Under the pieces are notes generated by a model that was given only the letters and a program-made list of their open reading frames with translations, did no database searches and was not told the DNA's origin. Made by a program: the position numbers and the translations under genes. A stretch of DNA of 64,000 nucleotides, taken from a virus. The DNA is taken from the UHGV virus genome UHGV-0170242; one strand, given 5' to 3'. Below, one piece after another: positions 1-64,000 of the stretch (position 1 is the first letter of the stretch; each line of letters starts with the position of its first letter).

Positions 1-183
1 GATTGTTATGAAGCATCTCAATTGCAAATTTTAGCAAAATTTAAAAATATTGCTAACAACTATTAATATTTATATTTAATTAAAATATAATTTTGCTATC
101 AAATAATATAGTTTGCTTCATAATAAATATAATATTACAATTAAATAATATAGTGCACTAAATAATAAATATATTACACAACA

Positions 184-437
184 ATATTCTGAAATACAGG
201 AAGATTGTATCGATTTTTACTGAATCTGAATTTCCTCAAATATGGGAAGATTGTACATCAATTTCCCCAAATACGGGAAGATTGTGTGGAGTTTGCTAAA
301 TTTGAATCTTCCCAAATACGGGAAGATTGTACATCAATTTCCCTGAATACAGGAAGATTGTATCAATTTTCAGAAAATTTGAATTTCCTCATATTTGGGA
401 AGATTGTGGATCAATTTCCCTGTATTTGGGAAGATTG
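184..437. repeat. Array of seven ~24-bp imperfect palindromic repeats (best copy AATCTTCCC-AAATAC-GGGAAGATT); putative replication-origin iterons
   Basis: GGAAGATTG cores start at 199, 245, 276, 321, 352, 398, 429 (alternating 45-46/31 bp spacing); flanked by a very AT-rich tract (~40-185) and CATATGAA-type short repeats (~445-500); immediately upstream of the replication gene cluster. Confidence 0.7.
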
Positions 438-605
438 CGAACACATATGAATATCATATGAATACAAACATATGAATCATACAAATGAATACACATATGA
501 AAAAACAAGTGAATTAAATTAAATTAAAAAGTATAAAAATTGAAGCATTCAACGGTAAACCAGTCAGCCCTGAAAGTAAAGGTAAAAATATATTTTAGAA
601 CCCTA

Positions 606-634
606 TTGACTTCGCGCCATTTAGGGCTTATACT
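606..634 (+). promoter_or_regulatory. sigmaA/sigma70-type early promoter
   Basis: TTGACT-17 nt-TATACT, AT-rich UP element, shares AGGGCTTATA with promoters at 6451 and 51942. Confidence 0.75.
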
Positions 635-639
635 ATGTG

Positions 640-900
640 TGAAGGTGATAGGTCACGCCTTATCATGGTAGGCCCACCGGAGTTGGGCAAACAATAGAAT
701 ATCTCGTCACTCACTATAGTGTGGCGTTAGTTTGTATCGTCTAGTTAGCATCTCACAAGACTTCGTAGCCCAACCGAAGTCCTCTATACACCGAAGGATC
801 TAGCTGACGCAGATATGAGGGCACCTATCAGCTTATCATGCTGATGTGGAGACTTGTCCGGCTGCGAAAGACGATACAAACTAACACCACACTATTATTT
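640..900. ncRNA. Candidate structured non-coding RNA / long structured leader
   Basis: No ORF; 27-bp inverted repeat 716-742/869-895 (one mismatch) enclosing nested hairpins; two further hairpins at ~646-690; follows the sigmaA promoter. Confidence 0.5.
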
Positions 901-959
901 TAAACACTATTACCACAATTCGTTATATAGTATACTCAGTTGAAGGAGGGAGCGAAGCA

Positions 960-1862
960 GTGGACATATATGGTGCAGAGACAACTGTAAAGCGACTACT
1001 CGAATTTGTGGAATCTCTCGCCAAGCGGGACGCTAGAATGTACAAACCGTCTCGTGATAGACTGCGAGAACTCGCAAGTACGTGTGAGCAGGTAGTCGAA
1101 GTCATATCGACTATTTTACAAGAAGGCGCGCTTGAATCTGTTGATGATGTCGAATTCAGCTCAAGTTCCGATCCAGAAATTGTAGCAGCATTGAATAGAA
1201 TGCAATCACAGATTTCGCAACTCCAATCATTCATAGTTCCAGGCACTCCTGTGGTGCCCGCGGTTAAATCTGATATTTCCTGTGCTACGCGAAAGATAGT
1301 GATTTCTGACTATAGAACTACTCTAAATGATGCAGCAAACATAAAATCATGCTACCCTGCAGTGAACGAAATTTCAGCAGCTCTTTGGAAATGGTTCAGG
1401 ACTCGGTTCATCGATCGTCAAAATGTCGCAACAGATTTCAGATACAACATTCGTAGATTACCAGATTGGATAAGGGATATAGTTATTCTGTATGGACACT
1501 CAATTGAAACTAAAACAGCAGATTCGTTTTTATCTATGTTGAATGAATGGTGTGATGCTCTAATGTATTCAGAATCACGAGATCGATACGCAGTACCGTA
1601 CTGCATATATGAGTTTGATAAGAATCCGTCTGGTCAGCTGTTAACGTTAACCAGCGTAGTTCTATGGGATATGTTGATGGATCATAGTTTAAACAACATT
1701 TCGTCAGAAAGCAGAAATTCTGATCTGTACTTGGATCCATATGCGATATATAATCTTTGTGATTCAATCGCTCCGGAGGTGCTGGATAACTACAGAAACT
1801 ACAGATCAGACGAAAGTATAAGATCACAATTCATTCTTATTCGTGCGGAGGAAAGTAGATGA
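960..1862 (+). CDS. Hypothetical protein (possible replication/regulatory protein)
   Basis: 300-aa ORF, GTG start, AAGGAGG RBS, CGTTATA motif at 921; no recognised motif. Confidence 0.7.
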   Translation: MDIYGAETTVKRLLEFVESLAKRDARMYKPSRDRLRELASTCEQVVEVISTILQEGALESVDDVEFSSSSDPEIVAALNRMQSQISQLQSFIVPGTPVVPAVKSDISCATRKIVISDYRTTLNDAANIKSCYPAVNEISAALWKWFRTRFIDRQNVATDFRYNIRRLPDWIRDIVILYGHSIETKTADSFLSMLNEWCDALMYSESRDRYAVPYCIYEFDKNPSGQLLTLTSVVLWDMLMDHSLNNISSESRNSDLYLDPYAIYNLCDSIAPEVLDNYRNYRSDESIRSQFILIRAEESR

Positions 1863-2983
1863 TAAAATTTACACAGATCCCAGATAAGCTCAAGTATCCT
1901 CCTGCGTTGAAAGCAAAGATATCTACGTATCATTCTAAAATAATTGAGTATGCTTACAGTTACTACCACGGTAGGTATACTCAGCGACGTACCTTAGTTA
2001 CCGCTCTCAACCTAGCGTCATATAAGCTGATATCTGGAGATACAGACGATTTCAGCGTAGACGATGTCATCCGGTTAGCTGGGGTTGAAGAGCGTCCCGA
2101 CGATGCTACTATGCAAGAGGTACTTGGCGGTTTGTTTTTAGCTGAGCGAAATTTGGATTGGGATATAACGCCAATACAGATTGAGAGTAGCGAGAACAGT
2201 ACGAATCCAGAGCCAAAGTTTGTTCCTGTAGCTACTGTTCCAAAAGCTACTGTTACAGCTATAACTGAATTAACGCCAAAGGAGGATCTGTATATTCAGC
2301 CTCCTACAGTTCCCAGGTTTTCTCCATATCCAGTTAAATTCAAAACCATTGGTACAACAACATACTGTATCTATCCAAGCGAACCTGAGATACCAGTTAA
2401 GCAAAATCAGATATCTGTAACAACGGATGTAAATAAGATGACCACGAATGATCTGTTACGCTTGTATCCAAAACAAGTTATTCATACGCGGCCAGCGGCG
2501 ATGTACAATCCAATCCCTGGTCTAGCGTATGATGAAGATCTCGGAGTTATTCTAAAAATAAACGGATTCACAGATGATCAAGTGCGACAGAATATCATCA
2601 AATATCCGCATCTCTATAAGTTGCAGAAACTTATAGATGGTCAGCCTTCGGTATTCTACACTACAATAGAGTTGGATGGCGAACTCCATAATATTGCAGA
2701 TGCGTGGAACTTGTTACTTGATACCAAGTTGATTCCATATACTGCGGATTTCGTCAAGGAGTATGTTGTAAGGCGATACTTGATAGAAAGGGACGGTGGA
2801 GTTAAACACAAGTATCCTCTAGTCGGCTATTTGGATCCGTTCTTAACGCTGTTTGCACCTCCAGCCAAGTATGTCGAATGGGGATATTCTGATGTAGTTG
2901 ACAATGCGCGGAGATGCGTGGAATCTCGCGTTCGTTATAAGCAATCACGCAATCCAGTGTTAAGGAGGCTGAACGATGAATAA
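1859..2983 (+). CDS. Hypothetical protein
   Basis: 374-aa ORF overlapping both neighbours at start/stop. Confidence 0.7.
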   Translation: MIKFTQIPDKLKYPPALKAKISTYHSKIIEYAYSYYHGRYTQRRTLVTALNLASYKLISGDTDDFSVDDVIRLAGVEERPDDATMQEVLGGLFLAERNLDWDITPIQIESSENSTNPEPKFVPVATVPKATVTAITELTPKEDLYIQPPTVPRFSPYPVKFKTIGTTTYCIYPSEPEIPVKQNQISVTTDVNKMTTNDLLRLYPKQVIHTRPAAMYNPIPGLAYDEDLGVILKINGFTDDQVRQNIIKYPHLYKLQKLIDGQPSVFYTTIELDGELHNIADAWNLLLDTKLIPYTADFVKEYVVRRYLIERDGGVKHKYPLVGYLDPFLTLFAPPAKYVEWGYSDVVDNARRCVESRVRYKQSRNPVLRRLNDE

Positions 2984-3599
2984 CTGCATTTTCACTGCGC
3001 ATTGTTTAGAAGCCAACTGCGATAAATCATGCCCCACATATGTAGAAACCTCTTATCTGCTTGAACGAAACGGTATTTCTATATCAAGTTACCTGTTTTC
3101 TGATCCACGAGTAGACGTTCCGAAACTCACTCGAATACTTGATACTTTCAATGACAAAGAAGGCGTCATAGTTGTTAACAATACATCTAGTGGATTCACT
3201 ACAGTGCAGTGGGCGGAAGCATTGACTTACTGCGCGATATGCAATAATTGGAAAGGAAGTAGGCTCCACTGCGTAGTATACAACCTCAAGTTATCGAAAT
3301 ATTTGGATGATGTCAAACAGTCCTGGAGTTCTAAGACTAACAACGAAGATCTTGAATATGTGAAGATATGGTCTGAGAACGCTAAGGTCCTCATAATCTC
3401 TAATTTCGACTTTGTAAATTTCGGTGATTTTGAATCGCAGACTCTTCTGAATTTGCTCCAAACTCGTCAAGTTGAAGGCAAAACAACTATACTCGTATCG
3501 CCGCCAATCAGTCAGCTGGTTAGCAGTAAGTCAAGCATGTTTTTCAATATGCTTCGATCTAGAATGTCAAGTGAGGCTCGGGAGGTATCGAAATGTTAA
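2976..3599 (+). CDS. DnaC/DnaI-like helicase loader (degenerate P-loop)
   Basis: N-terminal Cys cluster, VLIISNFD Walker-B-like strand, LLQTRQVEGKTTILVS segment typical of DnaC/IstB; directly upstream of DnaB. Confidence 0.55.
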   Translation: MNNCIFTAHCLEANCDKSCPTYVETSYLLERNGISISSYLFSDPRVDVPKLTRILDTFNDKEGVIVVNNTSSGFTTVQWAEALTYCAICNNWKGSRLHCVVYNLKLSKYLDDVKQSWSSKTNNEDLEYVKIWSENAKVLIISNFDFVNFGDFESQTLLNLLQTRQVEGKTTILVSPPISQLVSSKSSMFFNMLRSRMSSEAREVSKC

Positions 3600-4930
3600 C
3601 CTCCATCGAACTCCAAGTTATATCTAAACTGCTTACTACAGAATCTGAAGAGGATATAGATATCCTCACTGAATTTGACGCATCATATTATTCTGTATTC
3701 AAGCCTCACATAGAATTCATACTTAATCATCGTCAGCAGTATGGGAACATTCCCGATGTCTTCACATTTCAATCCGAGTTCCCTGATATTACGCTAGTAG
3801 CTGTTCGAGAACCGATTGAATTTCTGTGCAGAGAGATGCAACGAAACAAGCAGCATATTCTCCTGCTCGAAACATTCAACAAGCTGAAGGATCTAGGTTC
3901 GGGAGATATAACTCAGGCCTGGGCATATCTATCTCGTCAGTGCGATAAGGCAGCTGAATTAGACCAGTCTAAACCGATGGATTTGATCAAAGATGCTAAA
4001 CAGCGTAGTGACGAGGTACTAGAGTACAGCAGGCAGACTCGCATACCTACAGGATTTGCCGAAATTGATAAGCTGATGTATGGTGGGCTGTCGACGGTAG
4101 AGGAGTTGTTACTCATAATCGCTCGCACTAATTCTGGTAAGTCGTGGATGTGCGTGAAGATGATGGAGTCTGCGCAGAAAGCTGGATTTCCGGTACTCTA
4201 CTACTCTCCTGAGATGCAAGCATCTTATTTAGGTACTCGATTTGATACTTGGCGCGGTCATTATCAGAACAGTCAGCTGTTCCAGGGAAGATATACAGAA
4301 CAGTATCTCGATTACTTGACTAAGTTATCGCAGGAAGAAACATCGGCATTCGTGCTGGAAGATAAGGACATGTCTTCAGGCGAAGTGAATACGCAAGGGC
4401 TTGAAACATTTGTAAAGCGTCATGGTATTAAGCTTCTCATAATTGATGGTCTATCTTATATGTCAGATACTAAGCGAGGCGATACAGATTACATTCGTTA
4501 CAAGAACATATGCTTAGATCTATTCAAATTGAGCAAGAAGCACAGATGCGCTGTTGTAGTGGCTCTTCAAGCTAATCGAGAGACACATGAGAATAAGGAT
4601 GACAAGGGGGTTCCGTTCCCCGATCTGCGAAACGTAGAAGGTTCTGATCATCCCGCTCGAATTGCTACGCAAGCATTTGCGCTTCGGCAGATATTTGATA
4701 AACACGTCCTTGATATTCGTCTAGAAAAATCTCGAATGGCAAACAATCAGAAACCCGTACTTTCATATGCATGGGATGTAAACACAGGCAACATGCAGTA
4801 TCTTCCTGGAGGAGATGACGATCCTGTGTCAACTATAATAACTCCTCCGTCATCGCTTACTAACTTGACTACTACATTGCATAGTAGCAGTGCGCCAAGT
4901 GAGTCTGAGTTTGACGAGGTTGAATTTTAA
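3593..4930 (+). CDS. dnaB: Replicative DnaB-like helicase
   Basis: IPTGFAEIDKL, ARTNSGKS Walker A, YSPEM, LIIDGL, VALQANR, LEKSR motifs; acidic C-terminal tail. Confidence 0.93.
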   Translation: MLTSIELQVISKLLTTESEEDIDILTEFDASYYSVFKPHIEFILNHRQQYGNIPDVFTFQSEFPDITLVAVREPIEFLCREMQRNKQHILLLETFNKLKDLGSGDITQAWAYLSRQCDKAAELDQSKPMDLIKDAKQRSDEVLEYSRQTRIPTGFAEIDKLMYGGLSTVEELLLIIARTNSGKSWMCVKMMESAQKAGFPVLYYSPEMQASYLGTRFDTWRGHYQNSQLFQGRYTEQYLDYLTKLSQEETSAFVLEDKDMSSGEVNTQGLETFVKRHGIKLLIIDGLSYMSDTKRGDTDYIRYKNICLDLFKLSKKHRCAVVVALQANRETHENKDDKGVPFPDLRNVEGSDHPARIATQAFALRQIFDKHVLDIRLEKSRMANNQKPVLSYAWDVNTGNMQYLPGGDDDPVSTIITPPSSLTNLTTTLHSSSAPSESEFDEVEF

Positions 4931-4946
4931 TAAGGAGGTGAATACA

Positions 4947-5078
4947 ATGAAGTGTCCTACTAACAAACAAGGATGTAAGTACAACAAAGATGGAAACTGT
5001 ACTATGAAAGATCCTGATAAGAACTGCGGTGAGTGTGCGGAACCGTACAATGGCGAAATGGTGATTAACATTGATTGA
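4947..5078 (+). CDS. Small Cys-rich protein (43 aa)
   Basis: AAGGAGG RBS before ATG 4947; MKCPTNKQGCKYNKDGNC... Confidence 0.6.
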   Translation: MKCPTNKQGCKYNKDGNCTMKDPDKNCGECAEPYNGEMVINID

Positions 5079-6066
5079 TGTGGTTGTAATACTTCAAACA
5101 CTAGAAAAGTTCGGATTAGTTAGGCTTGCTCGACAGCGCGATGAATGGTACACTATATACTGTCCGTTTCATTCCGATGGACAAGAAAAGAAACCGTCTT
5201 TTGGTGTAGCTCTTCATGACTCGTATCGAAACGGTCAACTAACGCCTGCAGGCTGGTCGCATTGTTTCGCTTGCGGTTATGTTAACTCGCTCCAAGGAAT
5301 GCTCCAAGACATACTGAAGAACCATTCTATTTCAGCGTCTGCCGATGAGTGGTTATCTGCAAATGTACCTGGATACGTTTCAGAGGGCGAATCAATTAGT
5401 TTACTTCCGTCGGAGCTGATGAAAGCATTGACCTCTAAAATGGCAGTAGCTGACATCCGGGCACGAACTCAATCAACGCAATCGTATGTATCTGAAGAAG
5501 AACTTGCGTCATATCGTTACACAGTTCCATACATGTACGAGCGCAAACTTACAGATGATATAATTGCAAAGTACGATGTAGGTGTAGATATGAATTGGAT
5601 TCCACCGGGACGCAAAAATCCAGTTCCATGTATAACTTTTCCGGTGCGAGATCGGCAAGGAAGAACACTTTTCTTTTGTCGGCGATCTATAAAAGGAAAA
5701 TTGTATAATTACCCAGAAGGGGTGGAGAAACCTGTATATGGAGTTGATATGCTTCCGTCTACATGCCGATCGGTAATAGTGTGTGAATCAATAATTAACG
5801 CACTCACCGCAGAAATATATGGCTATGACGCAGTAGCATTGATGGGAACTGGAAACTCTTTACAAATTCAACAGCTTAAAGAGTTAGGTGTGGATGAGTT
5901 TGTACTGTGCATGGATGGCGATGATGCAGGCCGCAAGGCTGCAGAGCGATTGAAGCGTCAACTTAAATCTGTCGCAATTGTGTGGGTCATCGATATGCCT
6001 GAGGGTAAAGATCTCAACGATTGTGACAAATCTACTTTTGACCAACTTTATTTAGAAAGGAATTGA
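5071..6066 (+). CDS. dnaG: DNA primase (CHC2 zinc finger + TOPRIM)
   Basis: CPFH...SF...HCFACG zinc finger; IVCESIINAL, ALMG, CMDGDDAGRKA and KDLND TOPRIM motifs. Confidence 0.93.
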   Translation: MIDVVVILQTLEKFGLVRLARQRDEWYTIYCPFHSDGQEKKPSFGVALHDSYRNGQLTPAGWSHCFACGYVNSLQGMLQDILKNHSISASADEWLSANVPGYVSEGESISLLPSELMKALTSKMAVADIRARTQSTQSYVSEEELASYRYTVPYMYERKLTDDIIAKYDVGVDMNWIPPGRKNPVPCITFPVRDRQGRTLFFCRRSIKGKLYNYPEGVEKPVYGVDMLPSTCRSVIVCESIINALTAEIYGYDAVALMGTGNSLQIQQLKELGVDEFVLCMDGDDAGRKAAERLKRQLKSVAIVWVIDMPEGKDLNDCDKSTFDQLYLERN

Positions 6067-6069
6067 ATC

Positions 6070-6222
6070 ATGGATCAAAAACAAAATTGTTTATGTAGAA
6101 CTTGCTCAAAACAGCTTACATGCAATGAATGTGAATGCTGTAACATACTTACTTCAGGTGGTCATGCACCTGTAATTGGTTGCCCAGATTATGATCCGAT
6201 TGAGGTGAAACATGCCGATTGA
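6070..6222 (+). CDS. Small Cys-rich protein (50 aa), not in ORF track
   Basis: AAAGG RBS; MDQKQNCLCRTCSKQLTCNECECCNILTSGGHAPVIGCPDYDPIEVKHAD; fills the gap between primase and the next gene. Confidence 0.55.
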   Translation: MDQKQNCLCRTCSKQLTCNECECCNILTSGGHAPVIGCPDYDPIEVKHAD

Positions 6223-6433
6223 AATAGTTGAAATCGTGGGACTTTGCGCAACAACGCTAGTGCTGATTTCATTGTGCCAATCTGATACCAAGAAATTGCG
6301 TATCGTGAATACAGTCGGTTCTGTGGTATTTGTGGTCTATGGGATTTGGAAAGGCGCTCTGAGCGTATGGGTCCTTAATGCAGTGTGTGCTGTAGTCAAT
6401 ATCTACAAGATACTCAAACTAAATCGAAAATAA
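6212..6433 (+). CDS. Small membrane protein, YgjV/PQ-loop-like
   Basis: 73 aa, three hydrophobic segments, KKLRIVNTVGSVVFVVYG motif. Confidence 0.6.
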   Translation: MPIEIVEIVGLCATTLVLISLCQSDTKKLRIVNTVGSVVFVVYGIWKGALSVWVLNAVCAVVNIYKILKLNRK

Positions 6434-6450
6434 TATATTTTGAAAACCTA

Positions 6451-6479
6451 TTGAATTTTGACCAAAAAGGGCTTATAAT
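6451..6479 (+). promoter_or_regulatory. sigmaA-type early promoter of the sigma-like gene
   Basis: TTGAAT-17 nt-TATAAT; 22-nt identity (6468-6489) with 51959-51980. Confidence 0.8.
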
Positions 6480-6519
6480 ATACGTGTAGACGATATCAAC
6501 TATCCAGGAGGATGCTACA

Positions 6520-7146
6520 ATGTACTATAACCCTTTTACCGAAACAAAGAATCTCTTCACTCAGTATGTTGAGTACCAGGAACCGCTCGACTTCGATGCG
6601 TGGGCACAGATTGCCGACGATCAGAAGGCGGCGGTTTTGTATTTGCATTTCTACGACCAGATAACGCTTGCCTGGTACAAGGCAGATAGCCTCAACAGGG
6701 GAAGCGAAGAAGATGCAGTATCTACTGTTCTTCAGTACCTGCAGAAGAACGTACCTATCATTCTCGCTACTCCAAAAAAGTTTACGCCGAATTACATCTA
6801 TCGCGTCGCTTACAACTGCTTGTACTGCATTTGCCACGACATCAAGCGCGACAAGGACCGGTTTGCCTTTGAGGTCAGAAGTACCGTACCTACCAGTGAC
6901 GGTCAAGAATTGGACCTTTGTGATCTGGTCCCTAATCGTGACGAAGATATAACCACCACAAAACTCAAAGAGTACTTCTGGGCAAACATCAACGACTTAG
7001 GTGACGAGGCACAGGCGGTCGTGTCTAAGCTGCTGAAAGAGGAAGTTGGTAAGCGTGCTCCGCGCGTATCTGCCAAACGTCGCGAAGAGATCGTTATAGA
7101 GCTTAGAAAACGTCTTGCAGCGTTCCAGAACGTATCATTCAGCTGA
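6520..7146 (+). CDS. Phage RNA polymerase sigma-factor-like protein
   Basis: Region-2-like EEDAVSTVLQYL...KFTPNYIYRVAYNCL, DGQELDLCDLVP linker, basic helical C-terminus; AGGAGG RBS. Confidence 0.6.
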   Translation: MYYNPFTETKNLFTQYVEYQEPLDFDAWAQIADDQKAAVLYLHFYDQITLAWYKADSLNRGSEEDAVSTVLQYLQKNVPIILATPKKFTPNYIYRVAYNCLYCICHDIKRDKDRFAFEVRSTVPTSDGQELDLCDLVPNRDEDITTTKLKEYFWANINDLGDEAQAVVSKLLKEEVGKRAPRVSAKRREEIVIELRKRLAAFQNVSFS

Positions 7147-7164
7147 TAGGATTGGAGGAGTGAC

Positions 7165-7584
7165 ATGAAGCAGATTGATATAACACAGCGCGTTCAATTC
7201 ACCTGTGATTATCTTGTAAGATCGGATGTCGGATACAGCATTCAGCCATGTCTTTACACGGTTGATGTCACAGTTAGGTCGGCACAATCAGTAGACGGTC
7301 GAGTGATGGAGTTTGCGGAACTTCAAGACCAGATAAGAGCGGTTGTCCCGAACAACAAGTTCATAGTTATGCTCACAGATAACAAGATACAGAAACTGGT
7401 AGTCCCGCTTTCTGATCTCGGAGTTGACATTGAATATGTCAGTTTTGAAATCTGTGCAGAGAATCTATGTAGTTGGATAGCTGAAATGCTCCAAGGTCGA
7501 CTTTACCTTACTCATAGCAACATATATGTTGTTGAGGTGCTGTTGAACGAAAATGGTACGTCTACCGCAAGGTGGCGCAAATGA
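7165..7584 (+). CDS. QueD/PTPS-like T-fold protein (Zn-binding His not evident)
   Basis: YTVDVTV...GRVMEFAELQ, CAENLCSWI and NENGTSTA align with QueD GMVMDF, TAENIA and ETPTSSA blocks. Confidence 0.55.
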   Translation: MKQIDITQRVQFTCDYLVRSDVGYSIQPCLYTVDVTVRSAQSVDGRVMEFAELQDQIRAVVPNNKFIVMLTDNKIQKLVVPLSDLGVDIEYVSFEICAENLCSWIAEMLQGRLYLTHSNIYVVEVLLNENGTSTARWRK

Positions 7585-7634
7585 ACCGTTATAGAGATAC
7601 AGCCAGATATCAATAATACAGGAGGAACTAACTA

Positions 7635-8354
7635 ATGGCTTTTAAAGCAATCAATGATTACAACGAGGAGCGGTTTGGAGGATTATTCGTCCTTCGAGAT
7701 GATGGTGATTCTGCTGAAGTAGTCTTTCTATATCGAACTGCTTCTGACTGTTTGGTAGCGGATACGCACTACATAAAGTCCGCAGATTACTCCGGATATG
7801 TGCACTGCTGCGGTCGTGGCTGCCCTGCATGTTCTCAGGGCATTCGTGTCCAGACTAAGATCTTCATCCCATTGTACGATATCAAAAACGACCGGGTTGT
7901 ATTCTGGGACCGTAGTGTCCGCTTCGAGCATCAGCTTCAGAACGATGTATTCAGCAAGTTTCCTAATCCTTGCGATTATGTGTTCCGAATCACTCGAAAG
8001 GGAGCAGCAGGAGACATCAACACTGTATATGAGATCACTGCTATCGCTCGAAATACTAACATGCCGTATGACATTATTTTGTCTAAACACAATATTCAGT
8101 TTCCTGATGCGTATGAAAGCATCTGTCGTGATACTCCTGCAACAGAACTTAGTCGAATGATTGCAACTAAGCCGACTGCTACGGGTTCATTCGTTGAATC
8201 AATCGGTATGCCTGAGTACCAGCTCACACCGAGGCCGGCTTATGGCGTGCCTGTATCTAACCCGAGTATTACACCTACTCGTGTAACATCAGATGCTGAC
8301 GTAATTTCCGATTTTACAGAAGTATCGCCGATTGATGGCGATGTTCAGTTTTAA
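7635..8354 (+). CDS. Single-stranded DNA-binding protein (gp32-like)
   Basis: FVLRDDGDSAEVVFL, THY...HCCGRGCPAC Zn site, FRITRKG...TVYEI, acidic tail ending in F. Confidence 0.75.
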   Translation: MAFKAINDYNEERFGGLFVLRDDGDSAEVVFLYRTASDCLVADTHYIKSADYSGYVHCCGRGCPACSQGIRVQTKIFIPLYDIKNDRVVFWDRSVRFEHQLQNDVFSKFPNPCDYVFRITRKGAAGDINTVYEITAIARNTNMPYDIILSKHNIQFPDAYESICRDTPATELSRMIATKPTATGSFVESIGMPEYQLTPRPAYGVPVSNPSITPTRVTSDADVISDFTEVSPIDGDVQF

Positions 8355-8371
8355 TCAGCTGGAGGCGGTAA

Positions 8372-9919
8372 ATGAAGAAGCTATTCAGCACTGCACAGAT
8401 TGAAGCAATAAATGCTGTTGCTGATAAGAGTAAACAGCTCAGCAACCCTCCTAAGGTTGTAGCTTCTTCTGGTATGATTGAAAGTATTCAAGCGATGTCT
8501 AATCAAGTTCTGGACTATTTTCGTGATTCATCCGCAATATTGATTCAAACTAAGGAGGAGCTTCACGATTATGTTTCAGCTCTGATTGAAGTAGGCATCG
8601 CGGGAATTGACACAGAAACAACTGGATTGGATCGTATTCACGACACGATTGTAGGTGCGTCATTGTACTATCCCGGAAGCACTGAGTGCTACATTCCTAT
8701 GCGGCACTTAGTGCCCCTGTTTGATGAGCCATACAAAGGGCAGCTTACCTATCAGGAGGTATCGGAAGAATTTCAGAGGATTGCTAATTCAGATGTTAAG
8801 CTGATATTTGCAAACGCAGACTTCGACTTGTCTATGATAAACAAGGATCTTGGAGTCGATTTCATTCCTCGGTGCTACTATGATGTAATACTTGCATGGA
8901 GATGTCTCAAAGAGAACGAGAAAGATAATTCGCTAAAAGCCCTCTACGCTAAGTATGTGATGAAAGGTAAGACAGATCCGAAAAAGTTCTCCGATTTCTT
9001 TACACCTAAGCTTTTTCCATACTGCAAGCCAGAGGTCGCAAAACTTTATGCAGCGACTGATGCAAGGATGACATATGAGTTATACCTTTGGCAGCTTCCT
9101 TATGTAACCAAAACTGATCCTAAATGCCAGAAAAATCACCTAGAGGCGATTTCCGATCTTGTGTGGAACATAGAATTCCCGTTGATGCAAGTGTGCCAAG
9201 ATATGCATCGTAGAGGGCTTTATCTGGATAAGAGTACTGCACGTGTTCTGTTAGACAGATACAAAAGCAAACACGCTAAGGCGATGCAAGAGCTTGCGGA
9301 CATTGTTCAAGGACATTTGCAAGAGTGCGACTATTCAACACTATCTAAGTGCCCGTTCCGGGACGGTGCTGCATTCAATCCAAACTCGTCTATACATGTC
9401 AAGTACCTGCTCAAAGATATCTTGAAAGTAGATATCGGAAAAAGCGTAGATAAGAATGTGCTTGCTGAAATAAATCTTCCAGTAACAAAGAAGATACTAG
9501 ATGTTCGCGGATTTGACAAATTGATTTCAACATATGTTGAGAAAATGCCTAAGACTGTTGCTTCGGACGGTAAGGTCCACCCAACATTCAAAAGTATAGG
9601 CGCGTCGACCGGCAGATTCAGTTCGGAATCACCGAACGCTCAGAATATTCCGTCGCATGCAGGAGATATTCGCCACATGTTCCGAGCAACTCCTAAACAA
9701 ATCAAACTTGTAGATGCAGCGGAATCGGAGTCATTCATACAAGTTGAGCTTGAGTCAATTGATTCAATCCCTACGCCAGAGGGCACTATCAAAGTAAGCT
9801 CAATCACGATTGGGAGTAAGGTGTCACTGCTCAAAGATTCAAAACCAGCAACTTGTATCGTTACAGATATACACGATAGCACTAACACACGGACAGTATT
9901 TATGAAGGAGATAGTATGA
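8372..9919 (+). CDS. polA: Family A DNA polymerase, N-terminal chain (3'-5' exonuclease + thumb + Hint-like tail)
   Basis: Exo motifs IDTETTGL, ANADFDL, YAATDA; FNPNS; TGRFSSESPNAQNIP; IRHMFRATP then a 74-aa non-polymerase tail and stop. Confidence 0.92.
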   Translation: MKKLFSTAQIEAINAVADKSKQLSNPPKVVASSGMIESIQAMSNQVLDYFRDSSAILIQTKEELHDYVSALIEVGIAGIDTETTGLDRIHDTIVGASLYYPGSTECYIPMRHLVPLFDEPYKGQLTYQEVSEEFQRIANSDVKLIFANADFDLSMINKDLGVDFIPRCYYDVILAWRCLKENEKDNSLKALYAKYVMKGKTDPKKFSDFFTPKLFPYCKPEVAKLYAATDARMTYELYLWQLPYVTKTDPKCQKNHLEAISDLVWNIEFPLMQVCQDMHRRGLYLDKSTARVLLDRYKSKHAKAMQELADIVQGHLQECDYSTLSKCPFRDGAAFNPNSSIHVKYLLKDILKVDIGKSVDKNVLAEINLPVTKKILDVRGFDKLISTYVEKMPKTVASDGKVHPTFKSIGASTGRFSSESPNAQNIPSHAGDIRHMFRATPKQIKLVDAAESESFIQVELESIDSIPTPEGTIKVSSITIGSKVSLLKDSKPATCIVTDIHDSTNTRTVFMKEIV

Positions 9920-10398
9920 TTAAAGATAGCGGAACCCGTACATCATTTGAGAGCGGAGCAGTTCGCGATATCCAAAAAGGTAAAGGACGGTGCGATCTGA
10001 TGCCGTTAGATGTAGTAGCAGCGATGACCGAAGATGTTACATTTCTGGATATCTACTATTTCTTAGATACCGGACGTACTGACGTAATGCTCAAGTTGAT
10101 TAGTAATTCAGCGGTTAAACTGTTTGGTAGCATCGAGAACGCACTCCTCGAAGTATCTATTCATTATGAGGAAGGCGCAGAAAAATATGGCGAGCACAAC
10201 TGGGAGAAAGGAATACCAGCACATAGTTTTGTAGATAGCGCAATTCGTCATTATATCAAGCTTCGCCGAGGTGATAAAGATGAACGTCATGATCGAGCAT
10301 TCATATGGAATCTCCTCGGTCTATTGTGGACAATTGAACATCATTCAGAATTGAACGATCTTCCATATTGTACCAGAGATGCAGATACAATTAAGTAA
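9916..10398 (+). CDS. dATP/dGTP diphosphohydrolase-like (DUF5664-type) protein
   Basis: GAVRD..KGRCDLMP, GAEKYGEHNWEKG, DSAIRH, H...IWNLL motifs. Confidence 0.75.
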   Translation: MIKDSGTRTSFESGAVRDIQKGKGRCDLMPLDVVAAMTEDVTFLDIYYFLDTGRTDVMLKLISNSAVKLFGSIENALLEVSIHYEEGAEKYGEHNWEKGIPAHSFVDSAIRHYIKLRRGDKDERHDRAFIWNLLGLLWTIEHHSELNDLPYCTRDADTIK

Positions 10399-10410
10399 GG
10401 AGTTGATAGA

Positions 10411-10470
10411 ATGGCCAAATGGCAGATTCAAGTAACATCCGAATATGAAAGGAGAACAAATCATGTCTAA
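10411..10470 (+). pseudogene. 19-codon duplicate of the PolA C-chain start (MAKWQIQVTSEYERRTNHV)
   Basis: Own AAGGAG RBS; first ten residues nearly match MSKWQVQVTS at 10463. Confidence 0.65.
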
Positions 10471-13176
10471 GTGGCAAGTACAGGTTACATCCCCGCCACA
10501 TGTAATGCTAAGCAGCGATTACAGTTAATGGCTGGCTGTAGTAAAACTCGGCTAATTCGGTGAAATCCTTACAGGTTTGGTTCGGCTGTAGGGACAATAC
10601 CGAGCAAGACTTCGGTCGTGTGTAGAGACTATCGAAAGCTAAACATCTGCATTCACAGAAATGTGTAAATGATATATCAGGCAGATTGAGATAATCAAGT
10701 GAGTAGAGTACAGCCCAAGCGGGTCAGCATTCAGTGATATTAGCTGATATAAGTCTGTTAAATGGAAACGCCGAGAAGCATGAGAAATGGTAACAGTGAC
10801 TCATGTTTAAGAGATAGTCCGACACTCATGGTAACATGAGAAGTGTTTAGCGAGCACCTAACTAAACAGCAACAGGAACCCAAACTATTATCTTTTGTCG
10901 CCAAAGATAGCAAAATGTGCGACGCATTCCAGCATGGACGCGATATATATGCTACTATTGCAGGTATCTCGTTCAATATGCCTTATGAGAAGTGTCTTGA
11001 ATTCCACCCAGAGACTCATGAATATCAGCCCGACGGCAAGGCGAGACGAAGCGAGGCCAAGACAATTGTATTGGGTAGACCGATGAGGTTAGATGTCTTG
11101 GCCTAAAGCAGATGCCCCGTCAGCAGAAGCTCTAGTTCACAGACTGCTGATTGTAAACTTTGTGAACTGTATTACTCACAGGTGTGCAGCACCCGATTCA
11201 GGATCTGTAGGAAATGACAGATAAGTGCTGTGCTAACCGGGGACACCTAATTAGGTCAATCCGGTGCTAAGCTCGGTAACATCAACCTTTAATTGTATTA
11301 GGTATCTAATACAGTAAGGAGTATGTTACAATGAACGATGTCTATCTGATAACTAACACAGTAAATGGCAAGCAGTATGTAGGCGTAACGCGTCGCGGAG
11401 TAGATGCTCGATTTCGAGAACATGTACTTGAATCTAACGCCGGATCTTCTACAATTCTGCACAACGCTATTCGAAAGTATGGAGCTGATCATTTTACAGT
11501 AATGGTGTTAGAATCCAACATTCCAGATGATCAAGCTGCTGAACGCGAACAGCATTACATTCGAGAATATCAGACATTTTATCCGAATAGGACAGGATAC
11601 AACATGACTGAAGGCGGTGGCGGGGTAGTTGGCTATCATCATACCGCAGCTGCTAAGGCTAAAGTATCTGAACGGCTTACAGGGCACAAGTTTCCTGAAT
11701 CTCGCAACAAGAAGATTCAAGCAGCTATGACCGGTCGAGAATATAAGGATGAGTGGCGGCAAGCGCTGAGTGAGTCTCGAATGGGTCGATTTACTGCTGA
11801 GGACAACCCATTTTTCGGTAAACATCATACCGAAGTAACTAAATCAGCTATAAGTGCGGCTAACAGTAAGCATGAAGTTGTGCAGCTGGATGCAGGTACT
11901 CGAGATGAAATTAGATCGTTTGCTAATGCAAATAAAGCTGGAGAGTGGGTTGTTGCACACAAGTTATCTACTGCGCAGCCGTTGACATGTTCAGGTCGAA
12001 TTGGCGAAGTGTGCCGCAGTAAGAATAACAGGTGCACCGCATATGGATATGGATGGGCATTTAGAGAAAGTCTATCGACTAATTGTAGGGCGGAGGATGA
12101 GTTACCGCCCCAAGCGCAAAGCACCCTTCTAGAGCAGGGTGATGATATAGTCAGTGCTACTGGTAACAGTAGATAACACGATCACTTACGGTCGATCTGT
12201 AACAACAATTGCTGATCAGTTATTTGGTTCAGACGAAACGCTTACTCAGGAGCAGAAAATTGCGAAAGCCCAAAAAGTGTATGATTCAGTTCTGTTAGCG
12301 TTTCCTCAGCTTCGTACATTTATGAATCAGATGCAGAGACTTGCCCGCAAACAGGGATATGTAGAAACAATATTAGGTCGACGTCGTCACATTCCTGATA
12401 TGCAGCTTCCCGAGTTTGAATTTGTCCCAATGCCAGGATATGTGAATCCGGATATCAATCCGCTTGATCTATCTACGCTGGCAAACAAGGATGGAATTCC
12501 AAAGCGAATTGTAAATCAGCTAGAGACTGAATTCAAACAGTACAAGTACTTCGGGCAGATAGCTCGTCGTACTCGAGAACTAGCTGAACAGAAGATTCGT
12601 GTTATCAATAATCGCCCTAAGATAACAGAGGCTTCGAGAAAAGTTGTAAATTCGATAGTCCAGGGGAGCGCTGCAGAGCTTACAAAGATGGCTATGCTTG
12701 CGTTAGAGCATGATCCAGATTGGAACCGCATTGGAGGTAAACTTATCCTTCCGGTTCACGATGAACTCATAGCAGAGGTTCCTATTGAGTATTGGAAAGA
12801 AGGTGGAGAGATACTAAGCCGCGTGATGTCCGAAGCTGGTAGTTTCTTACCGTTTACCATATCATGCGACGTAACAACTACGCTTAGATGGTATGGTCTT
12901 GAGTATCCATGTAAGTATAGTAGACCCGCAAGCATCGACACTGTCGAACCTGATGAAGTCGCGTGGATCCAGTACCACCTTGTAGAACTTGAGTACCTAA
13001 TGCCCGTATTCAAAGAATCTGATGGTAGCAAGCCTCGTGGAGATAAAGCGGTCGGAGTAAATGGCCGCATATCTGATGAATATCAAGCCGCCATAATGGA
13101 CTACATGAACCGTTATAGATTACGGCCCGATCAGGTCATAGATCATATAGACAAAAAAGTAGTTGAAGGAGTGTAA
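10463..13176 (+). CDS. polA: Family A DNA polymerase, C-terminal chain; exons 10463-10525, 10870-11076, 12181-13176 (421 aa spliced)
   Basis: AAAGGAG RBS; splicing restores motif A (MLSSDYS|QQEPKLL) and motif B (RSEAKTIVLG|ITYG) in frame; NSIVQGSAA and VHDEL (motif C) in exon 3. Confidence 0.9.
10526..10869 (+). mobile_element. Group I intron 1 in polA motif A (ORF-less, 344 nt)
   Basis: 5' exon ends in U pairing with GCTGTAGT guide (U-G); P AATTCGGTGAA, Q AATACCGAG, R AGAGACTATC, S GATAGTCC; terminal G at 10869. Confidence 0.9.
11077..12180 (+). mobile_element. Group I intron 2 in polA motif B (1104 nt) carrying a homing endonuclease
   Basis: Exon end TTGGGT pairs with GCCTAA; CCGGGGACACCTAATTAGGTCAATCCGGTG core; R TCGACTA, S GATATAGTCAG; terminal G at 12180. 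Confidence 0.9.
11331..12176 (+). CDS. Intron-encoded GIY-YIG homing endonuclease with NUMOD3-like repeats
   Basis: VYLITNTVNGKQYVGVT, RFREH, AIRKYG, GYNMTEGG, NPFFGKHHTE; TAAGGAG RBS; AACCTTTAAT motif at 11284. Confidence 0.92.
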   Translation: MNDVYLITNTVNGKQYVGVTRRGVDARFREHVLESNAGSSTILHNAIRKYGADHFTVMVLESNIPDDQAAEREQHYIREYQTFYPNRTGYNMTEGGGGVVGYHHTAAAKAKVSERLTGHKFPESRNKKIQAAMTGREYKDEWRQALSESRMGRFTAEDNPFFGKHHTEVTKSAISAANSKHEVVQLDAGTRDEIRSFANANKAGEWVVAHKLSTAQPLTCSGRIGEVCRSKNNRCTAYGYGWAFRESLSTNCRAEDELPPQAQSTLLEQGDDIVSATGNSR

Positions 13177-13179
13177 TTT

Positions 13180-14262
13180 ATGATCACAGTAAACACCAAA
13201 CCGCTTTTAACTGCGCTTAATCTCGCAGTTGTTAATTCCAACGTCTCTAAGTACTATAAAAAGAGCGGTATCGCACAGATAACTGTTGAGCCGAAGCAGA
13301 TTAAGTTCAACTTCGAAGCAGAAAACGTCATCAGTGAAGTATCTATCGCTGGAATGTCAACTGCTGCCGAAACTCAAGTAATCATGGTAGATAATATGCT
13401 TTTGAAGCAGCTCATATCTACACTATCATCTGCAACGGTTACGCTAGATGTGCAGCCAGATGCTCTTGTTATTACTTCAGGTAAGTCCAGATTCACAGTT
13501 CCTCGAATCGACACTGATGGACTTACACTAAATGTCCCTGATACGATAACAAGCAACGTTAGCATTGATGTGGATAAGGATGCATGGAGATTCATCAAAG
13601 ATAATCAGATGTACGCAATCTCGATGTCATTTGAGCATCCGGTTTATCGCAAGGTTTGGGTGAGCGAGTCCGGCGATACGCTTGTAGGTGATTTCGACAC
13701 TTGCTTATTCACACATTCAAATAAATCTAATCTTGCATGCACTTGTTTGCTTTCCGATACCATCATTAACCTGCTTAATTCCCTTCCGGATGGAGCTAAG
13801 ATGTATCGTAGCGATGGAAGTTATATCATAATTGTAGTTACTGATAGCTATAAGTACACTGCTCAGTTTTCTCCAAGGCTCGAATCTGATGAAGGTAGTT
13901 ACAATTCTGATATCATTCTGGGCTCGCTTAATCACCCAGATAACTGCTTTGCGGTTGCTGCGGCAAAGGTCAACCAAATTCTTGGCCAAGCCCTTTTGCT
14001 TTCAACCAGTACAGAAGATACTATCTGGCTCAAGGTATCTAACAGAGAGATGACGCTTCAAAATAACAACATGACAGGTACAATCGACATCGACTTCGAC
14101 GGAGAGTTCGGACTCGAATTCAAGACCGATTCGCTGAAATCCGTGATGTCCAGTTATGGTGATGTCGATGTCCGAATTGGACCGTCTATCCTCGATGACG
14201 AGGTCGTTGGCATCATTGTTTGGGATGACGAGTTGACAACAACGCTTGCAGGAGTAGGCTGA
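13180..14262 (+). CDS. dnaN: DNA polymerase III beta-type sliding clamp
   Basis: 360 aa, three-repeat alpha/beta pattern, LVITSGKSRFTVP; clamp-loader genes downstream. Confidence 0.7.
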   Translation: MITVNTKPLLTALNLAVVNSNVSKYYKKSGIAQITVEPKQIKFNFEAENVISEVSIAGMSTAAETQVIMVDNMLLKQLISTLSSATVTLDVQPDALVITSGKSRFTVPRIDTDGLTLNVPDTITSNVSIDVDKDAWRFIKDNQMYAISMSFEHPVYRKVWVSESGDTLVGDFDTCLFTHSNKSNLACTCLLSDTIINLLNSLPDGAKMYRSDGSYIIIVVTDSYKYTAQFSPRLESDEGSYNSDIILGSLNHPDNCFAVAAAKVNQILGQALLLSTSTEDTIWLKVSNREMTLQNNNMTGTIDIDFDGEFGLEFKTDSLKSVMSSYGDVDVRIGPSILDDEVVGIIVWDDELTTTLAGVG

Positions 14263-15053
14263 TGGCTTTTAGAGAATTTGATTCAGCACATCTTGCTAAG
14301 TTCAATTCTGCTGTGAGCAGTGAGTTTTTGAGCGCCTACGAGTCCTTCGTGGACGCTCAAATTCTTAAACAGAATTCTAAGCCGTCGCATAAGGCAATCG
14401 CACCGTCGTCATTTCGATGTGATAGACGATCTTGGTTCCGATTGAGAGGGACTGAGCCCGACGTAGTACCGAAAGCCGATTATGAGCTGGAGTGGGCGGC
14501 GCAGATGGGGACAGCATGTCATCGAGTGATTCAAAGTAATTTGATAGCGATGCTTGGCTCTAAATGGATATCTGTTTCGGATTATCTCCGTGATCACGCA
14601 TCGCAGCTAAAGTGGGAATATACGCTGACGCCTTCAACGGATAGCTCGGAGACTTTTGTAGCGATACAAAATCCTCCAATTCGGTTCGCTTGCGACGGTA
14701 TTGTATTCTGGAACGGGCAGTTCTGGCTACTCGAAATCAAGTCGTTAGATCACGGTAGTTGGAATGACCTAACCGACCCGAAAGCTGAACATGCTGATCA
14801 AGTTAGGTGCTATGCAACATACTTAGGACTCGAAGGAGTGCTATTTATCTATGTGGATAGACAGTATGGTCGAATCAAATGCTACGAAGTCGAAATACAT
14901 GAATATGAAAAGGAAGATGTACTTCGTCGTGTAGATAAGATTGTTCAGTATGCTGAAGCTAATTTAGCACCTGCAGGACTCCCAAAAGGAGATAAGTGGT
15001 GCTCTCCAAGTTACTGCCCATACTACAAAAAATGCAACGAATATGGACGATAA
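14262..15053 (+). CDS. Cas4/AddB-like PD-(D/E)xK exonuclease
   Basis: PSSFRCDR, GTACH, CDGIV, LEIKS, QVRCY and C-terminal CxxxxCxxxxxC cluster. Confidence 0.85.
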   Translation: MAFREFDSAHLAKFNSAVSSEFLSAYESFVDAQILKQNSKPSHKAIAPSSFRCDRRSWFRLRGTEPDVVPKADYELEWAAQMGTACHRVIQSNLIAMLGSKWISVSDYLRDHASQLKWEYTLTPSTDSSETFVAIQNPPIRFACDGIVFWNGQFWLLEIKSLDHGSWNDLTDPKAEHADQVRCYATYLGLEGVLFIYVDRQYGRIKCYEVEIHEYEKEDVLRRVDKIVQYAEANLAPAGLPKGDKWCSPSYCPYYKKCNEYGR

Positions 15054-15085
15054 CTCGTTATAGTTTGTAAGGAGGATGTAAATAT

Positions 15086-16126
15086 ATGGCTACATCTGCA
15101 TTGGCAATAAAGTATAGACCTAAGACGTGGGATGAGATGGTAGAACAGTCGGTGTCTACCTCAATACTCACAGCGTTGTGCAAATCTAAGGAATTCACTT
15201 GTCGCAATTTCTTATTCATTGGTCCTGCCGGAACAGGTAAAACTTCAACCTGTCGTTTGGTTGCAAGTATGCTTAATGACGGAAAGGGATCTCCTATCGA
15301 GATAGACGCAGCATCGAATGGTGGTGTAGACGCAATCCGTGATCTAGTCCAGCAAGCTCGACTCTATCCAGTAGGCTGTAAGTATAAAATAATAATAGTA
15401 GATGAGGTCCACGCGATTAGTCAGGCAGGATGGTCCGCATTGCTGAAGCCACTTGAAGAGGGAGTCGGTAACACGGTGTGGTTGATGTGTACTACTAATC
15501 CGGAGAAGATACCCGCAACCATCATTTCTCGAGTTCAGACATTCCGCCTGTCTAAGATAAGTACCACAGGCATAATGAACCGACTTAATTATATTCTTGA
15601 GTCTGAAATTGCCGAAGGCAGACAGATAACTTATACTCAAGATGCAATTCAGCTTGTGGCGAAGCTGGCTAACGGCGGTATGCGAGATGCGATCACTATG
15701 CTGGATCAGGCATTAAGTTATAATTTGAACATTACTTCAAAATCCGTTGCAGAGGCATTGAACCTCCCGAACTACGATGATTACTTCGAGCTTCTTAGCA
15801 ACTACGCTAAGCGAGATAACAAAGCCATAATCGAGTCAGTCAATCGAGTATACAACTCAGGAGTTAATTTCAACAAATGGTTTGAAGGATTTCACGCATT
15901 CGTTATGAATATAGTTAAATTCATATTTACTCGTGATATCAACTATACCGTAATACCGAGTCACTACGAAGAAAAAATATCTAATTATTCTACTCAGCAC
16001 GCAACAGTCTGTCTCACGCTTGCAGATACGCTTCTGAAGATAATACGAGATATCAAATCTTCGCAATATATGCAAGAGATTGCATTGAGTTATCTCTGTT
16101 TCATACCTCGAAAGGAGTCTAAATGA
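15086..16126 (+). CDS. dnaX: Clamp loader gamma/tau subunit
   Basis: LAIKYRPKTW, GPAGTGKTS, EIDAAS, IVDEVH, LLKPLEE, TIISR, GGMRDA. Confidence 0.93.
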   Translation: MATSALAIKYRPKTWDEMVEQSVSTSILTALCKSKEFTCRNFLFIGPAGTGKTSTCRLVASMLNDGKGSPIEIDAASNGGVDAIRDLVQQARLYPVGCKYKIIIVDEVHAISQAGWSALLKPLEEGVGNTVWLMCTTNPEKIPATIISRVQTFRLSKISTTGIMNRLNYILESEIAEGRQITYTQDAIQLVAKLANGGMRDAITMLDQALSYNLNITSKSVAEALNLPNYDDYFELLSNYAKRDNKAIIESVNRVYNSGVNFNKWFEGFHAFVMNIVKFIFTRDINYTVIPSHYEEKISNYSTQHATVCLTLADTLLKIIRDIKSSQYMQEIALSYLCFIPRKESK

Positions 16127-16731
16127 TGAATCTACCGTATTTGGAGAAGCTGGATGAGATATGCGCGGTTAGAGATGAAATGTATGCTGAAATATTTTCG
16201 GAGCTATTCAGCCGAGTTACTGAGTTATATCAGCGGTTCAGGAGTGAAATACGTCCCATAACGGATGACGAGCTTGAAACAATCTTGACAGAGATTCCCC
16301 TTCGACTGTTTACAGTTTCTGAAAGACTTGCAGACATCCGAATGAGAATGTCGGTGACCAAGCTAGAGAACAAGCATAAACGTACGTCGTTGATAAAGTC
16401 CTACATCATCAGCCCAGAGTATGACGGATATTCACAAAGTGCTGTACGTGAGTTTGTTTCGAATAGGGCGGACGACGAAATGCGTGATGACGAGATTGCT
16501 GTAATGGTTTATTCGTCGCTTATAGACCGAATAGAAGGCGAGATTTCATTTTCGCGTGAACTCATAATGGGAGCAAAGAAGCTTTGGGATGCTCGCCGCA
16601 GTAATGCTACCAATCCTGTAGCGCCTGTAGTTCCAGAACTACCTGAGTATACACCTTCAGCAGGAACACCTATTCATCGACCTCACACCACTTCGAATAA
16701 GGATTATATCAAAGGAGATGTTAAGTTTTGA
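16123..16731 (+). CDS. Helical protein, possible recombination mediator (UvsY-like position)
   Basis: Coiled-coil-like 202 aa directly upstream of RecA; function inferred from position only. Confidence 0.45.
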   Translation: MMNLPYLEKLDEICAVRDEMYAEIFSELFSRVTELYQRFRSEIRPITDDELETILTEIPLRLFTVSERLADIRMRMSVTKLENKHKRTSLIKSYIISPEYDGYSQSAVREFVSNRADDEMRDDEIAVMVYSSLIDRIEGEISFSRELIMGAKKLWDARRSNATNPVAPVVPELPEYTPSAGTPIHRPHTTSNKDYIKGDVKF

Positions 16732-17894
16732 GTTACGCGGAAATAATAAAGAAACGGATTAAGGATTGGAACTGCGACCGGTTGATGGACGGGGCAAGAG
16801 CGAAACGAGGAAATAAGATTCCATTCTCTAGCCCCCTTCTCAACTACTCTACATACGGAGGCATTCCACGGGACGCAATCACCGAGTTCTTTGGAGCACC
16901 TGGCGGAGGAAAGTCCAGCACGGCGGTAGACATATGTAAAACAGCTCATGCAGTGTTTCAGTCTGAGTATCAAGCTGAACTGCTGCGATTACAGAGTAAG
17001 ATAAATGAAGGCAATAAGTCACTCATTGCAGAATACGAAGATACAAAAGAGCGCGGGCCTAAAAAGGTTCTCTACATAGATCTAGAACATTCATTTGACG
17101 CAGCATGGGCTAACACACTCGGTATTCAAGAAGGTGAAATTGATATAATGCAACCTCCAGATGTAGTTGCCGAATCCATTCTTCAAACTATTCAAGAGCT
17201 AGTAGAGACGGGTGAAGTAGGACTTCTGGTGTTAGATTCTATTCCAAGTTTAGTCACCCAGGCGGAGTTGGATAAAAAATACGGAGAACGAACCGTTGCG
17301 TCATTGTCTGGATTACTCACGATATTCTGCAGGAAGATTGTTCCTCTGCTAACTAGATATCACACTACGTTGATAGTTATAAATCAGATTCGCGATAATA
17401 TGGATAATCCATATGTAGTTAATACCCCCGGAGGTAACGCATTAAAGTTTTTCTGCACGCTTCGCATACAATTTAAGATTGGAGCTCCTGTTGATTTCCT
17501 TGGAAACGAACTCCCAGCAAGCACTGAGAATCCTGCAGGATACAAAGTAGTTGCTAAAATAGTCAAACAAAAAAGTGCCCCAAACGATCGGAAATCTGGG
17601 TCATATTATCTCATGGCGCATTCGGGCATTCGAATTGATATGGATTACATACTGCTCGCAGTAAACAAGTACAATCTAATAAAGAAGGCTGCAGCTTGGT
17701 TCACGCTGTTAGATCCAAATACAAAGGAACCGTTGGTAAACGACAACGGGCTCCCAATTAAGTTAAATGGACTAACCAGAGTGTTCGAATACGCGCAGAA
17801 TAATCCAGATTATTTTAGTCGACTCGTTAAAGTAATCAATCAAGATATTGAAGGAGGACTTGCTGACGATGACGAAGAAGGAAGCGAGCAGTAA
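16728..17894 (+). CDS. recA: RecA/UvsX recombinase
   Basis: GGIPR, EFFGAPGGGKSS, YIDLEH, LVLDSI, INQIR, TPGGNALKF. Confidence 0.95.
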   Translation: MSYAEIIKKRIKDWNCDRLMDGARAKRGNKIPFSSPLLNYSTYGGIPRDAITEFFGAPGGGKSSTAVDICKTAHAVFQSEYQAELLRLQSKINEGNKSLIAEYEDTKERGPKKVLYIDLEHSFDAAWANTLGIQEGEIDIMQPPDVVAESILQTIQELVETGEVGLLVLDSIPSLVTQAELDKKYGERTVASLSGLLTIFCRKIVPLLTRYHTTLIVINQIRDNMDNPYVVNTPGGNALKFFCTLRIQFKIGAPVDFLGNELPASTENPAGYKVVAKIVKQKSAPNDRKSGSYYLMAHSGIRIDMDYILLAVNKYNLIKKAAAWFTLLDPNTKEPLVNDNGLPIKLNGLTRVFEYAQNNPDYFSRLVKVINQDIEGGLADDDEEGSEQ

Positions 17895-18315
17895 ACAGGA
17901 GAACCTGATTGCAAAGTCGCTTGAATGGCAGGTAACTTCAGGTAGCGGGGCACGTGCATTTTATCCAGGCGACGTATCATCCGACAGCTGGTTAGGTGAA
18001 TGTAAAACTCATCTGAGTGTAACTCCTGTGCTGTTCTACTGGTCCGTATGGCACAAGATAGTCGACGAATCAGCTTCGCAGTTTAAGCGACCGGTTTTGT
18101 TTGTAGATAACGGCACTCAGTCGTTAGATATGACGTGGTGCATGACCAATACTATCTTGGATTATGAGGGAGATGTATACACCATTCCGGATAAGTGCCT
18201 ACGGGTCCGGTCAATACAGATCGACTCAACTCTGGATAGCCATTTCGTGTACCAGCATCCTGACAAGGAGATATATTTCATACCATTTAACATATTCAAG
18301 GAGATGATTGCATGA
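17848..18315 (+). CDS. Hjc-like Holliday junction resolvase
   Basis: E..IAK.L, SGSGA, GDV, GECK nuclease motif. Confidence 0.7.
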   Translation: MKEDLLTMTKKEASSKQENLIAKSLEWQVTSGSGARAFYPGDVSSDSWLGECKTHLSVTPVLFYWSVWHKIVDESASQFKRPVLFVDNGTQSLDMTWCMTNTILDYEGDVYTIPDKCLRVRSIQIDSTLDSHFVYQHPDKEIYFIPFNIFKEMIA

Positions 18316-19229
18316 TATCCATTCAAGTGGCAGGTGTCGAAATACTTACTAATAAACCGAGGAAGCTGTATTTCTTTGTAGGTTCCGAATACGGTATAAA
18401 AGACGAGTACATTCGTATCCTTGCAGAGCACTACGGAGAAATCCTCTTAGTTGATACAGTAGATTCAGTATACACGCTGATGTCCCACAAGCGGCTGTTT
18501 CCGTTGAAACCTGCGGTGTATGTATGCAGGTATGACGACAGCTTCATCTCTAAGGTTGATCAGGCGTACGCAACGAAGTTATTGCAGTGTAATATAATAG
18601 GTACGCTTGTATGCATATACGAGCAACCTAAGCACGCAACCAAGCTCGACCGATTCTTTCCTGACAATACAGTAGCTATTGATAACGTTGCTCCTGATAT
18701 TCAGTTAAGTTATCTTTCCGGACGATGTCCATCCGTTCCTCAGCATGTTCAAGAAATAATAGTGTCTATGTCGTCATCATATGGGCAAGCTAAGCTGATA
18801 TGCAGCACGCTTGAAGCAGCAAAATGTGCTAAAGTGTTTCAGCTCAGTGATGCGGAACTTAGAGATGCTCTAGGCGATGCGGTTCAGTCTAACGAAAAGA
18901 TGCTCCGAAGAGGCATCGCGTCCAGGAACTTTAAGTACATAGTTAAGCTATTAGACGAATATGATGATTTGAATGGATTTTTGTACGCAATGCTTGGAAC
19001 ATTCGTGGAGTTGGACAAGTTGATGTATTCGCCTCGGTCGAATTCTGATATTGCTGAATTTGCTAATCGCTGGAATACGCATGATATCTACAGCATGTTC
19101 TGCAATACTTATTCAGCGTTATTGAAGAGTCGATCTGAGACGACCGACCTTCGATCTCGAATAATATATCTCATCAGCTTGATGCAATTCAATCCTATTC
19201 CTAACTTGGAGGTGTCGCATGAATTTTGA
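18312..19229 (+). CDS. Clamp loader delta (HolA)-like subunit
   Basis: KLYFFVGSEYGIKDEYI N-terminus; size and position between gamma and delta' genes. Confidence 0.65.
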   Translation: MISIQVAGVEILTNKPRKLYFFVGSEYGIKDEYIRILAEHYGEILLVDTVDSVYTLMSHKRLFPLKPAVYVCRYDDSFISKVDQAYATKLLQCNIIGTLVCIYEQPKHATKLDRFFPDNTVAIDNVAPDIQLSYLSGRCPSVPQHVQEIIVSMSSSYGQAKLICSTLEAAKCAKVFQLSDAELRDALGDAVQSNEKMLRRGIASRNFKYIVKLLDEYDDLNGFLYAMLGTFVELDKLMYSPRSNSDIAEFANRWNTHDIYSMFCNTYSALLKSRSETTDLRSRIIYLISLMQFNPIPNLEVSHEF

Positions 19230-20022
19230 TTGTCAATCTATTTCACTTGACATTATAGCTAAACTTGCCGATAGGCAGGCACCCAGCATACTTATAGTAG
19301 GACCGGAAGGCTGTGGAAAGAGTTACTTAGCTCGTCAGTTTGCAATCAAATCAGGCATTGCCGATTTTGCGTTTGTTGAGCCCACTGTAGCAAGTATACG
19401 AGAAATTTCGGAGCTGTGCTCGGAGATAACAACGCCAATAGTAATCTGCATTGAAAACCTGGATACAGGTGTATCTGCAGCGTCATATACACTGCTCAAA
19501 TTTCTGGAAGAGCCTCGAAAAAATGTGCATGTAGTTGTAACTGCACGAAACATAACGCTGCTTCCAGACACTATTCCGTCACGATGTGTTACAGTATGGA
19601 TGTCGCAGCCTACAGAGCGCGATCTGCTGGATTACGCTCGAATATCGGCGCCAGCCACGAAGCTTCAATCAATATTAGATTCAGCTGTGTTTAAAGCCTG
19701 TAGAGGCTTCACAGACGTGACCAAGCTGTTGAATCTAACAAATGATCAGCTAGCGTATCTTATCCGAATACCGACACTGATCACAGCAAAGGAATCTCTG
19801 TCGGCAGTTGTGTGGAAACTAACACATTACGCGGATAATTCACCACTCGACTCAATGTTTGCGTTGAAGTGCATTGCAGCAGCTTATGATGGCGCAGTTC
19901 GAAGATTCTGCATAAATGCAATAACTGATATCCAATCTGGACGGGTATCAGCTCACACCGCAATCGCTAAGTTCATATTTGATTGCAGGTACGCAAATGA
20001 TTTAGAAATGATAAGGAGGTAG
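19219..20022 (+). CDS. Clamp loader delta' (HolB)-like subunit
   Basis: GPEGCGKS, LLKFLEEP, LLPDTIPSRC. Confidence 0.8.
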   Translation: MNFDCQSISLDIIAKLADRQAPSILIVGPEGCGKSYLARQFAIKSGIADFAFVEPTVASIREISELCSEITTPIVICIENLDTGVSAASYTLLKFLEEPRKNVHVVVTARNITLLPDTIPSRCVTVWMSQPTERDLLDYARISAPATKLQSILDSAVFKACRGFTDVTKLLNLTNDQLAYLIRIPTLITAKESLSAVVWKLTHYADNSPLDSMFALKCIAAAYDGAVRRFCINAITDIQSGRVSAHTAIAKFIFDCRYANDLEMIRR

Positions 20023-20024
20023 TA

Positions 20025-20990
20025 ATGGAGAAATATGTATTTTCAGGCTCTCTTAGTAATACAATGCATGATATGTTAGCAGCTAATCCCAAGTTTGAGC
20101 CGCTGGACATTCTAATATCGCAGTTAGATCGGAGTGCCATAAAACAGACTATCGAATGGAAGCGTCAGGGATTCTGTCGATGGCTATTCATAGATAGCGG
20201 TGCATTCAGTGTTCATACAGGTAGAGCAAAATGTACGGTTGATGAGTACATCGCATATCTCAACAGCATAGATGATGATATCGATGTGTTTGCACAGCTG
20301 GATACAATTCCCGGTCAGTTCGGCAAGCCGAAGACTCCTGAGGATTATGCAGAATCCGCTCGCAAGTCTTGGGAGAATTATCTGTACATGCGTGAGCGAG
20401 TCAAGAGCCCCCATAAGCTGATGCCTGTTTTCCACTTCGGTGAGTCATTCGACGCACTGAAGAACATGCTTGAATGGAAGGATGAGAAAGGCGAGCATCT
20501 CGATTATATTGGGCTAAGCCCTGCAAATGATGCTCCGGTATATCTCAAAAACATTTATCTGCGCAACTGTGCAAACATAATAGCGGCATCGTCTAATCCG
20601 CACGTGAAAACACATCTTTATGGATACACCTCGTTAGAAGGATTGAGCAAATTGCCTTGTTACAGTGCTGATAGTATAAGCCATAGGCTTATCAGTGGCT
20701 ATGCGAAGATTTTATCTCGCAATTTTGGTGTTATTTCGGTATCTAAACGTGCAAGAACAGCCTCGTCTAAATCAAATCTTAGCTTTATTGAAACGGCAGA
20801 CGAATACAATCTGGCTATATTGGAGCAAGAGCTTGCCGATTTGGGATTTACTCTTGAAGAAGTTCAGGAATCGTCCTCTGCACGTGTTGTAGTCAACATG
20901 CTGAATATTCAGTATTTAATAAACCATGATTACAAGTATGACGAAAACAAGCAGAAGAGACCGAAGAAGTTGTTTAATTTGCCTAAGTGA
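20025..20990 (+). CDS. TGT/DpdA-like guanine transglycosylase
   Basis: FIDSGAFS, QLDTIPG, PVFHFGE, THLYG, SADS TIM-barrel motifs of the TGT family. Confidence 0.75.
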   Translation: MEKYVFSGSLSNTMHDMLAANPKFEPLDILISQLDRSAIKQTIEWKRQGFCRWLFIDSGAFSVHTGRAKCTVDEYIAYLNSIDDDIDVFAQLDTIPGQFGKPKTPEDYAESARKSWENYLYMRERVKSPHKLMPVFHFGESFDALKNMLEWKDEKGEHLDYIGLSPANDAPVYLKNIYLRNCANIIAASSNPHVKTHLYGYTSLEGLSKLPCYSADSISHRLISGYAKILSRNFGVISVSKRARTASSKSNLSFIETADEYNLAILEQELADLGFTLEEVQESSSARVVVNMLNIQYLINHDYKYDENKQKRPKKLFNLPK

Positions 20991-21032
20991 CAGAACCTTG
21001 TATTAAATTGAATAACAGTTTACGAGGTTAAT

Positions 21033-22115
21033 ATGAAAATACTTTCAGCCGCACTTGAGCGCTACAATGCAAATACACGGAACTCGAATGTTAGCGACTG
21101 CGTTAAACGGTCGCTTTCTGTTGCGTTTAGTACCGACTACGATGAAGTGTCTAGAGAGCTGAATAAGATAAAGCGCGATACAGGAGGGAGCGCATACAAT
21201 GATCTACGTGTTGTTGATCAGTTCTTACGCCGCAGAAATATTACAACCTGGACTGTGATAAATGCAGGAGAGCGGCCTACAGTTGACGTATTTGCGGATG
21301 AACATTCTGTAGGTACATTTCTACTTCTATCGGGCCACCCAAAGGAAGCGCAGTTCGCAGGAACAACTAATCACATGATATGTATAGTAGATGGCGTTAT
21401 TTATGACAGCTGGGACTCACGAAATGAGATTGTAGTTAGATATGTGAAAGTTGATTCCAGCGCATCTACTTATAACATCGATACTTTAGATGAATGGATT
21501 GACGAAATATATCGATATGTTGAAGCGTATGTATCTAAATTAGACGCACAGTGCAAACCGTATCTGGATGTATTTTCGGAATTTGGTAGTAATGAACGTA
21601 CTGACAAATATACGTACCAAATGTATTTAGGGATTAAGGTGCTTCGTGGTACCGAAGGTCCGCAACGCGATCGAGGTACTCCGTATTACAGAACTGGCGA
21701 TATATTGAGCCACAGAACTGTGATTAAATGGAACCCACGTATTGATCCTGAAGCTAATTTAGTGAATATCGTTAAGAAAAGTAAGCAGAAAATCTATGAT
21801 TGGGTATACATGATCCGTAAAGATTTGAAAGATCATTATGATTCGCTGTCAACGGAAACGAATATTCAATATCGTGGATCCAAATCTAAACTGATGACTT
21901 TTCCAGAATGGGTCCGTCCTTTGATAACTTACTACCGCGATAACGGAAATCCTGAGTATGAAGATAAATATGCGGTATATATCGACGCTCTTCCCGATGA
22001 TCCGCGTGCGGATTCGTCGCCGGAAGTCTATTTCAGGGGAGATACTTTAAGAGAAATCAAAGATCAGATAGCAGACTACAAAGATAGATTTCTTCGACCT
22101 GATTACGATTATTAA
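21033..22115 (+). CDS. Hypothetical protein with N-terminal Cys-His-Asp peptidase-like domain
   Basis: DCVKRSLSVA...HMICIVDGVIYDSWDS; AACCTTGTAT motif at 20994. Confidence 0.55.
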   Translation: MKILSAALERYNANTRNSNVSDCVKRSLSVAFSTDYDEVSRELNKIKRDTGGSAYNDLRVVDQFLRRRNITTWTVINAGERPTVDVFADEHSVGTFLLLSGHPKEAQFAGTTNHMICIVDGVIYDSWDSRNEIVVRYVKVDSSASTYNIDTLDEWIDEIYRYVEAYVSKLDAQCKPYLDVFSEFGSNERTDKYTYQMYLGIKVLRGTEGPQRDRGTPYYRTGDILSHRTVIKWNPRIDPEANLVNIVKKSKQKIYDWVYMIRKDLKDHYDSLSTETNIQYRGSKSKLMTFPEWVRPLITYYRDNGNPEYEDKYAVYIDALPDDPRADSSPEVYFRGDTLREIKDQIADYKDRFLRPDYDY

Positions 22116-22159
22116 CTAGAACCTTTTATATGTGTGAATCCAAATGGAGGTACACCTAA

Positions 22160-22375
22160 ATGAGTGTGATTGATATACAGAAAGCGGCGGTACTTGAATC
22201 CACACGACAGGCAGCAGCCGCAGGTGAGCTTTATCATGTTTACACCGGTGAGCTGTATCACGATACAATCGCTGCCTTGGAAGCTAAAAATGTAGTAGTT
22301 GTGCCAAATGTCTGCGCAGCCGATTCGACTAAACAATTTGTGTTTTACGAAATTAAAAATTTACTAGAACCATGA
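22160..22375 (+). CDS. Hypothetical protein
   Basis: GGAGG RBS, AACCTTTTAT motif at 22120. Confidence 0.6.
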   Translation: MSVIDIQKAAVLESTRQAAAAGELYHVYTGELYHDTIAALEAKNVVVVPNVCAADSTKQFVFYEIKNLLEP

Positions 22376-22734
22376 TTACTCCAGTATTTAGTGTTAACGC
22401 CTACCTAACCGGAACAGTAACAACGGTATTCAATCTTCAAGATGTGGAGTCCGTCCTATGGATACGAATTCCTGAGCATTTGACACATCTTGAGATATAT
22501 GAGGTAGTAGATGCATTCGGAAAGTCTATGGTCTGGCAGCGCTGCGGACACGAATCATGGTTTAAAATTCCAAAGGACGAGCTTAATCTGTCCACAGGGA
22601 CGCATCAGTATCAAGCTAAACTAGTTGATCCAGTTTCGGACTGGACAACACACATTTATTTTTCGTATGTGATCCAAAATGATAATCCCAGTAAGCCCTA
22701 CTATTATATGGGCAATGAAAGAGAGGAGGAGTAA
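22372..22734 (+). CDS. Hypothetical protein
   Basis: 120-aa ORF coupled to upstream stop. Confidence 0.6.
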   Translation: MITPVFSVNAYLTGTVTTVFNLQDVESVLWIRIPEHLTHLEIYEVVDAFGKSMVWQRCGHESWFKIPKDELNLSTGTHQYQAKLVDPVSDWTTHIYFSYVIQNDNPSKPYYYMGNEREEE

Positions 22735-22737
22735 TCA

Positions 22738-23421
22738 GTGAAATTTGAAGATATAGTCCTATCGTCATTTGTTTATTCTGGATCTTCTCGCAAGTTAGCA
22801 ATACTAGCTGCAGCTAATAATCCAATAAACACAGAATTAGTTACACAGCTAGTTGGGTATCTGGATGAAGAATATCTTAAACCAAAAGAAGAAGCAGCAC
22901 CTATCAAGCCTGCAGAATCTAGAGCAAAGCACGCTGCGGATAAGCCCGATTCTAAATCAACAGCTTCGCAGCCCAAATCTAGTAGATCTTCGTTTTCTAT
23001 CCGAGACGATTCTCGAAGTTTAGCGTCGATGTTTGGCGATGACGTAGACGAGTCAGAACCAGAACCCGAACCCGAACCAGAACCCGAACCCGAACCAGAA
23101 CCAGAACCCGAACCTACTGTTGACGACAAAACTTCAACAGAGCCCGTCGAACCTGAGTCCGAAGTCGAATCATCGACTCAAATTCCTGATACATTTGAAA
23201 GTATAAATGCATCTGCAGCAGCCGCATTGAATGCATTTGATGCTACTGCCGGAGTCAGGTCGACAAAGGTCCAAGGTAATGAACTCTGGATATATTACAA
23301 GGACGATGTTAATCTAAATAGTGTAATGGAGTCAGTAATAGATTCAATGCCAAATAGCATCGTGGAGTTTAATCGTCTAGCTCGATCGCATAACGCAATA
23401 GTATTTACGCAGCGAGGTTGA
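22738..23421 (+). CDS. Hypothetical protein with acidic (EP)n linker
   Basis: GAGGAG RBS; GAACC(A/C) hexamer repeat 23056-23115. Confidence 0.65.
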   Translation: MKFEDIVLSSFVYSGSSRKLAILAAANNPINTELVTQLVGYLDEEYLKPKEEAAPIKPAESRAKHAADKPDSKSTASQPKSSRSSFSIRDDSRSLASMFGDDVDESEPEPEPEPEPEPEPEPEPEPTVDDKTSTEPVEPESEVESSTQIPDTFESINASAAAALNAFDATAGVRSTKVQGNELWIYYKDDVNLNSVMESVIDSMPNSIVEFNRLARSHNAIVFTQRG

Positions 23422-23750
23422 CCATGAACGGTGAGCATAGAAAACTTTTAACAGAAACAAATAAGCTCAAAATTGCTTATACACGTATGTATTCAGTCTT
23501 AAGCGATTACATCTGGGATTTTGACATTGTAGCTGCATTAGTAGAGGTTGAGGTAGAGACCTACAGGTTATTCCCTGATCTGGAGCTGCTACGAAACAAT
23601 ATTCGAACTCTCCGAATGCTTGTCCGTCAGGTAGTCAATCGCAAAGATGATAATAGAATACTCAGCGCAATTGATACGTTCAGCAAGGCGGTCAATGACG
23701 TTGAAGAAGTATATGTTAAGATAGATTACCCGAAAGAGGTGTTAGTATGA
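23418..23750 (+). CDS. Hypothetical protein
   Basis: 110-aa ORF in coupled operon. Confidence 0.6.
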   Translation: MTMNGEHRKLLTETNKLKIAYTRMYSVLSDYIWDFDIVAALVEVEVETYRLFPDLELLRNNIRTLRMLVRQVVNRKDDNRILSAIDTFSKAVNDVEEVYVKIDYPKEVLV

Positions 23751-23935
23751 AAATAACTAAGAATAGCACTGAACGCAAAGGACCTTCAAATCTTTCTAAG
23801 GCACTGGATCATGTTAAGTGCGCGATAGATTTGTTAGGTCCGTCGGCTAAGACCGATGCTGTTGCAAAGGAAGCACTTATCAATTTAGGTGTTATCGCAG
23901 TCGAATTGAATTCAACTAATTCGCCTCGGAGGTGA
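23747..23935 (+). CDS. Hypothetical protein
   Basis: GAGGTG RBS, coupled. Confidence 0.55.
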   Translation: MKITKNSTERKGPSNLSKALDHVKCAIDLLGPSAKTDAVAKEALINLGVIAVELNSTNSPRR

Positions 23936-23940
23936 ATTAG

Positions 23941-24438
23941 ATGCAAGACCTCAAAACCGTTGAGGGATCTACAATTATAACTACCACAGATCCACTATCA
24001 GCGAAACAACATGAGGGCGTAGCGAAAATGCGTACGTCCTTATTAGCATGTTCGGAACCTGAGTTAGTTCCAGCCACAATAAAACAAATCACAACGCAGC
24101 GCATTATTCATCAGATAGCTCGCATCATTCGTTACATTGACATGATGGACAAGATCGAGGATGCGTTGTACGCTTCGATTGATCGGACACTGGAAAATAT
24201 AGATAGTACGCCCGGGCCTATGGCCATGGCCACTTTACTTACATTACAAGAACGGCTTCAAACTAATATGATTAACAGTCATAAAATTCTTGAGCCATAT
24301 TTGACTATTGTTGATCAAGTCGACATGATGCCGGAAGAGATTGAACCTGATGAGATCTATGATCGACCTACGCGTGATAAAGTGCGAAGCGCAGCTCAAC
24401 TACTTTTAGCCGAGCTTGGAGTTAACGAGAATGAATGA
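23941..24438 (+). CDS. Putative terminase small subunit
   Basis: Helical 165-aa protein immediately upstream of TerL; position only. Confidence 0.4.
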   Translation: MQDLKTVEGSTIITTTDPLSAKQHEGVAKMRTSLLACSEPELVPATIKQITTQRIIHQIARIIRYIDMMDKIEDALYASIDRTLENIDSTPGPMAMATLLTLQERLQTNMINSHKILEPYLTIVDQVDMMPEEIEPDEIYDRPTRDKVRSAAQLLLAELGVNENE

Positions 24439-26329
24439 AGATCTTGTAACTCGAATTAAAGACATATTCAGCTCGGTGTCAAAGGATGAACAACAGATAC
24501 TGAAGCAGATTCTTGTTGAGCTTGCCGAAACTGGAGAGTCTCGAACATACAATGATATTTGGTTATCTGATTATAAAGAAATTCCGGTCAGCAAACGACG
24601 TTTTCTTACAGACCCTCAGTACTTAGGTGCATCAAATAACAATGGGCAATCTATCTATCCAGCTTGGATGGAAGTGATGGAAGAATTAGAGCGGACAGGT
24701 AATCAATATTATGAAATTGTTTTCACTGGAGCAACTCGAACAGGAAAGACCAGTACTGCGGTTTCAGATTGTGCTTACAATCTATATAAGCTGATGTGTT
24801 TACGAAATCCTCAAGAGTACTTCAGTTTGAAAGCTGTTACAACAATTCAAATATTTTTCTTCAACATCACTCAAACGCTTGCAAAGGGGGTAGCATATCG
24901 AGAGTTCAATTCAACATTAGCTACTTCGGAGTGGTTCATGTCACACGGACATATGTCTAAGAGTGAGGAGTATCCTGCGTATGTGCCAGAAGGCGGTCTG
25001 ATAAAGATAAGTTATGGTTCGGAAGCATCACACGCACTCGGAATGGCCTGCTTTGCAGTTGTCTTCGACGAATGTAATTTTGCGATAGCAGGTATCAAAG
25101 ATGTAAATAAGGCCAAAGAGCGCATGAAGGCAAAGTACGATACACTTGTCGCTCGTGTAACTGGTACGTTTGTCAAAAATGGCGAAGTGTTTGGTAAGTT
25201 ATATGTCATAAGTTCGAAAAACAGTGATTCCGATTTCATGGAAGAATATGTTCAGACTCAGAAAGCTGTAGGCAACGAGCACATGTATGTGTTTGATAAA
25301 CCTCAGTGGGAAGTATGGCCAGCTTCTAAGTATTCGTCGGATAAGAAGTTCAAGGTAGCTCTCGGCGGTAAGCATACTCGTAGTTTTGTTATTCCGGACA
25401 ATGATGACAATGAACAAGCCATAGCAGACCTCAGGGCGCAGGGATACGGGATACTCGAAGTCCCCGAAGACAACAAGAAGCGATTCTTAGCAGATATAGA
25501 TATTGCGTTGCGAGACATAGCAGGAGTTACTGTTCCGGGTCAGCTTTCGTTTATCACACAAGATCAAATTGATAGATGTATCGGAGACAGACGGAATCCG
25601 TTCTATTCAGATATCATAACTGTAGGAACTAATGACAACTTGACCATCGAAGAATTCTTCCACCTGAATGAAATAGATCCTAGGCTCAAAAGCGCTCCTA
25701 ATTTTATCCATCTGGACTTATCCCTTAATACAGACCGAACTGGTATTTCGATGGTTTGCGTATCCGGTGTTAAGGACATTACCAATGCAGACGGTAAGGT
25801 AACTGCGTTACCGAATCTTATTCATATCTTCAGCGTAGCTCTGCAAGCTCCAAGAGGATCTAACATTGCTTATGATAAGGTGATGTCATTTATAGTGTGG
25901 CTTCGTCGGCAAGGATTCAATATTGCAGGAATCAGCCGAGATCAGTTCCAGAGTGAATATCTAGGCCAGCTGCTTGCATCGAAAGGGTTCAAAGAATCCA
26001 AGATATCGCTTGATAGAACTCCTGACGGATATCTTGCTCTACGGTCTGTATTGACCGAACAGCGAATTGACTTGCTGCATGTGGAGCTGCTTGAAAACGA
26101 GCTTATTCATCTTCAGCGGGATGCAATGACCGGACGCGTAGATCACACTGCGAGCTCCAGCAAAGACTGCAGTGATTCACTTGCAGGTGCGGTGTGGAAT
26201 GCAGTACAGCAGAATCCTGGAGTTACGGTGCACGCAAAAACAGTTGCAAGCATAATTGCAGCTGTGAACAAATCAAAGACAACTAATCCGATGTCACTTT
26301 CACCTTTTATGTATACGAAGGTGAAATAG
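24431..26329 (+). CDS. terL: Terminase large subunit
   Basis: GATRTGKT Walker A, VVFDE Walker B, IHLDLS, RDQFQS and KDCSDSLAG nuclease motifs. Confidence 0.92.
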   Translation: MNEDLVTRIKDIFSSVSKDEQQILKQILVELAETGESRTYNDIWLSDYKEIPVSKRRFLTDPQYLGASNNNGQSIYPAWMEVMEELERTGNQYYEIVFTGATRTGKTSTAVSDCAYNLYKLMCLRNPQEYFSLKAVTTIQIFFFNITQTLAKGVAYREFNSTLATSEWFMSHGHMSKSEEYPAYVPEGGLIKISYGSEASHALGMACFAVVFDECNFAIAGIKDVNKAKERMKAKYDTLVARVTGTFVKNGEVFGKLYVISSKNSDSDFMEEYVQTQKAVGNEHMYVFDKPQWEVWPASKYSSDKKFKVALGGKHTRSFVIPDNDDNEQAIADLRAQGYGILEVPEDNKKRFLADIDIALRDIAGVTVPGQLSFITQDQIDRCIGDRRNPFYSDIITVGTNDNLTIEEFFHLNEIDPRLKSAPNFIHLDLSLNTDRTGISMVCVSGVKDITNADGKVTALPNLIHIFSVALQAPRGSNIAYDKVMSFIVWLRRQGFNIAGISRDQFQSEYLGQLLASKGFKESKISLDRTPDGYLALRSVLTEQRIDLLHVELLENELIHLQRDAMTGRVDHTASSSKDCSDSLAGAVWNAVQQNPGVTVHAKTVASIIAAVNKSKTTNPMSLSPFMYTKVK

Positions 26330-26360
26330 ACCGTATTTCAAAGTAAAGGAGAAATAAACA

Positions 26361-27914
26361 ATGAATGTAAGAAACTTTCTTGCACCAGGTGATTTCGTCA
26401 TAACAGTTCCTGTAGGGTTGAATATCACGTTGCAGTATGACGAAAAAGGCAACATACAGAAGTTACTGATGGGGTTAGATCCCAGCGGGGCTGAACTACC
26501 TGAGGAGCTGCTGAATGAAGTACTCCTCGCAGGGATAGTGCCGAGAACAATACCGATCGTCCAAGGGACTACATGGATATCCGGAATATTTACCCGCAGT
26601 GGAATACTGTCTACTAAGAGCGGAAAGATACCGGATGATATAATTGAAGACATTTCAGTCGATTTGCTAGAGAACCCCTGCGAATTCACATTCTATGCTG
26701 CTTCAGTTGAAAGCAATTCTATGAAGTTTACTGGCGGGCTATCTTCGCAGAAATGGCTACAGTCTACGGGGTTTGAAATACTCCCTAACTATGTTATTCC
26801 TGCGACATTGACGGATAATCAGTGGGCTAAGATGATTGCTTCCGTTGATTTTGTGATAGCCGGATTGCTAGTTATGCATCAATGGAAATGGACGTATGTG
26901 TCATTCGAGCTTCAACAGCATACTGTGGCGTCAGTATCAAAGCAATTTGACGACGCAGGATATCTCAACGGCGTAATATCGTTCACCTCAGGAGATCGAC
27001 TCAGTGTAGATTACATTAACATAGTAAATTACAATGTCCAACCAAACTCAGTCGTCGTTCATGATTCGATGGACTTGGTCAAGATATATCCAGCGACCGA
27101 TAAGGTCAGAGAGCCTAGGTCTGCACGAGTTGAGTGCCCTATGTGCGGATCCGTAATAAGCGTAATTGCTGAAATGACTCCGTGCTCTAATCCATACTGC
27201 CCATCTAATTTTTATCAACATACTCAGCATTTCTTATCGGTGCTGGGATTGCCGGTTCTGTCAAGGAATCGATACATTGAAGCGTTTAAAGGCGTACATG
27301 AGTTAAAGTTCACTGATGTATTGAAGCTTCCGGAATATGTGAATCAGAAGATATCAGCTACTCCTTATCAACTCATACGAGCTGCAGTGCCTCTTACCAT
27401 TGTTCGAGCTGACCGAGCAATTGAAGAGCTGTGTAGCAGATGTAACAATACTATCCAGTCAATTCAGTACTATATTCGACATATCGATACTGCAGACGTA
27501 GGCATTGGATTGTCGTTGAACTCTAAACACGCGTTGATGCCGTTAGCTGAACATTCGTTACTACTAGACGTAATAGACAGTATGTTTCATCATCCTAATG
27601 TTGCAATTCAGATAGTGAATGTTAAATTTGATGGCCCTCAAATATTCCGAGGAAGCAAAATTGGTATCACTGGCACATTTCGGCATGGGTCGCATTCCGA
27701 GATGAAAGCAATATTACGGAGTTATGGTGCAGATGTTGTTGTTGACTCTGCTGATGTTGGATGTTTAATCACGGGCGATATACTAGAAGAGTTCAATGGT
27801 CAGGTTATTCGTGATGCAAAGTACAATCACATCCCGGTATTTACCGAAACAGAATTTTTTAGCAGATATGAAATAGACGAAGACCTTCAGCTTCAACAAG
27901 GAGGATTAGTATGA
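26361..27914 (+). CDS. NAD-dependent DNA ligase-like protein lacking the KxDG motif
   Basis: GLNITLQYDEKG adenylation-domain strand, CPMCGS..CSNPYCP zinc finger, C-terminal BRCT (GITGTF...LRSYGA...LITGD...AK...IPVFTETEF). Confidence 0.7.
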   Translation: MNVRNFLAPGDFVITVPVGLNITLQYDEKGNIQKLLMGLDPSGAELPEELLNEVLLAGIVPRTIPIVQGTTWISGIFTRSGILSTKSGKIPDDIIEDISVDLLENPCEFTFYAASVESNSMKFTGGLSSQKWLQSTGFEILPNYVIPATLTDNQWAKMIASVDFVIAGLLVMHQWKWTYVSFELQQHTVASVSKQFDDAGYLNGVISFTSGDRLSVDYINIVNYNVQPNSVVVHDSMDLVKIYPATDKVREPRSARVECPMCGSVISVIAEMTPCSNPYCPSNFYQHTQHFLSVLGLPVLSRNRYIEAFKGVHELKFTDVLKLPEYVNQKISATPYQLIRAAVPLTIVRADRAIEELCSRCNNTIQSIQYYIRHIDTADVGIGLSLNSKHALMPLAEHSLLLDVIDSMFHHPNVAIQIVNVKFDGPQIFRGSKIGITGTFRHGSHSEMKAILRSYGADVVVDSADVGCLITGDILEEFNGQVIRDAKYNHIPVFTETEFFSRYEIDEDLQLQQGGLV

Positions 27915-29398
27915 GCAGAGAAACTCGCCGCTGGTGGCGCAGATTAGTTCCGGAAAATCAAACAATCGGGTCATACATACGACAGGTTGTAGCGGGTACA
28001 TTTTATCGTATATCTGATATGCGGAATGACTCTTGCTGGGCTACTATAGAGTCTATGATAGATACTATGGAAGCTCTTGCAAGGGATTCTCAGATAGCTA
28101 CAGCACTTGATTATTATGCTACAGATGCTACTCTAGTTAATACTAAAGGTCAAGTTATATGGGCAAGCCCTATTGACAAAAATAAATCGCAAGCGGCGGA
28201 TATCGTCAATGAGTTATTCAAGCGATGGGATGTTCATTCTGTTGCAAGAGATCACATAAGAGAGCTTGCTACATTAGGTAACTTGTACATTCCGACTTCA
28301 CACTACTATCGTGATATATCAACACTTTCTTCGCGGAACGGAGTTGCGCTTGATAATAACACTGTTCCTGAGGAAGATTTTGACATATACCCTATGTACA
28401 AGTTGGATCCAAAGACACTCTTGCATGTTTGGCAGCACGGAAAACCTAAGGGGTTTCTGACACGCGACGATGATGCGGCATTATCAATTGTAATGCCCGA
28501 ATCTTCGTGTATTCATTTTGCTCTTGGCGGATTGCTAGGAGATTTTACAGTATCATCGCTTACTAAGAATGGAGATAAAGTTGAATACGATATTCAATTT
28601 GCGCGTCCGCTTTTGGAAAAAGCGGTCCAACCTACGCAGACTCTTAGCTTGCTAGAAGATGCAACTGTGTTGTCGTCGTTATCTCGTGTTATCAAATTTA
28701 TCTGCGTTGACGCTGGTTCAGAAGAGACAGAGATTATGCAGTCTCTAACTATGATAAAGAATGCGATTGAGCAGCAGCTTGCAATAAACACGGCCTCTGG
28801 GGACGCTCAAAGTTTTGTAAATCCTCAGAGCCCTAACAACCTAATATATCTTCCGAAAATAAACGGAGCCGATCCCATTTCTGTGGTAGATTTAGATATG
28901 GCTACTGCAAGCGACGCTGATTCTAAGCTGCTGGAGTACTACCAAAACAAGAAGCTATCCGTCATGGGCATTCCTAAAGAGGCCATGAACTATTCGTCTA
29001 ACGAGGGCTTAGGCGGTGCAGGTTCGGTACTTTCTCAACGATCTTCACTGTATGCTAATATGTTGAGCAGATTAGAAGCTGCTTACATGGCAGGTTGGCG
29101 AAAAGCGATCAATACATATTTTGTTGTACGAGGGATGTCTGGGCTTGTTGATATGTATGATTTACATATGCTACCAATAGTAACTCCTCAAGCTACTGTA
29201 GAAGCAGAAAAACGTGACGCAGCAATCGGGCAAGCTACTTCAATCGTAGGGCTGCTCAAAGAACTTGGTGTTGCAGACGCTGACAGCTACAGGGCTCCTA
29301 TCACAGAGATTCTTTCCGAGACACTGCCAGTAACTAGTGCTGATGCGATGAGCTGGAAGCTTAATCTTGCTCAAGGGGAGGATGGGATGAATGTCTAA
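27911..29398 (+). CDS. Portal protein
   Basis: LARDSQIATALDYYATDA, YYQNKKLSVMGIPK; 495 aa downstream of TerL. Confidence 0.8.
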   Translation: MSRETRRWWRRLVPENQTIGSYIRQVVAGTFYRISDMRNDSCWATIESMIDTMEALARDSQIATALDYYATDATLVNTKGQVIWASPIDKNKSQAADIVNELFKRWDVHSVARDHIRELATLGNLYIPTSHYYRDISTLSSRNGVALDNNTVPEEDFDIYPMYKLDPKTLLHVWQHGKPKGFLTRDDDAALSIVMPESSCIHFALGGLLGDFTVSSLTKNGDKVEYDIQFARPLLEKAVQPTQTLSLLEDATVLSSLSRVIKFICVDAGSEETEIMQSLTMIKNAIEQQLAINTASGDAQSFVNPQSPNNLIYLPKINGADPISVVDLDMATASDADSKLLEYYQNKKLSVMGIPKEAMNYSSNEGLGGAGSVLSQRSSLYANMLSRLEAAYMAGWRKAINTYFVVRGMSGLVDMYDLHMLPIVTPQATVEAEKRDAAIGQATSIVGLLKELGVADADSYRAPITEILSETLPVTSADAMSWKLNLAQGEDGMNV

Positions 29399-29738
29399 TG
29401 CAGATTTAGTAAAACTATTCTTCTCGGATCTCAAGGACTACAATTCCACTAATTACCGGACACTGGTTGCTGCAGATCTCTCCGATATCACACCTACTGT
29501 GTATAAATCGTTTTCTAGTGTAATCACTAGATACTTCATATTTGCAGAACGGCATCCGGAATTACATCAGAGCGAACTGAAGATGTTGTACTACAAGCTG
29601 AAGATTGATATGGTAGCAGCATTCTTTTCATGTTATCCCGACGTGAATACGCAGATGCTGGTTCCGTTCCAGCTAGAACTTAAAAATTATGTTTCAGCTA
29701 AGGAGGCTCAAAATGAACACAATTCCGTTGAGATATAA
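29391..29738 (+). CDS. Hypothetical protein
   Basis: 115-aa coupled ORF. Confidence 0.55.
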   Translation: MSNADLVKLFFSDLKDYNSTNYRTLVAADLSDITPTVYKSFSSVITRYFIFAERHPELHQSELKMLYYKLKIDMVAAFFSCYPDVNTQMLVPFQLELKNYVSAKEAQNEHNSVEI

Positions 29739-30312
29739 TATTTCAGATTGGCATCAAGCGGTGCAGTGTTTATCTAACAACAGCGAACACCTACATATCA
29801 ACGTATCGGATTATGTTCAGAATGACTCTATCCGAGGTACTAAAATATCGGTTATTCATGATATGTATGGTACGTTGTTTGCTTACATTGTTGATGCAGT
29901 AGGTGAATTAGTGTCTGACGTAGGACCAATGCTTTCTACGAAAACGGTGCTCAGAGAACTACGTCGATACGGATTCGACGTAACCTATGATCAGAAAGCA
30001 CACCTTTCCGGTGATCAGCTGCAGTTTTTGATGACACTCAAAGCGATGCAGTTTGATAAACTTCGACTACTTACCGTAATTGATCCAAACACGCACACCG
30101 CGACTACATATGTAGTAGTATTCAAGATTGAGCAGCATCCTGATTGGTTAGATAATGAAGCAACTGCATACAAGAAAGAATTTACAGATGCAGTTACAGT
30201 CGGATCAGCATTTAATGTTTCGTTGGTGAGTCAAGCAGCAAACTATCGATGGGATTGGTTGGACTTTGTAGCTGACATTGATCAGATATTGAACGAAAAT
30301 GCAGGAGGCTGA
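29713..30312 (+). CDS. Hypothetical (putative structural) protein
   Basis: AGGAGG RBS before ATG 29713. Confidence 0.6.
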   Translation: MNTIPLRYNISDWHQAVQCLSNNSEHLHINVSDYVQNDSIRGTKISVIHDMYGTLFAYIVDAVGELVSDVGPMLSTKTVLRELRRYGFDVTYDQKAHLSGDQLQFLMTLKAMQFDKLRLLTVIDPNTHTATTYVVVFKIEQHPDWLDNEATAYKKEFTDAVTVGSAFNVSLVSQAANYRWDWLDFVADIDQILNENAGG

Positions 30313-30315
30313 TCC

Positions 30316-30846
30316 ATGAACAACCTTATAGGCCCAGATGTTAAACTTATCCGAGATAGATATGACGAAGCATTGAAGCTTCAAGGTATTTCGGCTGTGT
30401 ATCAGTATCCTAACATGGCCGGGAGTAATTTACACGGAGAATCCGTAGTTGACAGTTACTCAGAATACATAGAAACTCATATATTCTTTGATAGCAACCC
30501 TAAGGTTAAGACACTTCGTCGATATGGGTGGGTAGTAGAAAACGATAACAATCTGCCCTTTTTGATCCACTGCAGCTTCAATCTTCCGCATTTACAGCGA
30601 GACAGTATATTTCGAATCAGCGGTCAATATACAGAACTCCCAGACAGGATATTTAGAGTTACAGAGTTAACTTATAATATTCAAGCGGCAGATCACATCA
30701 TATGTCAGGTAGTTCCTGTTTATGATAAGCAAGTTGTCGGCAAAACTGAAAAAGAAGTGCGGATGGAAAACAGCACCTCAAGTCGGTTCATAAAACAGAA
30801 TGTCGATTATCGGGGAGACCCCTATAAGACCAAGGAGAAGATGTGA
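30316..30846 (+). CDS. Putative head-closure/neck protein
   Basis: LRRYGW, RIFRVTEL pattern; between portal and sheath. Confidence 0.5.
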   Translation: MNNLIGPDVKLIRDRYDEALKLQGISAVYQYPNMAGSNLHGESVVDSYSEYIETHIFFDSNPKVKTLRRYGWVVENDNNLPFLIHCSFNLPHLQRDSIFRISGQYTELPDRIFRVTELTYNIQAADHIICQVVPVYDKQVVGKTEKEVRMENSTSSRFIKQNVDYRGDPYKTKEKM

Positions 30847-31451
30847 TGCTTTATTTATACGATAACGCAATATGTAAAGATTTGCAAGAGTCTTTTACAG
30901 ATGATTACAACAACAGTGTAGTTAAGGTTGTAGCTCCCGAAGACATTGTCAATCTTGCTGCACAACTGAAGGAAGACGAGATATCATTTCCTATTGTAGC
31001 GATTTCTCGAGATCCCGATGCACCAATTGATACAGGTCGAACTAATTTTGTTCGAATGCATCAAGGCGTGTCGACTGTAATAGATCCGAAGACTAACTTG
31101 ATTTATTATGAAAAGGCAATCCCCGTTAAGCTCGGATATCACATGACAGTATTGAGTACTAATGTAGTTGATTTGGATGAGCTCGTCAAGGAGTTGATGC
31201 ATAAATACATCACAATGTATTTTTTGCACATTGATCTACCGTATGAATCAAATCGACGCATTCGGTTTGGTATTGAGCTGGACGCGGACTCTGCGGTTGA
31301 AACATCCTCAGCTACTCGTGAATATCTGGAATCTGGTAAATTATATCAAGCAATACTGGCATTAAGGTGTGTAGGTTGCGTGCAGCTACTATACACCCCG
31401 CAGAAGTTAACTCGAATCATACATCAGGTAGATATTCCCGCAATAAACTAA
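30843..31451 (+). CDS. Putative tail terminator/neck protein
   Basis: SFPIVAISR, AIPVKLGYHMTV...DLDELVKEL pattern; directly before sheath. Confidence 0.55.
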   Translation: MMLYLYDNAICKDLQESFTDDYNNSVVKVVAPEDIVNLAAQLKEDEISFPIVAISRDPDAPIDTGRTNFVRMHQGVSTVIDPKTNLIYYEKAIPVKLGYHMTVLSTNVVDLDELVKELMHKYITMYFLHIDLPYESNRRIRFGIELDADSAVETSSATREYLESGKLYQAILALRCVGCVQLLYTPQKLTRIIHQVDIPAIN

Positions 31452-31529
31452 ACCTTGTATAGAATCGATAGGCCATTTTATGTGGGCTAAAATACAGTAA
31501 TTTGTAAAATCAACCTAGGAGGATTTATA

Positions 31530-33605
31530 ATGGCTCAAATAGTCATAAACGAGATTAGCGCGAATTATACTTATAATGTGGGTAGTAATTCGTTTGCAAC
31601 AGTGGCGCTGCCGATCACCGCTTGCTGGGGCCCAGGTTTCTCCGATCCAGGCCCTGAAAATAGTATAGATACAGCGCTTGAAGATGTTAAGTGGCTGGCA
31701 TTTCCGGCAACACAGACAGGTGTTGAGCGATTTGTCAGCACGTTCCGCGGGCCGACTGCTGGATATCGTATGTACAACGATTATTCATACGCACAAGCAA
31801 TGACGCTATTATCAGCTGGTTACGATGTATTAGTGTGTAGACTTTCCAATGGACTTCGTGCACACGCAGCCTTCAATGGTTCTGGCGAACCGGAGTCAAC
31901 CGTTTATGACGGATCGGTTGAGTACACAGAGAATGACGGTCAGACGACTGGCGTAAAACCTGCTACCGGGCCGATGGCCGCCTCTACTGGTGTAGTTACT
32001 CTGACTGCAAAGTATCCAGGAACATTCGGAAATAAGCTTCAATGTTGCCTTAAGAAGATGAATTATCGTACGGTTCTGAATGACGGCATCGCAATGACTA
32101 AGTACTACTGGAATCTTATCACGTACGTTGTAGACGTAAGTGGTATGAAGTCTGCAGTAGAAAATCTATCATTTGTGTTCGAAACTGCGAACGCAACTGA
32201 TAACATTTCACACTATTCTGAGATTGACTCTGCATTTGTGGACATCTCTGTTGAGGGTGATGTATACGATTCAGCTTCGCAGGTGATGTATGGAACTAAT
32301 CATGACGATATAGTTCCTAGTGTTCGTCTTGCAGGCGGTACCGACTACAAAGCATATACTGATGATAATGCGGCAGCCAGCAGCGCAATTGCTAATGCAT
32401 CATCTCGTTACGCTGCGGTTGGTTATACAGTATCCGAAAGCTCTCCCGATTACGTCGCACAGCTCAAGGCAGCGCTCACTCCTACTCAAAATGCAGGTAA
32501 GGAGTCCACTTACGCGTTTGACACTGCCACGCTCACACGCATCGCTAACATGCAGTGGTTGTATACAGCAGCTGTTGGATTCGGATCAGCAGGTACAACA
32601 AGCGGTATCAAGGGAGTATATGACTTACTTAAAGATAAGCTCACATACAACCCCAACAGAATAATTAGCCCTGGCTGGGATGATCAGAATTATTCTGAAT
32701 TCAACGGTTATCCTCGCAATGACCATGATGCTAAGATGCAAGATATTTCTCCTATGCACATCAAATTGATGGACGTTGCTTATCATAGCAGATGTGCAAC
32801 ATCGATTATCGACATTCCTCGAAGCTGCTTGCGTAAATTTGTTTACAATGATAGCGCTGACACTGCATCAGAGGGTTATGCACAGATGCTTGCTCGATAC
32901 ACTCCTAACACAGCTGCAACTGATGTAAACGGCTCGCTGTATCAGACACACTCTGCACTTTTCGCACCTTGGGGAAAATATCCATATGCTGGAATAAACA
33001 AACCGACAACGGCATCTCCGGCATTCCTTGCACTTATGATTCAGCGTGCGCAGATTCTGAATCAGCCGATGCAGTACGAATGGGCACTGCCTACTAATCG
33101 CAAGCATAATCTGCCTATCGGTAAGATGGATTATGTTGTAACTAAACACCTGCTTGATGAATGGCAGAAGCTTGAGGGCGTAGGTGTAAACGTAATAACC
33201 AACATTCCCGATCTAGGTACAAATATTTGGGGCAACTCCACGCTTTACGAAGTACCTCCGGCAGTTTATCAAGCACTTGCTAATCTGTCAACTAGATATT
33301 TGGTCAACGCAATTGAGAATGTAGCATACAGATGCGGTCTATCTATCACATTCTCCTACAACAACGGTCAGGCTTACAACAAGTTCTACGCTGGTGTAAC
33401 TCCGATTCTAGACACTATGAAGAACGTAGGTGCGATTGAAGACTATCGTGTCCAGATGTCAGCAGATATAAACGGATTGGATCAGGTAAATGCTAATACT
33501 GTGATAGGTAAGATATGGATCACAGTCAACGGTGTCATCAACGATATCTATATCGACCTTATCGCCCTCCCCAGTTCTGTCGACCTTAATACGTATCTCG
33601 GATAA
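31530..33605 (+). CDS. Contractile tail sheath protein
   Basis: MAQIVINEIS, LTAKYPGTFGN, LAGGTD, IWGNSTL, LSTRYLVNAI, C-terminal GKIWITV; AACCTTGTAT at 31451. Confidence 0.9.
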   Translation: MAQIVINEISANYTYNVGSNSFATVALPITACWGPGFSDPGPENSIDTALEDVKWLAFPATQTGVERFVSTFRGPTAGYRMYNDYSYAQAMTLLSAGYDVLVCRLSNGLRAHAAFNGSGEPESTVYDGSVEYTENDGQTTGVKPATGPMAASTGVVTLTAKYPGTFGNKLQCCLKKMNYRTVLNDGIAMTKYYWNLITYVVDVSGMKSAVENLSFVFETANATDNISHYSEIDSAFVDISVEGDVYDSASQVMYGTNHDDIVPSVRLAGGTDYKAYTDDNAAASSAIANASSRYAAVGYTVSESSPDYVAQLKAALTPTQNAGKESTYAFDTATLTRIANMQWLYTAAVGFGSAGTTSGIKGVYDLLKDKLTYNPNRIISPGWDDQNYSEFNGYPRNDHDAKMQDISPMHIKLMDVAYHSRCATSIIDIPRSCLRKFVYNDSADTASEGYAQMLARYTPNTAATDVNGSLYQTHSALFAPWGKYPYAGINKPTTASPAFLALMIQRAQILNQPMQYEWALPTNRKHNLPIGKMDYVVTKHLLDEWQKLEGVGVNVITNIPDLGTNIWGNSTLYEVPPAVYQALANLSTRYLVNAIENVAYRCGLSITFSYNNGQAYNKFYAGVTPILDTMKNVGAIEDYRVQMSADINGLDQVNANTVIGKIWITVNGVINDIYIDLIALPSSVDLNTYLG

Positions 33606-33621
33606 GTGAATCGTTAATGAA

Positions 33622-33706
33622 TATGCGAGGACAGCGCCGGCCAGCGTTTCTGCAGCCCTACCTGCAGATTACTCGCATGATTCTAGTTTGAACCTGTGGG
33701 GAGGTA
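33622..33706 (+). promoter_or_regulatory. Structured 5' leader (three-way junction with anti-SD loop)
   Basis: ATGCGAG/CTCGCAT closing stem; AGCGC/GCGTT and TCTGCAG/CTGCAGA arms; loop CCCTAC complementary to GTGGGG of the RBS region. Confidence 0.45.
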
Positions 33707-33710
33707 AATT

Positions 33711-35981
33711 ATGATATGTACTTGTGTGCGCTGCGGCGCACAATTTGAAGCTAAACGAAAGACAGCAGTGTGTGCTAATTGTCATACTGCTGTTTGTGTT
33801 ATTTGCGGTAAAGAATTTCAACTGCAAACTCCATGGACTCAGAAAACATGTTCATCTAAGTGCCGGGCTGAATATGTGAAACAATCTGGAATTGCAAAAG
33901 AGCGAGCTAAAAAGGCGAGTGCTACAGTTAAGAAGAACGGCACCGTGCATGTGTTTACTAAGAAATGTGCATACTGCGGTAAAGAGTTTCAAACTACGTC
34001 CAGCCGGCAGATTTACTGCAATGATATTCATTATGGGCCGTGCCCTGTTTGCGGTAAACCGGTTGAGATAAAAGAGATGTATTTAGGGCCGCAGGCTTGT
34101 TCGGACGAGTGTAGGCAGGCGCGAATTGAATCAACCTGCATTGAAAGATACGGTTCACCTTCTGCTGTTAACTCCGATCAGGCGCGGGCTAAGGCTAAAC
34201 AGACCTGTTTAGATAAATATGGTGTGGAACATTATTCTCAATCTGCAGAATATCGAAAACGGTACGAAACTACAATGGTTGAGCGGTACGGAGTTAAGTA
34301 TCCGCTACAGAGCAGTGAAATGTTGAATCGAGTTAAACAAACTAATCTGGAGCGATATGGGACTGAGTTTCCTTTAGGTAGCGTTCAGGTTAAGCAGCAG
34401 ATTGCAGTAACGATGCAATCTAAGTACGGAGGGTTTGGATTAGGTTCTGATGTTTTGCGAGATAAAATAGTAGCTACCAATGTGCAGAAATACGGAGTTG
34501 CAGTTCCGTCTAAATCAGATACAGTTAAACAGAAAATGAAACGTACAATGCAGATGCGATACCACGGTGCTCCTATCAATGATCCTGATGTGCGAGCTAA
34601 ATCAGTTAGCACCTCTTTGGTCCGGTATGGAGTTAAGCATCCTTCTCAATCTGACGCAGTTAAGCACAAAGTAGTCAAGACGATGTTGCAGCGGTATGGA
34701 GTTGATAACGCTTTTAAGTCTGAAGAGATAAAGGACAAGATTAAGCAAACTAATCTTGATAAACTAGGTGTAGACAACCCAATGAAGTCTGAAGAAATTC
34801 GAAATAAGGCGCGGGCAACTAATGTAGAGCGATACGGAACTGAGTGGTACAATAGTTCGGTGTTATCTATCGAGCGACGAATGACTGACCCTACTAAACT
34901 TAATATCTATTTACAGTTTGTATCGGATCCAGTTAATTTTATTGTTACCAATTACATTGATTCACCTACACTCACAGAGCTTTCTCGAGATACTGGGGTG
35001 GATGTTGCAACGATAAGTGCGCATGTACTGGAATCAAACGCTCAGCAATACATCAGTTATCATGTATCTACAATGGAGCGAGATATCGTGTTATACATCA
35101 AAAGCATAGCTCCGGATATTAAGATTGTACAACACGATCGATCTATGATATATCCGAATGAATTAGATATTTATCTTCCTGACTATCATGTTGGAATTGA
35201 ATGCAATCCTACAGTAACGCATAATTCATCTCGGATGGATCCGTGGAGCGGAGCTCCTAAACACTATAGGTATCATCAGCAGAAATCTATTGATTGTAGC
35301 AACAATGGTGTATTCCTATTCCATGTATTCGGATATGAGTGGACATGGAAACGTGATATCATATTGTCGATGATAAAAAATCTTTTAGGCAAGTCAGATG
35401 CTCGCGTGTTTGCCAGAAATACTCAAGTTGTAGAGCTCACCGATTCGGAGTGTCGTGAATTCTTGAATGCTAATCATCGTCAAGGTGCCATGTTTGCTAG
35501 TATTCGCCTCGGGCTTAAAGACAAGCAGACTCATGAGCTTGTAAGCGTGATGACATTCAATAAGATTAGATCTACTATAGGCAAGAAAAGCTCAACTGTT
35601 GAATTCATGGAACTTTCTAGATTCTGTTCGAGATTAAATACCTGTGTAGTGGGTGGAGCTAGTAAGTTATTTAGTTATTATTTGAAGCATCACCTAATTC
35701 ACAACGTAGTATCATTTTCGGATGTAGCTCACACTCGCGGAAATCTGTATGCTCAACTTGGATTTGTTAGGTGTAATGAATCTGCTCCTAGTTACGTGTG
35801 GGTTGACTCAATTACTGATAAAGCACTAAATCGAGTTGAATGCCAGAAATCAAATCTCGTTAAACTATTAGATGAGCCAGATCTAGACCTCTCTCAGACA
35901 GAACGGCAGATGATGGAAAGTCATGGATACCTTCGAGTATATGATTCGGGAACAGTCCGTTGGGAATATCACTCAAACTAA
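33711..35981 (+). CDS. Hef-like free-standing endonuclease: Zn-ribbon repeats, (K/R)YG repeats, Vsr/DUF559-like nuclease, Mom-like GNAT domain
   Basis: Multiple CxxCG ribbons; many ERYG/KYG units; ELDIYLPDYHVGIECNP...H; ELSRFCS...VVGGASKL...SFSD...G.LY..LGF; YDSG end. Confidence 0.75.
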   Translation: MICTCVRCGAQFEAKRKTAVCANCHTAVCVICGKEFQLQTPWTQKTCSSKCRAEYVKQSGIAKERAKKASATVKKNGTVHVFTKKCAYCGKEFQTTSSRQIYCNDIHYGPCPVCGKPVEIKEMYLGPQACSDECRQARIESTCIERYGSPSAVNSDQARAKAKQTCLDKYGVEHYSQSAEYRKRYETTMVERYGVKYPLQSSEMLNRVKQTNLERYGTEFPLGSVQVKQQIAVTMQSKYGGFGLGSDVLRDKIVATNVQKYGVAVPSKSDTVKQKMKRTMQMRYHGAPINDPDVRAKSVSTSLVRYGVKHPSQSDAVKHKVVKTMLQRYGVDNAFKSEEIKDKIKQTNLDKLGVDNPMKSEEIRNKARATNVERYGTEWYNSSVLSIERRMTDPTKLNIYLQFVSDPVNFIVTNYIDSPTLTELSRDTGVDVATISAHVLESNAQQYISYHVSTMERDIVLYIKSIAPDIKIVQHDRSMIYPNELDIYLPDYHVGIECNPTVTHNSSRMDPWSGAPKHYRYHQQKSIDCSNNGVFLFHVFGYEWTWKRDIILSMIKNLLGKSDARVFARNTQVVELTDSECREFLNANHRQGAMFASIRLGLKDKQTHELVSVMTFNKIRSTIGKKSSTVEFMELSRFCSRLNTCVVGGASKLFSYYLKHHLIHNVVSFSDVAHTRGNLYAQLGFVRCNESAPSYVWVDSITDKALNRVECQKSNLVKLLDEPDLDLSQTERQMMESHGYLRVYDSGTVRWEYHSN

Positions 35982-36031
35982 ACCTTTTATCAATGTGAAC
36001 AAAAATTCGTGTTATAAGGAGTTTCTAAACA

Positions 36032-38281
36032 ATGTCTGATATCACAATTAAGTATAACGCTAAGCCGATTGGTCAGCTTTCAGAGAGTGGAACAGCTAAG
36101 TTATTGACTGCACGGAAGAAGTGTGCAAGTAACATTGAGGTTGAATATGTAAAGCCGAAGAATACACGTGTAAACCCGGACTGGGCGCAAAATGACGCTA
36201 CTATGAGTGACTACATAAAGAATAGGCCGGGCGGGTATGACGATGTGCAGACAAAAGAATCCGAGATTATGTCTCTTAATTGCCCTGCGGATAAAAATGT
36301 CGCACAGGCCTACGCAGATTCTTCGTTTTTCCCTCCGTCGGCAGGAAATGTTATATCAGTGACAGTAGACGGTAGCACAAAAGAATATACACTAGCAGAA
36401 ACAACTATTGAGTACGACTCATTTTTGTGGTTCGGTACTCAAAATCCGTCGAGCATCACTGATATCCATGCTTTTTTTGCCCGTGATAAGTGGTTCGGGG
36501 ATTTTGGGATTGACGAGAGTGGCATATATATTCGCGTGAGCTACGGGTCACTTTCCGAAATTGCTGGAAAAACTGTAGGTTTAAAGCAGCGAGGTTTGTC
36601 GGTAACCCCAGTAAAAATAAACAGACGGTACATTGATATGGATGAACCGGCAATTAAAATCACTAAAAAGGGCGCATTGTATTCTCCGTCAATAACTGAC
36701 GATAGCAACTCTCTTGGGGCGTACGCCGTAAGTTTTAGTCACGGTAACGGTGGCGCCACTGAGGCGTACGCATTTACTGCTGGGATGAACACAGTAGCGT
36801 CTGGAAATACCTCAACCGCGTTTGGATTCGGCACAAAAGCGTCTGGGAGGTACTCCACTGCTTTCGGTATCAACGCAGAAGCGTCTGGTGGACATGCGAC
36901 AACTTTCGGTGATCATACGAAAGCGTCTGGAAACACCTCAACCGCTTTCGGTACTGACACAGTGGCGTCTGGTAGTTACTCAACTGCTTTCGGTAGCAGC
37001 GCAAAAGCGTCTGGTTCGGTGTCAACCGCGTTTGGATTCGGCACAGAAGCTTCTGGGAGTAACTCAACTGCTTTTGGTGATCATACGAAAGCGTCTAATT
37101 CTCGTTCGGTCGCTTTCGGATATTATACTTCGGCTAACCAAAAAGACCAATTTGTCTGCGGGAGATTAAACGACGAAACAATCGGTAAAGACCACCTTTT
37201 CGTTGTTGGTTCTGGATCTACCACAGACAAAAAGATAAACAGCTTTGCTGTGACAATCAATGGCGAAATCGTTATGCCTGACCCGAATGCAACGTCCACA
37301 ACGTACATGAAGGCAAGGTTTAACTCTGACGGCACTATTACGTTAATTCCGCTTTCGGATGAAACAAGATCGTATACTACTGAATGCACAGCAAACCGTG
37401 TTACGGCGATAACTGCTGAATCAACGGACACGCAGTACCCAACAGCAAAAGCCGTATATGATGCTTTGCAGGTCATCGACATTCCAAGCGGCACTGACAT
37501 ATCCCTCGGAGTGACAGGAGCGACTGTCGGACAGACTGTGAATGTTAAAACCGTTGATGATAACGGAAAACCTATTGCATGGGAAGCCGTGGATATGGCG
37601 GCAGGTGCTGATGGCGTAACACCAACAATCGGAGAGAACGGGAATTGGTATCTGGGTGAAACGGATACAGGCAAGCCGTCTCGCGGTGCAAAAGGCGACA
37701 AAGGAGACCCGTTCACTTATTCCGACTTTACTGCCGAACAGCTTGCCGCTCTCAAAGGCGATAAAGGTGATAAAGGTGATAAAGGAGACACGGGAGCAAC
37801 GGGCGAAAGTGGAGCGGACGGTGCAGACGGTAAAAGTGCGTATCAAATTGCCCTTGACAATGGTTTTGTTGGCTCTCAGTCGGAATGGCTCGCGAGTCTC
37901 AAAGGTGACAAAGGAGACAAGGGTGAAAAAGGCGATACTGGAGAACAAGGCATTCAAGGCATCCAAGGTGAAAAAGGCGATACAGGCGTACCCGGCAAGG
38001 ACGGCAAAGATGGTAAAAACGGTATAACGCCGACTATTGGCGCAAATGGCAACTGGTACATTGGCAGCACCGATACAGGCAAGCCGTCTCGTGGCGATAA
38101 AGGTGAACAAGGCCCGCAGGGATTGAAGGGCGATAAAGGTGAACAAGGCCCGCAGGGTGAAAGAGGCGCTGACGGTAAAACGCCGATTAAGGGTACGGAT
38201 TACTGGACAGAAGCTGATAAGGCAGAAATCGTACAGAGTGTTATTGAAGCGTTGCCGGACGGAACGGAGGTGTTATATTGA
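36032..38281 (+). CDS. Tail fibre/adhesin with YadA-head-like and collagen-like repeats
   Basis: 14-aa ASGxxSTAFGxxTx repeats, G-X-Y runs (GDKGDKG), duplicated TPTIGxNGNWYxGxTDTGKPSRG; AACCTTTTAT at 35981. Confidence 0.8.
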   Translation: MSDITIKYNAKPIGQLSESGTAKLLTARKKCASNIEVEYVKPKNTRVNPDWAQNDATMSDYIKNRPGGYDDVQTKESEIMSLNCPADKNVAQAYADSSFFPPSAGNVISVTVDGSTKEYTLAETTIEYDSFLWFGTQNPSSITDIHAFFARDKWFGDFGIDESGIYIRVSYGSLSEIAGKTVGLKQRGLSVTPVKINRRYIDMDEPAIKITKKGALYSPSITDDSNSLGAYAVSFSHGNGGATEAYAFTAGMNTVASGNTSTAFGFGTKASGRYSTAFGINAEASGGHATTFGDHTKASGNTSTAFGTDTVASGSYSTAFGSSAKASGSVSTAFGFGTEASGSNSTAFGDHTKASNSRSVAFGYYTSANQKDQFVCGRLNDETIGKDHLFVVGSGSTTDKKINSFAVTINGEIVMPDPNATSTTYMKARFNSDGTITLIPLSDETRSYTTECTANRVTAITAESTDTQYPTAKAVYDALQVIDIPSGTDISLGVTGATVGQTVNVKTVDDNGKPIAWEAVDMAAGADGVTPTIGENGNWYLGETDTGKPSRGAKGDKGDPFTYSDFTAEQLAALKGDKGDKGDKGDTGATGESGADGADGKSAYQIALDNGFVGSQSEWLASLKGDKGDKGEKGDTGEQGIQGIQGEKGDTGVPGKDGKDGKNGITPTIGANGNWYIGSTDTGKPSRGDKGEQGPQGLKGDKGEQGPQGERGADGKTPIKGTDYWTEADKAEIVQSVIEALPDGTEVLY

Positions 38282-40200
38282 TGAAAAAGCTCTACGAAGA
38301 AGCATCTGTTCAAGACATTGCCGCTGCCATCCGTGAAAAGACCGGTGGCACGGAGACATACAAGATAGCGCAAATGGGGACTGCCATACGAGGCATCCAT
38401 GGTGCAGAGACAATCCAGTGGCATCAGTGCCCCGAGGCTGTTAGGAACTATCTGACAAACGTTACCTATGATTCCAGCGATTACAGTACATCTCAGATTG
38501 CAAGCTACGCTCCGGCTAATGCAGTAGTTTCCAACTACAAACCGATTGGACGAGACGCCGGTGGAGAGACACACTTCAACGAAGTGCCGAACATCGAAAC
38601 ACCGTTTGCTGGCGGCGGTAAAGCTGGGACGCTTAAACCTCTGGATTTTTTACGCTGGATTCGGACGCGAAATAACTCCGCAGAGGCGTGGAACGTTCGT
38701 GACCTTGGTGGATGGGCTTGTGACGGCGGCACGGTGAAATATGGTCTGCTAATCAGAGGCGGAAAATTATCTGCGGCAGACCGCGCGGTGCTTGTCGGCG
38801 AAATGGGCATCCAACACGACCTTGACTTGCGAGGGCGTGAGGGTGGCGGTTCGGGAGACGAGCCTGAAATGACAGAATCTCCGCTTGGAAACGACGTATG
38901 GTACACACGCACACAGCAATATGCGTGGTATGCTCTGACACCAGTAGCGACATGGCAGGCTTACTTCCGCTGCGTAATTGACGCAGTGACACATCGGGAG
39001 CCGGTGTATTTTCACTGTACAGCAGGGGGCAGACCGTACCGGCACACTTGCCTGTGTGCTGGAAGGCATACTGGGCATGAGCCAATCGGACATCGACAAG
39101 GACTATGAGCTGACGACATTTTATTCCGGCTCTGGCTCAGACGCTAATGCACGACGGCGCAATGAGCCGGACTGGAAAGGTCTCATTAATGCCATTAATG
39201 CTGTGTCGGGGAAACATTCCGCGACAAATGCGTTCACTTCGCGGTAGGAACGTGTGGCATGACGATGGCTGATATCAATGCTTTCCGCGCGGCTATGATT
39301 GACGGTACGCCCGAAACCTTACACTGGTATCAAACAATCACCAAAAATCTCACAGGCTGCACAATAAGCAATAACGCATCGCAAGTAGATTATGGCGAGG
39401 CGTACACCGCGACCATCGCGGCGGAAAGCGGGAAGACTATCACGTCGGTAGTTGTCAAAATGGGAGGCGTGGACATTACAGCCACGGCTTATACAGCTGG
39501 TAGCGGTGCAATCAACATTGCCAAGGTGACGGGAGCGGTCACGATTACGGCAGTCGCAATTATGCCGTCTGTGACTTACACCATCACGCTGAATCTTACC
39601 AACTGCGCATCGTCAAACACGGCAACCAGCATCGCGGAAAATGCGTCCTACACCACGACTCTCTCACCGACGGGAACTTTCAAGAAGCTCGGTGAAATTA
39701 CTGTCACGATGGGCGGCGTGGATATCTCCGCTTCGGCGGTGTCTGGCAGCACAATCACAATTGCCAAGGTAACGGGCGACATCGTGATTACCTGCGCGGC
39801 GGTCATCACGAACATCATCGACACCATCGGCATCTCTGCAAACACGCGCTTGAGCACTTCAAGCGGCGAGAACCGGACGCAGAGCGGATATGCGGCAATC
39901 GGGGCAAACAAAGACGCGGCAAGCCTAATTCATCTCATGAATGGCGATACGCTCCGAATCAAAGGCGTAAGTTTGCCCGCGTCGAATGACAGTTACAGTG
40001 CAGTTGCATTGTACAACGCAGACGGAACGTTCAGCAGCTCGACCTATCTTCACAACGGGCTAACTTGGAATTACATCGAATTTAATAATACTGTTGATGG
40101 CGTTACAATAACCAGTAGAGACGAATTTTATTTCCGCGTATCTTTGATTTGCACAGACGCATCGGCGGTCATCGCTACCATCAACGAGGAAATCGCATGA
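38281..40200 (+). pseudogene. Protein-tyrosine-phosphatase-family domain + Ig-like repeats, broken by two compensating homopolymer frameshifts
   Basis: NVRDLGGW, DLDLRG; HCTAG-ADRTG P-loop restored by removing one G at 39025-39029; adding one G at 39208-39211 rejoins ORF 39259-40200. Confidence 0.75.
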
Positions 40201-40254
40201 CGGAGCAAGACAACCCAAAGTTGGATTCAAGTACATAAAAAGGAGTTTAAACAA

Positions 40255-40575
40255 ATGAAACGAACAATAATGATTTCACAACCGATGAAAGACCTCTCTA
40301 GTGAGAAAATCGTCGAGGCTAGAGAAAAGGCTATTCGCACATTAGAAACGTTTGGTTATGATGTGATTGATAATTTTTTCACTAACTACACTGACGATGG
40401 TTACATTGCAGAGGATACTAAACATAAACCTGTAGCATACTTAGCTAAATCAATAGAAGTAATGTCTAAGTGTGACGCTGTATATTTTGTAAAAGGATGG
40501 GAAACAGCTAGGGGCTGCAAAATCGAACACGAAATTGCGAAGGCTTATGGTTTAGCAATTATTTATGAGGATTGA
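40255..40575 (+). CDS. DUF4406/nucleoside deoxyribosyltransferase-like protein
   Basis: IMISQPM, CDAVYFVKGWETARGCKIEHEIA. Confidence 0.75.
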   Translation: MKRTIMISQPMKDLSSEKIVEAREKAIRTLETFGYDVIDNFFTNYTDDGYIAEDTKHKPVAYLAKSIEVMSKCDAVYFVKGWETARGCKIEHEIAKAYGLAIIYED

Positions 40576-40580
40576 TATTT

Positions 40581-41450
40581 ATGACAAAATTATCAGGTAT
40601 TGACGTATCGCATTATCAAGGCGACATTAATTGGAAGGCTGTAAAAGAATATGGAATAGATTTCGCCTTCATTAAGTGTTTACAAGGTAAGAGCAAAGTC
40701 GATGAGTGTTTTCATACTAACATGCAAAACGCGATAGCAAATGATATTCCTGTTGGTGTGTATGTCTATAGTAAAGCAAAAACAATAGACGACGCTGTAG
40801 CTGAGGCAAAAAGGGTAATTAAAGAATGTTCACAGTATAAGTTGACTTACCCTGTTGTGTTTGACTTTGAGTCTAAACACTTCGAAGATATGAGCCTCGC
40901 AATGCGTGGAAAAATCATTGATGCTTTTTGTCAAACCATTTTATCTGATGGTAACTACATACCAATGCTGTACAGCTCTCGATATTGGCTTATGCATATG
41001 ATTCCAGCCGAAGTAGTTAAAAAATATGACATTTGGTTGGCAGAATATACTACAGGTGAACCAAAGTATACCGGTGAGTATAAAGTATGGCAATACGGCC
41101 TTGGAAAAGTCACCGGTATTATCGGAGATGTAGATATGAACATTGGGTACTACGATTACGGGAAGGAGAAACCAATCATTATGGAACCTATTGTATTTAA
41201 AAGGGAAGAGACGCTTACGTTTGACGAGAACGTTAAGAAACTCCAAAGGTTCTTGAACGACATGCATTATCGTGACATGAACGGAAAGAAATTGATAGAA
41301 GATGGCAAGTACGGCAGCAAAACTGAATATGCGCTTAATATGTTTGTGAATAACCATGCTAACTTCGCCAATATCGTTCCGTCAAAAGTTGATACTAAAC
41401 TATCAATCAATGGAGTTAATCTAATTGGAGTCTTATATACGACAAAGTAA
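40581..41450 (+). CDS. GH25 endolysin with C-terminal peptidoglycan-binding domain
   Basis: GIDVSHYQG, FAFIK, GVYVY, DFE, WLAEY, WQY, DVDMN; VKKLQRFLN...DGKYGSKT. Confidence 0.9.
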   Translation: MTKLSGIDVSHYQGDINWKAVKEYGIDFAFIKCLQGKSKVDECFHTNMQNAIANDIPVGVYVYSKAKTIDDAVAEAKRVIKECSQYKLTYPVVFDFESKHFEDMSLAMRGKIIDAFCQTILSDGNYIPMLYSSRYWLMHMIPAEVVKKYDIWLAEYTTGEPKYTGEYKVWQYGLGKVTGIIGDVDMNIGYYDYGKEKPIIMEPIVFKREETLTFDENVKKLQRFLNDMHYRDMNGKKLIEDGKYGSKTEYALNMFVNNHANFANIVPSKVDTKLSINGVNLIGVLYTTK

Positions 41451-41599
41451 CATAGCTGACCGGCGCTTTTTAGTTCCGTAGCTGACATGCAGAAACTGAC
41501 TGATAATGAACAGGTCCAGTTAGTCGTTATTCAATATTGAACCTTGTATAAGGATAGAATGAATGACACCAATTTGAACCATGATGTGAGGTAGATGAT

Positions 41600-42004
41600 A
41601 TGAAGAGAGTAGTTGCATCGTCCCGAATTTCGCCCAATCTGTTGACGTTTTTGTCTAGCAACTTGGAGGTAAACGGACCGTTGTATAGGGGCGCTCGAAT
41701 GCCCAAATTTAACCCAGCTCAGATAAATGAGTCTGAATTTAGTGATAACTTGCGAATGAAACGCTTCAAGTGCAACATCCTGGGCAACAGTTTAGAAATA
41801 GATTGGACGACACAAGAGCCGTTTACTTCAAGCGACGCAAAAGAATTAGTAGCCGAAATAGAGCGGGCTGTGGAGTACTTATATCAAAGGTGGCTCGATG
41901 TGTCTATGTCTATCAGCAGCATGCCTAAGGTCATTGTCAACGTTCAAGATAGATATGATAGTTCCAGCTATCGCGAATGTTTTGGCAACTGTAATGCCAT
42001 ATAA
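41600..42004 (+). CDS. Hypothetical protein (MKRVVASS start)
   Basis: GAGGT RBS; AACCTTGTAT at 41540. Confidence 0.65.
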   Translation: MKRVVASSRISPNLLTFLSSNLEVNGPLYRGARMPKFNPAQINESEFSDNLRMKRFKCNILGNSLEIDWTTQEPFTSSDAKELVAEIERAVEYLYQRWLDVSMSISSMPKVIVNVQDRYDSSSYRECFGNCNAI

Positions 42005-42081
42005 CACACCACAAGGTTAATACAACTACAGTTGGTTACTCGTTATACATAATTAACACTATTAGAAGGAGAATACAACTA

Positions 42082-42636
42082 ATGAAAATTTACATTAGTT
42101 CAGCAGAAACCGGATTAACTAGCAAACAGCGCATATCGATTGCGAAAAAGTCGACTGACCCGAATGAGTTAAGCCAACTCGCTCATGATAATTCATCGCT
42201 GGTCCGGATGGAAGTACTTCGAAATAAATATACCCCAAAGAACATAGTTGACCAGCTTGCACGTGATCTGGTCAATGATAAGAATCCGAAAGTCCGCTGG
42301 AACGTCGCTTATATTACATACGACCCTGATCTCCTTGCACAGTTAGCTGATGACCCAGATTGGACTATCCGATGGGCAGTTGCTTTTAAAGCAGATGACC
42401 CTGACATAGTTGCAAAATTAGCAAATGACGAGGATTGGCAAGTTCGTCGCGCAGTTGCTAGGAAAACCAAGGACCAGGACATTCTTGCACAATTAGCAGA
42501 TGATGAGGATGCATTGGTCCGCTTAGTGGTTGCTCGAAGAATAGATGATCCTGATATAATTGCAGAATTGGCTAATGACGAAAATGAACAGGTCCGCAAC
42601 ATGGCGGCACGGCGAGCAACCACTATCAACCGATGA
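42082..42636 (+). CDS. HEAT/LRV-like repeat protein
   Basis: ~23-aa repeats LAQLADDxDWxVRxAVA. Confidence 0.8.
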   Translation: MKIYISSAETGLTSKQRISIAKKSTDPNELSQLAHDNSSLVRMEVLRNKYTPKNIVDQLARDLVNDKNPKVRWNVAYITYDPDLLAQLADDPDWTIRWAVAFKADDPDIVAKLANDEDWQVRRAVARKTKDQDILAQLADDEDALVRLVVARRIDDPDIIAELANDENEQVRNMAARRATTINR

Positions 42637-42684
42637 ACAGCTATAGCAGTTTGATCAATGAAGCAGCCTTAATCGAACTGCGTG

Positions 42685-43281
42685 TTAATCAAACACGTAT
42701 ACATGCTGTCCACAATCATACACAGGTAACCACCCATTCGAGAGCATGAATTCTGTAGATAGCATACGTTGACGCCTAGAAGCATCTGACATCCGATGAT
42801 CTGGAGTGATCCACCATCGGGTAGGTTGGATGCTTCTTTTATATTTCATTCCAATTGATTCATAATCAAGACAGTTCTCAAACGACAGGTTGACGTAAGC
42901 TACAACATTAGAGACGCCGAAGTCAACAGCTGCGGATGAAAGAATATCATATCCGTCAACTACATCGTATTTCGGCAACATCCACATTCGAGACAGCTCA
43001 ACATAATATGCAACATTGCGCGATTTCTTAAATGTCATCATACAGTATATCTGGGAATTATCAGCAAGTCCTAAACATAGCACATTTCCTCGAGGCGCGC
43101 CGAACGGGTGATACAATTCGAGCCACTTATCGGCAACACGCTTATCAACACGAATCACCGATAAAGAATGACCATCAATTTTATTCACTCGAGGCTCTTG
43201 ATAAAATATCAGAGCCGTTCTTTTAGATTCAAATGTCTTTCGACGCTTAGCTTGTACTTCAGACCGAAAGGCAGGATTCAT
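42685..43281 (-). CDS. Stand-alone Mom-like GNAT-domain protein (paralogue of the Hef-like C-termini)
   Basis: YCMMTF, VELSRMW, VVAYVN, GWLPVYDCGQ; GAGGTG RBS. Confidence 0.65.
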   Translation of the reverse strand: MNPAFRSEVQAKRRKTFESKRTALIFYQEPRVNKIDGHSLSVIRVDKRVADKWLELYHPFGAPRGNVLCLGLADNSQIYCMMTFKKSRNVAYYVELSRMWMLPKYDVVDGYDILSSAAVDFGVSNVVAYVNLSFENCLDYESIGMKYKRSIQPTRWWITPDHRMSDASRRQRMLSTEFMLSNGWLPVYDCGQHVYVFD

Positions 43282-43357
43282 TGTATCACCTCGTAGATAA
43301 ATATGTTATACATGTATATAAGATTGAATCGCATCAATTTCGTAAATAAATATATCC

Positions 43358-43392
43358 GCGAGTAGCTAATACATATGAGCTACTCGCCTTTT
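43358..43392. terminator. Hairpin, possible intrinsic terminator
   Basis: GCGAGTAGCT-AATACATATG-AGCTACTCGC followed by CTTTT. Confidence 0.5.
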
Positions 43393-43411
43393 ATACTGTA
43401 TGAACATCATT

Positions 43412-44791
43412 TCAATCAAAGACAAATACGCGTTGCCCGCAGTCGTAGACAGGGAGCCATCCCGCATCTAACATGTGTTGTTCATCGGCATTGTCGGAGT
43501 AGTTAGTTCCAAACAATTGATCATAACCGTGAACTCGAAGGAGGTTTGCAGTTATTTTCTTTTTGTCTTTAGACCAAACTAACTGTGGAGGAGTTACACG
43601 AGCTAGTTTCATCCCCAGCTGTTCATGTTCCCACCCTGTGTATTTAGACCGATCACAATATGCGATAATTCGAGAAAGCCCATAGTCCGCAGATGCGAAG
43701 TGAGAAAGTCGATCAAATCCACCAGTAATTTCAAATCCACGCTTAGTACACATTCGCATCATCTGCACGTTGTAACTGTGATCATACTTTGGTTTTCCAA
43801 AAGTCATCACTTGATAAACTTGCTCGTCTTTAACAAGGCCGAAGCTAACAAGCTGACCACGACATGTCCGGTGAATATCATTCTCATCTAAGAACTGATT
43901 TGTAACTTCGGGAGTAAGTCGATAAATCGACATATCTTCACTACTCAAAACAATTTTCGGTGCAATCAAGTCAATTACCTTATCCCAATCATCCCAATCC
44001 CAAACATGAATACAGCGATAGCCATTGTCTTCGGCAAGCTGCGTCTTGTCACGGTGGTAGTTAGGATACAAAGCGGTCATCCCTGAGTGATGAATAGATG
44101 CATGTGTGTATGACGGATTGATTTCTACTACAGTTTGAATCGTTGGTAGACATATATCAAAGTATTTGCCTCGAATGAATAATTCAAATTCCGTGGTGAG
44201 CCCACGAGCATTCAATAGTTCTGCAAATCGTTGATTGATTTTAGATACGTGCCCTTCCCAGTTGTGTACGTGTGGAAGTTCAGTAGCATATTTGACTCCA
44301 TATCTTTCCATTATTGTTCGATGCTGCTTTTCATAACACTCAGGACGATTGAATGGTAATATATCTCCATAGCGTTCCGCATTTGTTTTCATGCGTTTGG
44401 CAACTAGTTCAGCTGATTTAGCTGCATTATCTACTCCATATTTATCAACTAATGTCCGTTTAGATTTAATTTGCACGTCCGCGCTCATCATTGCGTAAGG
44501 TACTCCTAAGTTATTCATCATAGTTTCACTTGCTTTTTTACGAGCTTCGGGATTGTTGCCCGGAGCTTTGCATCCATATTTAGCTAAACTTGTTGCTTGA
44601 GTTCGTTTGACTCGGCATTCGTATGAACACGCAACAGGACCTGTTTTCAACAACGACGTAAGTTTAGCTTTTGGCACCTCGGATACTTTACCGCATATCG
44701 GGCAAGTAGTTGTATGCACTCTATCACAGTACAGCTGTCGACTAGTATGCGGTTCGAACGGAAGCCCGCAATATTTACATGATCTGGTCAT
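43412..44791 (-). CDS. Hef-like endonuclease (Zn ribbons, KYG repeats, Vsr-like nuclease, Mom-like GNAT)
   Basis: CKYCG/CPICG, KYG repeats, FDICLP...VEINPSYTH, YRCIHVWDWD, IIAYCD, GWLPVYDCGQ; AGGAGG RBS. Confidence 0.75.
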   Translation of the reverse strand: MTRSCKYCGLPFEPHTSRQLYCDRVHTTTCPICGKVSEVPKAKLTSLLKTGPVACSYECRVKRTQATSLAKYGCKAPGNNPEARKKASETMMNNLGVPYAMMSADVQIKSKRTLVDKYGVDNAAKSAELVAKRMKTNAERYGDILPFNRPECYEKQHRTIMERYGVKYATELPHVHNWEGHVSKINQRFAELLNARGLTTEFELFIRGKYFDICLPTIQTVVEINPSYTHASIHHSGMTALYPNYHRDKTQLAEDNGYRCIHVWDWDDWDKVIDLIAPKIVLSSEDMSIYRLTPEVTNQFLDENDIHRTCRGQLVSFGLVKDEQVYQVMTFGKPKYDHSYNVQMMRMCTKRGFEITGGFDRLSHFASADYGLSRIIAYCDRSKYTGWEHEQLGMKLARVTPPQLVWSKDKKKITANLLRVHGYDQLFGTNYSDNADEQHMLDAGWLPVYDCGQRVFVFD

Positions 44792-44822
44792 ATTATCCTC
44801 CTATATGATTAGTTCCATTTTA

Positions 44823-44851
44823 ATTATATGATATTATTGACGAAAAGTCAA
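44823..44851 (-). promoter_or_regulatory. sigmaA-type promoter for the minus-strand nuclease gene
   Basis: Reverse strand TTGACT-17 nt-TATAAT; -35 lies in palindrome TATTGAC-GAAAA-GTCAATA. Confidence 0.7.
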
Positions 44852-44906
44852 TAGAAAAATCTTAAATATTTATGGTGAACCAAAATAATTTATAGGAGGA
44901 TAAAAT

Positions 44907-45851
44907 ATGTTCACACCACTTTATATGGGAACGAATTGATAGGTTCTTTCGTACAGTGATGTGCGTCAATATCTGCTAGAATTGCTGAAACACCTCAAAG
45001 CTTGCACTGCTACAAAGTGATCTTGAAATACAGATGGGCTTGAATGCTACGAAAGTAAAAAGAAACGTGCAAGATAGCTGCAAGGTCAAATCCTAAACAG
45101 CTCGCCCAGTAAACAGGCAATCAGCAGCCGAGCCTCGAACAGAGGAAGGTTCAACGACCATCCCGCAGGACGTGAAATTCGTCAATAGGAGTAGGGCGCA
45201 AGTTAATGGCGCGGGTGAGATCCCCTTAATCCGAAGTAAGCAGCATCTGATTCACAGATGAAGATATGGTCTGCTCTTACACGAAAGTGTAAGCTGATGT
45301 ACAGGATGAGTGTTACGAGCTCATTGAACAGCCGGCATATGCTGGGCATAGACAACTATGTACCTTTGACCACAAACAACTTCGAAGTTAGGATATACAA
45401 CATGGACGGAAGCTCTCCAACAGAGTTCTCCGATCTGCTAACGCTCTCAACTGACGAAGTTGGTGAAGTAGCCGAAGAACAGGACGCAATCACTGTGCAC
45501 TATGGTAACGGTTTGATCAAGTTCCCTTCAAAAGTTACCTTTAGTGAAGTTGACTGGACGCTTAATTGCTATTGTGAGCCTAATGTACTTCAAGCTCTTC
45601 GTGAATGGCGACGCCAGGTGTATGACCCCGATACAGAGAAAATGGGTTTACCGAGTCAATACATGAGACAGGTGTATTTCATTAAATATGATGGCCAGGG
45701 CAATGTTCGAGATGTCATAAGATGTCCTGGTACCTGGATTGGAGCACTCAAGAACGGGGCTATGAATCAGACAGGCGGCGAGTTGGTCAAGGTATCGGTT
45801 CCCTTTGTGATTTCAAGGGCAATTTATATGAAGCCCGAAGATCTCAGGTAA
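44907..45851 (+). CDS. Tail tube protein (T4 gp19-like); exons 44907-44936 and 45336-45851 (181 aa spliced)
   Basis: AGGAGG RBS, MFTPLYMGTN|HMLGIDNY...NNFEVRI, LREWRRQVYDP..MGLPSQY, KYDGQG. Confidence 0.85.
44937..45335 (+). mobile_element. Group I intron in the tail tube gene (ORF-less, 399 nt)
   Basis: Exon ends in U followed by in-frame TGA; P GAATTGCTGAAA, Q AATCAGCAG, R TTCAACGACCA, S AAGATATGGTCT (GACCA/TGGTC P7); terminal G at 45335 restores frame. Confidence 0.88.
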
Positions 45852-45918
45852 ACTAAAGCACCTATCCAGTCAACCTTACATATAATCAAATCGTTATTGA
45901 GTGTGTAAGGAGACGGAT

Positions 45919-47736
45919 ATGGGGAAATACATCTGCAAAATCTGCGGAAAGGAATTCGACAGGGTCGGGAATGCGGTTTACTGTCAAGGACCGCATTTTC
46001 GGCCTTGTCCTGTGTGTGGCAAGCCTGTTGAATTTCATCGATTGAGCGAATCGGTTAAATGTTGTTCAAAAGAGTGTCGTGATTACTTAGCCAACCAATC
46101 AAAACAACATATTGAAGTATGTAAGGAATGTGGTAAGGAGTTTGTTGCTAATCAAGCATCTAACGTCTACTGTCCTGGTCCGCATATAGCTAAATGCGTA
46201 GTGTGCGGAAAGGACTTCACATATACTTGTTCACCTAAGGAGAAGCCGCATACGTGTTCAAGAGCTTGTCAGGAAGTGCTTAGGTCTCAAACTGCAATGA
46301 GTCGATACGGTGTAGCTAACGTATCTCAACTTGAGTCAGTTAAGCAAAAAATCAGCCATGCTACCAGATCAGAGCCTGTTAGGCAGAAGCGTGTTGCGAC
46401 CTCGTTGAGGCGATGGGGTGTAACTAACCCTGCTAAGAATGCAGATATTCGGAGACGGATGTCCGAGGTTATGAAATCTGACGGCTACTTGCGTAAGCGG
46501 GCACAAACATGTATTGCAAAGTACGGATTTGAATCACCTATGTCAAATCCTGACGTAATCGCAAAGCGGCGGGCTACTAACATAGAGCGTTATGGGACCT
46601 TTGGTCATATTCAAACACGCGATCAGCTTATGAAAGTTATGGTAGACGGATCTAAAGTTGACGAATTTATCGCGTTTAAGAATGATCCACAGGGATATAT
46701 TGCAGCACACTACACTGTGAAGCCTAATATCTCTCAGCTGGAATCTGATTTAGGGGTTACAGATACTCCAATTTATAATGTACTCATTGAACATGATTGT
46801 AGCGATTGCATTGCTCGCTACTCAAGTTCGATGGAAGCTGAAGTAATACAATATCTGCAGCGAGTTGTACCGGGCGTTGAAATCATACGAAATGATCGAA
46901 CCCTCATCAAACCGCAGGAGATTGATATCTATTTACCTCAGTATAAAATAGGAATTGAATGCAACCCAACAGCTACGCACAATTCGTCATTATCTGATCC
47001 TTGGGGGAGTAACCCCAAATCATACAGATATCATAAGGATAAGACTGATGCTGCCTCGACTGCAGGTATATTCTTGTTTCATATATTTGGATACGAGTGG
47101 ATTCATCGACGTCGCGTAATTGAGTCCATGCTGTCAAACTTGTTGGGAGCTACACCGTTGCGAATTGGCGCAAGACAAACAGCAGTAGTTGAGCTATCTG
47201 ACGCTGAGTGTAGACGTTTTCTAGATCAAAATCATCGTCAAGGTGCGTTATCAGCTGCAGTTAGATTAGGACTTAAATTCAATGATGACATAGTTGCTGT
47301 CATGACATTTGGTCGGCTGCGCAATTCTATAGGGGCAACCAAACAGTTCGTAGATTGCTGGGAATTGTCTAGATTCTGCAACAAATTGAACACAGTTGTA
47401 ATCGGCGGTGCAAGTAAGCTACTCAATTACTTCATTGCTACGCACGATCCAGAATCTGTTGTGTCTTTTTCAGATAGGGCTCATACACGTGGTGAACTTT
47501 ATCAGGTGTTAGGATTCACTAAAGTTTCTAGTACAGACCCTAATTATGTGTGGGTAGAAAAGAATGATTTAGCGTATTACAATCGTGTCAGATGTCAGAA
47601 ACAGTTTTTGAAACAGCTTCTCCACGATAACACAATTGACTTAACGCATACAGAACGAGAGATAATGGAGTCTCATGGGTTTGTTCGAGTTTATGATTCA
47701 GGTGTCATTAGGTGGGAGCTTCGCCTGAAGACATGA
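45919..47736 (+). CDS. Hef-like endonuclease (Zn ribbons, RYG repeats, Vsr-like nuclease, Mom-like GNAT)
   Basis: Clear paralogue of 33711-35981: EIDIYLPQYKIGIECNPTATHNSS, WELSRFC, GGASKLL, YDSG. Confidence 0.78.
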   Translation: MGKYICKICGKEFDRVGNAVYCQGPHFRPCPVCGKPVEFHRLSESVKCCSKECRDYLANQSKQHIEVCKECGKEFVANQASNVYCPGPHIAKCVVCGKDFTYTCSPKEKPHTCSRACQEVLRSQTAMSRYGVANVSQLESVKQKISHATRSEPVRQKRVATSLRRWGVTNPAKNADIRRRMSEVMKSDGYLRKRAQTCIAKYGFESPMSNPDVIAKRRATNIERYGTFGHIQTRDQLMKVMVDGSKVDEFIAFKNDPQGYIAAHYTVKPNISQLESDLGVTDTPIYNVLIEHDCSDCIARYSSSMEAEVIQYLQRVVPGVEIIRNDRTLIKPQEIDIYLPQYKIGIECNPTATHNSSLSDPWGSNPKSYRYHKDKTDAASTAGIFLFHIFGYEWIHRRRVIESMLSNLLGATPLRIGARQTAVVELSDAECRRFLDQNHRQGALSAAVRLGLKFNDDIVAVMTFGRLRNSIGATKQFVDCWELSRFCNKLNTVVIGGASKLLNYFIATHDPESVVSFSDRAHTRGELYQVLGFTKVSSTDPNYVWVEKNDLAYYNRVRCQKQFLKQLLHDNTIDLTHTEREIMESHGFVRVYDSGVIRWELRLKT

Positions 47737-47954
47737 AGCAACACTGCTTCGGCTGTTCCTATGGTTGTTAGGTCAAGGTAAATCACGCAATGTAACTAAC
47801 CTTTAATATGTTAATCATTATTTAAGCTGGTTCATAGTTCTTATGGATGGAAGAACTCCGGAGATAACTGATTGATAGTTACGACGCGAGATTGAGCCCA
47901 ACGATAACGCATCCATAAATCGTTATAAACTGCATCACAACTTGGAGGTACCTA

Positions 47955-48332
47955 ATGAAACGAATCAATGGGCATAAGCGTAACGTAACTGCATCATTCG
48001 CTCCGTACGATCCTGCATTAACAGCATTCATGAGCATGCTTGCAGGCAGATTCATGGCCACAGCTAATCATGAACTGCCCGAGGTAGAGTTCGAGATAAA
48101 TAGCTACAACGTCCGAGATGATAAAGTAAGCCTCTTCGGTGATGCGGTATACGACGGTGTAAATAAGCCGATCACGCTTACTATCAAGCACAGTTTAACT
48201 TCTCGAGAGGATCTTAACCAGCAAGCTTATATGCAGATGTTCCCCCGATTTGTATCTGCATACTATCAGGAACTTGAACGTGTATATGGCATCAATTTTG
48301 CAGATGAATTCCCTCCTGTAGATGCACGATGA
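47955..48332 (+). CDS. Hypothetical protein
   Basis: GGAGG RBS; CGTTATA at 47921. Confidence 0.65.
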   Translation: MKRINGHKRNVTASFAPYDPALTAFMSMLAGRFMATANHELPEVEFEINSYNVRDDKVSLFGDAVYDGVNKPITLTIKHSLTSREDLNQQAYMQMFPRFVSAYYQELERVYGINFADEFPPVDAR

Positions 48333-48386
48333 TGACGATAGGAGCTAATCAATTCACCGAAGTGTACATAGCAGAATAAGTAATTT

Positions 48387-48418
48387 ATAGCGTTGTCGGT
48401 GTGATGACGCTATTTTTA
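48387..48418 (+). terminator. Intrinsic terminator
   Basis: ATAGCGTT...GACGCTAT stem followed by T run. Confidence 0.65.
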
Positions 48419-48609
48419 TGTTTAGTAAAATAATATATAATTTACATCAGTACTATCGAATACTGTGATCGTTAGTAATACTATCACCGAAGGAGGTAAC
48501 TAATATGAACCCGATCAACACGTGGACAAGAGTTCATTGTACCTCTGAAGTAGTACAGAGATGACCAAAGGCATTATTGAATCGTTATAACTAATGTATC
48601 AACTTACCG

Positions 48610-48660
48610 GGCGAGGTTACACATTGGCAACCGATGCCCAATCCGCCGAAAGGAGAATGA
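48610..48660 (+). pseudogene. Orphan 3' end of a DUF551-like gene (GEVTHWQPMPNPPKGE*)
   Basis: VTHWxPxPxPP terminal motif with no upstream domain; last 18 nt identical to 51188-51205. Confidence 0.6.
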
Positions 48661-48929
48661 TTATGAGACTGATTGATGCCGATAGAGCGATGGAAATTGT
48701 TCGCGATCAAGGAATTGCACACCCAAACGCATATCACTTAACAAACTATGCAACGCTTATATTGCGAGAAGCACCAACCGTTGATGCCGTGGAAGTTGTC
48801 AGATGCCGGGAGTGCAAATACCACGAGGAGGAAGGAATTGAAATGGTATACTGTCCCAATATGATTGGTGGTTGGGTTGAAAATGAATGGTTCTGTGCTA
48901 ACGGTAAGCGGAAAGAAGGTGATGACTGA
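48657..48929 (+). CDS. Small prophage-type Cys-rich protein (MRLIDAD...APTVDAVEVVRCRECKY)
   Basis: AAGGAG RBS at ~48650. Confidence 0.7.
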   Translation: MIMRLIDADRAMEIVRDQGIAHPNAYHLTNYATLILREAPTVDAVEVVRCRECKYHEEEGIEMVYCPNMIGGWVENEWFCANGKRKEGDD

Positions 48930-49189
48930 TGGCTGAGTATATCGAGCGGGAATTAGCAATTGAAGCATTATCAAGAGGGGATGGTTGTGGAAACGTTTGC
49001 AGACGAGCAATTGAAAGAATCCTCGCCGCAGACGTTGCCCCGGTGCGGCATGCAATGTGGGAAGTTGTTGTTGGCAGCGACGGTAAAGAGCACATGGTTT
49101 GTACCGGATGCCGGAAACAGCAGGACTTAACTGGTGTGTTTTCTTATTGCCCGAATTGTGGATGCCGCATGGACGGAGGTGCTGATTGA
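48929..49189 (+). CDS. Small zinc-ribbon protein (ADVAPVRH...CPNCG)
   Basis: Coupled start/stop; modules shared with 49643 and 50493 genes. Confidence 0.7.
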   Translation: MAEYIERELAIEALSRGDGCGNVCRRAIERILAADVAPVRHAMWEVVVGSDGKEHMVCTGCRKQQDLTGVFSYCPNCGCRMDGGAD

Positions 49190-49650
49190 TGGATATCAAA
49201 ATCGAAGATTATCTTGACGAACAAGAAATCAAAGAAATCTGTAAAGATGCGCTATATCAGAAAATCAGAGAAGATATGCGCAAACTGAATGTCAACGACA
49301 TCATTGCAAACATTTCTTACGCAGAAGTTGCGGCTATGGTGGATAAATATGTTGGTGAAGATAATTTCTGCAAAAAAGAAATTCCGCAGAAGGTTCATAG
49401 GGTTATAGACGAGCTATCCACATACACAGTGTTTCGGAAAGCAGATGCATGGGAACGGAAAAACAGCATCGCATATGACATTATGCAAGAAGAATGCCGA
49501 GCATCCAGACCACGCATCAAGGCGAGGATAGAGCAGATTATCGACGAATATAATTTCCCTCAACTCGAGAGGAGCGAAATCATGTACACCATTGCAGAGG
49601 TTTTGACAGATCGACTACTGCCGGAGAAGGACGGTGACGGTAATGGCTGA
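49189..49650 (+). CDS. Hypothetical protein
   Basis: GGAGG RBS, coupled. Confidence 0.65.
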   Translation: MDIKIEDYLDEQEIKEICKDALYQKIREDMRKLNVNDIIANISYAEVAAMVDKYVGEDNFCKKEIPQKVHRVIDELSTYTVFRKADAWERKNSIAYDIMQEECRASRPRIKARIEQIIDEYNFPQLERSEIMYTIAEVLTDRLLPEKDGDGNG

Positions 49651-49939
49651 TATGATGAATTTCCCAAAACGATGGGAAGATTTTTTGCACGACTACGAAT
49701 TTGAGGATGCCAGAAGGATATACACCAATGGTTCAAGACTTATCCAGTCGTTCAGAGTTAAGCAGATGATGGAGCATTACGCACCGGTGCGACATGGGCG
49801 GTGGATTGAAAAGGAAAAATACACTTTTGGCATTATGTACGATTGTTCTTTGTGTGAAAATCGCATTCTTGACAACGGGCACCCTTGGAACTACTGCCCC
49901 AACTGCGGCGCGAAGATGGATGGTGATATGAATGAATGA
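49643..49939 (+). CDS. Small zinc-ribbon protein (APVRHGRW...CPNCGAKMD)
   Basis: Shared C-terminal module. Confidence 0.7.
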   Translation: MADMMNFPKRWEDFLHDYEFEDARRIYTNGSRLIQSFRVKQMMEHYAPVRHGRWIEKEKYTFGIMYDCSLCENRILDNGHPWNYCPNCGAKMDGDMNE

Positions 49940-50273
49940 CAGAACAAAGGAAAAGCTGATGGAGCTGCTGGATATAATCATTCAGCCCGGTCAGAAAACG
50001 CTTGGAGATATTGCGTATCACCTTATCAGCAACGGCGTAACGGTGCAGGAGTTGGACGGTTGCAAATACTGTAAAGAATACGAAGATTTGCCCGAATATT
50101 TTATTGATGGTAAACCTATCGGAAGAGTATTCGATACTTGCATTCAGCCTAACGAAAATGGATTGTGGCATATTGAGGTTCCTTGTGGCGCGGATATTGG
50201 TATTCGATTTTGCCCTATGTGCGGACGTAGATTGCCACAGCCGAACGGAGAGCGGAAAGAAGGTGCTGACTGA
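49932..50273 (+). CDS. Small zinc-binding protein (CKYC...FCPMCGRRL)
   Basis: Coupled; N-terminal KEKLMELL...GVTVQE module shared with 50804 gene. Confidence 0.65.
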   Translation: MNDRTKEKLMELLDIIIQPGQKTLGDIAYHLISNGVTVQELDGCKYCKEYEDLPEYFIDGKPIGRVFDTCIQPNENGLWHIEVPCGADIGIRFCPMCGRRLPQPNGERKEGAD

Positions 50274-50500
50274 TGCGGCTTTTCTTCCTGACAAAGAAAC
50301 AGCAGAAACAGTACATAGCCTATCTGGTTGGGCTTACAAGAGTAATTCACAGGAACAACGTGCAACTGTTTGAGCAGGATTTTGAATCGTATGAGTTCTG
50401 CCTTGAAGCACTATGTGAACTTTCGTATCTCGTTGGCGGTATTCCTGCAATGCAAACAGTAAAGCATTTTGGACTGGAAGAAGGTGCTGACAATGACTGA
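50273..50500 (+). CDS. Hypothetical protein
   Basis: Coupled TGATG junction. Confidence 0.6.
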   Translation: MRLFFLTKKQQKQYIAYLVGLTRVIHRNNVQLFEQDFESYEFCLEALCELSYLVGGIPAMQTVKHFGLEEGADND

Positions 50501-50804
50501 GTATATCGAGCGTGAAGCGATAAGCGAAGAAATAAGAAAATACTATTACAAAAATCCTCCGAATTTTTCCTATGGGGAAGGGTTTGACCGTGGTCTTGAT
50601 AGAGCGCAAAGAGCAATACTCGACGCCCCATCCGCCGACGTTGCCTCGGTGCGGCATGGGCGGTGGATTGATAAAGGGGAGTATGCAGTCTGCACGGAAT
50701 GCGGCGGACGGAGTGGTATACAATACGACGGCGTAGAGCCGATACCTTTGATGACGCAATTCTGCCCGAACTGTGGTGCAAAGATGGACGGAGGTGCTTA
50801 CTGA
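50493..50804 (+). CDS. Small zinc-ribbon protein (MTEYIERE...CPNCGAKMD)
   Basis: Shared N- and C-terminal modules. Confidence 0.7.
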   Translation: MTEYIEREAISEEIRKYYYKNPPNFSYGEGFDRGLDRAQRAILDAPSADVASVRHGRWIDKGEYAVCTECGGRSGIQYDGVEPIPLMTQFCPNCGAKMDGGAY

Positions 50805-51205
50805 TGGATGTTAAGGAAAAGCTGGTGGAACTGCTTGGCAGGGTTCAGCAAATGGGTGTCATTTACAAGGAAAACCAAATGGATGAAAGATACCCCACAA
50901 TAGAGCAAATACGAAACACTGAAGTTGCAGCACGCTTGATTGCCTACGGTGTGACGGTGCAGGAGTGGATTTCGGTTGAGAATGAGTTGCCGGAAATTCC
51001 GGAAGGATGGACAGAAAGTCCTGAGCCTGTGTTGTATATGATGAAAAACACCAAAACCATTTACGCAGGCTATTATGGCGAAGGTGGCGTGTGGAAAGAT
51101 AGGTATTTCCGACAATACGCAGATAGTCGCAATGGAGTAGATGCTGATGATGTGCTTTGTTGGATGTACCAACACGATTTGCCACAGCCGCCGAAAGGAG
51201 AATGA
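50804..51205 (+). CDS. DUF551-like protein
   Basis: QEWISVENELPE...VLCWM...LPQPPKGE. Confidence 0.65.
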   Translation: MDVKEKLVELLGRVQQMGVIYKENQMDERYPTIEQIRNTEVAARLIAYGVTVQEWISVENELPEIPEGWTESPEPVLYMMKNTKTIYAGYYGEGGVWKDRYFRQYADSRNGVDADDVLCWMYQHDLPQPPKGE

Positions 51206-51207
51206 AT

Positions 51208-51624
51208 ATGGCCATAAAATATGATAACTGCAAAAATTGCCATAGTCTATGTATACATGCAGGAAAAGACAGAGAATTTGTTTGCATCAATGGCGTTTCT
51301 TGTAAAATTACAATGGAAAAGCCGCTTGACACGAAAATTTACGGAGGCAAAGGAAGAATGAAAGATTTAGCAGACATTCAAAAGATGAGATATGACCGTG
51401 GTTGCGTTGTGTATAACACAAACAACTACACATACGGGATTGTTCTAAATGGGAAATGCGGAGAGGACAAAGACCCTTGTTCTCAAGTTTTAGAGTTGAC
51501 TCGTAGTGGTGGCGTTATTGTGCATACACCGCCAAATAGAGCGTTAATTCCCACGGGAAGATTTGTAGATGTAGCGAAAATGATTAAACACGCAATAGGA
51601 GAGGAGTTGAAGCACGATGAGTAA
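51208..51624 (+). CDS. Hypothetical protein
   Basis: AAGGAG RBS; Cys-rich N-terminus. Confidence 0.6.
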   Translation: MAIKYDNCKNCHSLCIHAGKDREFVCINGVSCKITMEKPLDTKIYGGKGRMKDLADIQKMRYDRGCVVYNTNNYTYGIVLNGKCGEDKDPCSQVLELTRSGGVIVHTPPNRALIPTGRFVDVAKMIKHAIGEELKHDE

Positions 51625-51895
51625 GTACAGAAAAAAGCCAGTGGTTATTGACGCGTTCCAGTTAAACGAGAGAGGGCTTGTTGGAGAAGATTGGTTTTGG
51701 GATGCGGTTACTGAAAACACAATCATTACTCATGACTTCGGGAAGTTCCACCCGGGTGCTGCATGGTGCGAAATAAAAACACCCGAGGGAACAATGGTTG
51801 CAAAAGCTGGAGATTATATTATACGCGGCGTAAACGGGGAAATCTATCCGTGCAAGTGCGACATCTTTGAGAAGACTTATGAGGCTGTCCAATGA
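51617..51895 (+). CDS. Conserved phage protein (KYRKKPVVI...GDYIIRG..GEIYPCK..IFEKTYE)
   Basis: Recognisable PGDYG-like motif set. Confidence 0.75.
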   Translation: MSKYRKKPVVIDAFQLNERGLVGEDWFWDAVTENTIITHDFGKFHPGAAWCEIKTPEGTMVAKAGDYIIRGVNGEIYPCKCDIFEKTYEAVQ

Positions 51896-51941
51896 TTTCG
51901 GACAAGTGGAATTTTACGCTAAAATATATTTTGAAAAACTG

Positions 51942-51970
51942 TTGAAATTTACCCCATTAGGGCTTATAAT
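51942..51970 (+). promoter_or_regulatory. sigmaA-type early promoter
   Basis: TTGAAA-17 nt-TATAAT; near copy of the 6451 promoter. Confidence 0.8.
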
Positions 51971-52046
51971 ATACGTGTAGGGAGGGCCACCTCAGGCTCG
52001 ATCTTCCATCCAATATCAAGAGTTCAAGAGAACGGAGGATTACAAC

Positions 52047-53425
52047 ATGTCTCGTTACTTCATCCCCGAGTCCGCTATCGACTCGCTTGAAACTAAGCTC
52101 GCTACCATTCGACGCAAGTGCGCCAAGTATGGTTGCGAGTTTTCTTATTCTCGAATCGGAGAGACATTTAAGAAAGTCGACATATATGACGAAGAGGGTC
52201 GTTGGACCAAAGTTACTATCAAGGCCATCGAAGTCGAAGTTTCCGGCACAGCTATCGCCGAAAGCGGGTGGAGGCTCGCTGGCAAGATTGAGCATCTTGA
52301 AACTGGCAACGTTATTCATTCCTTCAGCGATGTGGTCATTCCTGATTGGTACCGTAATGCCTCACCCAGGTGTGAACATTGCAATTCCGATCGTCATCGC
52401 AAAGAGACTTATGTTCTCTATCATGCAGAGAACAACTCATGGAAGCAAGTAGGTAGCTCTTGCTTGAAAGACTTCACCGGTTATGTCAGCGCAGAGATGG
52501 CGGCAGCGATAGCATCTGTTTATACGCTGCTTGAACGAGTTGCAGAAGATCGAATTCTCATAGAAAGATCACCAAAGTATTTCGAAATCGAGTCAGTCAT
52601 GTGCTACGCAATTGAGTGCGTTAAGCATTGGGGCTACCACAAGGCTGAAGAGGGGCATACTGCTACTCGCAATCAGGTTATCGACCTGATGCACAAACAT
52701 ATTAAACTTCCAACGAGCATAGGCTCTGTCATGTTTGATCCGATGTCCACCACTATCTTCAGACCTTCAAAGATATGCGCTCGCGCCTGCTCGCATTGAA
52801 TGCGAACGATGATTACACCAATAACCTTCAAGTCTTCCTCAAGGCGGAAGATGTTCCTGAAAATGGTCTTGGAATCGTAGTATCGGCAGTTCCTTACTAC
52901 AACAACCTGATCGCTCGAGAGGCTGAGCAGAATAAGCTTGCGGAGGCCTCCAACAGCGAATTCATAGGTACCGTAGGCCATCGAATCACCGTTGACATTG
53001 CAACAGTTAAGTTACTCAACATATACGACGGCTACTACGGCAGCACTTGGCGCTACCAGATAGTCGATGCACACGGAAACGTATTCATGTGGGACGCAAG
53101 CAGCCCTATGTGGGATACGGTCTGCGTCGAAGATTCTCCTAAGGGCGATGTCATTGAAGGACTCCCCCTCCAGATCAAAGGAACCATCAAGAAGCACGAC
53201 GAATTCCGTAACATCAAGCAGACTTGGCTCACAAGATGCCGTGTAACAAAGCGAACTGACAAAGTCCTTAACCGGGCTGTTTGGGACACTCAATTAGGTG
53301 TCGGTACGGTCATCAATCCTCGAGAGCTATACCAGCAGCTCTCAAGCTGGACTCCGAAATCTACCAAAGCCAGCGACGAAATTATGATGGCCATTGAATC
53401 CCTTGATCGTTATGCAGATGCATAA
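52047..53425 (+). pseudogene. Conserved phage protein (CEHC/VGSSC Zn motif, C-terminal OB-like domain) with a one-base frameshift near 52740
   Basis: ORFs 52047-52799 and 52775-53425 join as MFDP-DVHHYLQTFKDMRSRL if one base is added. Confidence 0.65.
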
Positions 53426-53440
53426 GAGGAGGTACTTATC

Positions 53441-53881
53441 ATGGAAAAAGAAATTCGCACTTTTCACCGTGGGTACAGAATAGAATACTATGAATGCGAG
53501 GACGGTCTCTATGAACTCGTGATATACGACCTAAAAGGCGTTGTTCACGACCCGAGGTTGTTCATGGACTGTGACACAAAAGGTTCCATGGCCATCAACC
53601 TAACATGGGATGAGGTTCAAGAGCTCTTCACTGCTGTAAAATACCGTGAATATTTATGGTATACGTACCATCAGTTTAAGACTCCGTGTGGCGTATATAC
53701 AGTGTTGGTTATCAAACGTATCAATGGTACATATGACCTTGCAATCATTGACGATAAGAACGTATATCGTGACCCTATGGAATTCAGGTGGTGTGTCACT
53801 ACTGGTTCTCAGGCTGTTAACCTTACTGATGAGGATGTTAAAACATTCTTCGATGCGGTAAAAAATCACAACGCAAATTAA
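53441..53881 (+). CDS. Hypothetical protein with two tandem homologous domains
   Basis: AGGAGG RBS; internal repeat. Confidence 0.7.
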   Translation: MEKEIRTFHRGYRIEYYECEDGLYELVIYDLKGVVHDPRLFMDCDTKGSMAINLTWDEVQELFTAVKYREYLWYTYHQFKTPCGVYTVLVIKRINGTYDLAIIDDKNVYRDPMEFRWCVTTGSQAVNLTDEDVKTFFDAVKNHNAN

Positions 53882-53894
53882 TGGAGGTAATTTC

Positions 53895-54227
53895 ATGAAC
53901 AAACAGATTGTTGTTATCAATCCCAAGACTGGCGAATATTTCAACGCTGGCGACATTGCAGATGGCATCATCCGTAAGTATTCCAACATCCGAAAGCATC
54001 ACGATTTTGAACACATAACCAACATGATGTTCGATCAACTCTACGCGTGTGACACAACTGAACAGCGCAGTAAGGTAACAAAATTCATGCTTGATGCATT
54101 TACTAGTGCCTGTTACGTTGACACTGCTGAAATGAATCCGGTTATCACGCAGCACATGAAATACCATCTTGCAATGCTGTTTATCGCAGCATACGACATT
54201 TACATTGTATGCGGAGGCATGTTGTAG
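53895..54227 (+). CDS. Hypothetical protein
   Basis: GGAGG RBS. Confidence 0.65.
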   Translation: MNKQIVVINPKTGEYFNAGDIADGIIRKYSNIRKHHDFEHITNMMFDQLYACDTTEQRSKVTKFMLDAFTSACYVDTAEMNPVITQHMKYHLAMLFIAAYDIYIVCGGML

Positions 54228-54309
54228 ATGCGGTTAGTTTTGGTCTTCCTTTGAACCTTGTATACATACTGAATAACCAACTAAAACCTTTAGGAGGTAA
54301 CAAACAATA

Positions 54310-55110
54310 ATGGCTATTTCTGAAACTATTGAGCTGCTCGGTAAGGGCTGCTACAAAAACAACATCCCCGACACAATTACGCTTACAAGTATCCCTACAG
54401 CATCTGAGCTTGATTATGTAGGTAGTGAGGATTTCGAGCAAGTTATGCTGGATAACATCTTGCCGAAAGCAGTCAAAGAGGATATTCCGTTTAGGGAGCT
54501 GCTTGAGATTGACTTCCAGTGGATATGTCGATGTCTTCGAATTCTCAATTACGGCCCATATCACACAACTAATGCAATCCTTTGCGACCAGTGTGGTCAA
54601 ACCTCCTTTGGAGAGTATCAAGTTAACCTGATGGCGATCGAGTGTAAGCCGCTGCCTGAGGGCTTTATCAACGATATAAAGATAAGCCGAGATGAATTTA
54701 TCGACTTCAAGGGAGATATTCATATCAAGCTCCCCACAATCCAAGATATGCTCAATGCAGATAAGGATAAGGCGTTCCAGTTAGCAAACGGCAAACGCAA
54801 TCGCGAACTTGCTCGCATATGCTACATGATTTCTTCAATCGGTAATGATAAGGGCTTGACTCCAGTAGAAAAGAAACTTGCAGTACAGAATAAATTGTCA
54901 GCTGCCGATTACATTATCTTGAAGCAGCGTGTAACTGAACTTACCAACTATGGTCTTCGTGCAGGAGGAGCTACACAGTGCCCTAAGTGTGGAAGTAACT
55001 CCGCAGCTTTCATTGCTCTCGTAGACGACAAATTCTTTCGTCCGACCCTGGGAGATCTCAGGGAATGGAAGAACAGTCGAGGTGCAAGGGAAGACAAAAA
55101 CGTATCATGA
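54310..55110 (+). CDS. Tail assembly chaperone / baseplate hub assembly protein (T4 gp26-like)
   Basis: CDQCG and CPKCG pairs, IKLPTIQD, KFFRP end; upstream of tape measure; AACCTTGTAT at 54254. Confidence 0.65.
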   Translation: MAISETIELLGKGCYKNNIPDTITLTSIPTASELDYVGSEDFEQVMLDNILPKAVKEDIPFRELLEIDFQWICRCLRILNYGPYHTTNAILCDQCGQTSFGEYQVNLMAIECKPLPEGFINDIKISRDEFIDFKGDIHIKLPTIQDMLNADKDKAFQLANGKRNRELARICYMISSIGNDKGLTPVEKKLAVQNKLSAADYIILKQRVTELTNYGLRAGGATQCPKCGSNSAAFIALVDDKFFRPTLGDLREWKNSRGAREDKNVS

Positions 55111-55303
55111 AGTTCGTCAACAACTCTATGAGAACATAGTAGACGAAACATTATTCATTGCTCGAGCGTCCGAAAGTGCGGTTTCTGCGGAATGGCTTAT
55201 GGGCCAACCGATATTTGTAAGAAAGAAATACGTTGAGGCGTTTACAAAGGAACTCAAAGAACGCGAAAAATCGCTTAATCGAAGAGCAAGCAAACGGGGA
55301 TAG
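55037..55303 (+). CDS. Second tail-chaperone segment in the +1 frame (possible frameshift extension)
   Basis: Frame open from 55025 to 55303, overlaps the chaperone 3' end, only a weak GTG start at 55082. Confidence 0.5.
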   Translation, partial: FVRPWEISGNGRTVEVQGKTKTYHEVRQQLYENIVDETLFIARASESAVSAEWLMGQPIFVRKKYVEAFTKELKEREKSLNRRASKRG

Positions 55304-55323
55304 GGGCTAACCTATCCCTTTAT
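55297..55323 (+). terminator. Hairpin, possible weak terminator
   Basis: GGGATAGG-GGCTAA-CCTATCCC-TTTAT. Confidence 0.45.
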
Positions 55324-55349
55324 CTGTTTATTTAAGGAGAAATTATCCT

Positions 55350-58300
55350 ATGCCAGATATGGATCCAAATGCAAATGTGATAAATGCAACAGCATCAGCT
55401 GCAGAATATCAAGCGACAGTACTTGCTCATCTGTCGTCTATTGAGAATGCGCTGAAAAACTTAGTGAGCGGTCAAGCTACGTCACAGTCAGCTGCGCGTG
55501 ATATGAATAATACAGGCGCGCAGAAAGATAGCTTCGCAAGGCAATATGACGAATTCTTCAAGAACCGTAAAAAGCCTGGAAGTAAGTTTTCATCTCATAA
55601 GGGATTCATAGATGGTTTAGAGGAAGGGCTGCTGGAAGGTCTGTTAGGCTCCGATTTCAAGAAAGATATTCAAAAAGTACTCAAATCTTTCTCAGATCAG
55701 ATCGGAGTTGACTTACGAGACCTGTCGAATCAACTAGGTAAACAGCTTGCTAAACAAGGGACGGATGCATTCAAGGGCACTGAACTAGGTAAGCAGATTT
55801 TTAGCAAGCTCAGTAGCTACAAAGACAAAGCAACTAAGTTTGCAACGGATAAAGCTGCACCGAAAATAAAAAGCTTTCTTGAAGGCAAAATAAACGTATT
55901 TGACGAGTTCGGAAAATTTGCAGCAAAGGATAAAAGCGGGTACGGCAAATTCGCTAAGGCTGCTGGATCCGGATTAGGCAAGGTCTTTGAAGGCGCTGGT
56001 AGTAAGGTTGGCGGTAAGTTCGGCAAGATTCTTACCGGCACTGGCCATATATTTTCTCAAGGTGCTAGTACAATAGGTGCTAGTGGAGCAGCAGCGGGCG
56101 GAGCAGCAGCAGGCGGAGCAGCAGCAGGCGGAGCAGCAAGCGGCCTTGCTGCACTTGGTCCTTATGCACTTGTTGCAGCTGCTGCGATAGTAGCTTTAAC
56201 TGCAGTTGTTAAGTCATTGGGCCCTGCGATTGAGGGCACAAAGAAGCTTTTCAACGAGATGAAGAAGGCCGGCGATCGTTACAAAAACAGTCGAAAGGAA
56301 AACCTTAAGTTAGAGCAGCAGCGTCTCCGAGAAGATGTTGAAACTATCATAACATATCCGTTTAAGATACTGGAGCGAGCTGCTCAGAAGGCCTATGATG
56401 CGTGGGATCAAAATCTGCGCATAATAAGTGCTACTCAAGGATATGGCAAGGCAGACGTCCAGAATCTTATGGCAGCGTATGCGGAACGCATACGATCTGA
56501 GGGATTATCAGATGTTGTTAACAGTGCGGACATAACAGAGAATCTGAGCAAGGTGTTGCAAGCTGGCCTTTCCGGTCCAGTGGCGGAGGAATTTGCATAT
56601 ATAGCCACTAAGCTGAATGCTGCTGTTCCGACGCAAGATTTCTTCGCATATGCAAGTCAATATGCCGCGCTTGTTGCGAATGCTCAGCAGATGGGCATGT
56701 CACAAGTAGAGGCAGTTCAACAAGCAAATGCGGCTATTGAAACATATGCCAGCAACATATTGTATGCGAGTCGTCAGTTAACTGGAGGAGTTACTACAGG
56801 ATTACAGAACGCTCAACGCATATTCCAGGACGCCCTTCGAATAACTCAGGCAAGTAGGACTGGCAACATTTCGCAGATAAGCGGAACTCTTGCATCTGTT
56901 TCTGCAGTTATTGGTGCAATCGCTCCTGATCTCGCACAGTCACTAATAGATCTTGTAGCAGATGCTGCTACCGGTGGTAACGCAGATCAGCTAGTAGCTC
57001 TTAGATCGTTGGCAGGAGTTAACGCATCTAATACCGAGTTTCTGCGTCAGCTCGCAACTAATCCGAAATCGTTGTTTGTGTCGCTATTTGAAAACCTTGG
57101 GCGCATGCAGAAGATGTCGGACGGGGCATACATGGAGGTCGCCGAGGGACTTTCAAGCATCTTCGGAGTTTCGCTGGAAGCTTTAGCACGAATTGATTTC
57201 AATTACTTAGCTCAATCTATCTCACAGATGAGTGTAGGTACCGCTGCGCTTGAGGAGAATATGGAACTCCTTGCATCTGGTCAAACTACGCTAACCGCAG
57301 AACAGCTTAAGAATGCTCAGATCAACAAGTACATGATTGATGAAGGTCTGTCCTATGTACTTGATAATGAAGCGGCACGTGCAATTCAGCAACACATGTG
57401 GGACGAGCAGAGGAAACGCGAGCTTATGGAAGCTACATACTCGGTAGAACTGAAAGGCGCAGCCCTTGAGTTCTTAGAGGGCATCAAACAGACGGTCAGC
57501 AACATTGTAAATATACTCAATCCGTTTGCATGGATAGGTAAACTTGTTAACATAGCAGCAACCGCTACCGAAGCAAATGGGCACGAAGCTGACATAGCAT
57601 CGGTACTTCAATTAGGCAAGGTAGGAAGCGGCACATCGGTAAGCGCGTTACAGCAGCTGTATAATCTTACAACGCGCGGTCGAGACTTAAATTTGACACC
57701 CCACTTGGTTGATCTGCTGGGGGGCCATTCTGCATATGAGAGTGCACACCTTGGGACGCAACTTTGGAACTCGATATTCAACAATCCTGTAGCTACCGCG
57801 ATGGATTCTCAACAAGACATTTGGGAGCTACTTACAGGTCCTGCTACATATGCTACGCTCGCGAGCATGCTAACTACTGTCGGAACAGGAACCGGATCTC
57901 GATACGCTTGGAAAGATCTTCGCAAGAGTACATCGACCGCGTTGACAACAGTGCTTTCGGGAGGCAGTCCAATGTCGTTTGAAAATGTGTCCACTTCCGA
58001 CACTGCAGCACAGTCCGGAGCCGCTGAACGTCTCAAGAAGATGCTGGACACCGAATACATTGACTCGTTTGTCAAATCTGGTAAAGGATACACGGAGTGG
58101 GCAGCTACTGCTACCAAGTTCGGAATTCGCGATATCAGTAAAGCAATTGAAGACGCTGGATATACGCAATCACAAATTGAGGCATTCTTCGAACAGCAGC
58201 AGACAATACAAGGTAAAGAAGAGAAGAAGCAAGAAGCGCTGGATCAGCAAGATTTCCGAGATAAGGGTCGTCAATTCTGGATTGATCAGATTGCTCGTAT

Positions 58301-58718
58301 GGATACTACTATTGAGAACGTGTCAGTTACTAACTCGTTGTTGACCTCAATATTAGAAGGCCAAACAGATTTCTTCACAGGGCGATTTGCAGCGTGGAAC
58401 AAGTCCTGGGATGCGTTCTATACACGATGGGTCAATTACTTTGTGGAGCATCAGTATTACAATGAACGGACTGGGCTTGATTATGCGAAGATTCGTGAAC
58501 AAGAGCATTCAGAATCTAATGGTGCAATTTACGCACTAGCCGAAGCCTTCAATAACGGCGTAGCAGATATTTCAGATCCTGCGGTGCAGACCAATGCACT
58601 GCTAAGTAAGATCCTACTTGTATTAAGCAGCATAATGCAGCAGAATGCAGCTCGCGGCGGCACCGCATTAACCGATACGCTCAATGCGTTAGCAATGGGG
58701 TTGACAACTAATCCATAA
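55350..58718 (+). CDS. Tape measure protein
   Basis: 1122 aa, Ala/Gly/Gln-rich helical, GGAAA repeats and hydrophobic segment; follows chaperone genes. Confidence 0.8.
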   Translation: MPDMDPNANVINATASAAEYQATVLAHLSSIENALKNLVSGQATSQSAARDMNNTGAQKDSFARQYDEFFKNRKKPGSKFSSHKGFIDGLEEGLLEGLLGSDFKKDIQKVLKSFSDQIGVDLRDLSNQLGKQLAKQGTDAFKGTELGKQIFSKLSSYKDKATKFATDKAAPKIKSFLEGKINVFDEFGKFAAKDKSGYGKFAKAAGSGLGKVFEGAGSKVGGKFGKILTGTGHIFSQGASTIGASGAAAGGAAAGGAAAGGAASGLAALGPYALVAAAAIVALTAVVKSLGPAIEGTKKLFNEMKKAGDRYKNSRKENLKLEQQRLREDVETIITYPFKILERAAQKAYDAWDQNLRIISATQGYGKADVQNLMAAYAERIRSEGLSDVVNSADITENLSKVLQAGLSGPVAEEFAYIATKLNAAVPTQDFFAYASQYAALVANAQQMGMSQVEAVQQANAAIETYASNILYASRQLTGGVTTGLQNAQRIFQDALRITQASRTGNISQISGTLASVSAVIGAIAPDLAQSLIDLVADAATGGNADQLVALRSLAGVNASNTEFLRQLATNPKSLFVSLFENLGRMQKMSDGAYMEVAEGLSSIFGVSLEALARIDFNYLAQSISQMSVGTAALEENMELLASGQTTLTAEQLKNAQINKYMIDEGLSYVLDNEAARAIQQHMWDEQRKRELMEATYSVELKGAALEFLEGIKQTVSNIVNILNPFAWIGKLVNIAATATEANGHEADIASVLQLGKVGSGTSVSALQQLYNLTTRGRDLNLTPHLVDLLGGHSAYESAHLGTQLWNSIFNNPVATAMDSQQDIWELLTGPATYATLASMLTTVGTGTGSRYAWKDLRKSTSTALTTVLSGGSPMSFENVSTSDTAAQSGAAERLKKMLDTEYIDSFVKSGKGYTEWAATATKFGIRDISKAIEDAGYTQSQIEAFFEQQQTIQGKEEKKQEALDQQDFRDKGRQFWIDQIARMDTTIENVSVTNSLLTSILEGQTDFFTGRFAAWNKSWDAFYTRWVNYFVEHQYYNERTGLDYAKIREQEHSESNGAIYALAEAFNNGVADISDPAVQTNALLSKILLVLSSIMQQNAARGGTALTDTLNALAMGLTTNP

Positions 58719-58757
58719 CACCTTATATATCTACATAGAGACAACCTGGAGGTAGGT

Positions 58758-61520
58758 ATGAACTTTATCACATTTTCCGTAGGCACTACTAACATTTTTC
58801 CAATGGCTAACTCGACCACTGGAGGTCAGTACGCTACAGAATTTAATCTAAGAACACGAGAGTCTGTATGTACACCGCAGAATGTAACATACATGATAGG
58901 TCCGTCGTATGCTCACGGCGAAGCTGATTACAAAGTTACATCCGGTACGCAGCTGGGCAGGGGTAGCAGTATGATAGTTATTCAACCCGGTCGAGCCGTA
59001 GTAAATGGACACTTCGTTCAGAATTTAAGCGAGATGCAGATCGACCTGTCGGCAGCACGCGCTGCTGATCCTACACTTGTAGGAAAGTTGTGTATAGGAC
59101 TTAAAGCGATGTATAGTACTCTGCCCACAATGGCGGGTACACTGGAGACCGAAGACAGCGAACTAATGTACGAAGGCATTCAAGTTGTAGTCCTCCCTGA
59201 AGCCCAGTTCAAGTTACCTGCAGATGTACCAACAGATGAAGATCAAGTTACTGCTCATCTTAAACTTGCAGAGGTTACATTTAGGAATGGGCAGATATCC
59301 AGTATAGTGAATAACTTCCCTGGCAAATGTCAATCCATTGAAGCGTTGCGAGTTGCCGGTCAAGAAGATCAGCTTGCTAACAAATATCTTTCTAAGGCTG
59401 GACTGAATGGTCGTAATCTATATGTGTTCGCAGGCAAGGGCACCGACACCGACTCACAAGGCGTTAAGCATGATACTTGGTGCATAGCTCAAGACTCACT
59501 GATGATATGGGACGCAAGCACTCAGCTGGGAAGAGAAGTGCATGATGATAAAGAGGAAGCTGAATTTGTAGCTAATCCTATAACAGGAAAGATAGATCTG
59601 TATATGCCGCATAAACAGTTGGATTATGGTGTTACCGACACGCACGGAAATCCGCTTTATTATCAGCCAAAGGTTATATCGCTTCCCGGTGCAAATTACA
59701 CTACCGGGACTCCAGGTACAGTTACTCCTGATTTCATTCAAACCATAAAAGATAAATTCACAGAGTTGGGTAGATATCAAGCTGTCCCAGGATCTCAGAT
59801 ACTATACATAGATGAATTGCATAATAGATCTGAGCTTCCGGATCCATTGCCTTCCAGCTATATGCTCAATCCTGGGTCATTTGTATTAGTCGGGCACGAT
59901 TACACGGTAGTAGATGATAATGATACAATATCACCGCCGTCGACAATGTATGTTGTACAACAAGGTGAAGTAACTAATTTAAAATATGAGTATTCGTTCT
60001 ACGCGGAGATTAGTTCTTCTGCTCAACTGCCACTCACCACGGAGCTGCGTTCGGGAATCAAATTAGCTCAGCAATCGTTTGATGCAGATGCAGTAATTCA
60101 CGATCCAGCACCAGGTGCTCCTAACGAGATGTGGAACATAGGTAATGGAGGAGTTTATTACGGGAGTGTAGGCAGGCATGATTATTTAGTATCAGTTACA
60201 ACTCGAGAGATTGGATATCAAACTCCTGAAGGATCTATCTATGAACTCACTCCAGGCATAGCAGATGATAAGGGTGTGTTGATAGTATCAGCAACCGAAT
60301 ACAGCGTGTACGTCGTAGTGAGCGCAGGGGCTTGGTCGTGGACTGACCCCATATGGGTAACCGCACAGATGCCGCTTGCAACTGAGCAAGCTGTGGGAGG
60401 TTTTCTGAATGTGCCTAGTGATGCGTTGGACAGTGGTTATGTTTACCGAGATGCTACGGGTCATCTTAGGCTGCTAGATTATGAGCTGTTGCGAACAGGT
60501 ACATTAGCGTACCGGCTAAGTGAAGATATTACGCTTACTGGACTAACAATGGAGGCGCTTCAATCTGAATTAGATGACCGAGTCAATGAGCGAGTTGCGT
60601 TCCCAACTAATGCTCAAATGAACATTCGAGCGAAGTATGGGTTGAACCCCAGTGTAATAGAATTAACTGTTGAACTGGTAGACGATGAAACTGCAGACAC
60701 TGTTTACATTCGGGGCATCGACAGCCGATTCGGTACATCAGTTAACTTACATATATCCGGCACAGCTACTTCGGCTACTACGCTAGTAATAACTAATTGT
60801 GAGAAAATTCGAATTGATAACAACATATCAGGTTCTCCCACTATCAAATTAGTCAACTGCGGATTGTGTTATGATTCCGTTATACTTGATAAGATCAGTG
60901 TAATCAGTGGACTTTCACTCTGGTATGAACCGATGGATTCGCGTGTCGTTTCTAGCATTTCCGTAGATGGATTGACAGTCACTGCTCGGAGTCCTCAAGT
61001 TATTCCTGAGGAGCTCGATTTTTGGTCTGTGGAAAACCCGAACGATAATCATTATGGATATGCCCTACGTAGCATAACATTCGACGCAACTGGGCAACTC
61101 ATTGGAGCTTCGATAATGATTCGTAATAACAGCACCTACAATGTAGACCCAGGAATGTCGATATATGTTTCTGATTTTAGATTGCCTCAAGGAGTTGATC
61201 TTACTTATCCGAAATCTAAAATAAGTAAGCAGTTACGAATCGACGGGACTTTTGTATCGGCTTACTGGTCAACATTAGATAGACAATATATACTAACTAC
61301 CACATCATTCTCGGCAGTGTCTCAAACATATGAAGCAACTATTGTCGAGGGAGGATTAGAGTACACCGAACATCTAGGTACAATTTCACTGTTCTCTAAC
61401 ACCGTAGTTACTTCTAATGTATCTGGCAAGATAAATGACACTACGTTTGTGATGGGATCAGATATTGACGGATGGGCGCCTGATAGTTTCCACGTGTTTG
61501 ACGGAGGTATCGTATCATGA
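58758..61520 (+). CDS. Large tail/baseplate structural protein
   Basis: 920 aa beta-rich; IQPGRAVVNGHFV; CACCTTATAT motif at 58719. Confidence 0.55.
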   Translation: MNFITFSVGTTNIFPMANSTTGGQYATEFNLRTRESVCTPQNVTYMIGPSYAHGEADYKVTSGTQLGRGSSMIVIQPGRAVVNGHFVQNLSEMQIDLSAARAADPTLVGKLCIGLKAMYSTLPTMAGTLETEDSELMYEGIQVVVLPEAQFKLPADVPTDEDQVTAHLKLAEVTFRNGQISSIVNNFPGKCQSIEALRVAGQEDQLANKYLSKAGLNGRNLYVFAGKGTDTDSQGVKHDTWCIAQDSLMIWDASTQLGREVHDDKEEAEFVANPITGKIDLYMPHKQLDYGVTDTHGNPLYYQPKVISLPGANYTTGTPGTVTPDFIQTIKDKFTELGRYQAVPGSQILYIDELHNRSELPDPLPSSYMLNPGSFVLVGHDYTVVDDNDTISPPSTMYVVQQGEVTNLKYEYSFYAEISSSAQLPLTTELRSGIKLAQQSFDADAVIHDPAPGAPNEMWNIGNGGVYYGSVGRHDYLVSVTTREIGYQTPEGSIYELTPGIADDKGVLIVSATEYSVYVVVSAGAWSWTDPIWVTAQMPLATEQAVGGFLNVPSDALDSGYVYRDATGHLRLLDYELLRTGTLAYRLSEDITLTGLTMEALQSELDDRVNERVAFPTNAQMNIRAKYGLNPSVIELTVELVDDETADTVYIRGIDSRFGTSVNLHISGTATSATTLVITNCEKIRIDNNISGSPTIKLVNCGLCYDSVILDKISVISGLSLWYEPMDSRVVSSISVDGLTVTARSPQVIPEELDFWSVENPNDNHYGYALRSITFDATGQLIGASIMIRNNSTYNVDPGMSIYVSDFRLPQGVDLTYPKSKISKQLRIDGTFVSAYWSTLDRQYILTTTSFSAVSQTYEATIVEGGLEYTEHLGTISLFSNTVVTSNVSGKINDTTFVMGSDIDGWAPDSFHVFDGGIVS

Positions 61521-62077
61521 TGATTCATGATATCATAAAAATAAATTTGAGTCGTGGGGGTTATCTTCCGGATTACCCTCCTCATCTGATTTCTGATGAG
61601 GAAATGTGTCACGCATTTATTTCGCATAAGGGCACCAATCGCGGCATCATAGACTGGTTCCATAGTAACTATCCTGTTCCGGAACGGTTTGTTATCGGCA
61701 CGACCACAGATGCAGATCCGCATAAGGTGTATTCCGACGATGCATATCATGCGCTAGAAACTGAAATATATGATACTATCCAAGAATTCATAGCTGACAC
61801 TAATCCAGATAAGGAGCTACCCGATTGGATATATGCATACATGATGGGAGTTGTAGTCGGGCCATACAGTGATGTGGAAGATCGGCATAACATGCTCGCG
61901 CTCATGGGCCTAGATAATAAGGACGATGAGCTAACTCCGGAAGTGTATAGAGCCTGCTATCGGGTGAGTAAACTATGGTTGAGTAAATCTAATTCAACTG
62001 ATCGACATCCTCATGTACCTACAATATACATTGAACCACATGTAGTAAAATACTATCGTCTGCGAGCAGATATGTAA
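61517..62077 (+). CDS. Hypothetical protein
   Basis: 186-aa coupled ORF. Confidence 0.6.
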   Translation: MMIHDIIKINLSRGGYLPDYPPHLISDEEMCHAFISHKGTNRGIIDWFHSNYPVPERFVIGTTTDADPHKVYSDDAYHALETEIYDTIQEFIADTNPDKELPDWIYAYMMGVVVGPYSDVEDRHNMLALMGLDNKDDELTPEVYRACYRVSKLWLSKSNSTDRHPHVPTIYIEPHVVKYYRLRADM

Positions 62078-62089
62078 AGGAGATAATCT

Positions 62090-63112
62090 GTGTACCTTAA
62101 AATACCAGACAACATGACGTTATCACAGTTAAGTAATCGTGTATCGCACGATAACGTGGCCCAAATACTCGCAGCTAATGGCGTGTCATGGGGGCCTAAC
62201 ATTGGACAAGCGTTCGAAGAAAAATGTAATTCAGTGATACAGTCATCTGTACCTACTCGATCTATGCCGAAGGGGGTCAGCTGGGAGCAGCAATATAACT
62301 TATTAAACAAGTTGACTCAAGATTTCGACGTGTTTGAATACGCGTGTTCGATGGGGGACGCCGCTTGGCAGGTCTTCGCATCACTTAACACATTCCCTGG
62401 CATGTTGCGCATACCTGATACGGTAAGCATTGCATCCGGTAATGATGTACTAGGTGACGGAAATCCGGTCCCGCAGTCCATATATAACGCAGTTATGAAT
62501 GACTTGACTACTAATCATGCAATAACTGATCTAAGTGTTTTCAACAATTACAGCAGCGTAGGGGCCGGGCAATCATACGTTTATAGCGATCCGGGAACTT
62601 CGTTGTTTGAATCGTTCAACATTCCTTGGGGTGATGTGACACTATGGTCATCTATTTCAAATACGGCTATCGACTTTCCGGTCTACCCAGAATCATTTGA
62701 CGATGGAACTCAAGCAGAGTATAACACTATGCCTGATATGATCTACCAGTATGAGCAGTGGTATGTATACAAGAGTTCCGGTCCTAGAGCACCTAAGTTC
62801 AGTTTTCATTTTCATCGTGATATGTGGACTGGAGACCATCGAGATGGCAAGGCTAATGAGTTAATCAGGTTCTGCGAAGCTCAGTGCTATCCAGATTATA
62901 GAGGTTCTACAGTTGTAGCTCCTACGGTATCGTTGTTTATCGGAGGCCGCAGACTTATTACAGGCGTTGTAACGTCAGTGAATACGTCATGGTCGGGCCC
63001 GATTGGGTTAGATGGATTCTATCTAGAATGCACCTTAGATATTTCAATAACTGAAGTTTCACCAGAACCGCTGAATTATCAAACAGTACTTACTAAACCA
63101 CTTATAGGGTGA
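62090..63112 (+). CDS. Tail tube initiator / baseplate hub-like protein with LysM-like N-terminus
   Basis: TLSQLS...ILAAN N-terminus; YKSSGPR..FSFHF, CYPDY...PTVSLFIG..ITGVVTSVNTSW tube-like fold. Confidence 0.6.
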   Translation: MYLKIPDNMTLSQLSNRVSHDNVAQILAANGVSWGPNIGQAFEEKCNSVIQSSVPTRSMPKGVSWEQQYNLLNKLTQDFDVFEYACSMGDAAWQVFASLNTFPGMLRIPDTVSIASGNDVLGDGNPVPQSIYNAVMNDLTTNHAITDLSVFNNYSSVGAGQSYVYSDPGTSLFESFNIPWGDVTLWSSISNTAIDFPVYPESFDDGTQAEYNTMPDMIYQYEQWYVYKSSGPRAPKFSFHFHRDMWTGDHRDGKANELIRFCEAQCYPDYRGSTVVAPTVSLFIGGRRLITGVVTSVNTSWSGPIGLDGFYLECTLDISITEVSPEPLNYQTVLTKPLIG

Positions 63113-63116
63113 TACT

Positions 63117-63542
63117 ATGCAATTTTATGATACGCTTCGGCCTTACAAAACAATAGAATACAAAGGTGTTCAATATACAGTGTGTCGCGATTACTCCCAC
63201 ATATCACGACATAGGTGCTTACGCCAAGTGGTGTTCATGCCTTCAGAAATCAATCGATTCATCGCATTAGAAACGCCTAACGCAATAGTTTCAACCAAGT
63301 TGCCTGTCAAGTACCATATTGTCACAGCAACGGAAGAGAACCGATTAGACTTGATATCGTATAAGGAGCTAGGTTCAACAAGTTATGCGTGGGTAATAGC
63401 TTACATAAATAAGATAATGGACGGATATACAGTGCATGAAGGACAACGATTGACAGTTCCGCTGAATATTACGTCGCTGTTTAGTAAGGGCGAGATGCTT
63501 GCTCCGGTGAGCCCCTCAGTCCTTAATCTCGGATCGGAGTGA
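63117..63542 (+). CDS. Baseplate wedge LysM protein (T4 gp53-like)
   Basis: NRLDLISYKELGSTSYAWVIAYIN...GQRLTVP. Confidence 0.75.
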   Translation: MQFYDTLRPYKTIEYKGVQYTVCRDYSHISRHRCLRQVVFMPSEINRFIALETPNAIVSTKLPVKYHIVTATEENRLDLISYKELGSTSYAWVIAYINKIMDGYTVHEGQRLTVPLNITSLFSKGEMLAPVSPSVLNLGSE

Positions 63543-63598
63543 TGTGCAGTGAAAAAGCAACCTTGGGTATCATTTGAACTTGCAGGAGGAACATATCT

Positions 63599-64000
63599 AT
63601 GATAATCACTAAGGAATATATAGCTGAACTAAATCCAGATCTACCTATTGACGCTGAAGAGTGGCGTCCAATCGTTGGATACACTGGATTGTTAGTTTCT
63701 AATTATGGAAACATCAAAAGGCTTGCGACTTCTATCAGTTATTTTCGTAAGGATATAAATCGACAGATCACACGGAATATGCCAGAGAAGATATATTCGG
63801 TAAATCCGTCTTATGAAGGGTATCTATGTTCGGTAGTAGGTGATAACGTGAACTTAACTAATCATCGTCAAGTTGCGCTAGCGTTTGTACCTAATCCGAA
63901 TCCTGATCTACTCACCGAAGTAGATCACATTGACAACAATTCGAGCAATCCATATTATAGAAACTTACAATGGCTGAGTCCCAAACAGAATAGAGATAAG
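63599..64000 (+). CDS. NUMOD4-HNH homing endonuclease (runs off the window end; not in ORF track)
   Basis: AGGAGG RBS; EEWRPIVGY..LVSNYGNIKR, HRQVALAFVPNP...EVDHIDNN...NLQW. Confidence 0.88.
   Translation, partial: MIITKEYIAELNPDLPIDAEEWRPIVGYTGLLVSNYGNIKRLATSISYFRKDINRQITRNMPEKIYSVNPSYEGYLCSVVGDNVNLTNHRQVALAFVPNPNPDLLTEVDHIDNNSSNPYYRNLQWLSPKQNRDK

Follow-up and report, generated by a model that had tools for sequence, protein, structure and literature searches.

Why would a phage keep, around its tail genes, three proteins that join a predicted nuclease to a domain resembling the Mu Mom DNA modifier, and a fourth with that domain alone? Nuclease–Mom fusions are among the commonest selfish genes in large phages (408 phage records match those described here, many with a Hef-like annotation), and the literature we searched contained no test of what their Mom half does. 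The window analysed here, a 64-kb stretch of virus genome UHGV-0170242, brings together three natural states of the Mom pocket: near-intact, degenerate, and rebuilt without a nuclease. A first-pass annotation read the group as a restriction-modification-like, cut-and-protect module with the solo protein as immunity factor. On balance, we favour the reading that the fusions A1, A2 and B are mobile Hef-type homing genes and that the solo is a fixed relative, domesticated by the phage lineage. What sets the locus apart is the solo; the fusion design and the cut-and-protect proposal had both appeared in print before.

Architecture of the fusions and their nuclease domain

All four open reading frames were confirmed. 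Fusion A1 (33,711–35,981, + strand; 756 aa) lies directly 3′ of the tail sheath gene (31,530–33,605, +), its conserved flank. A2 (45,919–47,736, +), of the A1 subtype, lies directly 3′ of the tail tube gene and has 605 aa when counted from the ATG at 45,919 (the ORF finder started at a GTG, 45,901). On the opposite strand are fusion B (43,412–44,791, −; 459 aa) and the solo (42,685–43,281, −; 198 aa), which has no nuclease. No fifth family member was found within the 64 kb.

Each fusion carries Zn ribbons and YG-type repeats (Pfam DUF7487), a nuclease domain (35,061–35,393 in A1, 46,822–47,151 in A2 and 43,937–44,266 in B) and a C-terminal GNAT domain (about 35,406–35,972, about 47,164–47,721 and 43,418–43,948, respectively), with an HTH-like linker ahead of the nuclease in A1 and A2. 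The first two elements vary in number, as had been noticed earlier: A1, B and A2 have 5, 2 and 5 CxxC pairs and 10, 5 and 4 YG repeats. A TALE-like programme for the modifier was considered for these repeats, present here in 4–10 copies, and rejected, nothing having been found to support it.

Matches to PHROG 3339 and 559 span all four reading frames, at up to E = 1e-116, the PHROG 3339 matches of A1, B and A2 being at E = 1e-116, 1e-52 and 1e-100. Across the C-terminal domain, A1 and A2 are 54% identical, the solo and B 30% (91.7 bits), and the two subtypes 22–25%; the solo's match to the A1/A2 type alone is weak (28.5–30 bits), the top score from 100 shuffled solos being 24.3 bits. D[IF].LP and VYD[SC]G are common to the three fusions, but two of the C-terminal motifs first listed for the family do not extend to B, which reads QMMRMC rather than ELSR and G..H..LG rather than G..Y..LG. 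The solo, described as the C-terminal domain alone, reads AYVN, without the Asp, and DY..IG.

A nuclease profile built from 21 domains (A6) matched the homing endonuclease I-Bth0305I (3R3P) at E = 2e-5, the sole match below E = 0.4, with E456/D486/N499/H504 aligned onto E170/D196/N208/H213. D486 and H504 are invariant in 21/21 domains and E497 is kept in at least 90%. The final D of the E-D-(N)-H-D set (D222 of I-Bth0305I) is replaced by a conserved His, H522, the first E (E170) is Asn or another residue in the B type, and the G209/W212 region reads P..T. I-Bth0305I itself is intron-encoded, with NUMOD/HTH elements and no Mom domain. Hef-type enzymes have been placed within its EDxHD family (PMC3239194), and the Vsr/Hef-like call made from the sequence is supported at that level. 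The assignment comes from profile comparison, the structure-search lists having been filled by GNAT matches; window proteins did not reach Pfam Vsr, and for the nuclease part ESM Atlas gave nothing but leads below 0.9.

The motifs ECNPTVTH (A1), EINPSYTH (B) and ECNPTATH (A2) had been flagged as departing from an expected E.(N/D)G..WH. The motif E.[ND][PG]..[TW]H occurs in 116/120 and 120/120 members of two homologue sets, so the variant is the family norm and not decay, and we rejected the idea of a dead nuclease.

Mobility of the fusions and the tube gene intron

Locus comparison revealed sporadic presence and allele replacement of the fusions between conserved genes, and the selfish, mobile behaviour proposed at the outset was borne out. 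In one relative (L001), whose flanking DNA is 97–98% identical to the window, the slot of B holds a different fusion (36% identity), A2 is deleted after codon ~103 and there are two extra fusions. Fusion alleles swap, multiply and decay in this way at three slots around the sheath and tube genes. Near-complete relatives G004–G006 have the solo and one A-type fusion without a B type, while G001 has the solo and five or more fusions. In L008 and L027, the post-tube slot encodes a nuclease fused instead to a methyltransferase-like domain (in L008, Pfam N6_N4_Mtase at E = 0.018 and the N4C methyltransferase 8S9N in the PDB at E = 0.0011); L008 also encodes a fusion whose GNAT has decayed.

The three fusions of the window are likely free-standing homing endonuclease genes of Hef type (EDxHD/Vsr-like). 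Hef-like homing endonucleases (PHROG 3339 and 559; the Hef type is that of phage U5) in Campylobacter, Dickeya LIMEstone, Tenacibaculum and Pseudomonas jumbo phages share the same nuclease and C-domain region, at 30–40% identity over about 300 aa. They too are multicopy and free-standing beside virion genes, and F-LimVIII of LIMEstone adjoins the tail tube gene. The window differs in having E.NP..TH and not E.NG..WH, long YG arrays and a fixed nuclease-less derivative.

The tube gene itself (44,907–45,851, +) appears to be interrupted. Its true start is at 44,907, and the ORF call at 45,258 begins within a predicted ORF-less group I intron (44,937–45,335, +; 399 nt) that separates exon 1 (44,907–44,936) from exon 2 (45,336–45,851). 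The predicted 5′ exon ends in T (U), the intron ends in G, and its removal restores the reading frame. The claim is carried by the Rfam match (RF00028, gathering score; 50.5 bits, E = 7e-10); when folded freely, the intron did no better than shuffled sequences (z = −0.11). The intron is missing from L001.

We propose that the Zn ribbons, YG repeats and HTH-like linker bind DNA, that the EDxHD-type domain cuts the DNA of a co-infecting relative at a site in a neighbouring, conserved virion gene, and that recombination repair would then copy the fusion gene. The carrier would most likely be protected by loss of the target from its own genome, for example through the intron in the 5′ end of the tube gene. 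This would resemble collaborative homing (PMC3984707 and PMC2988022), in which a group I intron with no ORF, inside a conserved gene, is likewise flanked by free-standing nucleases, except that the target site in the window is only putative and the cross-locus association is not significant: the intron and a flanking nuclease co-occur in 5/5 versus 6/11 distinct loci (p = 0.11). That level of association counts against our favoured explanation, as does the presence in L032 and L033 of A-type fusions behind tube genes that have no intron. The intron marks a candidate target at the locus, and a small gene set with the published Mom assay could settle the role of the Mom half.

Candidate promoters were also seen around the tube gene. 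A σ70-like promoter (44,823–44,851, −) with 11/12 consensus matches precedes B; it is the best in a 15-kb region, and similar sites precede three other pre-tube fusions. An ACCTTDYAT motif (45,873–45,881, +) precedes A2 and occurs before the sheath and other genes, and may be a phage promoter.

Mom fold and pocket states

The C-terminal domains were predicted to have the GNAT fold of Mom, as had been suspected from their motifs. Mu Mom (8BV8) was the top Foldseek match of both models built, those of the solo (E = 7.9e-7) and A1 (E = 1.3e-5). In VIA comparisons with 8BV8, the solo gave Z = 12.3 (r.m.s.d. 3.4, 158 aligned) and A1 Z = 12.5 (r.m.s.d. 2.7, 154 aligned); these Z scores were tied with those of other GNATs, but the Mom alignments were 20–30 residues longer, and both the GNAT core and the Mom insertion are shared. 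The hhalign probabilities against Mom were 97, 90 and 85%. In Pfam, window proteins stayed below the Mom threshold (PF25680), which three close homologues exceeded. PDB sequence searches with queries A1, A2 and A3 returned zinc-finger or chance matches only and missed Mom, and NCBIfam gave nothing at threshold. The solo's own ESM Atlas cluster (231 members) scored 0.98 and the Mom clusters 0.91.

An acyl-CoA pocket, the feature originally sought, proved to be the wrong expectation because Mom uses Gly-tRNA as substrate (PMC13219725), and we scored the Mom positions H58, Y59, R111, S124, D149, R151 and Y159. A1 and A2 keep H58, R111, D149 and Y159; Y59 is replaced by R, and R151, which varies among Moms, by A. 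Their S124 equivalent was set by hand on S651 (the automatic alignment had a posterior of 0.27). In the 122 A-type domains, the H, R and Y are each conserved in 122/122, the D in 120/122 and the Ser of GGAS in 119/122. B has D305, I306, R346, D360, D380, S382 and H389 at the seven positions and keeps only R111 and D149, with H58 changed to D, Y159 to H and GGAS to GGFD. The solo has H58, P59, R98, D112, N131, S133 and Y140, so that H58, R98 and Y140 are retained while D149 is replaced by N and R151 by S. Asn stands at the D149 position in 118/121 solos, and Asp in 97/98 stand-alone Moms.

A1 and A2 may thus mark their target in addition to cutting it, since H58, R111, D149, Y159 and probably S124 are kept; we put the chances of this at about even. 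The Mom domain of B is probably a DNA-binding module only, because three pocket residues have been lost. Could the fusions instead be single-chain restriction-modification enzymes, in which the Mom domain places an aminoacyl or acyl group on adenine in its own target while the nuclease cleaves host or competitor DNA that lacks the mark? Cut-and-protect was proposed by Iyer et al. (2021; PMC7824862) for jumbo-phage Mom–REase fusions of the same architecture, with several copies per genome; the portions consulted do not present them as homing elements or mention a nuclease-less derivative. The A-type conservation is what this reading would expect, the missing R151 matters less in that only 46/98 stand-alone Moms have it, and the L008 methyltransferase-like domain takes Mom's place in that slot and architecture, a substitution that speaks for genuine modification by the C-terminal domain and counts against our favoured explanation. 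However, all fusions have R, L or I where 98/98 Moms have Y59; B combines an intact nuclease motif with an altered pocket; L008 has its fusion with a decayed GNAT; and allele swapping in fixed intergenic slots suits homing better than restriction. For the fusions as a whole we regard restriction-modification as possible but doubtful. For the A1/A2 subtype cut-and-protect is plausible from sequence, and there it is compatible with homing, the two not being mutually exclusive.

The solo gene

The solo behaves differently from the fusions. Among 31 loci (duplicates included; L009 and L010, whose matches are distant fusions, were left out), 7 were too short to show the tube gene, and in 24/24 of the remainder the solo diverges from it, whether one fusion is present or five; 16 of these 24 have no fusion between tube and solo. 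The family comprises 133 homologues down to 55% identity and is typically about 215 aa long (195–230 aa in 111/120), with many invariant columns that include a basic insertion and the rebuilt pocket. It is under purifying selection, with dN/dS of 0.08–0.33 in the 6 of 7 pairs that gave a defined value. In the tree, the solos form their own clade (100/100) and join the B-type fusions (100/100), although nesting inside B was not decisive (AU p = 0.065).

Together, B-type branching, the rebuilt pocket, the fixed place and purifying selection suggest that the solo is probably a domesticated, nuclease-less derivative and not a cognate immunity factor. The latter role, assigned to it in the first-pass annotation, fits poorly with a gene that does not co-vary with any particular nuclease, stays constant while its neighbours change in number and type or vanish, and lacks the D149 and R151 equivalents. 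In our view the solo most likely acts on DNA, is expressed late and differs from Mu momylation in its chemistry or binding, rather than serving as an antidote matched to one nuclease. The solo accompanies at least one fusion in 4/4 distinct near-complete genomes examined, which counts against our favoured explanation, as the fusions might depend on it.

A more specific version, which we hold to be quite doubtful, would make the solo a homing-endonuclease domain turned core phage enzyme, a Mom-fold transferase whose rebuilt pocket (H, R, N, E, Y) adds a new base modification, unlike that of Mu, to phage DNA replicated late. In this version the A-type fusions would be homing enzymes that cut and mark in a single chain, with a modifier exchangeable for a methyltransferase. 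If the solo were catalytic, it would point to a new kind of DNA modification, tRNA- or acyl-dependent, and would clearly exemplify a selfish nuclease gene become a housekeeping gene.

It is unlikely, in our estimation, that the solo is a broad antidote, either a low-specificity modifier of phage DNA or a dominant-negative subunit that binds Hef-type Mom domains and lets the lineage tolerate incoming fusions. Like Mu Mom, the solo has no targeting arrays, Mom is a dimer, and the 4/4 co-occurrence would fit, as would the solo's place directly behind B-type fusions, with which it is continuous in L030 and L031. Yet the solo has no equivalents of D149, R151, Y59 and probably S124, G004–G006 have no B-type partner for it, and a broad antidote would block homing into the lineage too, whereas the alleles turn over fast. 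A queuine tRNA-ribosyltransferase-like protein in the window (20,025–20,990; PHROG 887, E = 4e-37) could protect genome-wide. A complex prediction for B (aa 176–459) with the solo scored 0.00 and was counted neither way.

That the solo is a functionless, decayed leftover of a B-type gene is very improbable: it branches with B-type fusions, has a vestigial YG repeat (102/120 relatives), has a shortened N terminus in the window and shows no obvious start in L001, but its conservation across homologues, low dN/dS, fixed position and a conserved upstream motif (18/31 loci versus 1.8% background) largely refute a pseudogene, which we rejected.

The nuclease–Mom fusions and their stand-alone relative

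The first-pass annotation had drawn four open reading frames around a Mom-like GNAT domain, three fused to a Vsr/Hef-like nuclease. All four stood, with nearly all of their motifs; the departures are QMMRMC and G..H..LG in B and AYVN in the solo. The fusions form two subtypes: A-type (A1, 33711-35981(+), and A2, 45919-47736(+); C-terminal domain identity 54%) and B-type (B, 43412-44791(-); 24–25% identity to A). The solo, a nuclease-less gene of 198 amino acids at 42685-43281(-), is nearest to B (30% identity; 91.7 bits, against 24.3 bits for the best of 100 shuffles). No other family member turned up in the window by profile or six-frame search.

All four proteins are covered by PHROG 3339 and 559 (homing/HNH endonuclease), and 408 of 50,697 phage records match the nuclease plus C-terminal region, at no more than 12 places each; many of them are annotated as Hef-like. 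The nuclease assignment was borne out by a profile of 21 nuclease domains, which matched the EDxHD prototype I-Bth0305I (3R3P; E 2e-5). In the profile alignment as printed, A1 E456, D486, N499 and H504 align with I-Bth0305I E170, D196, N208 and H213, whereas D222 is replaced by a conserved His (residue roles from PMC3239194). E.[ND][PG]..[TW]H recurs in 116 of the best 120 of 1013 A-type matches and 120 of the best 120 of 684 B-type matches, which makes NP..TH the usual form in this family.

The proposed Mom likeness agrees with predicted structures: Foldseek, queried with AlphaFold models, placed Mu Mom (8BV8) first both for the solo (pLDDT 94.7) and for A1 residues 385-756 (92.9). Mom and ordinary GNATs tie in VIA-align Z (12.3–12.5), but Mom aligns over 154–158 residues, including the Mom-type insertion, versus about 125–135 for ordinary GNATs. 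For B, hhalign against Mom gave 90%, pointing the same way.

With moderate confidence, we read the fusions as homing endonucleases carrying a Mom-derived C-terminal domain, accompanied by a domesticated solo. The nuclease would cut DNA at a target site, homing would spread the fusion genes, the Mom domain may mark the fusion's own target, and the solo may carry an activity of its own. Nuclease–Mom fusions are already known (Iyer et al.); the solo is the new form. Those parts of the open-licence PMC and bioRxiv literature that we consulted (including PMC7261163, PMC3296691 and a 2026 preprint) contained no test of the Mom domain in such fusions, nor did they describe a fixed nuclease-less family.

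Turnover of fusions and introns at the tail genes

The closest record compared, G001 (also L001), is a 118-kb virus contig classed as complete; its sheath (31530-33605(+) in the window), solo and tube (44907-45851(+)) genes are 97–98% identical to those of the window. Its tube–solo slot is occupied by another B-type gene (36% identity to B), a further two B-type genes lie after the tube, and of A2 only the first 103 codons remain. Another relative, L013, has the same fusion set as the window. Across loci the post-tube slot contains an A-type gene, a B-type gene, a nuclease with a methyltransferase-like C-terminus or nothing. The methyltransferase-like form occurs in L008/L018 and L027/L028 (Pfam E 0.018; PDB 8S9N E 0.0011); L008:2059-3876(-) and L027:1-1406(-) encode Zn ribbons, YG repeats and a Vsr-like nuclease joined to an N4/N6 methyltransferase-like domain. 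Such turnover follows the birth-and-death course documented for free-standing homing endonucleases (PMC2988022). Between window and relative, the fusions have dN/dS of 0.14–0.36, from few changes.

The tube gene carries a 399-nt group I intron without an ORF (44937-45335; Rfam 50.5 bits) directly after codon 10. Interruptions of the tube 5' end occur in 7 of 24 loci and at more than one site, with Rfam support in L008 (two introns), L030 and, weakly, L027; Rfam did not confirm a group I intron in L020. Introns cluster in the first 11 codons, a hot spot with several points of insertion (window, L008, L020, L027 and L030), and the usual U/G pair is not clean at the apparent splice junction in L020, L027 and L030. 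A Hef-type nuclease flanks 5/5 distinct interrupted loci versus 6/11 uninterrupted ones (p 0.11). Intron and flanking nucleases are compatible with collaborative homing (PMC3984707).

The solo family

The solo family comprises 133 matches, and 111 of the 120 among the matches listed are 195–230 amino acids long; the search was limited to 108–347 amino acids and therefore could not show fused forms. Across 31 solo loci (several duplicates; L009 and L010 left out as distant fusions), the tube gene is visible in 24, always divergent from the solo, and the interval between them lacks a fusion in 16. Of seven solo pairs, six gave a defined dN/dS, between 0.08 and 0.33; one of the six is saturated. 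GNAT-domain trees, one with Mom as outgroup, recover a single solo clade (100/100) that joins the B-type fusions (100/100) as sister to the window's B (100/99); B monophyly was not rejected by the AU test (p 0.065). Longer versions look like intermediates: that of L034 has Zn ribbons and YG repeats and lacks the nuclease, and those of L030 and L031 run on from an upstream fusion.

In three near-complete relatives the solo is accompanied by one A-type fusion and no B-type gene, and in G001 by five or more fusions. Solo and some fusion are both present in every near-complete genome checked, which weakens the domestication reading.

The motif ACCTTDYAT, a candidate late promoter, lies upstream of 18/31 solos versus 1.8% of background windows. 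The window contains 11 copies (3.8 expected), mostly just 5' of genes such as sheath, in a count on the same sequences from which the pattern was derived; at the window's solo the motif has only a variant form. It is absent from 5/5 loci with a fusion immediately next to the solo.

Pre-tube fusions in L001 (9950-10010), L030, L031 and L034 abut, overlap or read in frame into the solo; in L001 no start codon is evident for the solo, whose frame differs from that of the upstream fusion. Between B and solo lies a perfect hairpin (43340-43375(-)), with no strong T run after it and not among the listed terminators. A HEAT/LRV-repeat gene (42082-42636) adjoins the solo; its copy number and length differ among close relatives, with an extra copy 3' of A2 in L013.

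Pocket residues and genome setting

Mom takes glycine from Gly-tRNA for transfer and requires R111, S124, D149 and R151, with H58, Y59 and Y159 important (PMC13219725, 2026). Among 98 stand-alone Moms (97 of 150 matches that were long enough, plus Mu), H58, Y59 and R111 are invariant, D149 is kept in 97, Y159 in 95 and R151 in only 46, and position 124 is always S or T. A-type domains keep the H, R and Y positions in 122/122 and D in 120/122, with R at Y59 and A or S at R151; their S124 equivalent, the Ser of GGAS (119/122), was placed by hand from helix register, as neither automatic alignment placed it (posterior 0.27). B-type homologues are mostly A-like (H 106, R 121, S 101, D 116 and Y 113 of 121), but the window's B has D, R, D, D and H at H58, R111, S124, D149 and Y159. 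The solo family keeps H (121/121), R (120/121) and Y (121/121) and has its own invariant E135, W156, W157, D166, R169 and R170. At its other pocket positions Y59 is replaced by P, D149 by N (118/121) and R151 by S, and the S124 register holds D or Q. Going by these residues, the A1 and A2 domains may be active, B is probably inactive, and the solo is predicted to be no Mu-type momylase and to have an alternative, strongly conserved pocket. Self-marking by A1 and A2 could go either way; we rate it higher than we otherwise would because a methyltransferase-like domain replaces the Mom domain in the post-tube slot.

Gene content (helicase, primase, family A polymerase, clamp loader, recombinase, terminase, portal, sheath and tube) identifies a large tailed phage. 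A queuine tRNA-ribosyltransferase-like gene (20025-20990; PHROG 887, E 4e-37) is a candidate DpdA for deazaguanine DNA modification; by analogy with phage DpdA enzymes, genome-wide protection would presumably come from deazaguanine, not momylation. The polymerase is split (8372-9919 and 12154-13176), and between its pieces lie a gene with a dATP/dGTP diphosphohydrolase domain (9916-10398), a stretch matching group I introns (10516-10841; Rfam 63.7 bits) and a gene for a GIY-YIG/NUMOD3 endonuclease (11331-12176). A region at 36244-40240, with a YadA-head/collagen fibre gene, a 53% GC stretch and a cysteine-phosphatase-like ORF (38278-39108), is missing from the close relatives L001 and L013.
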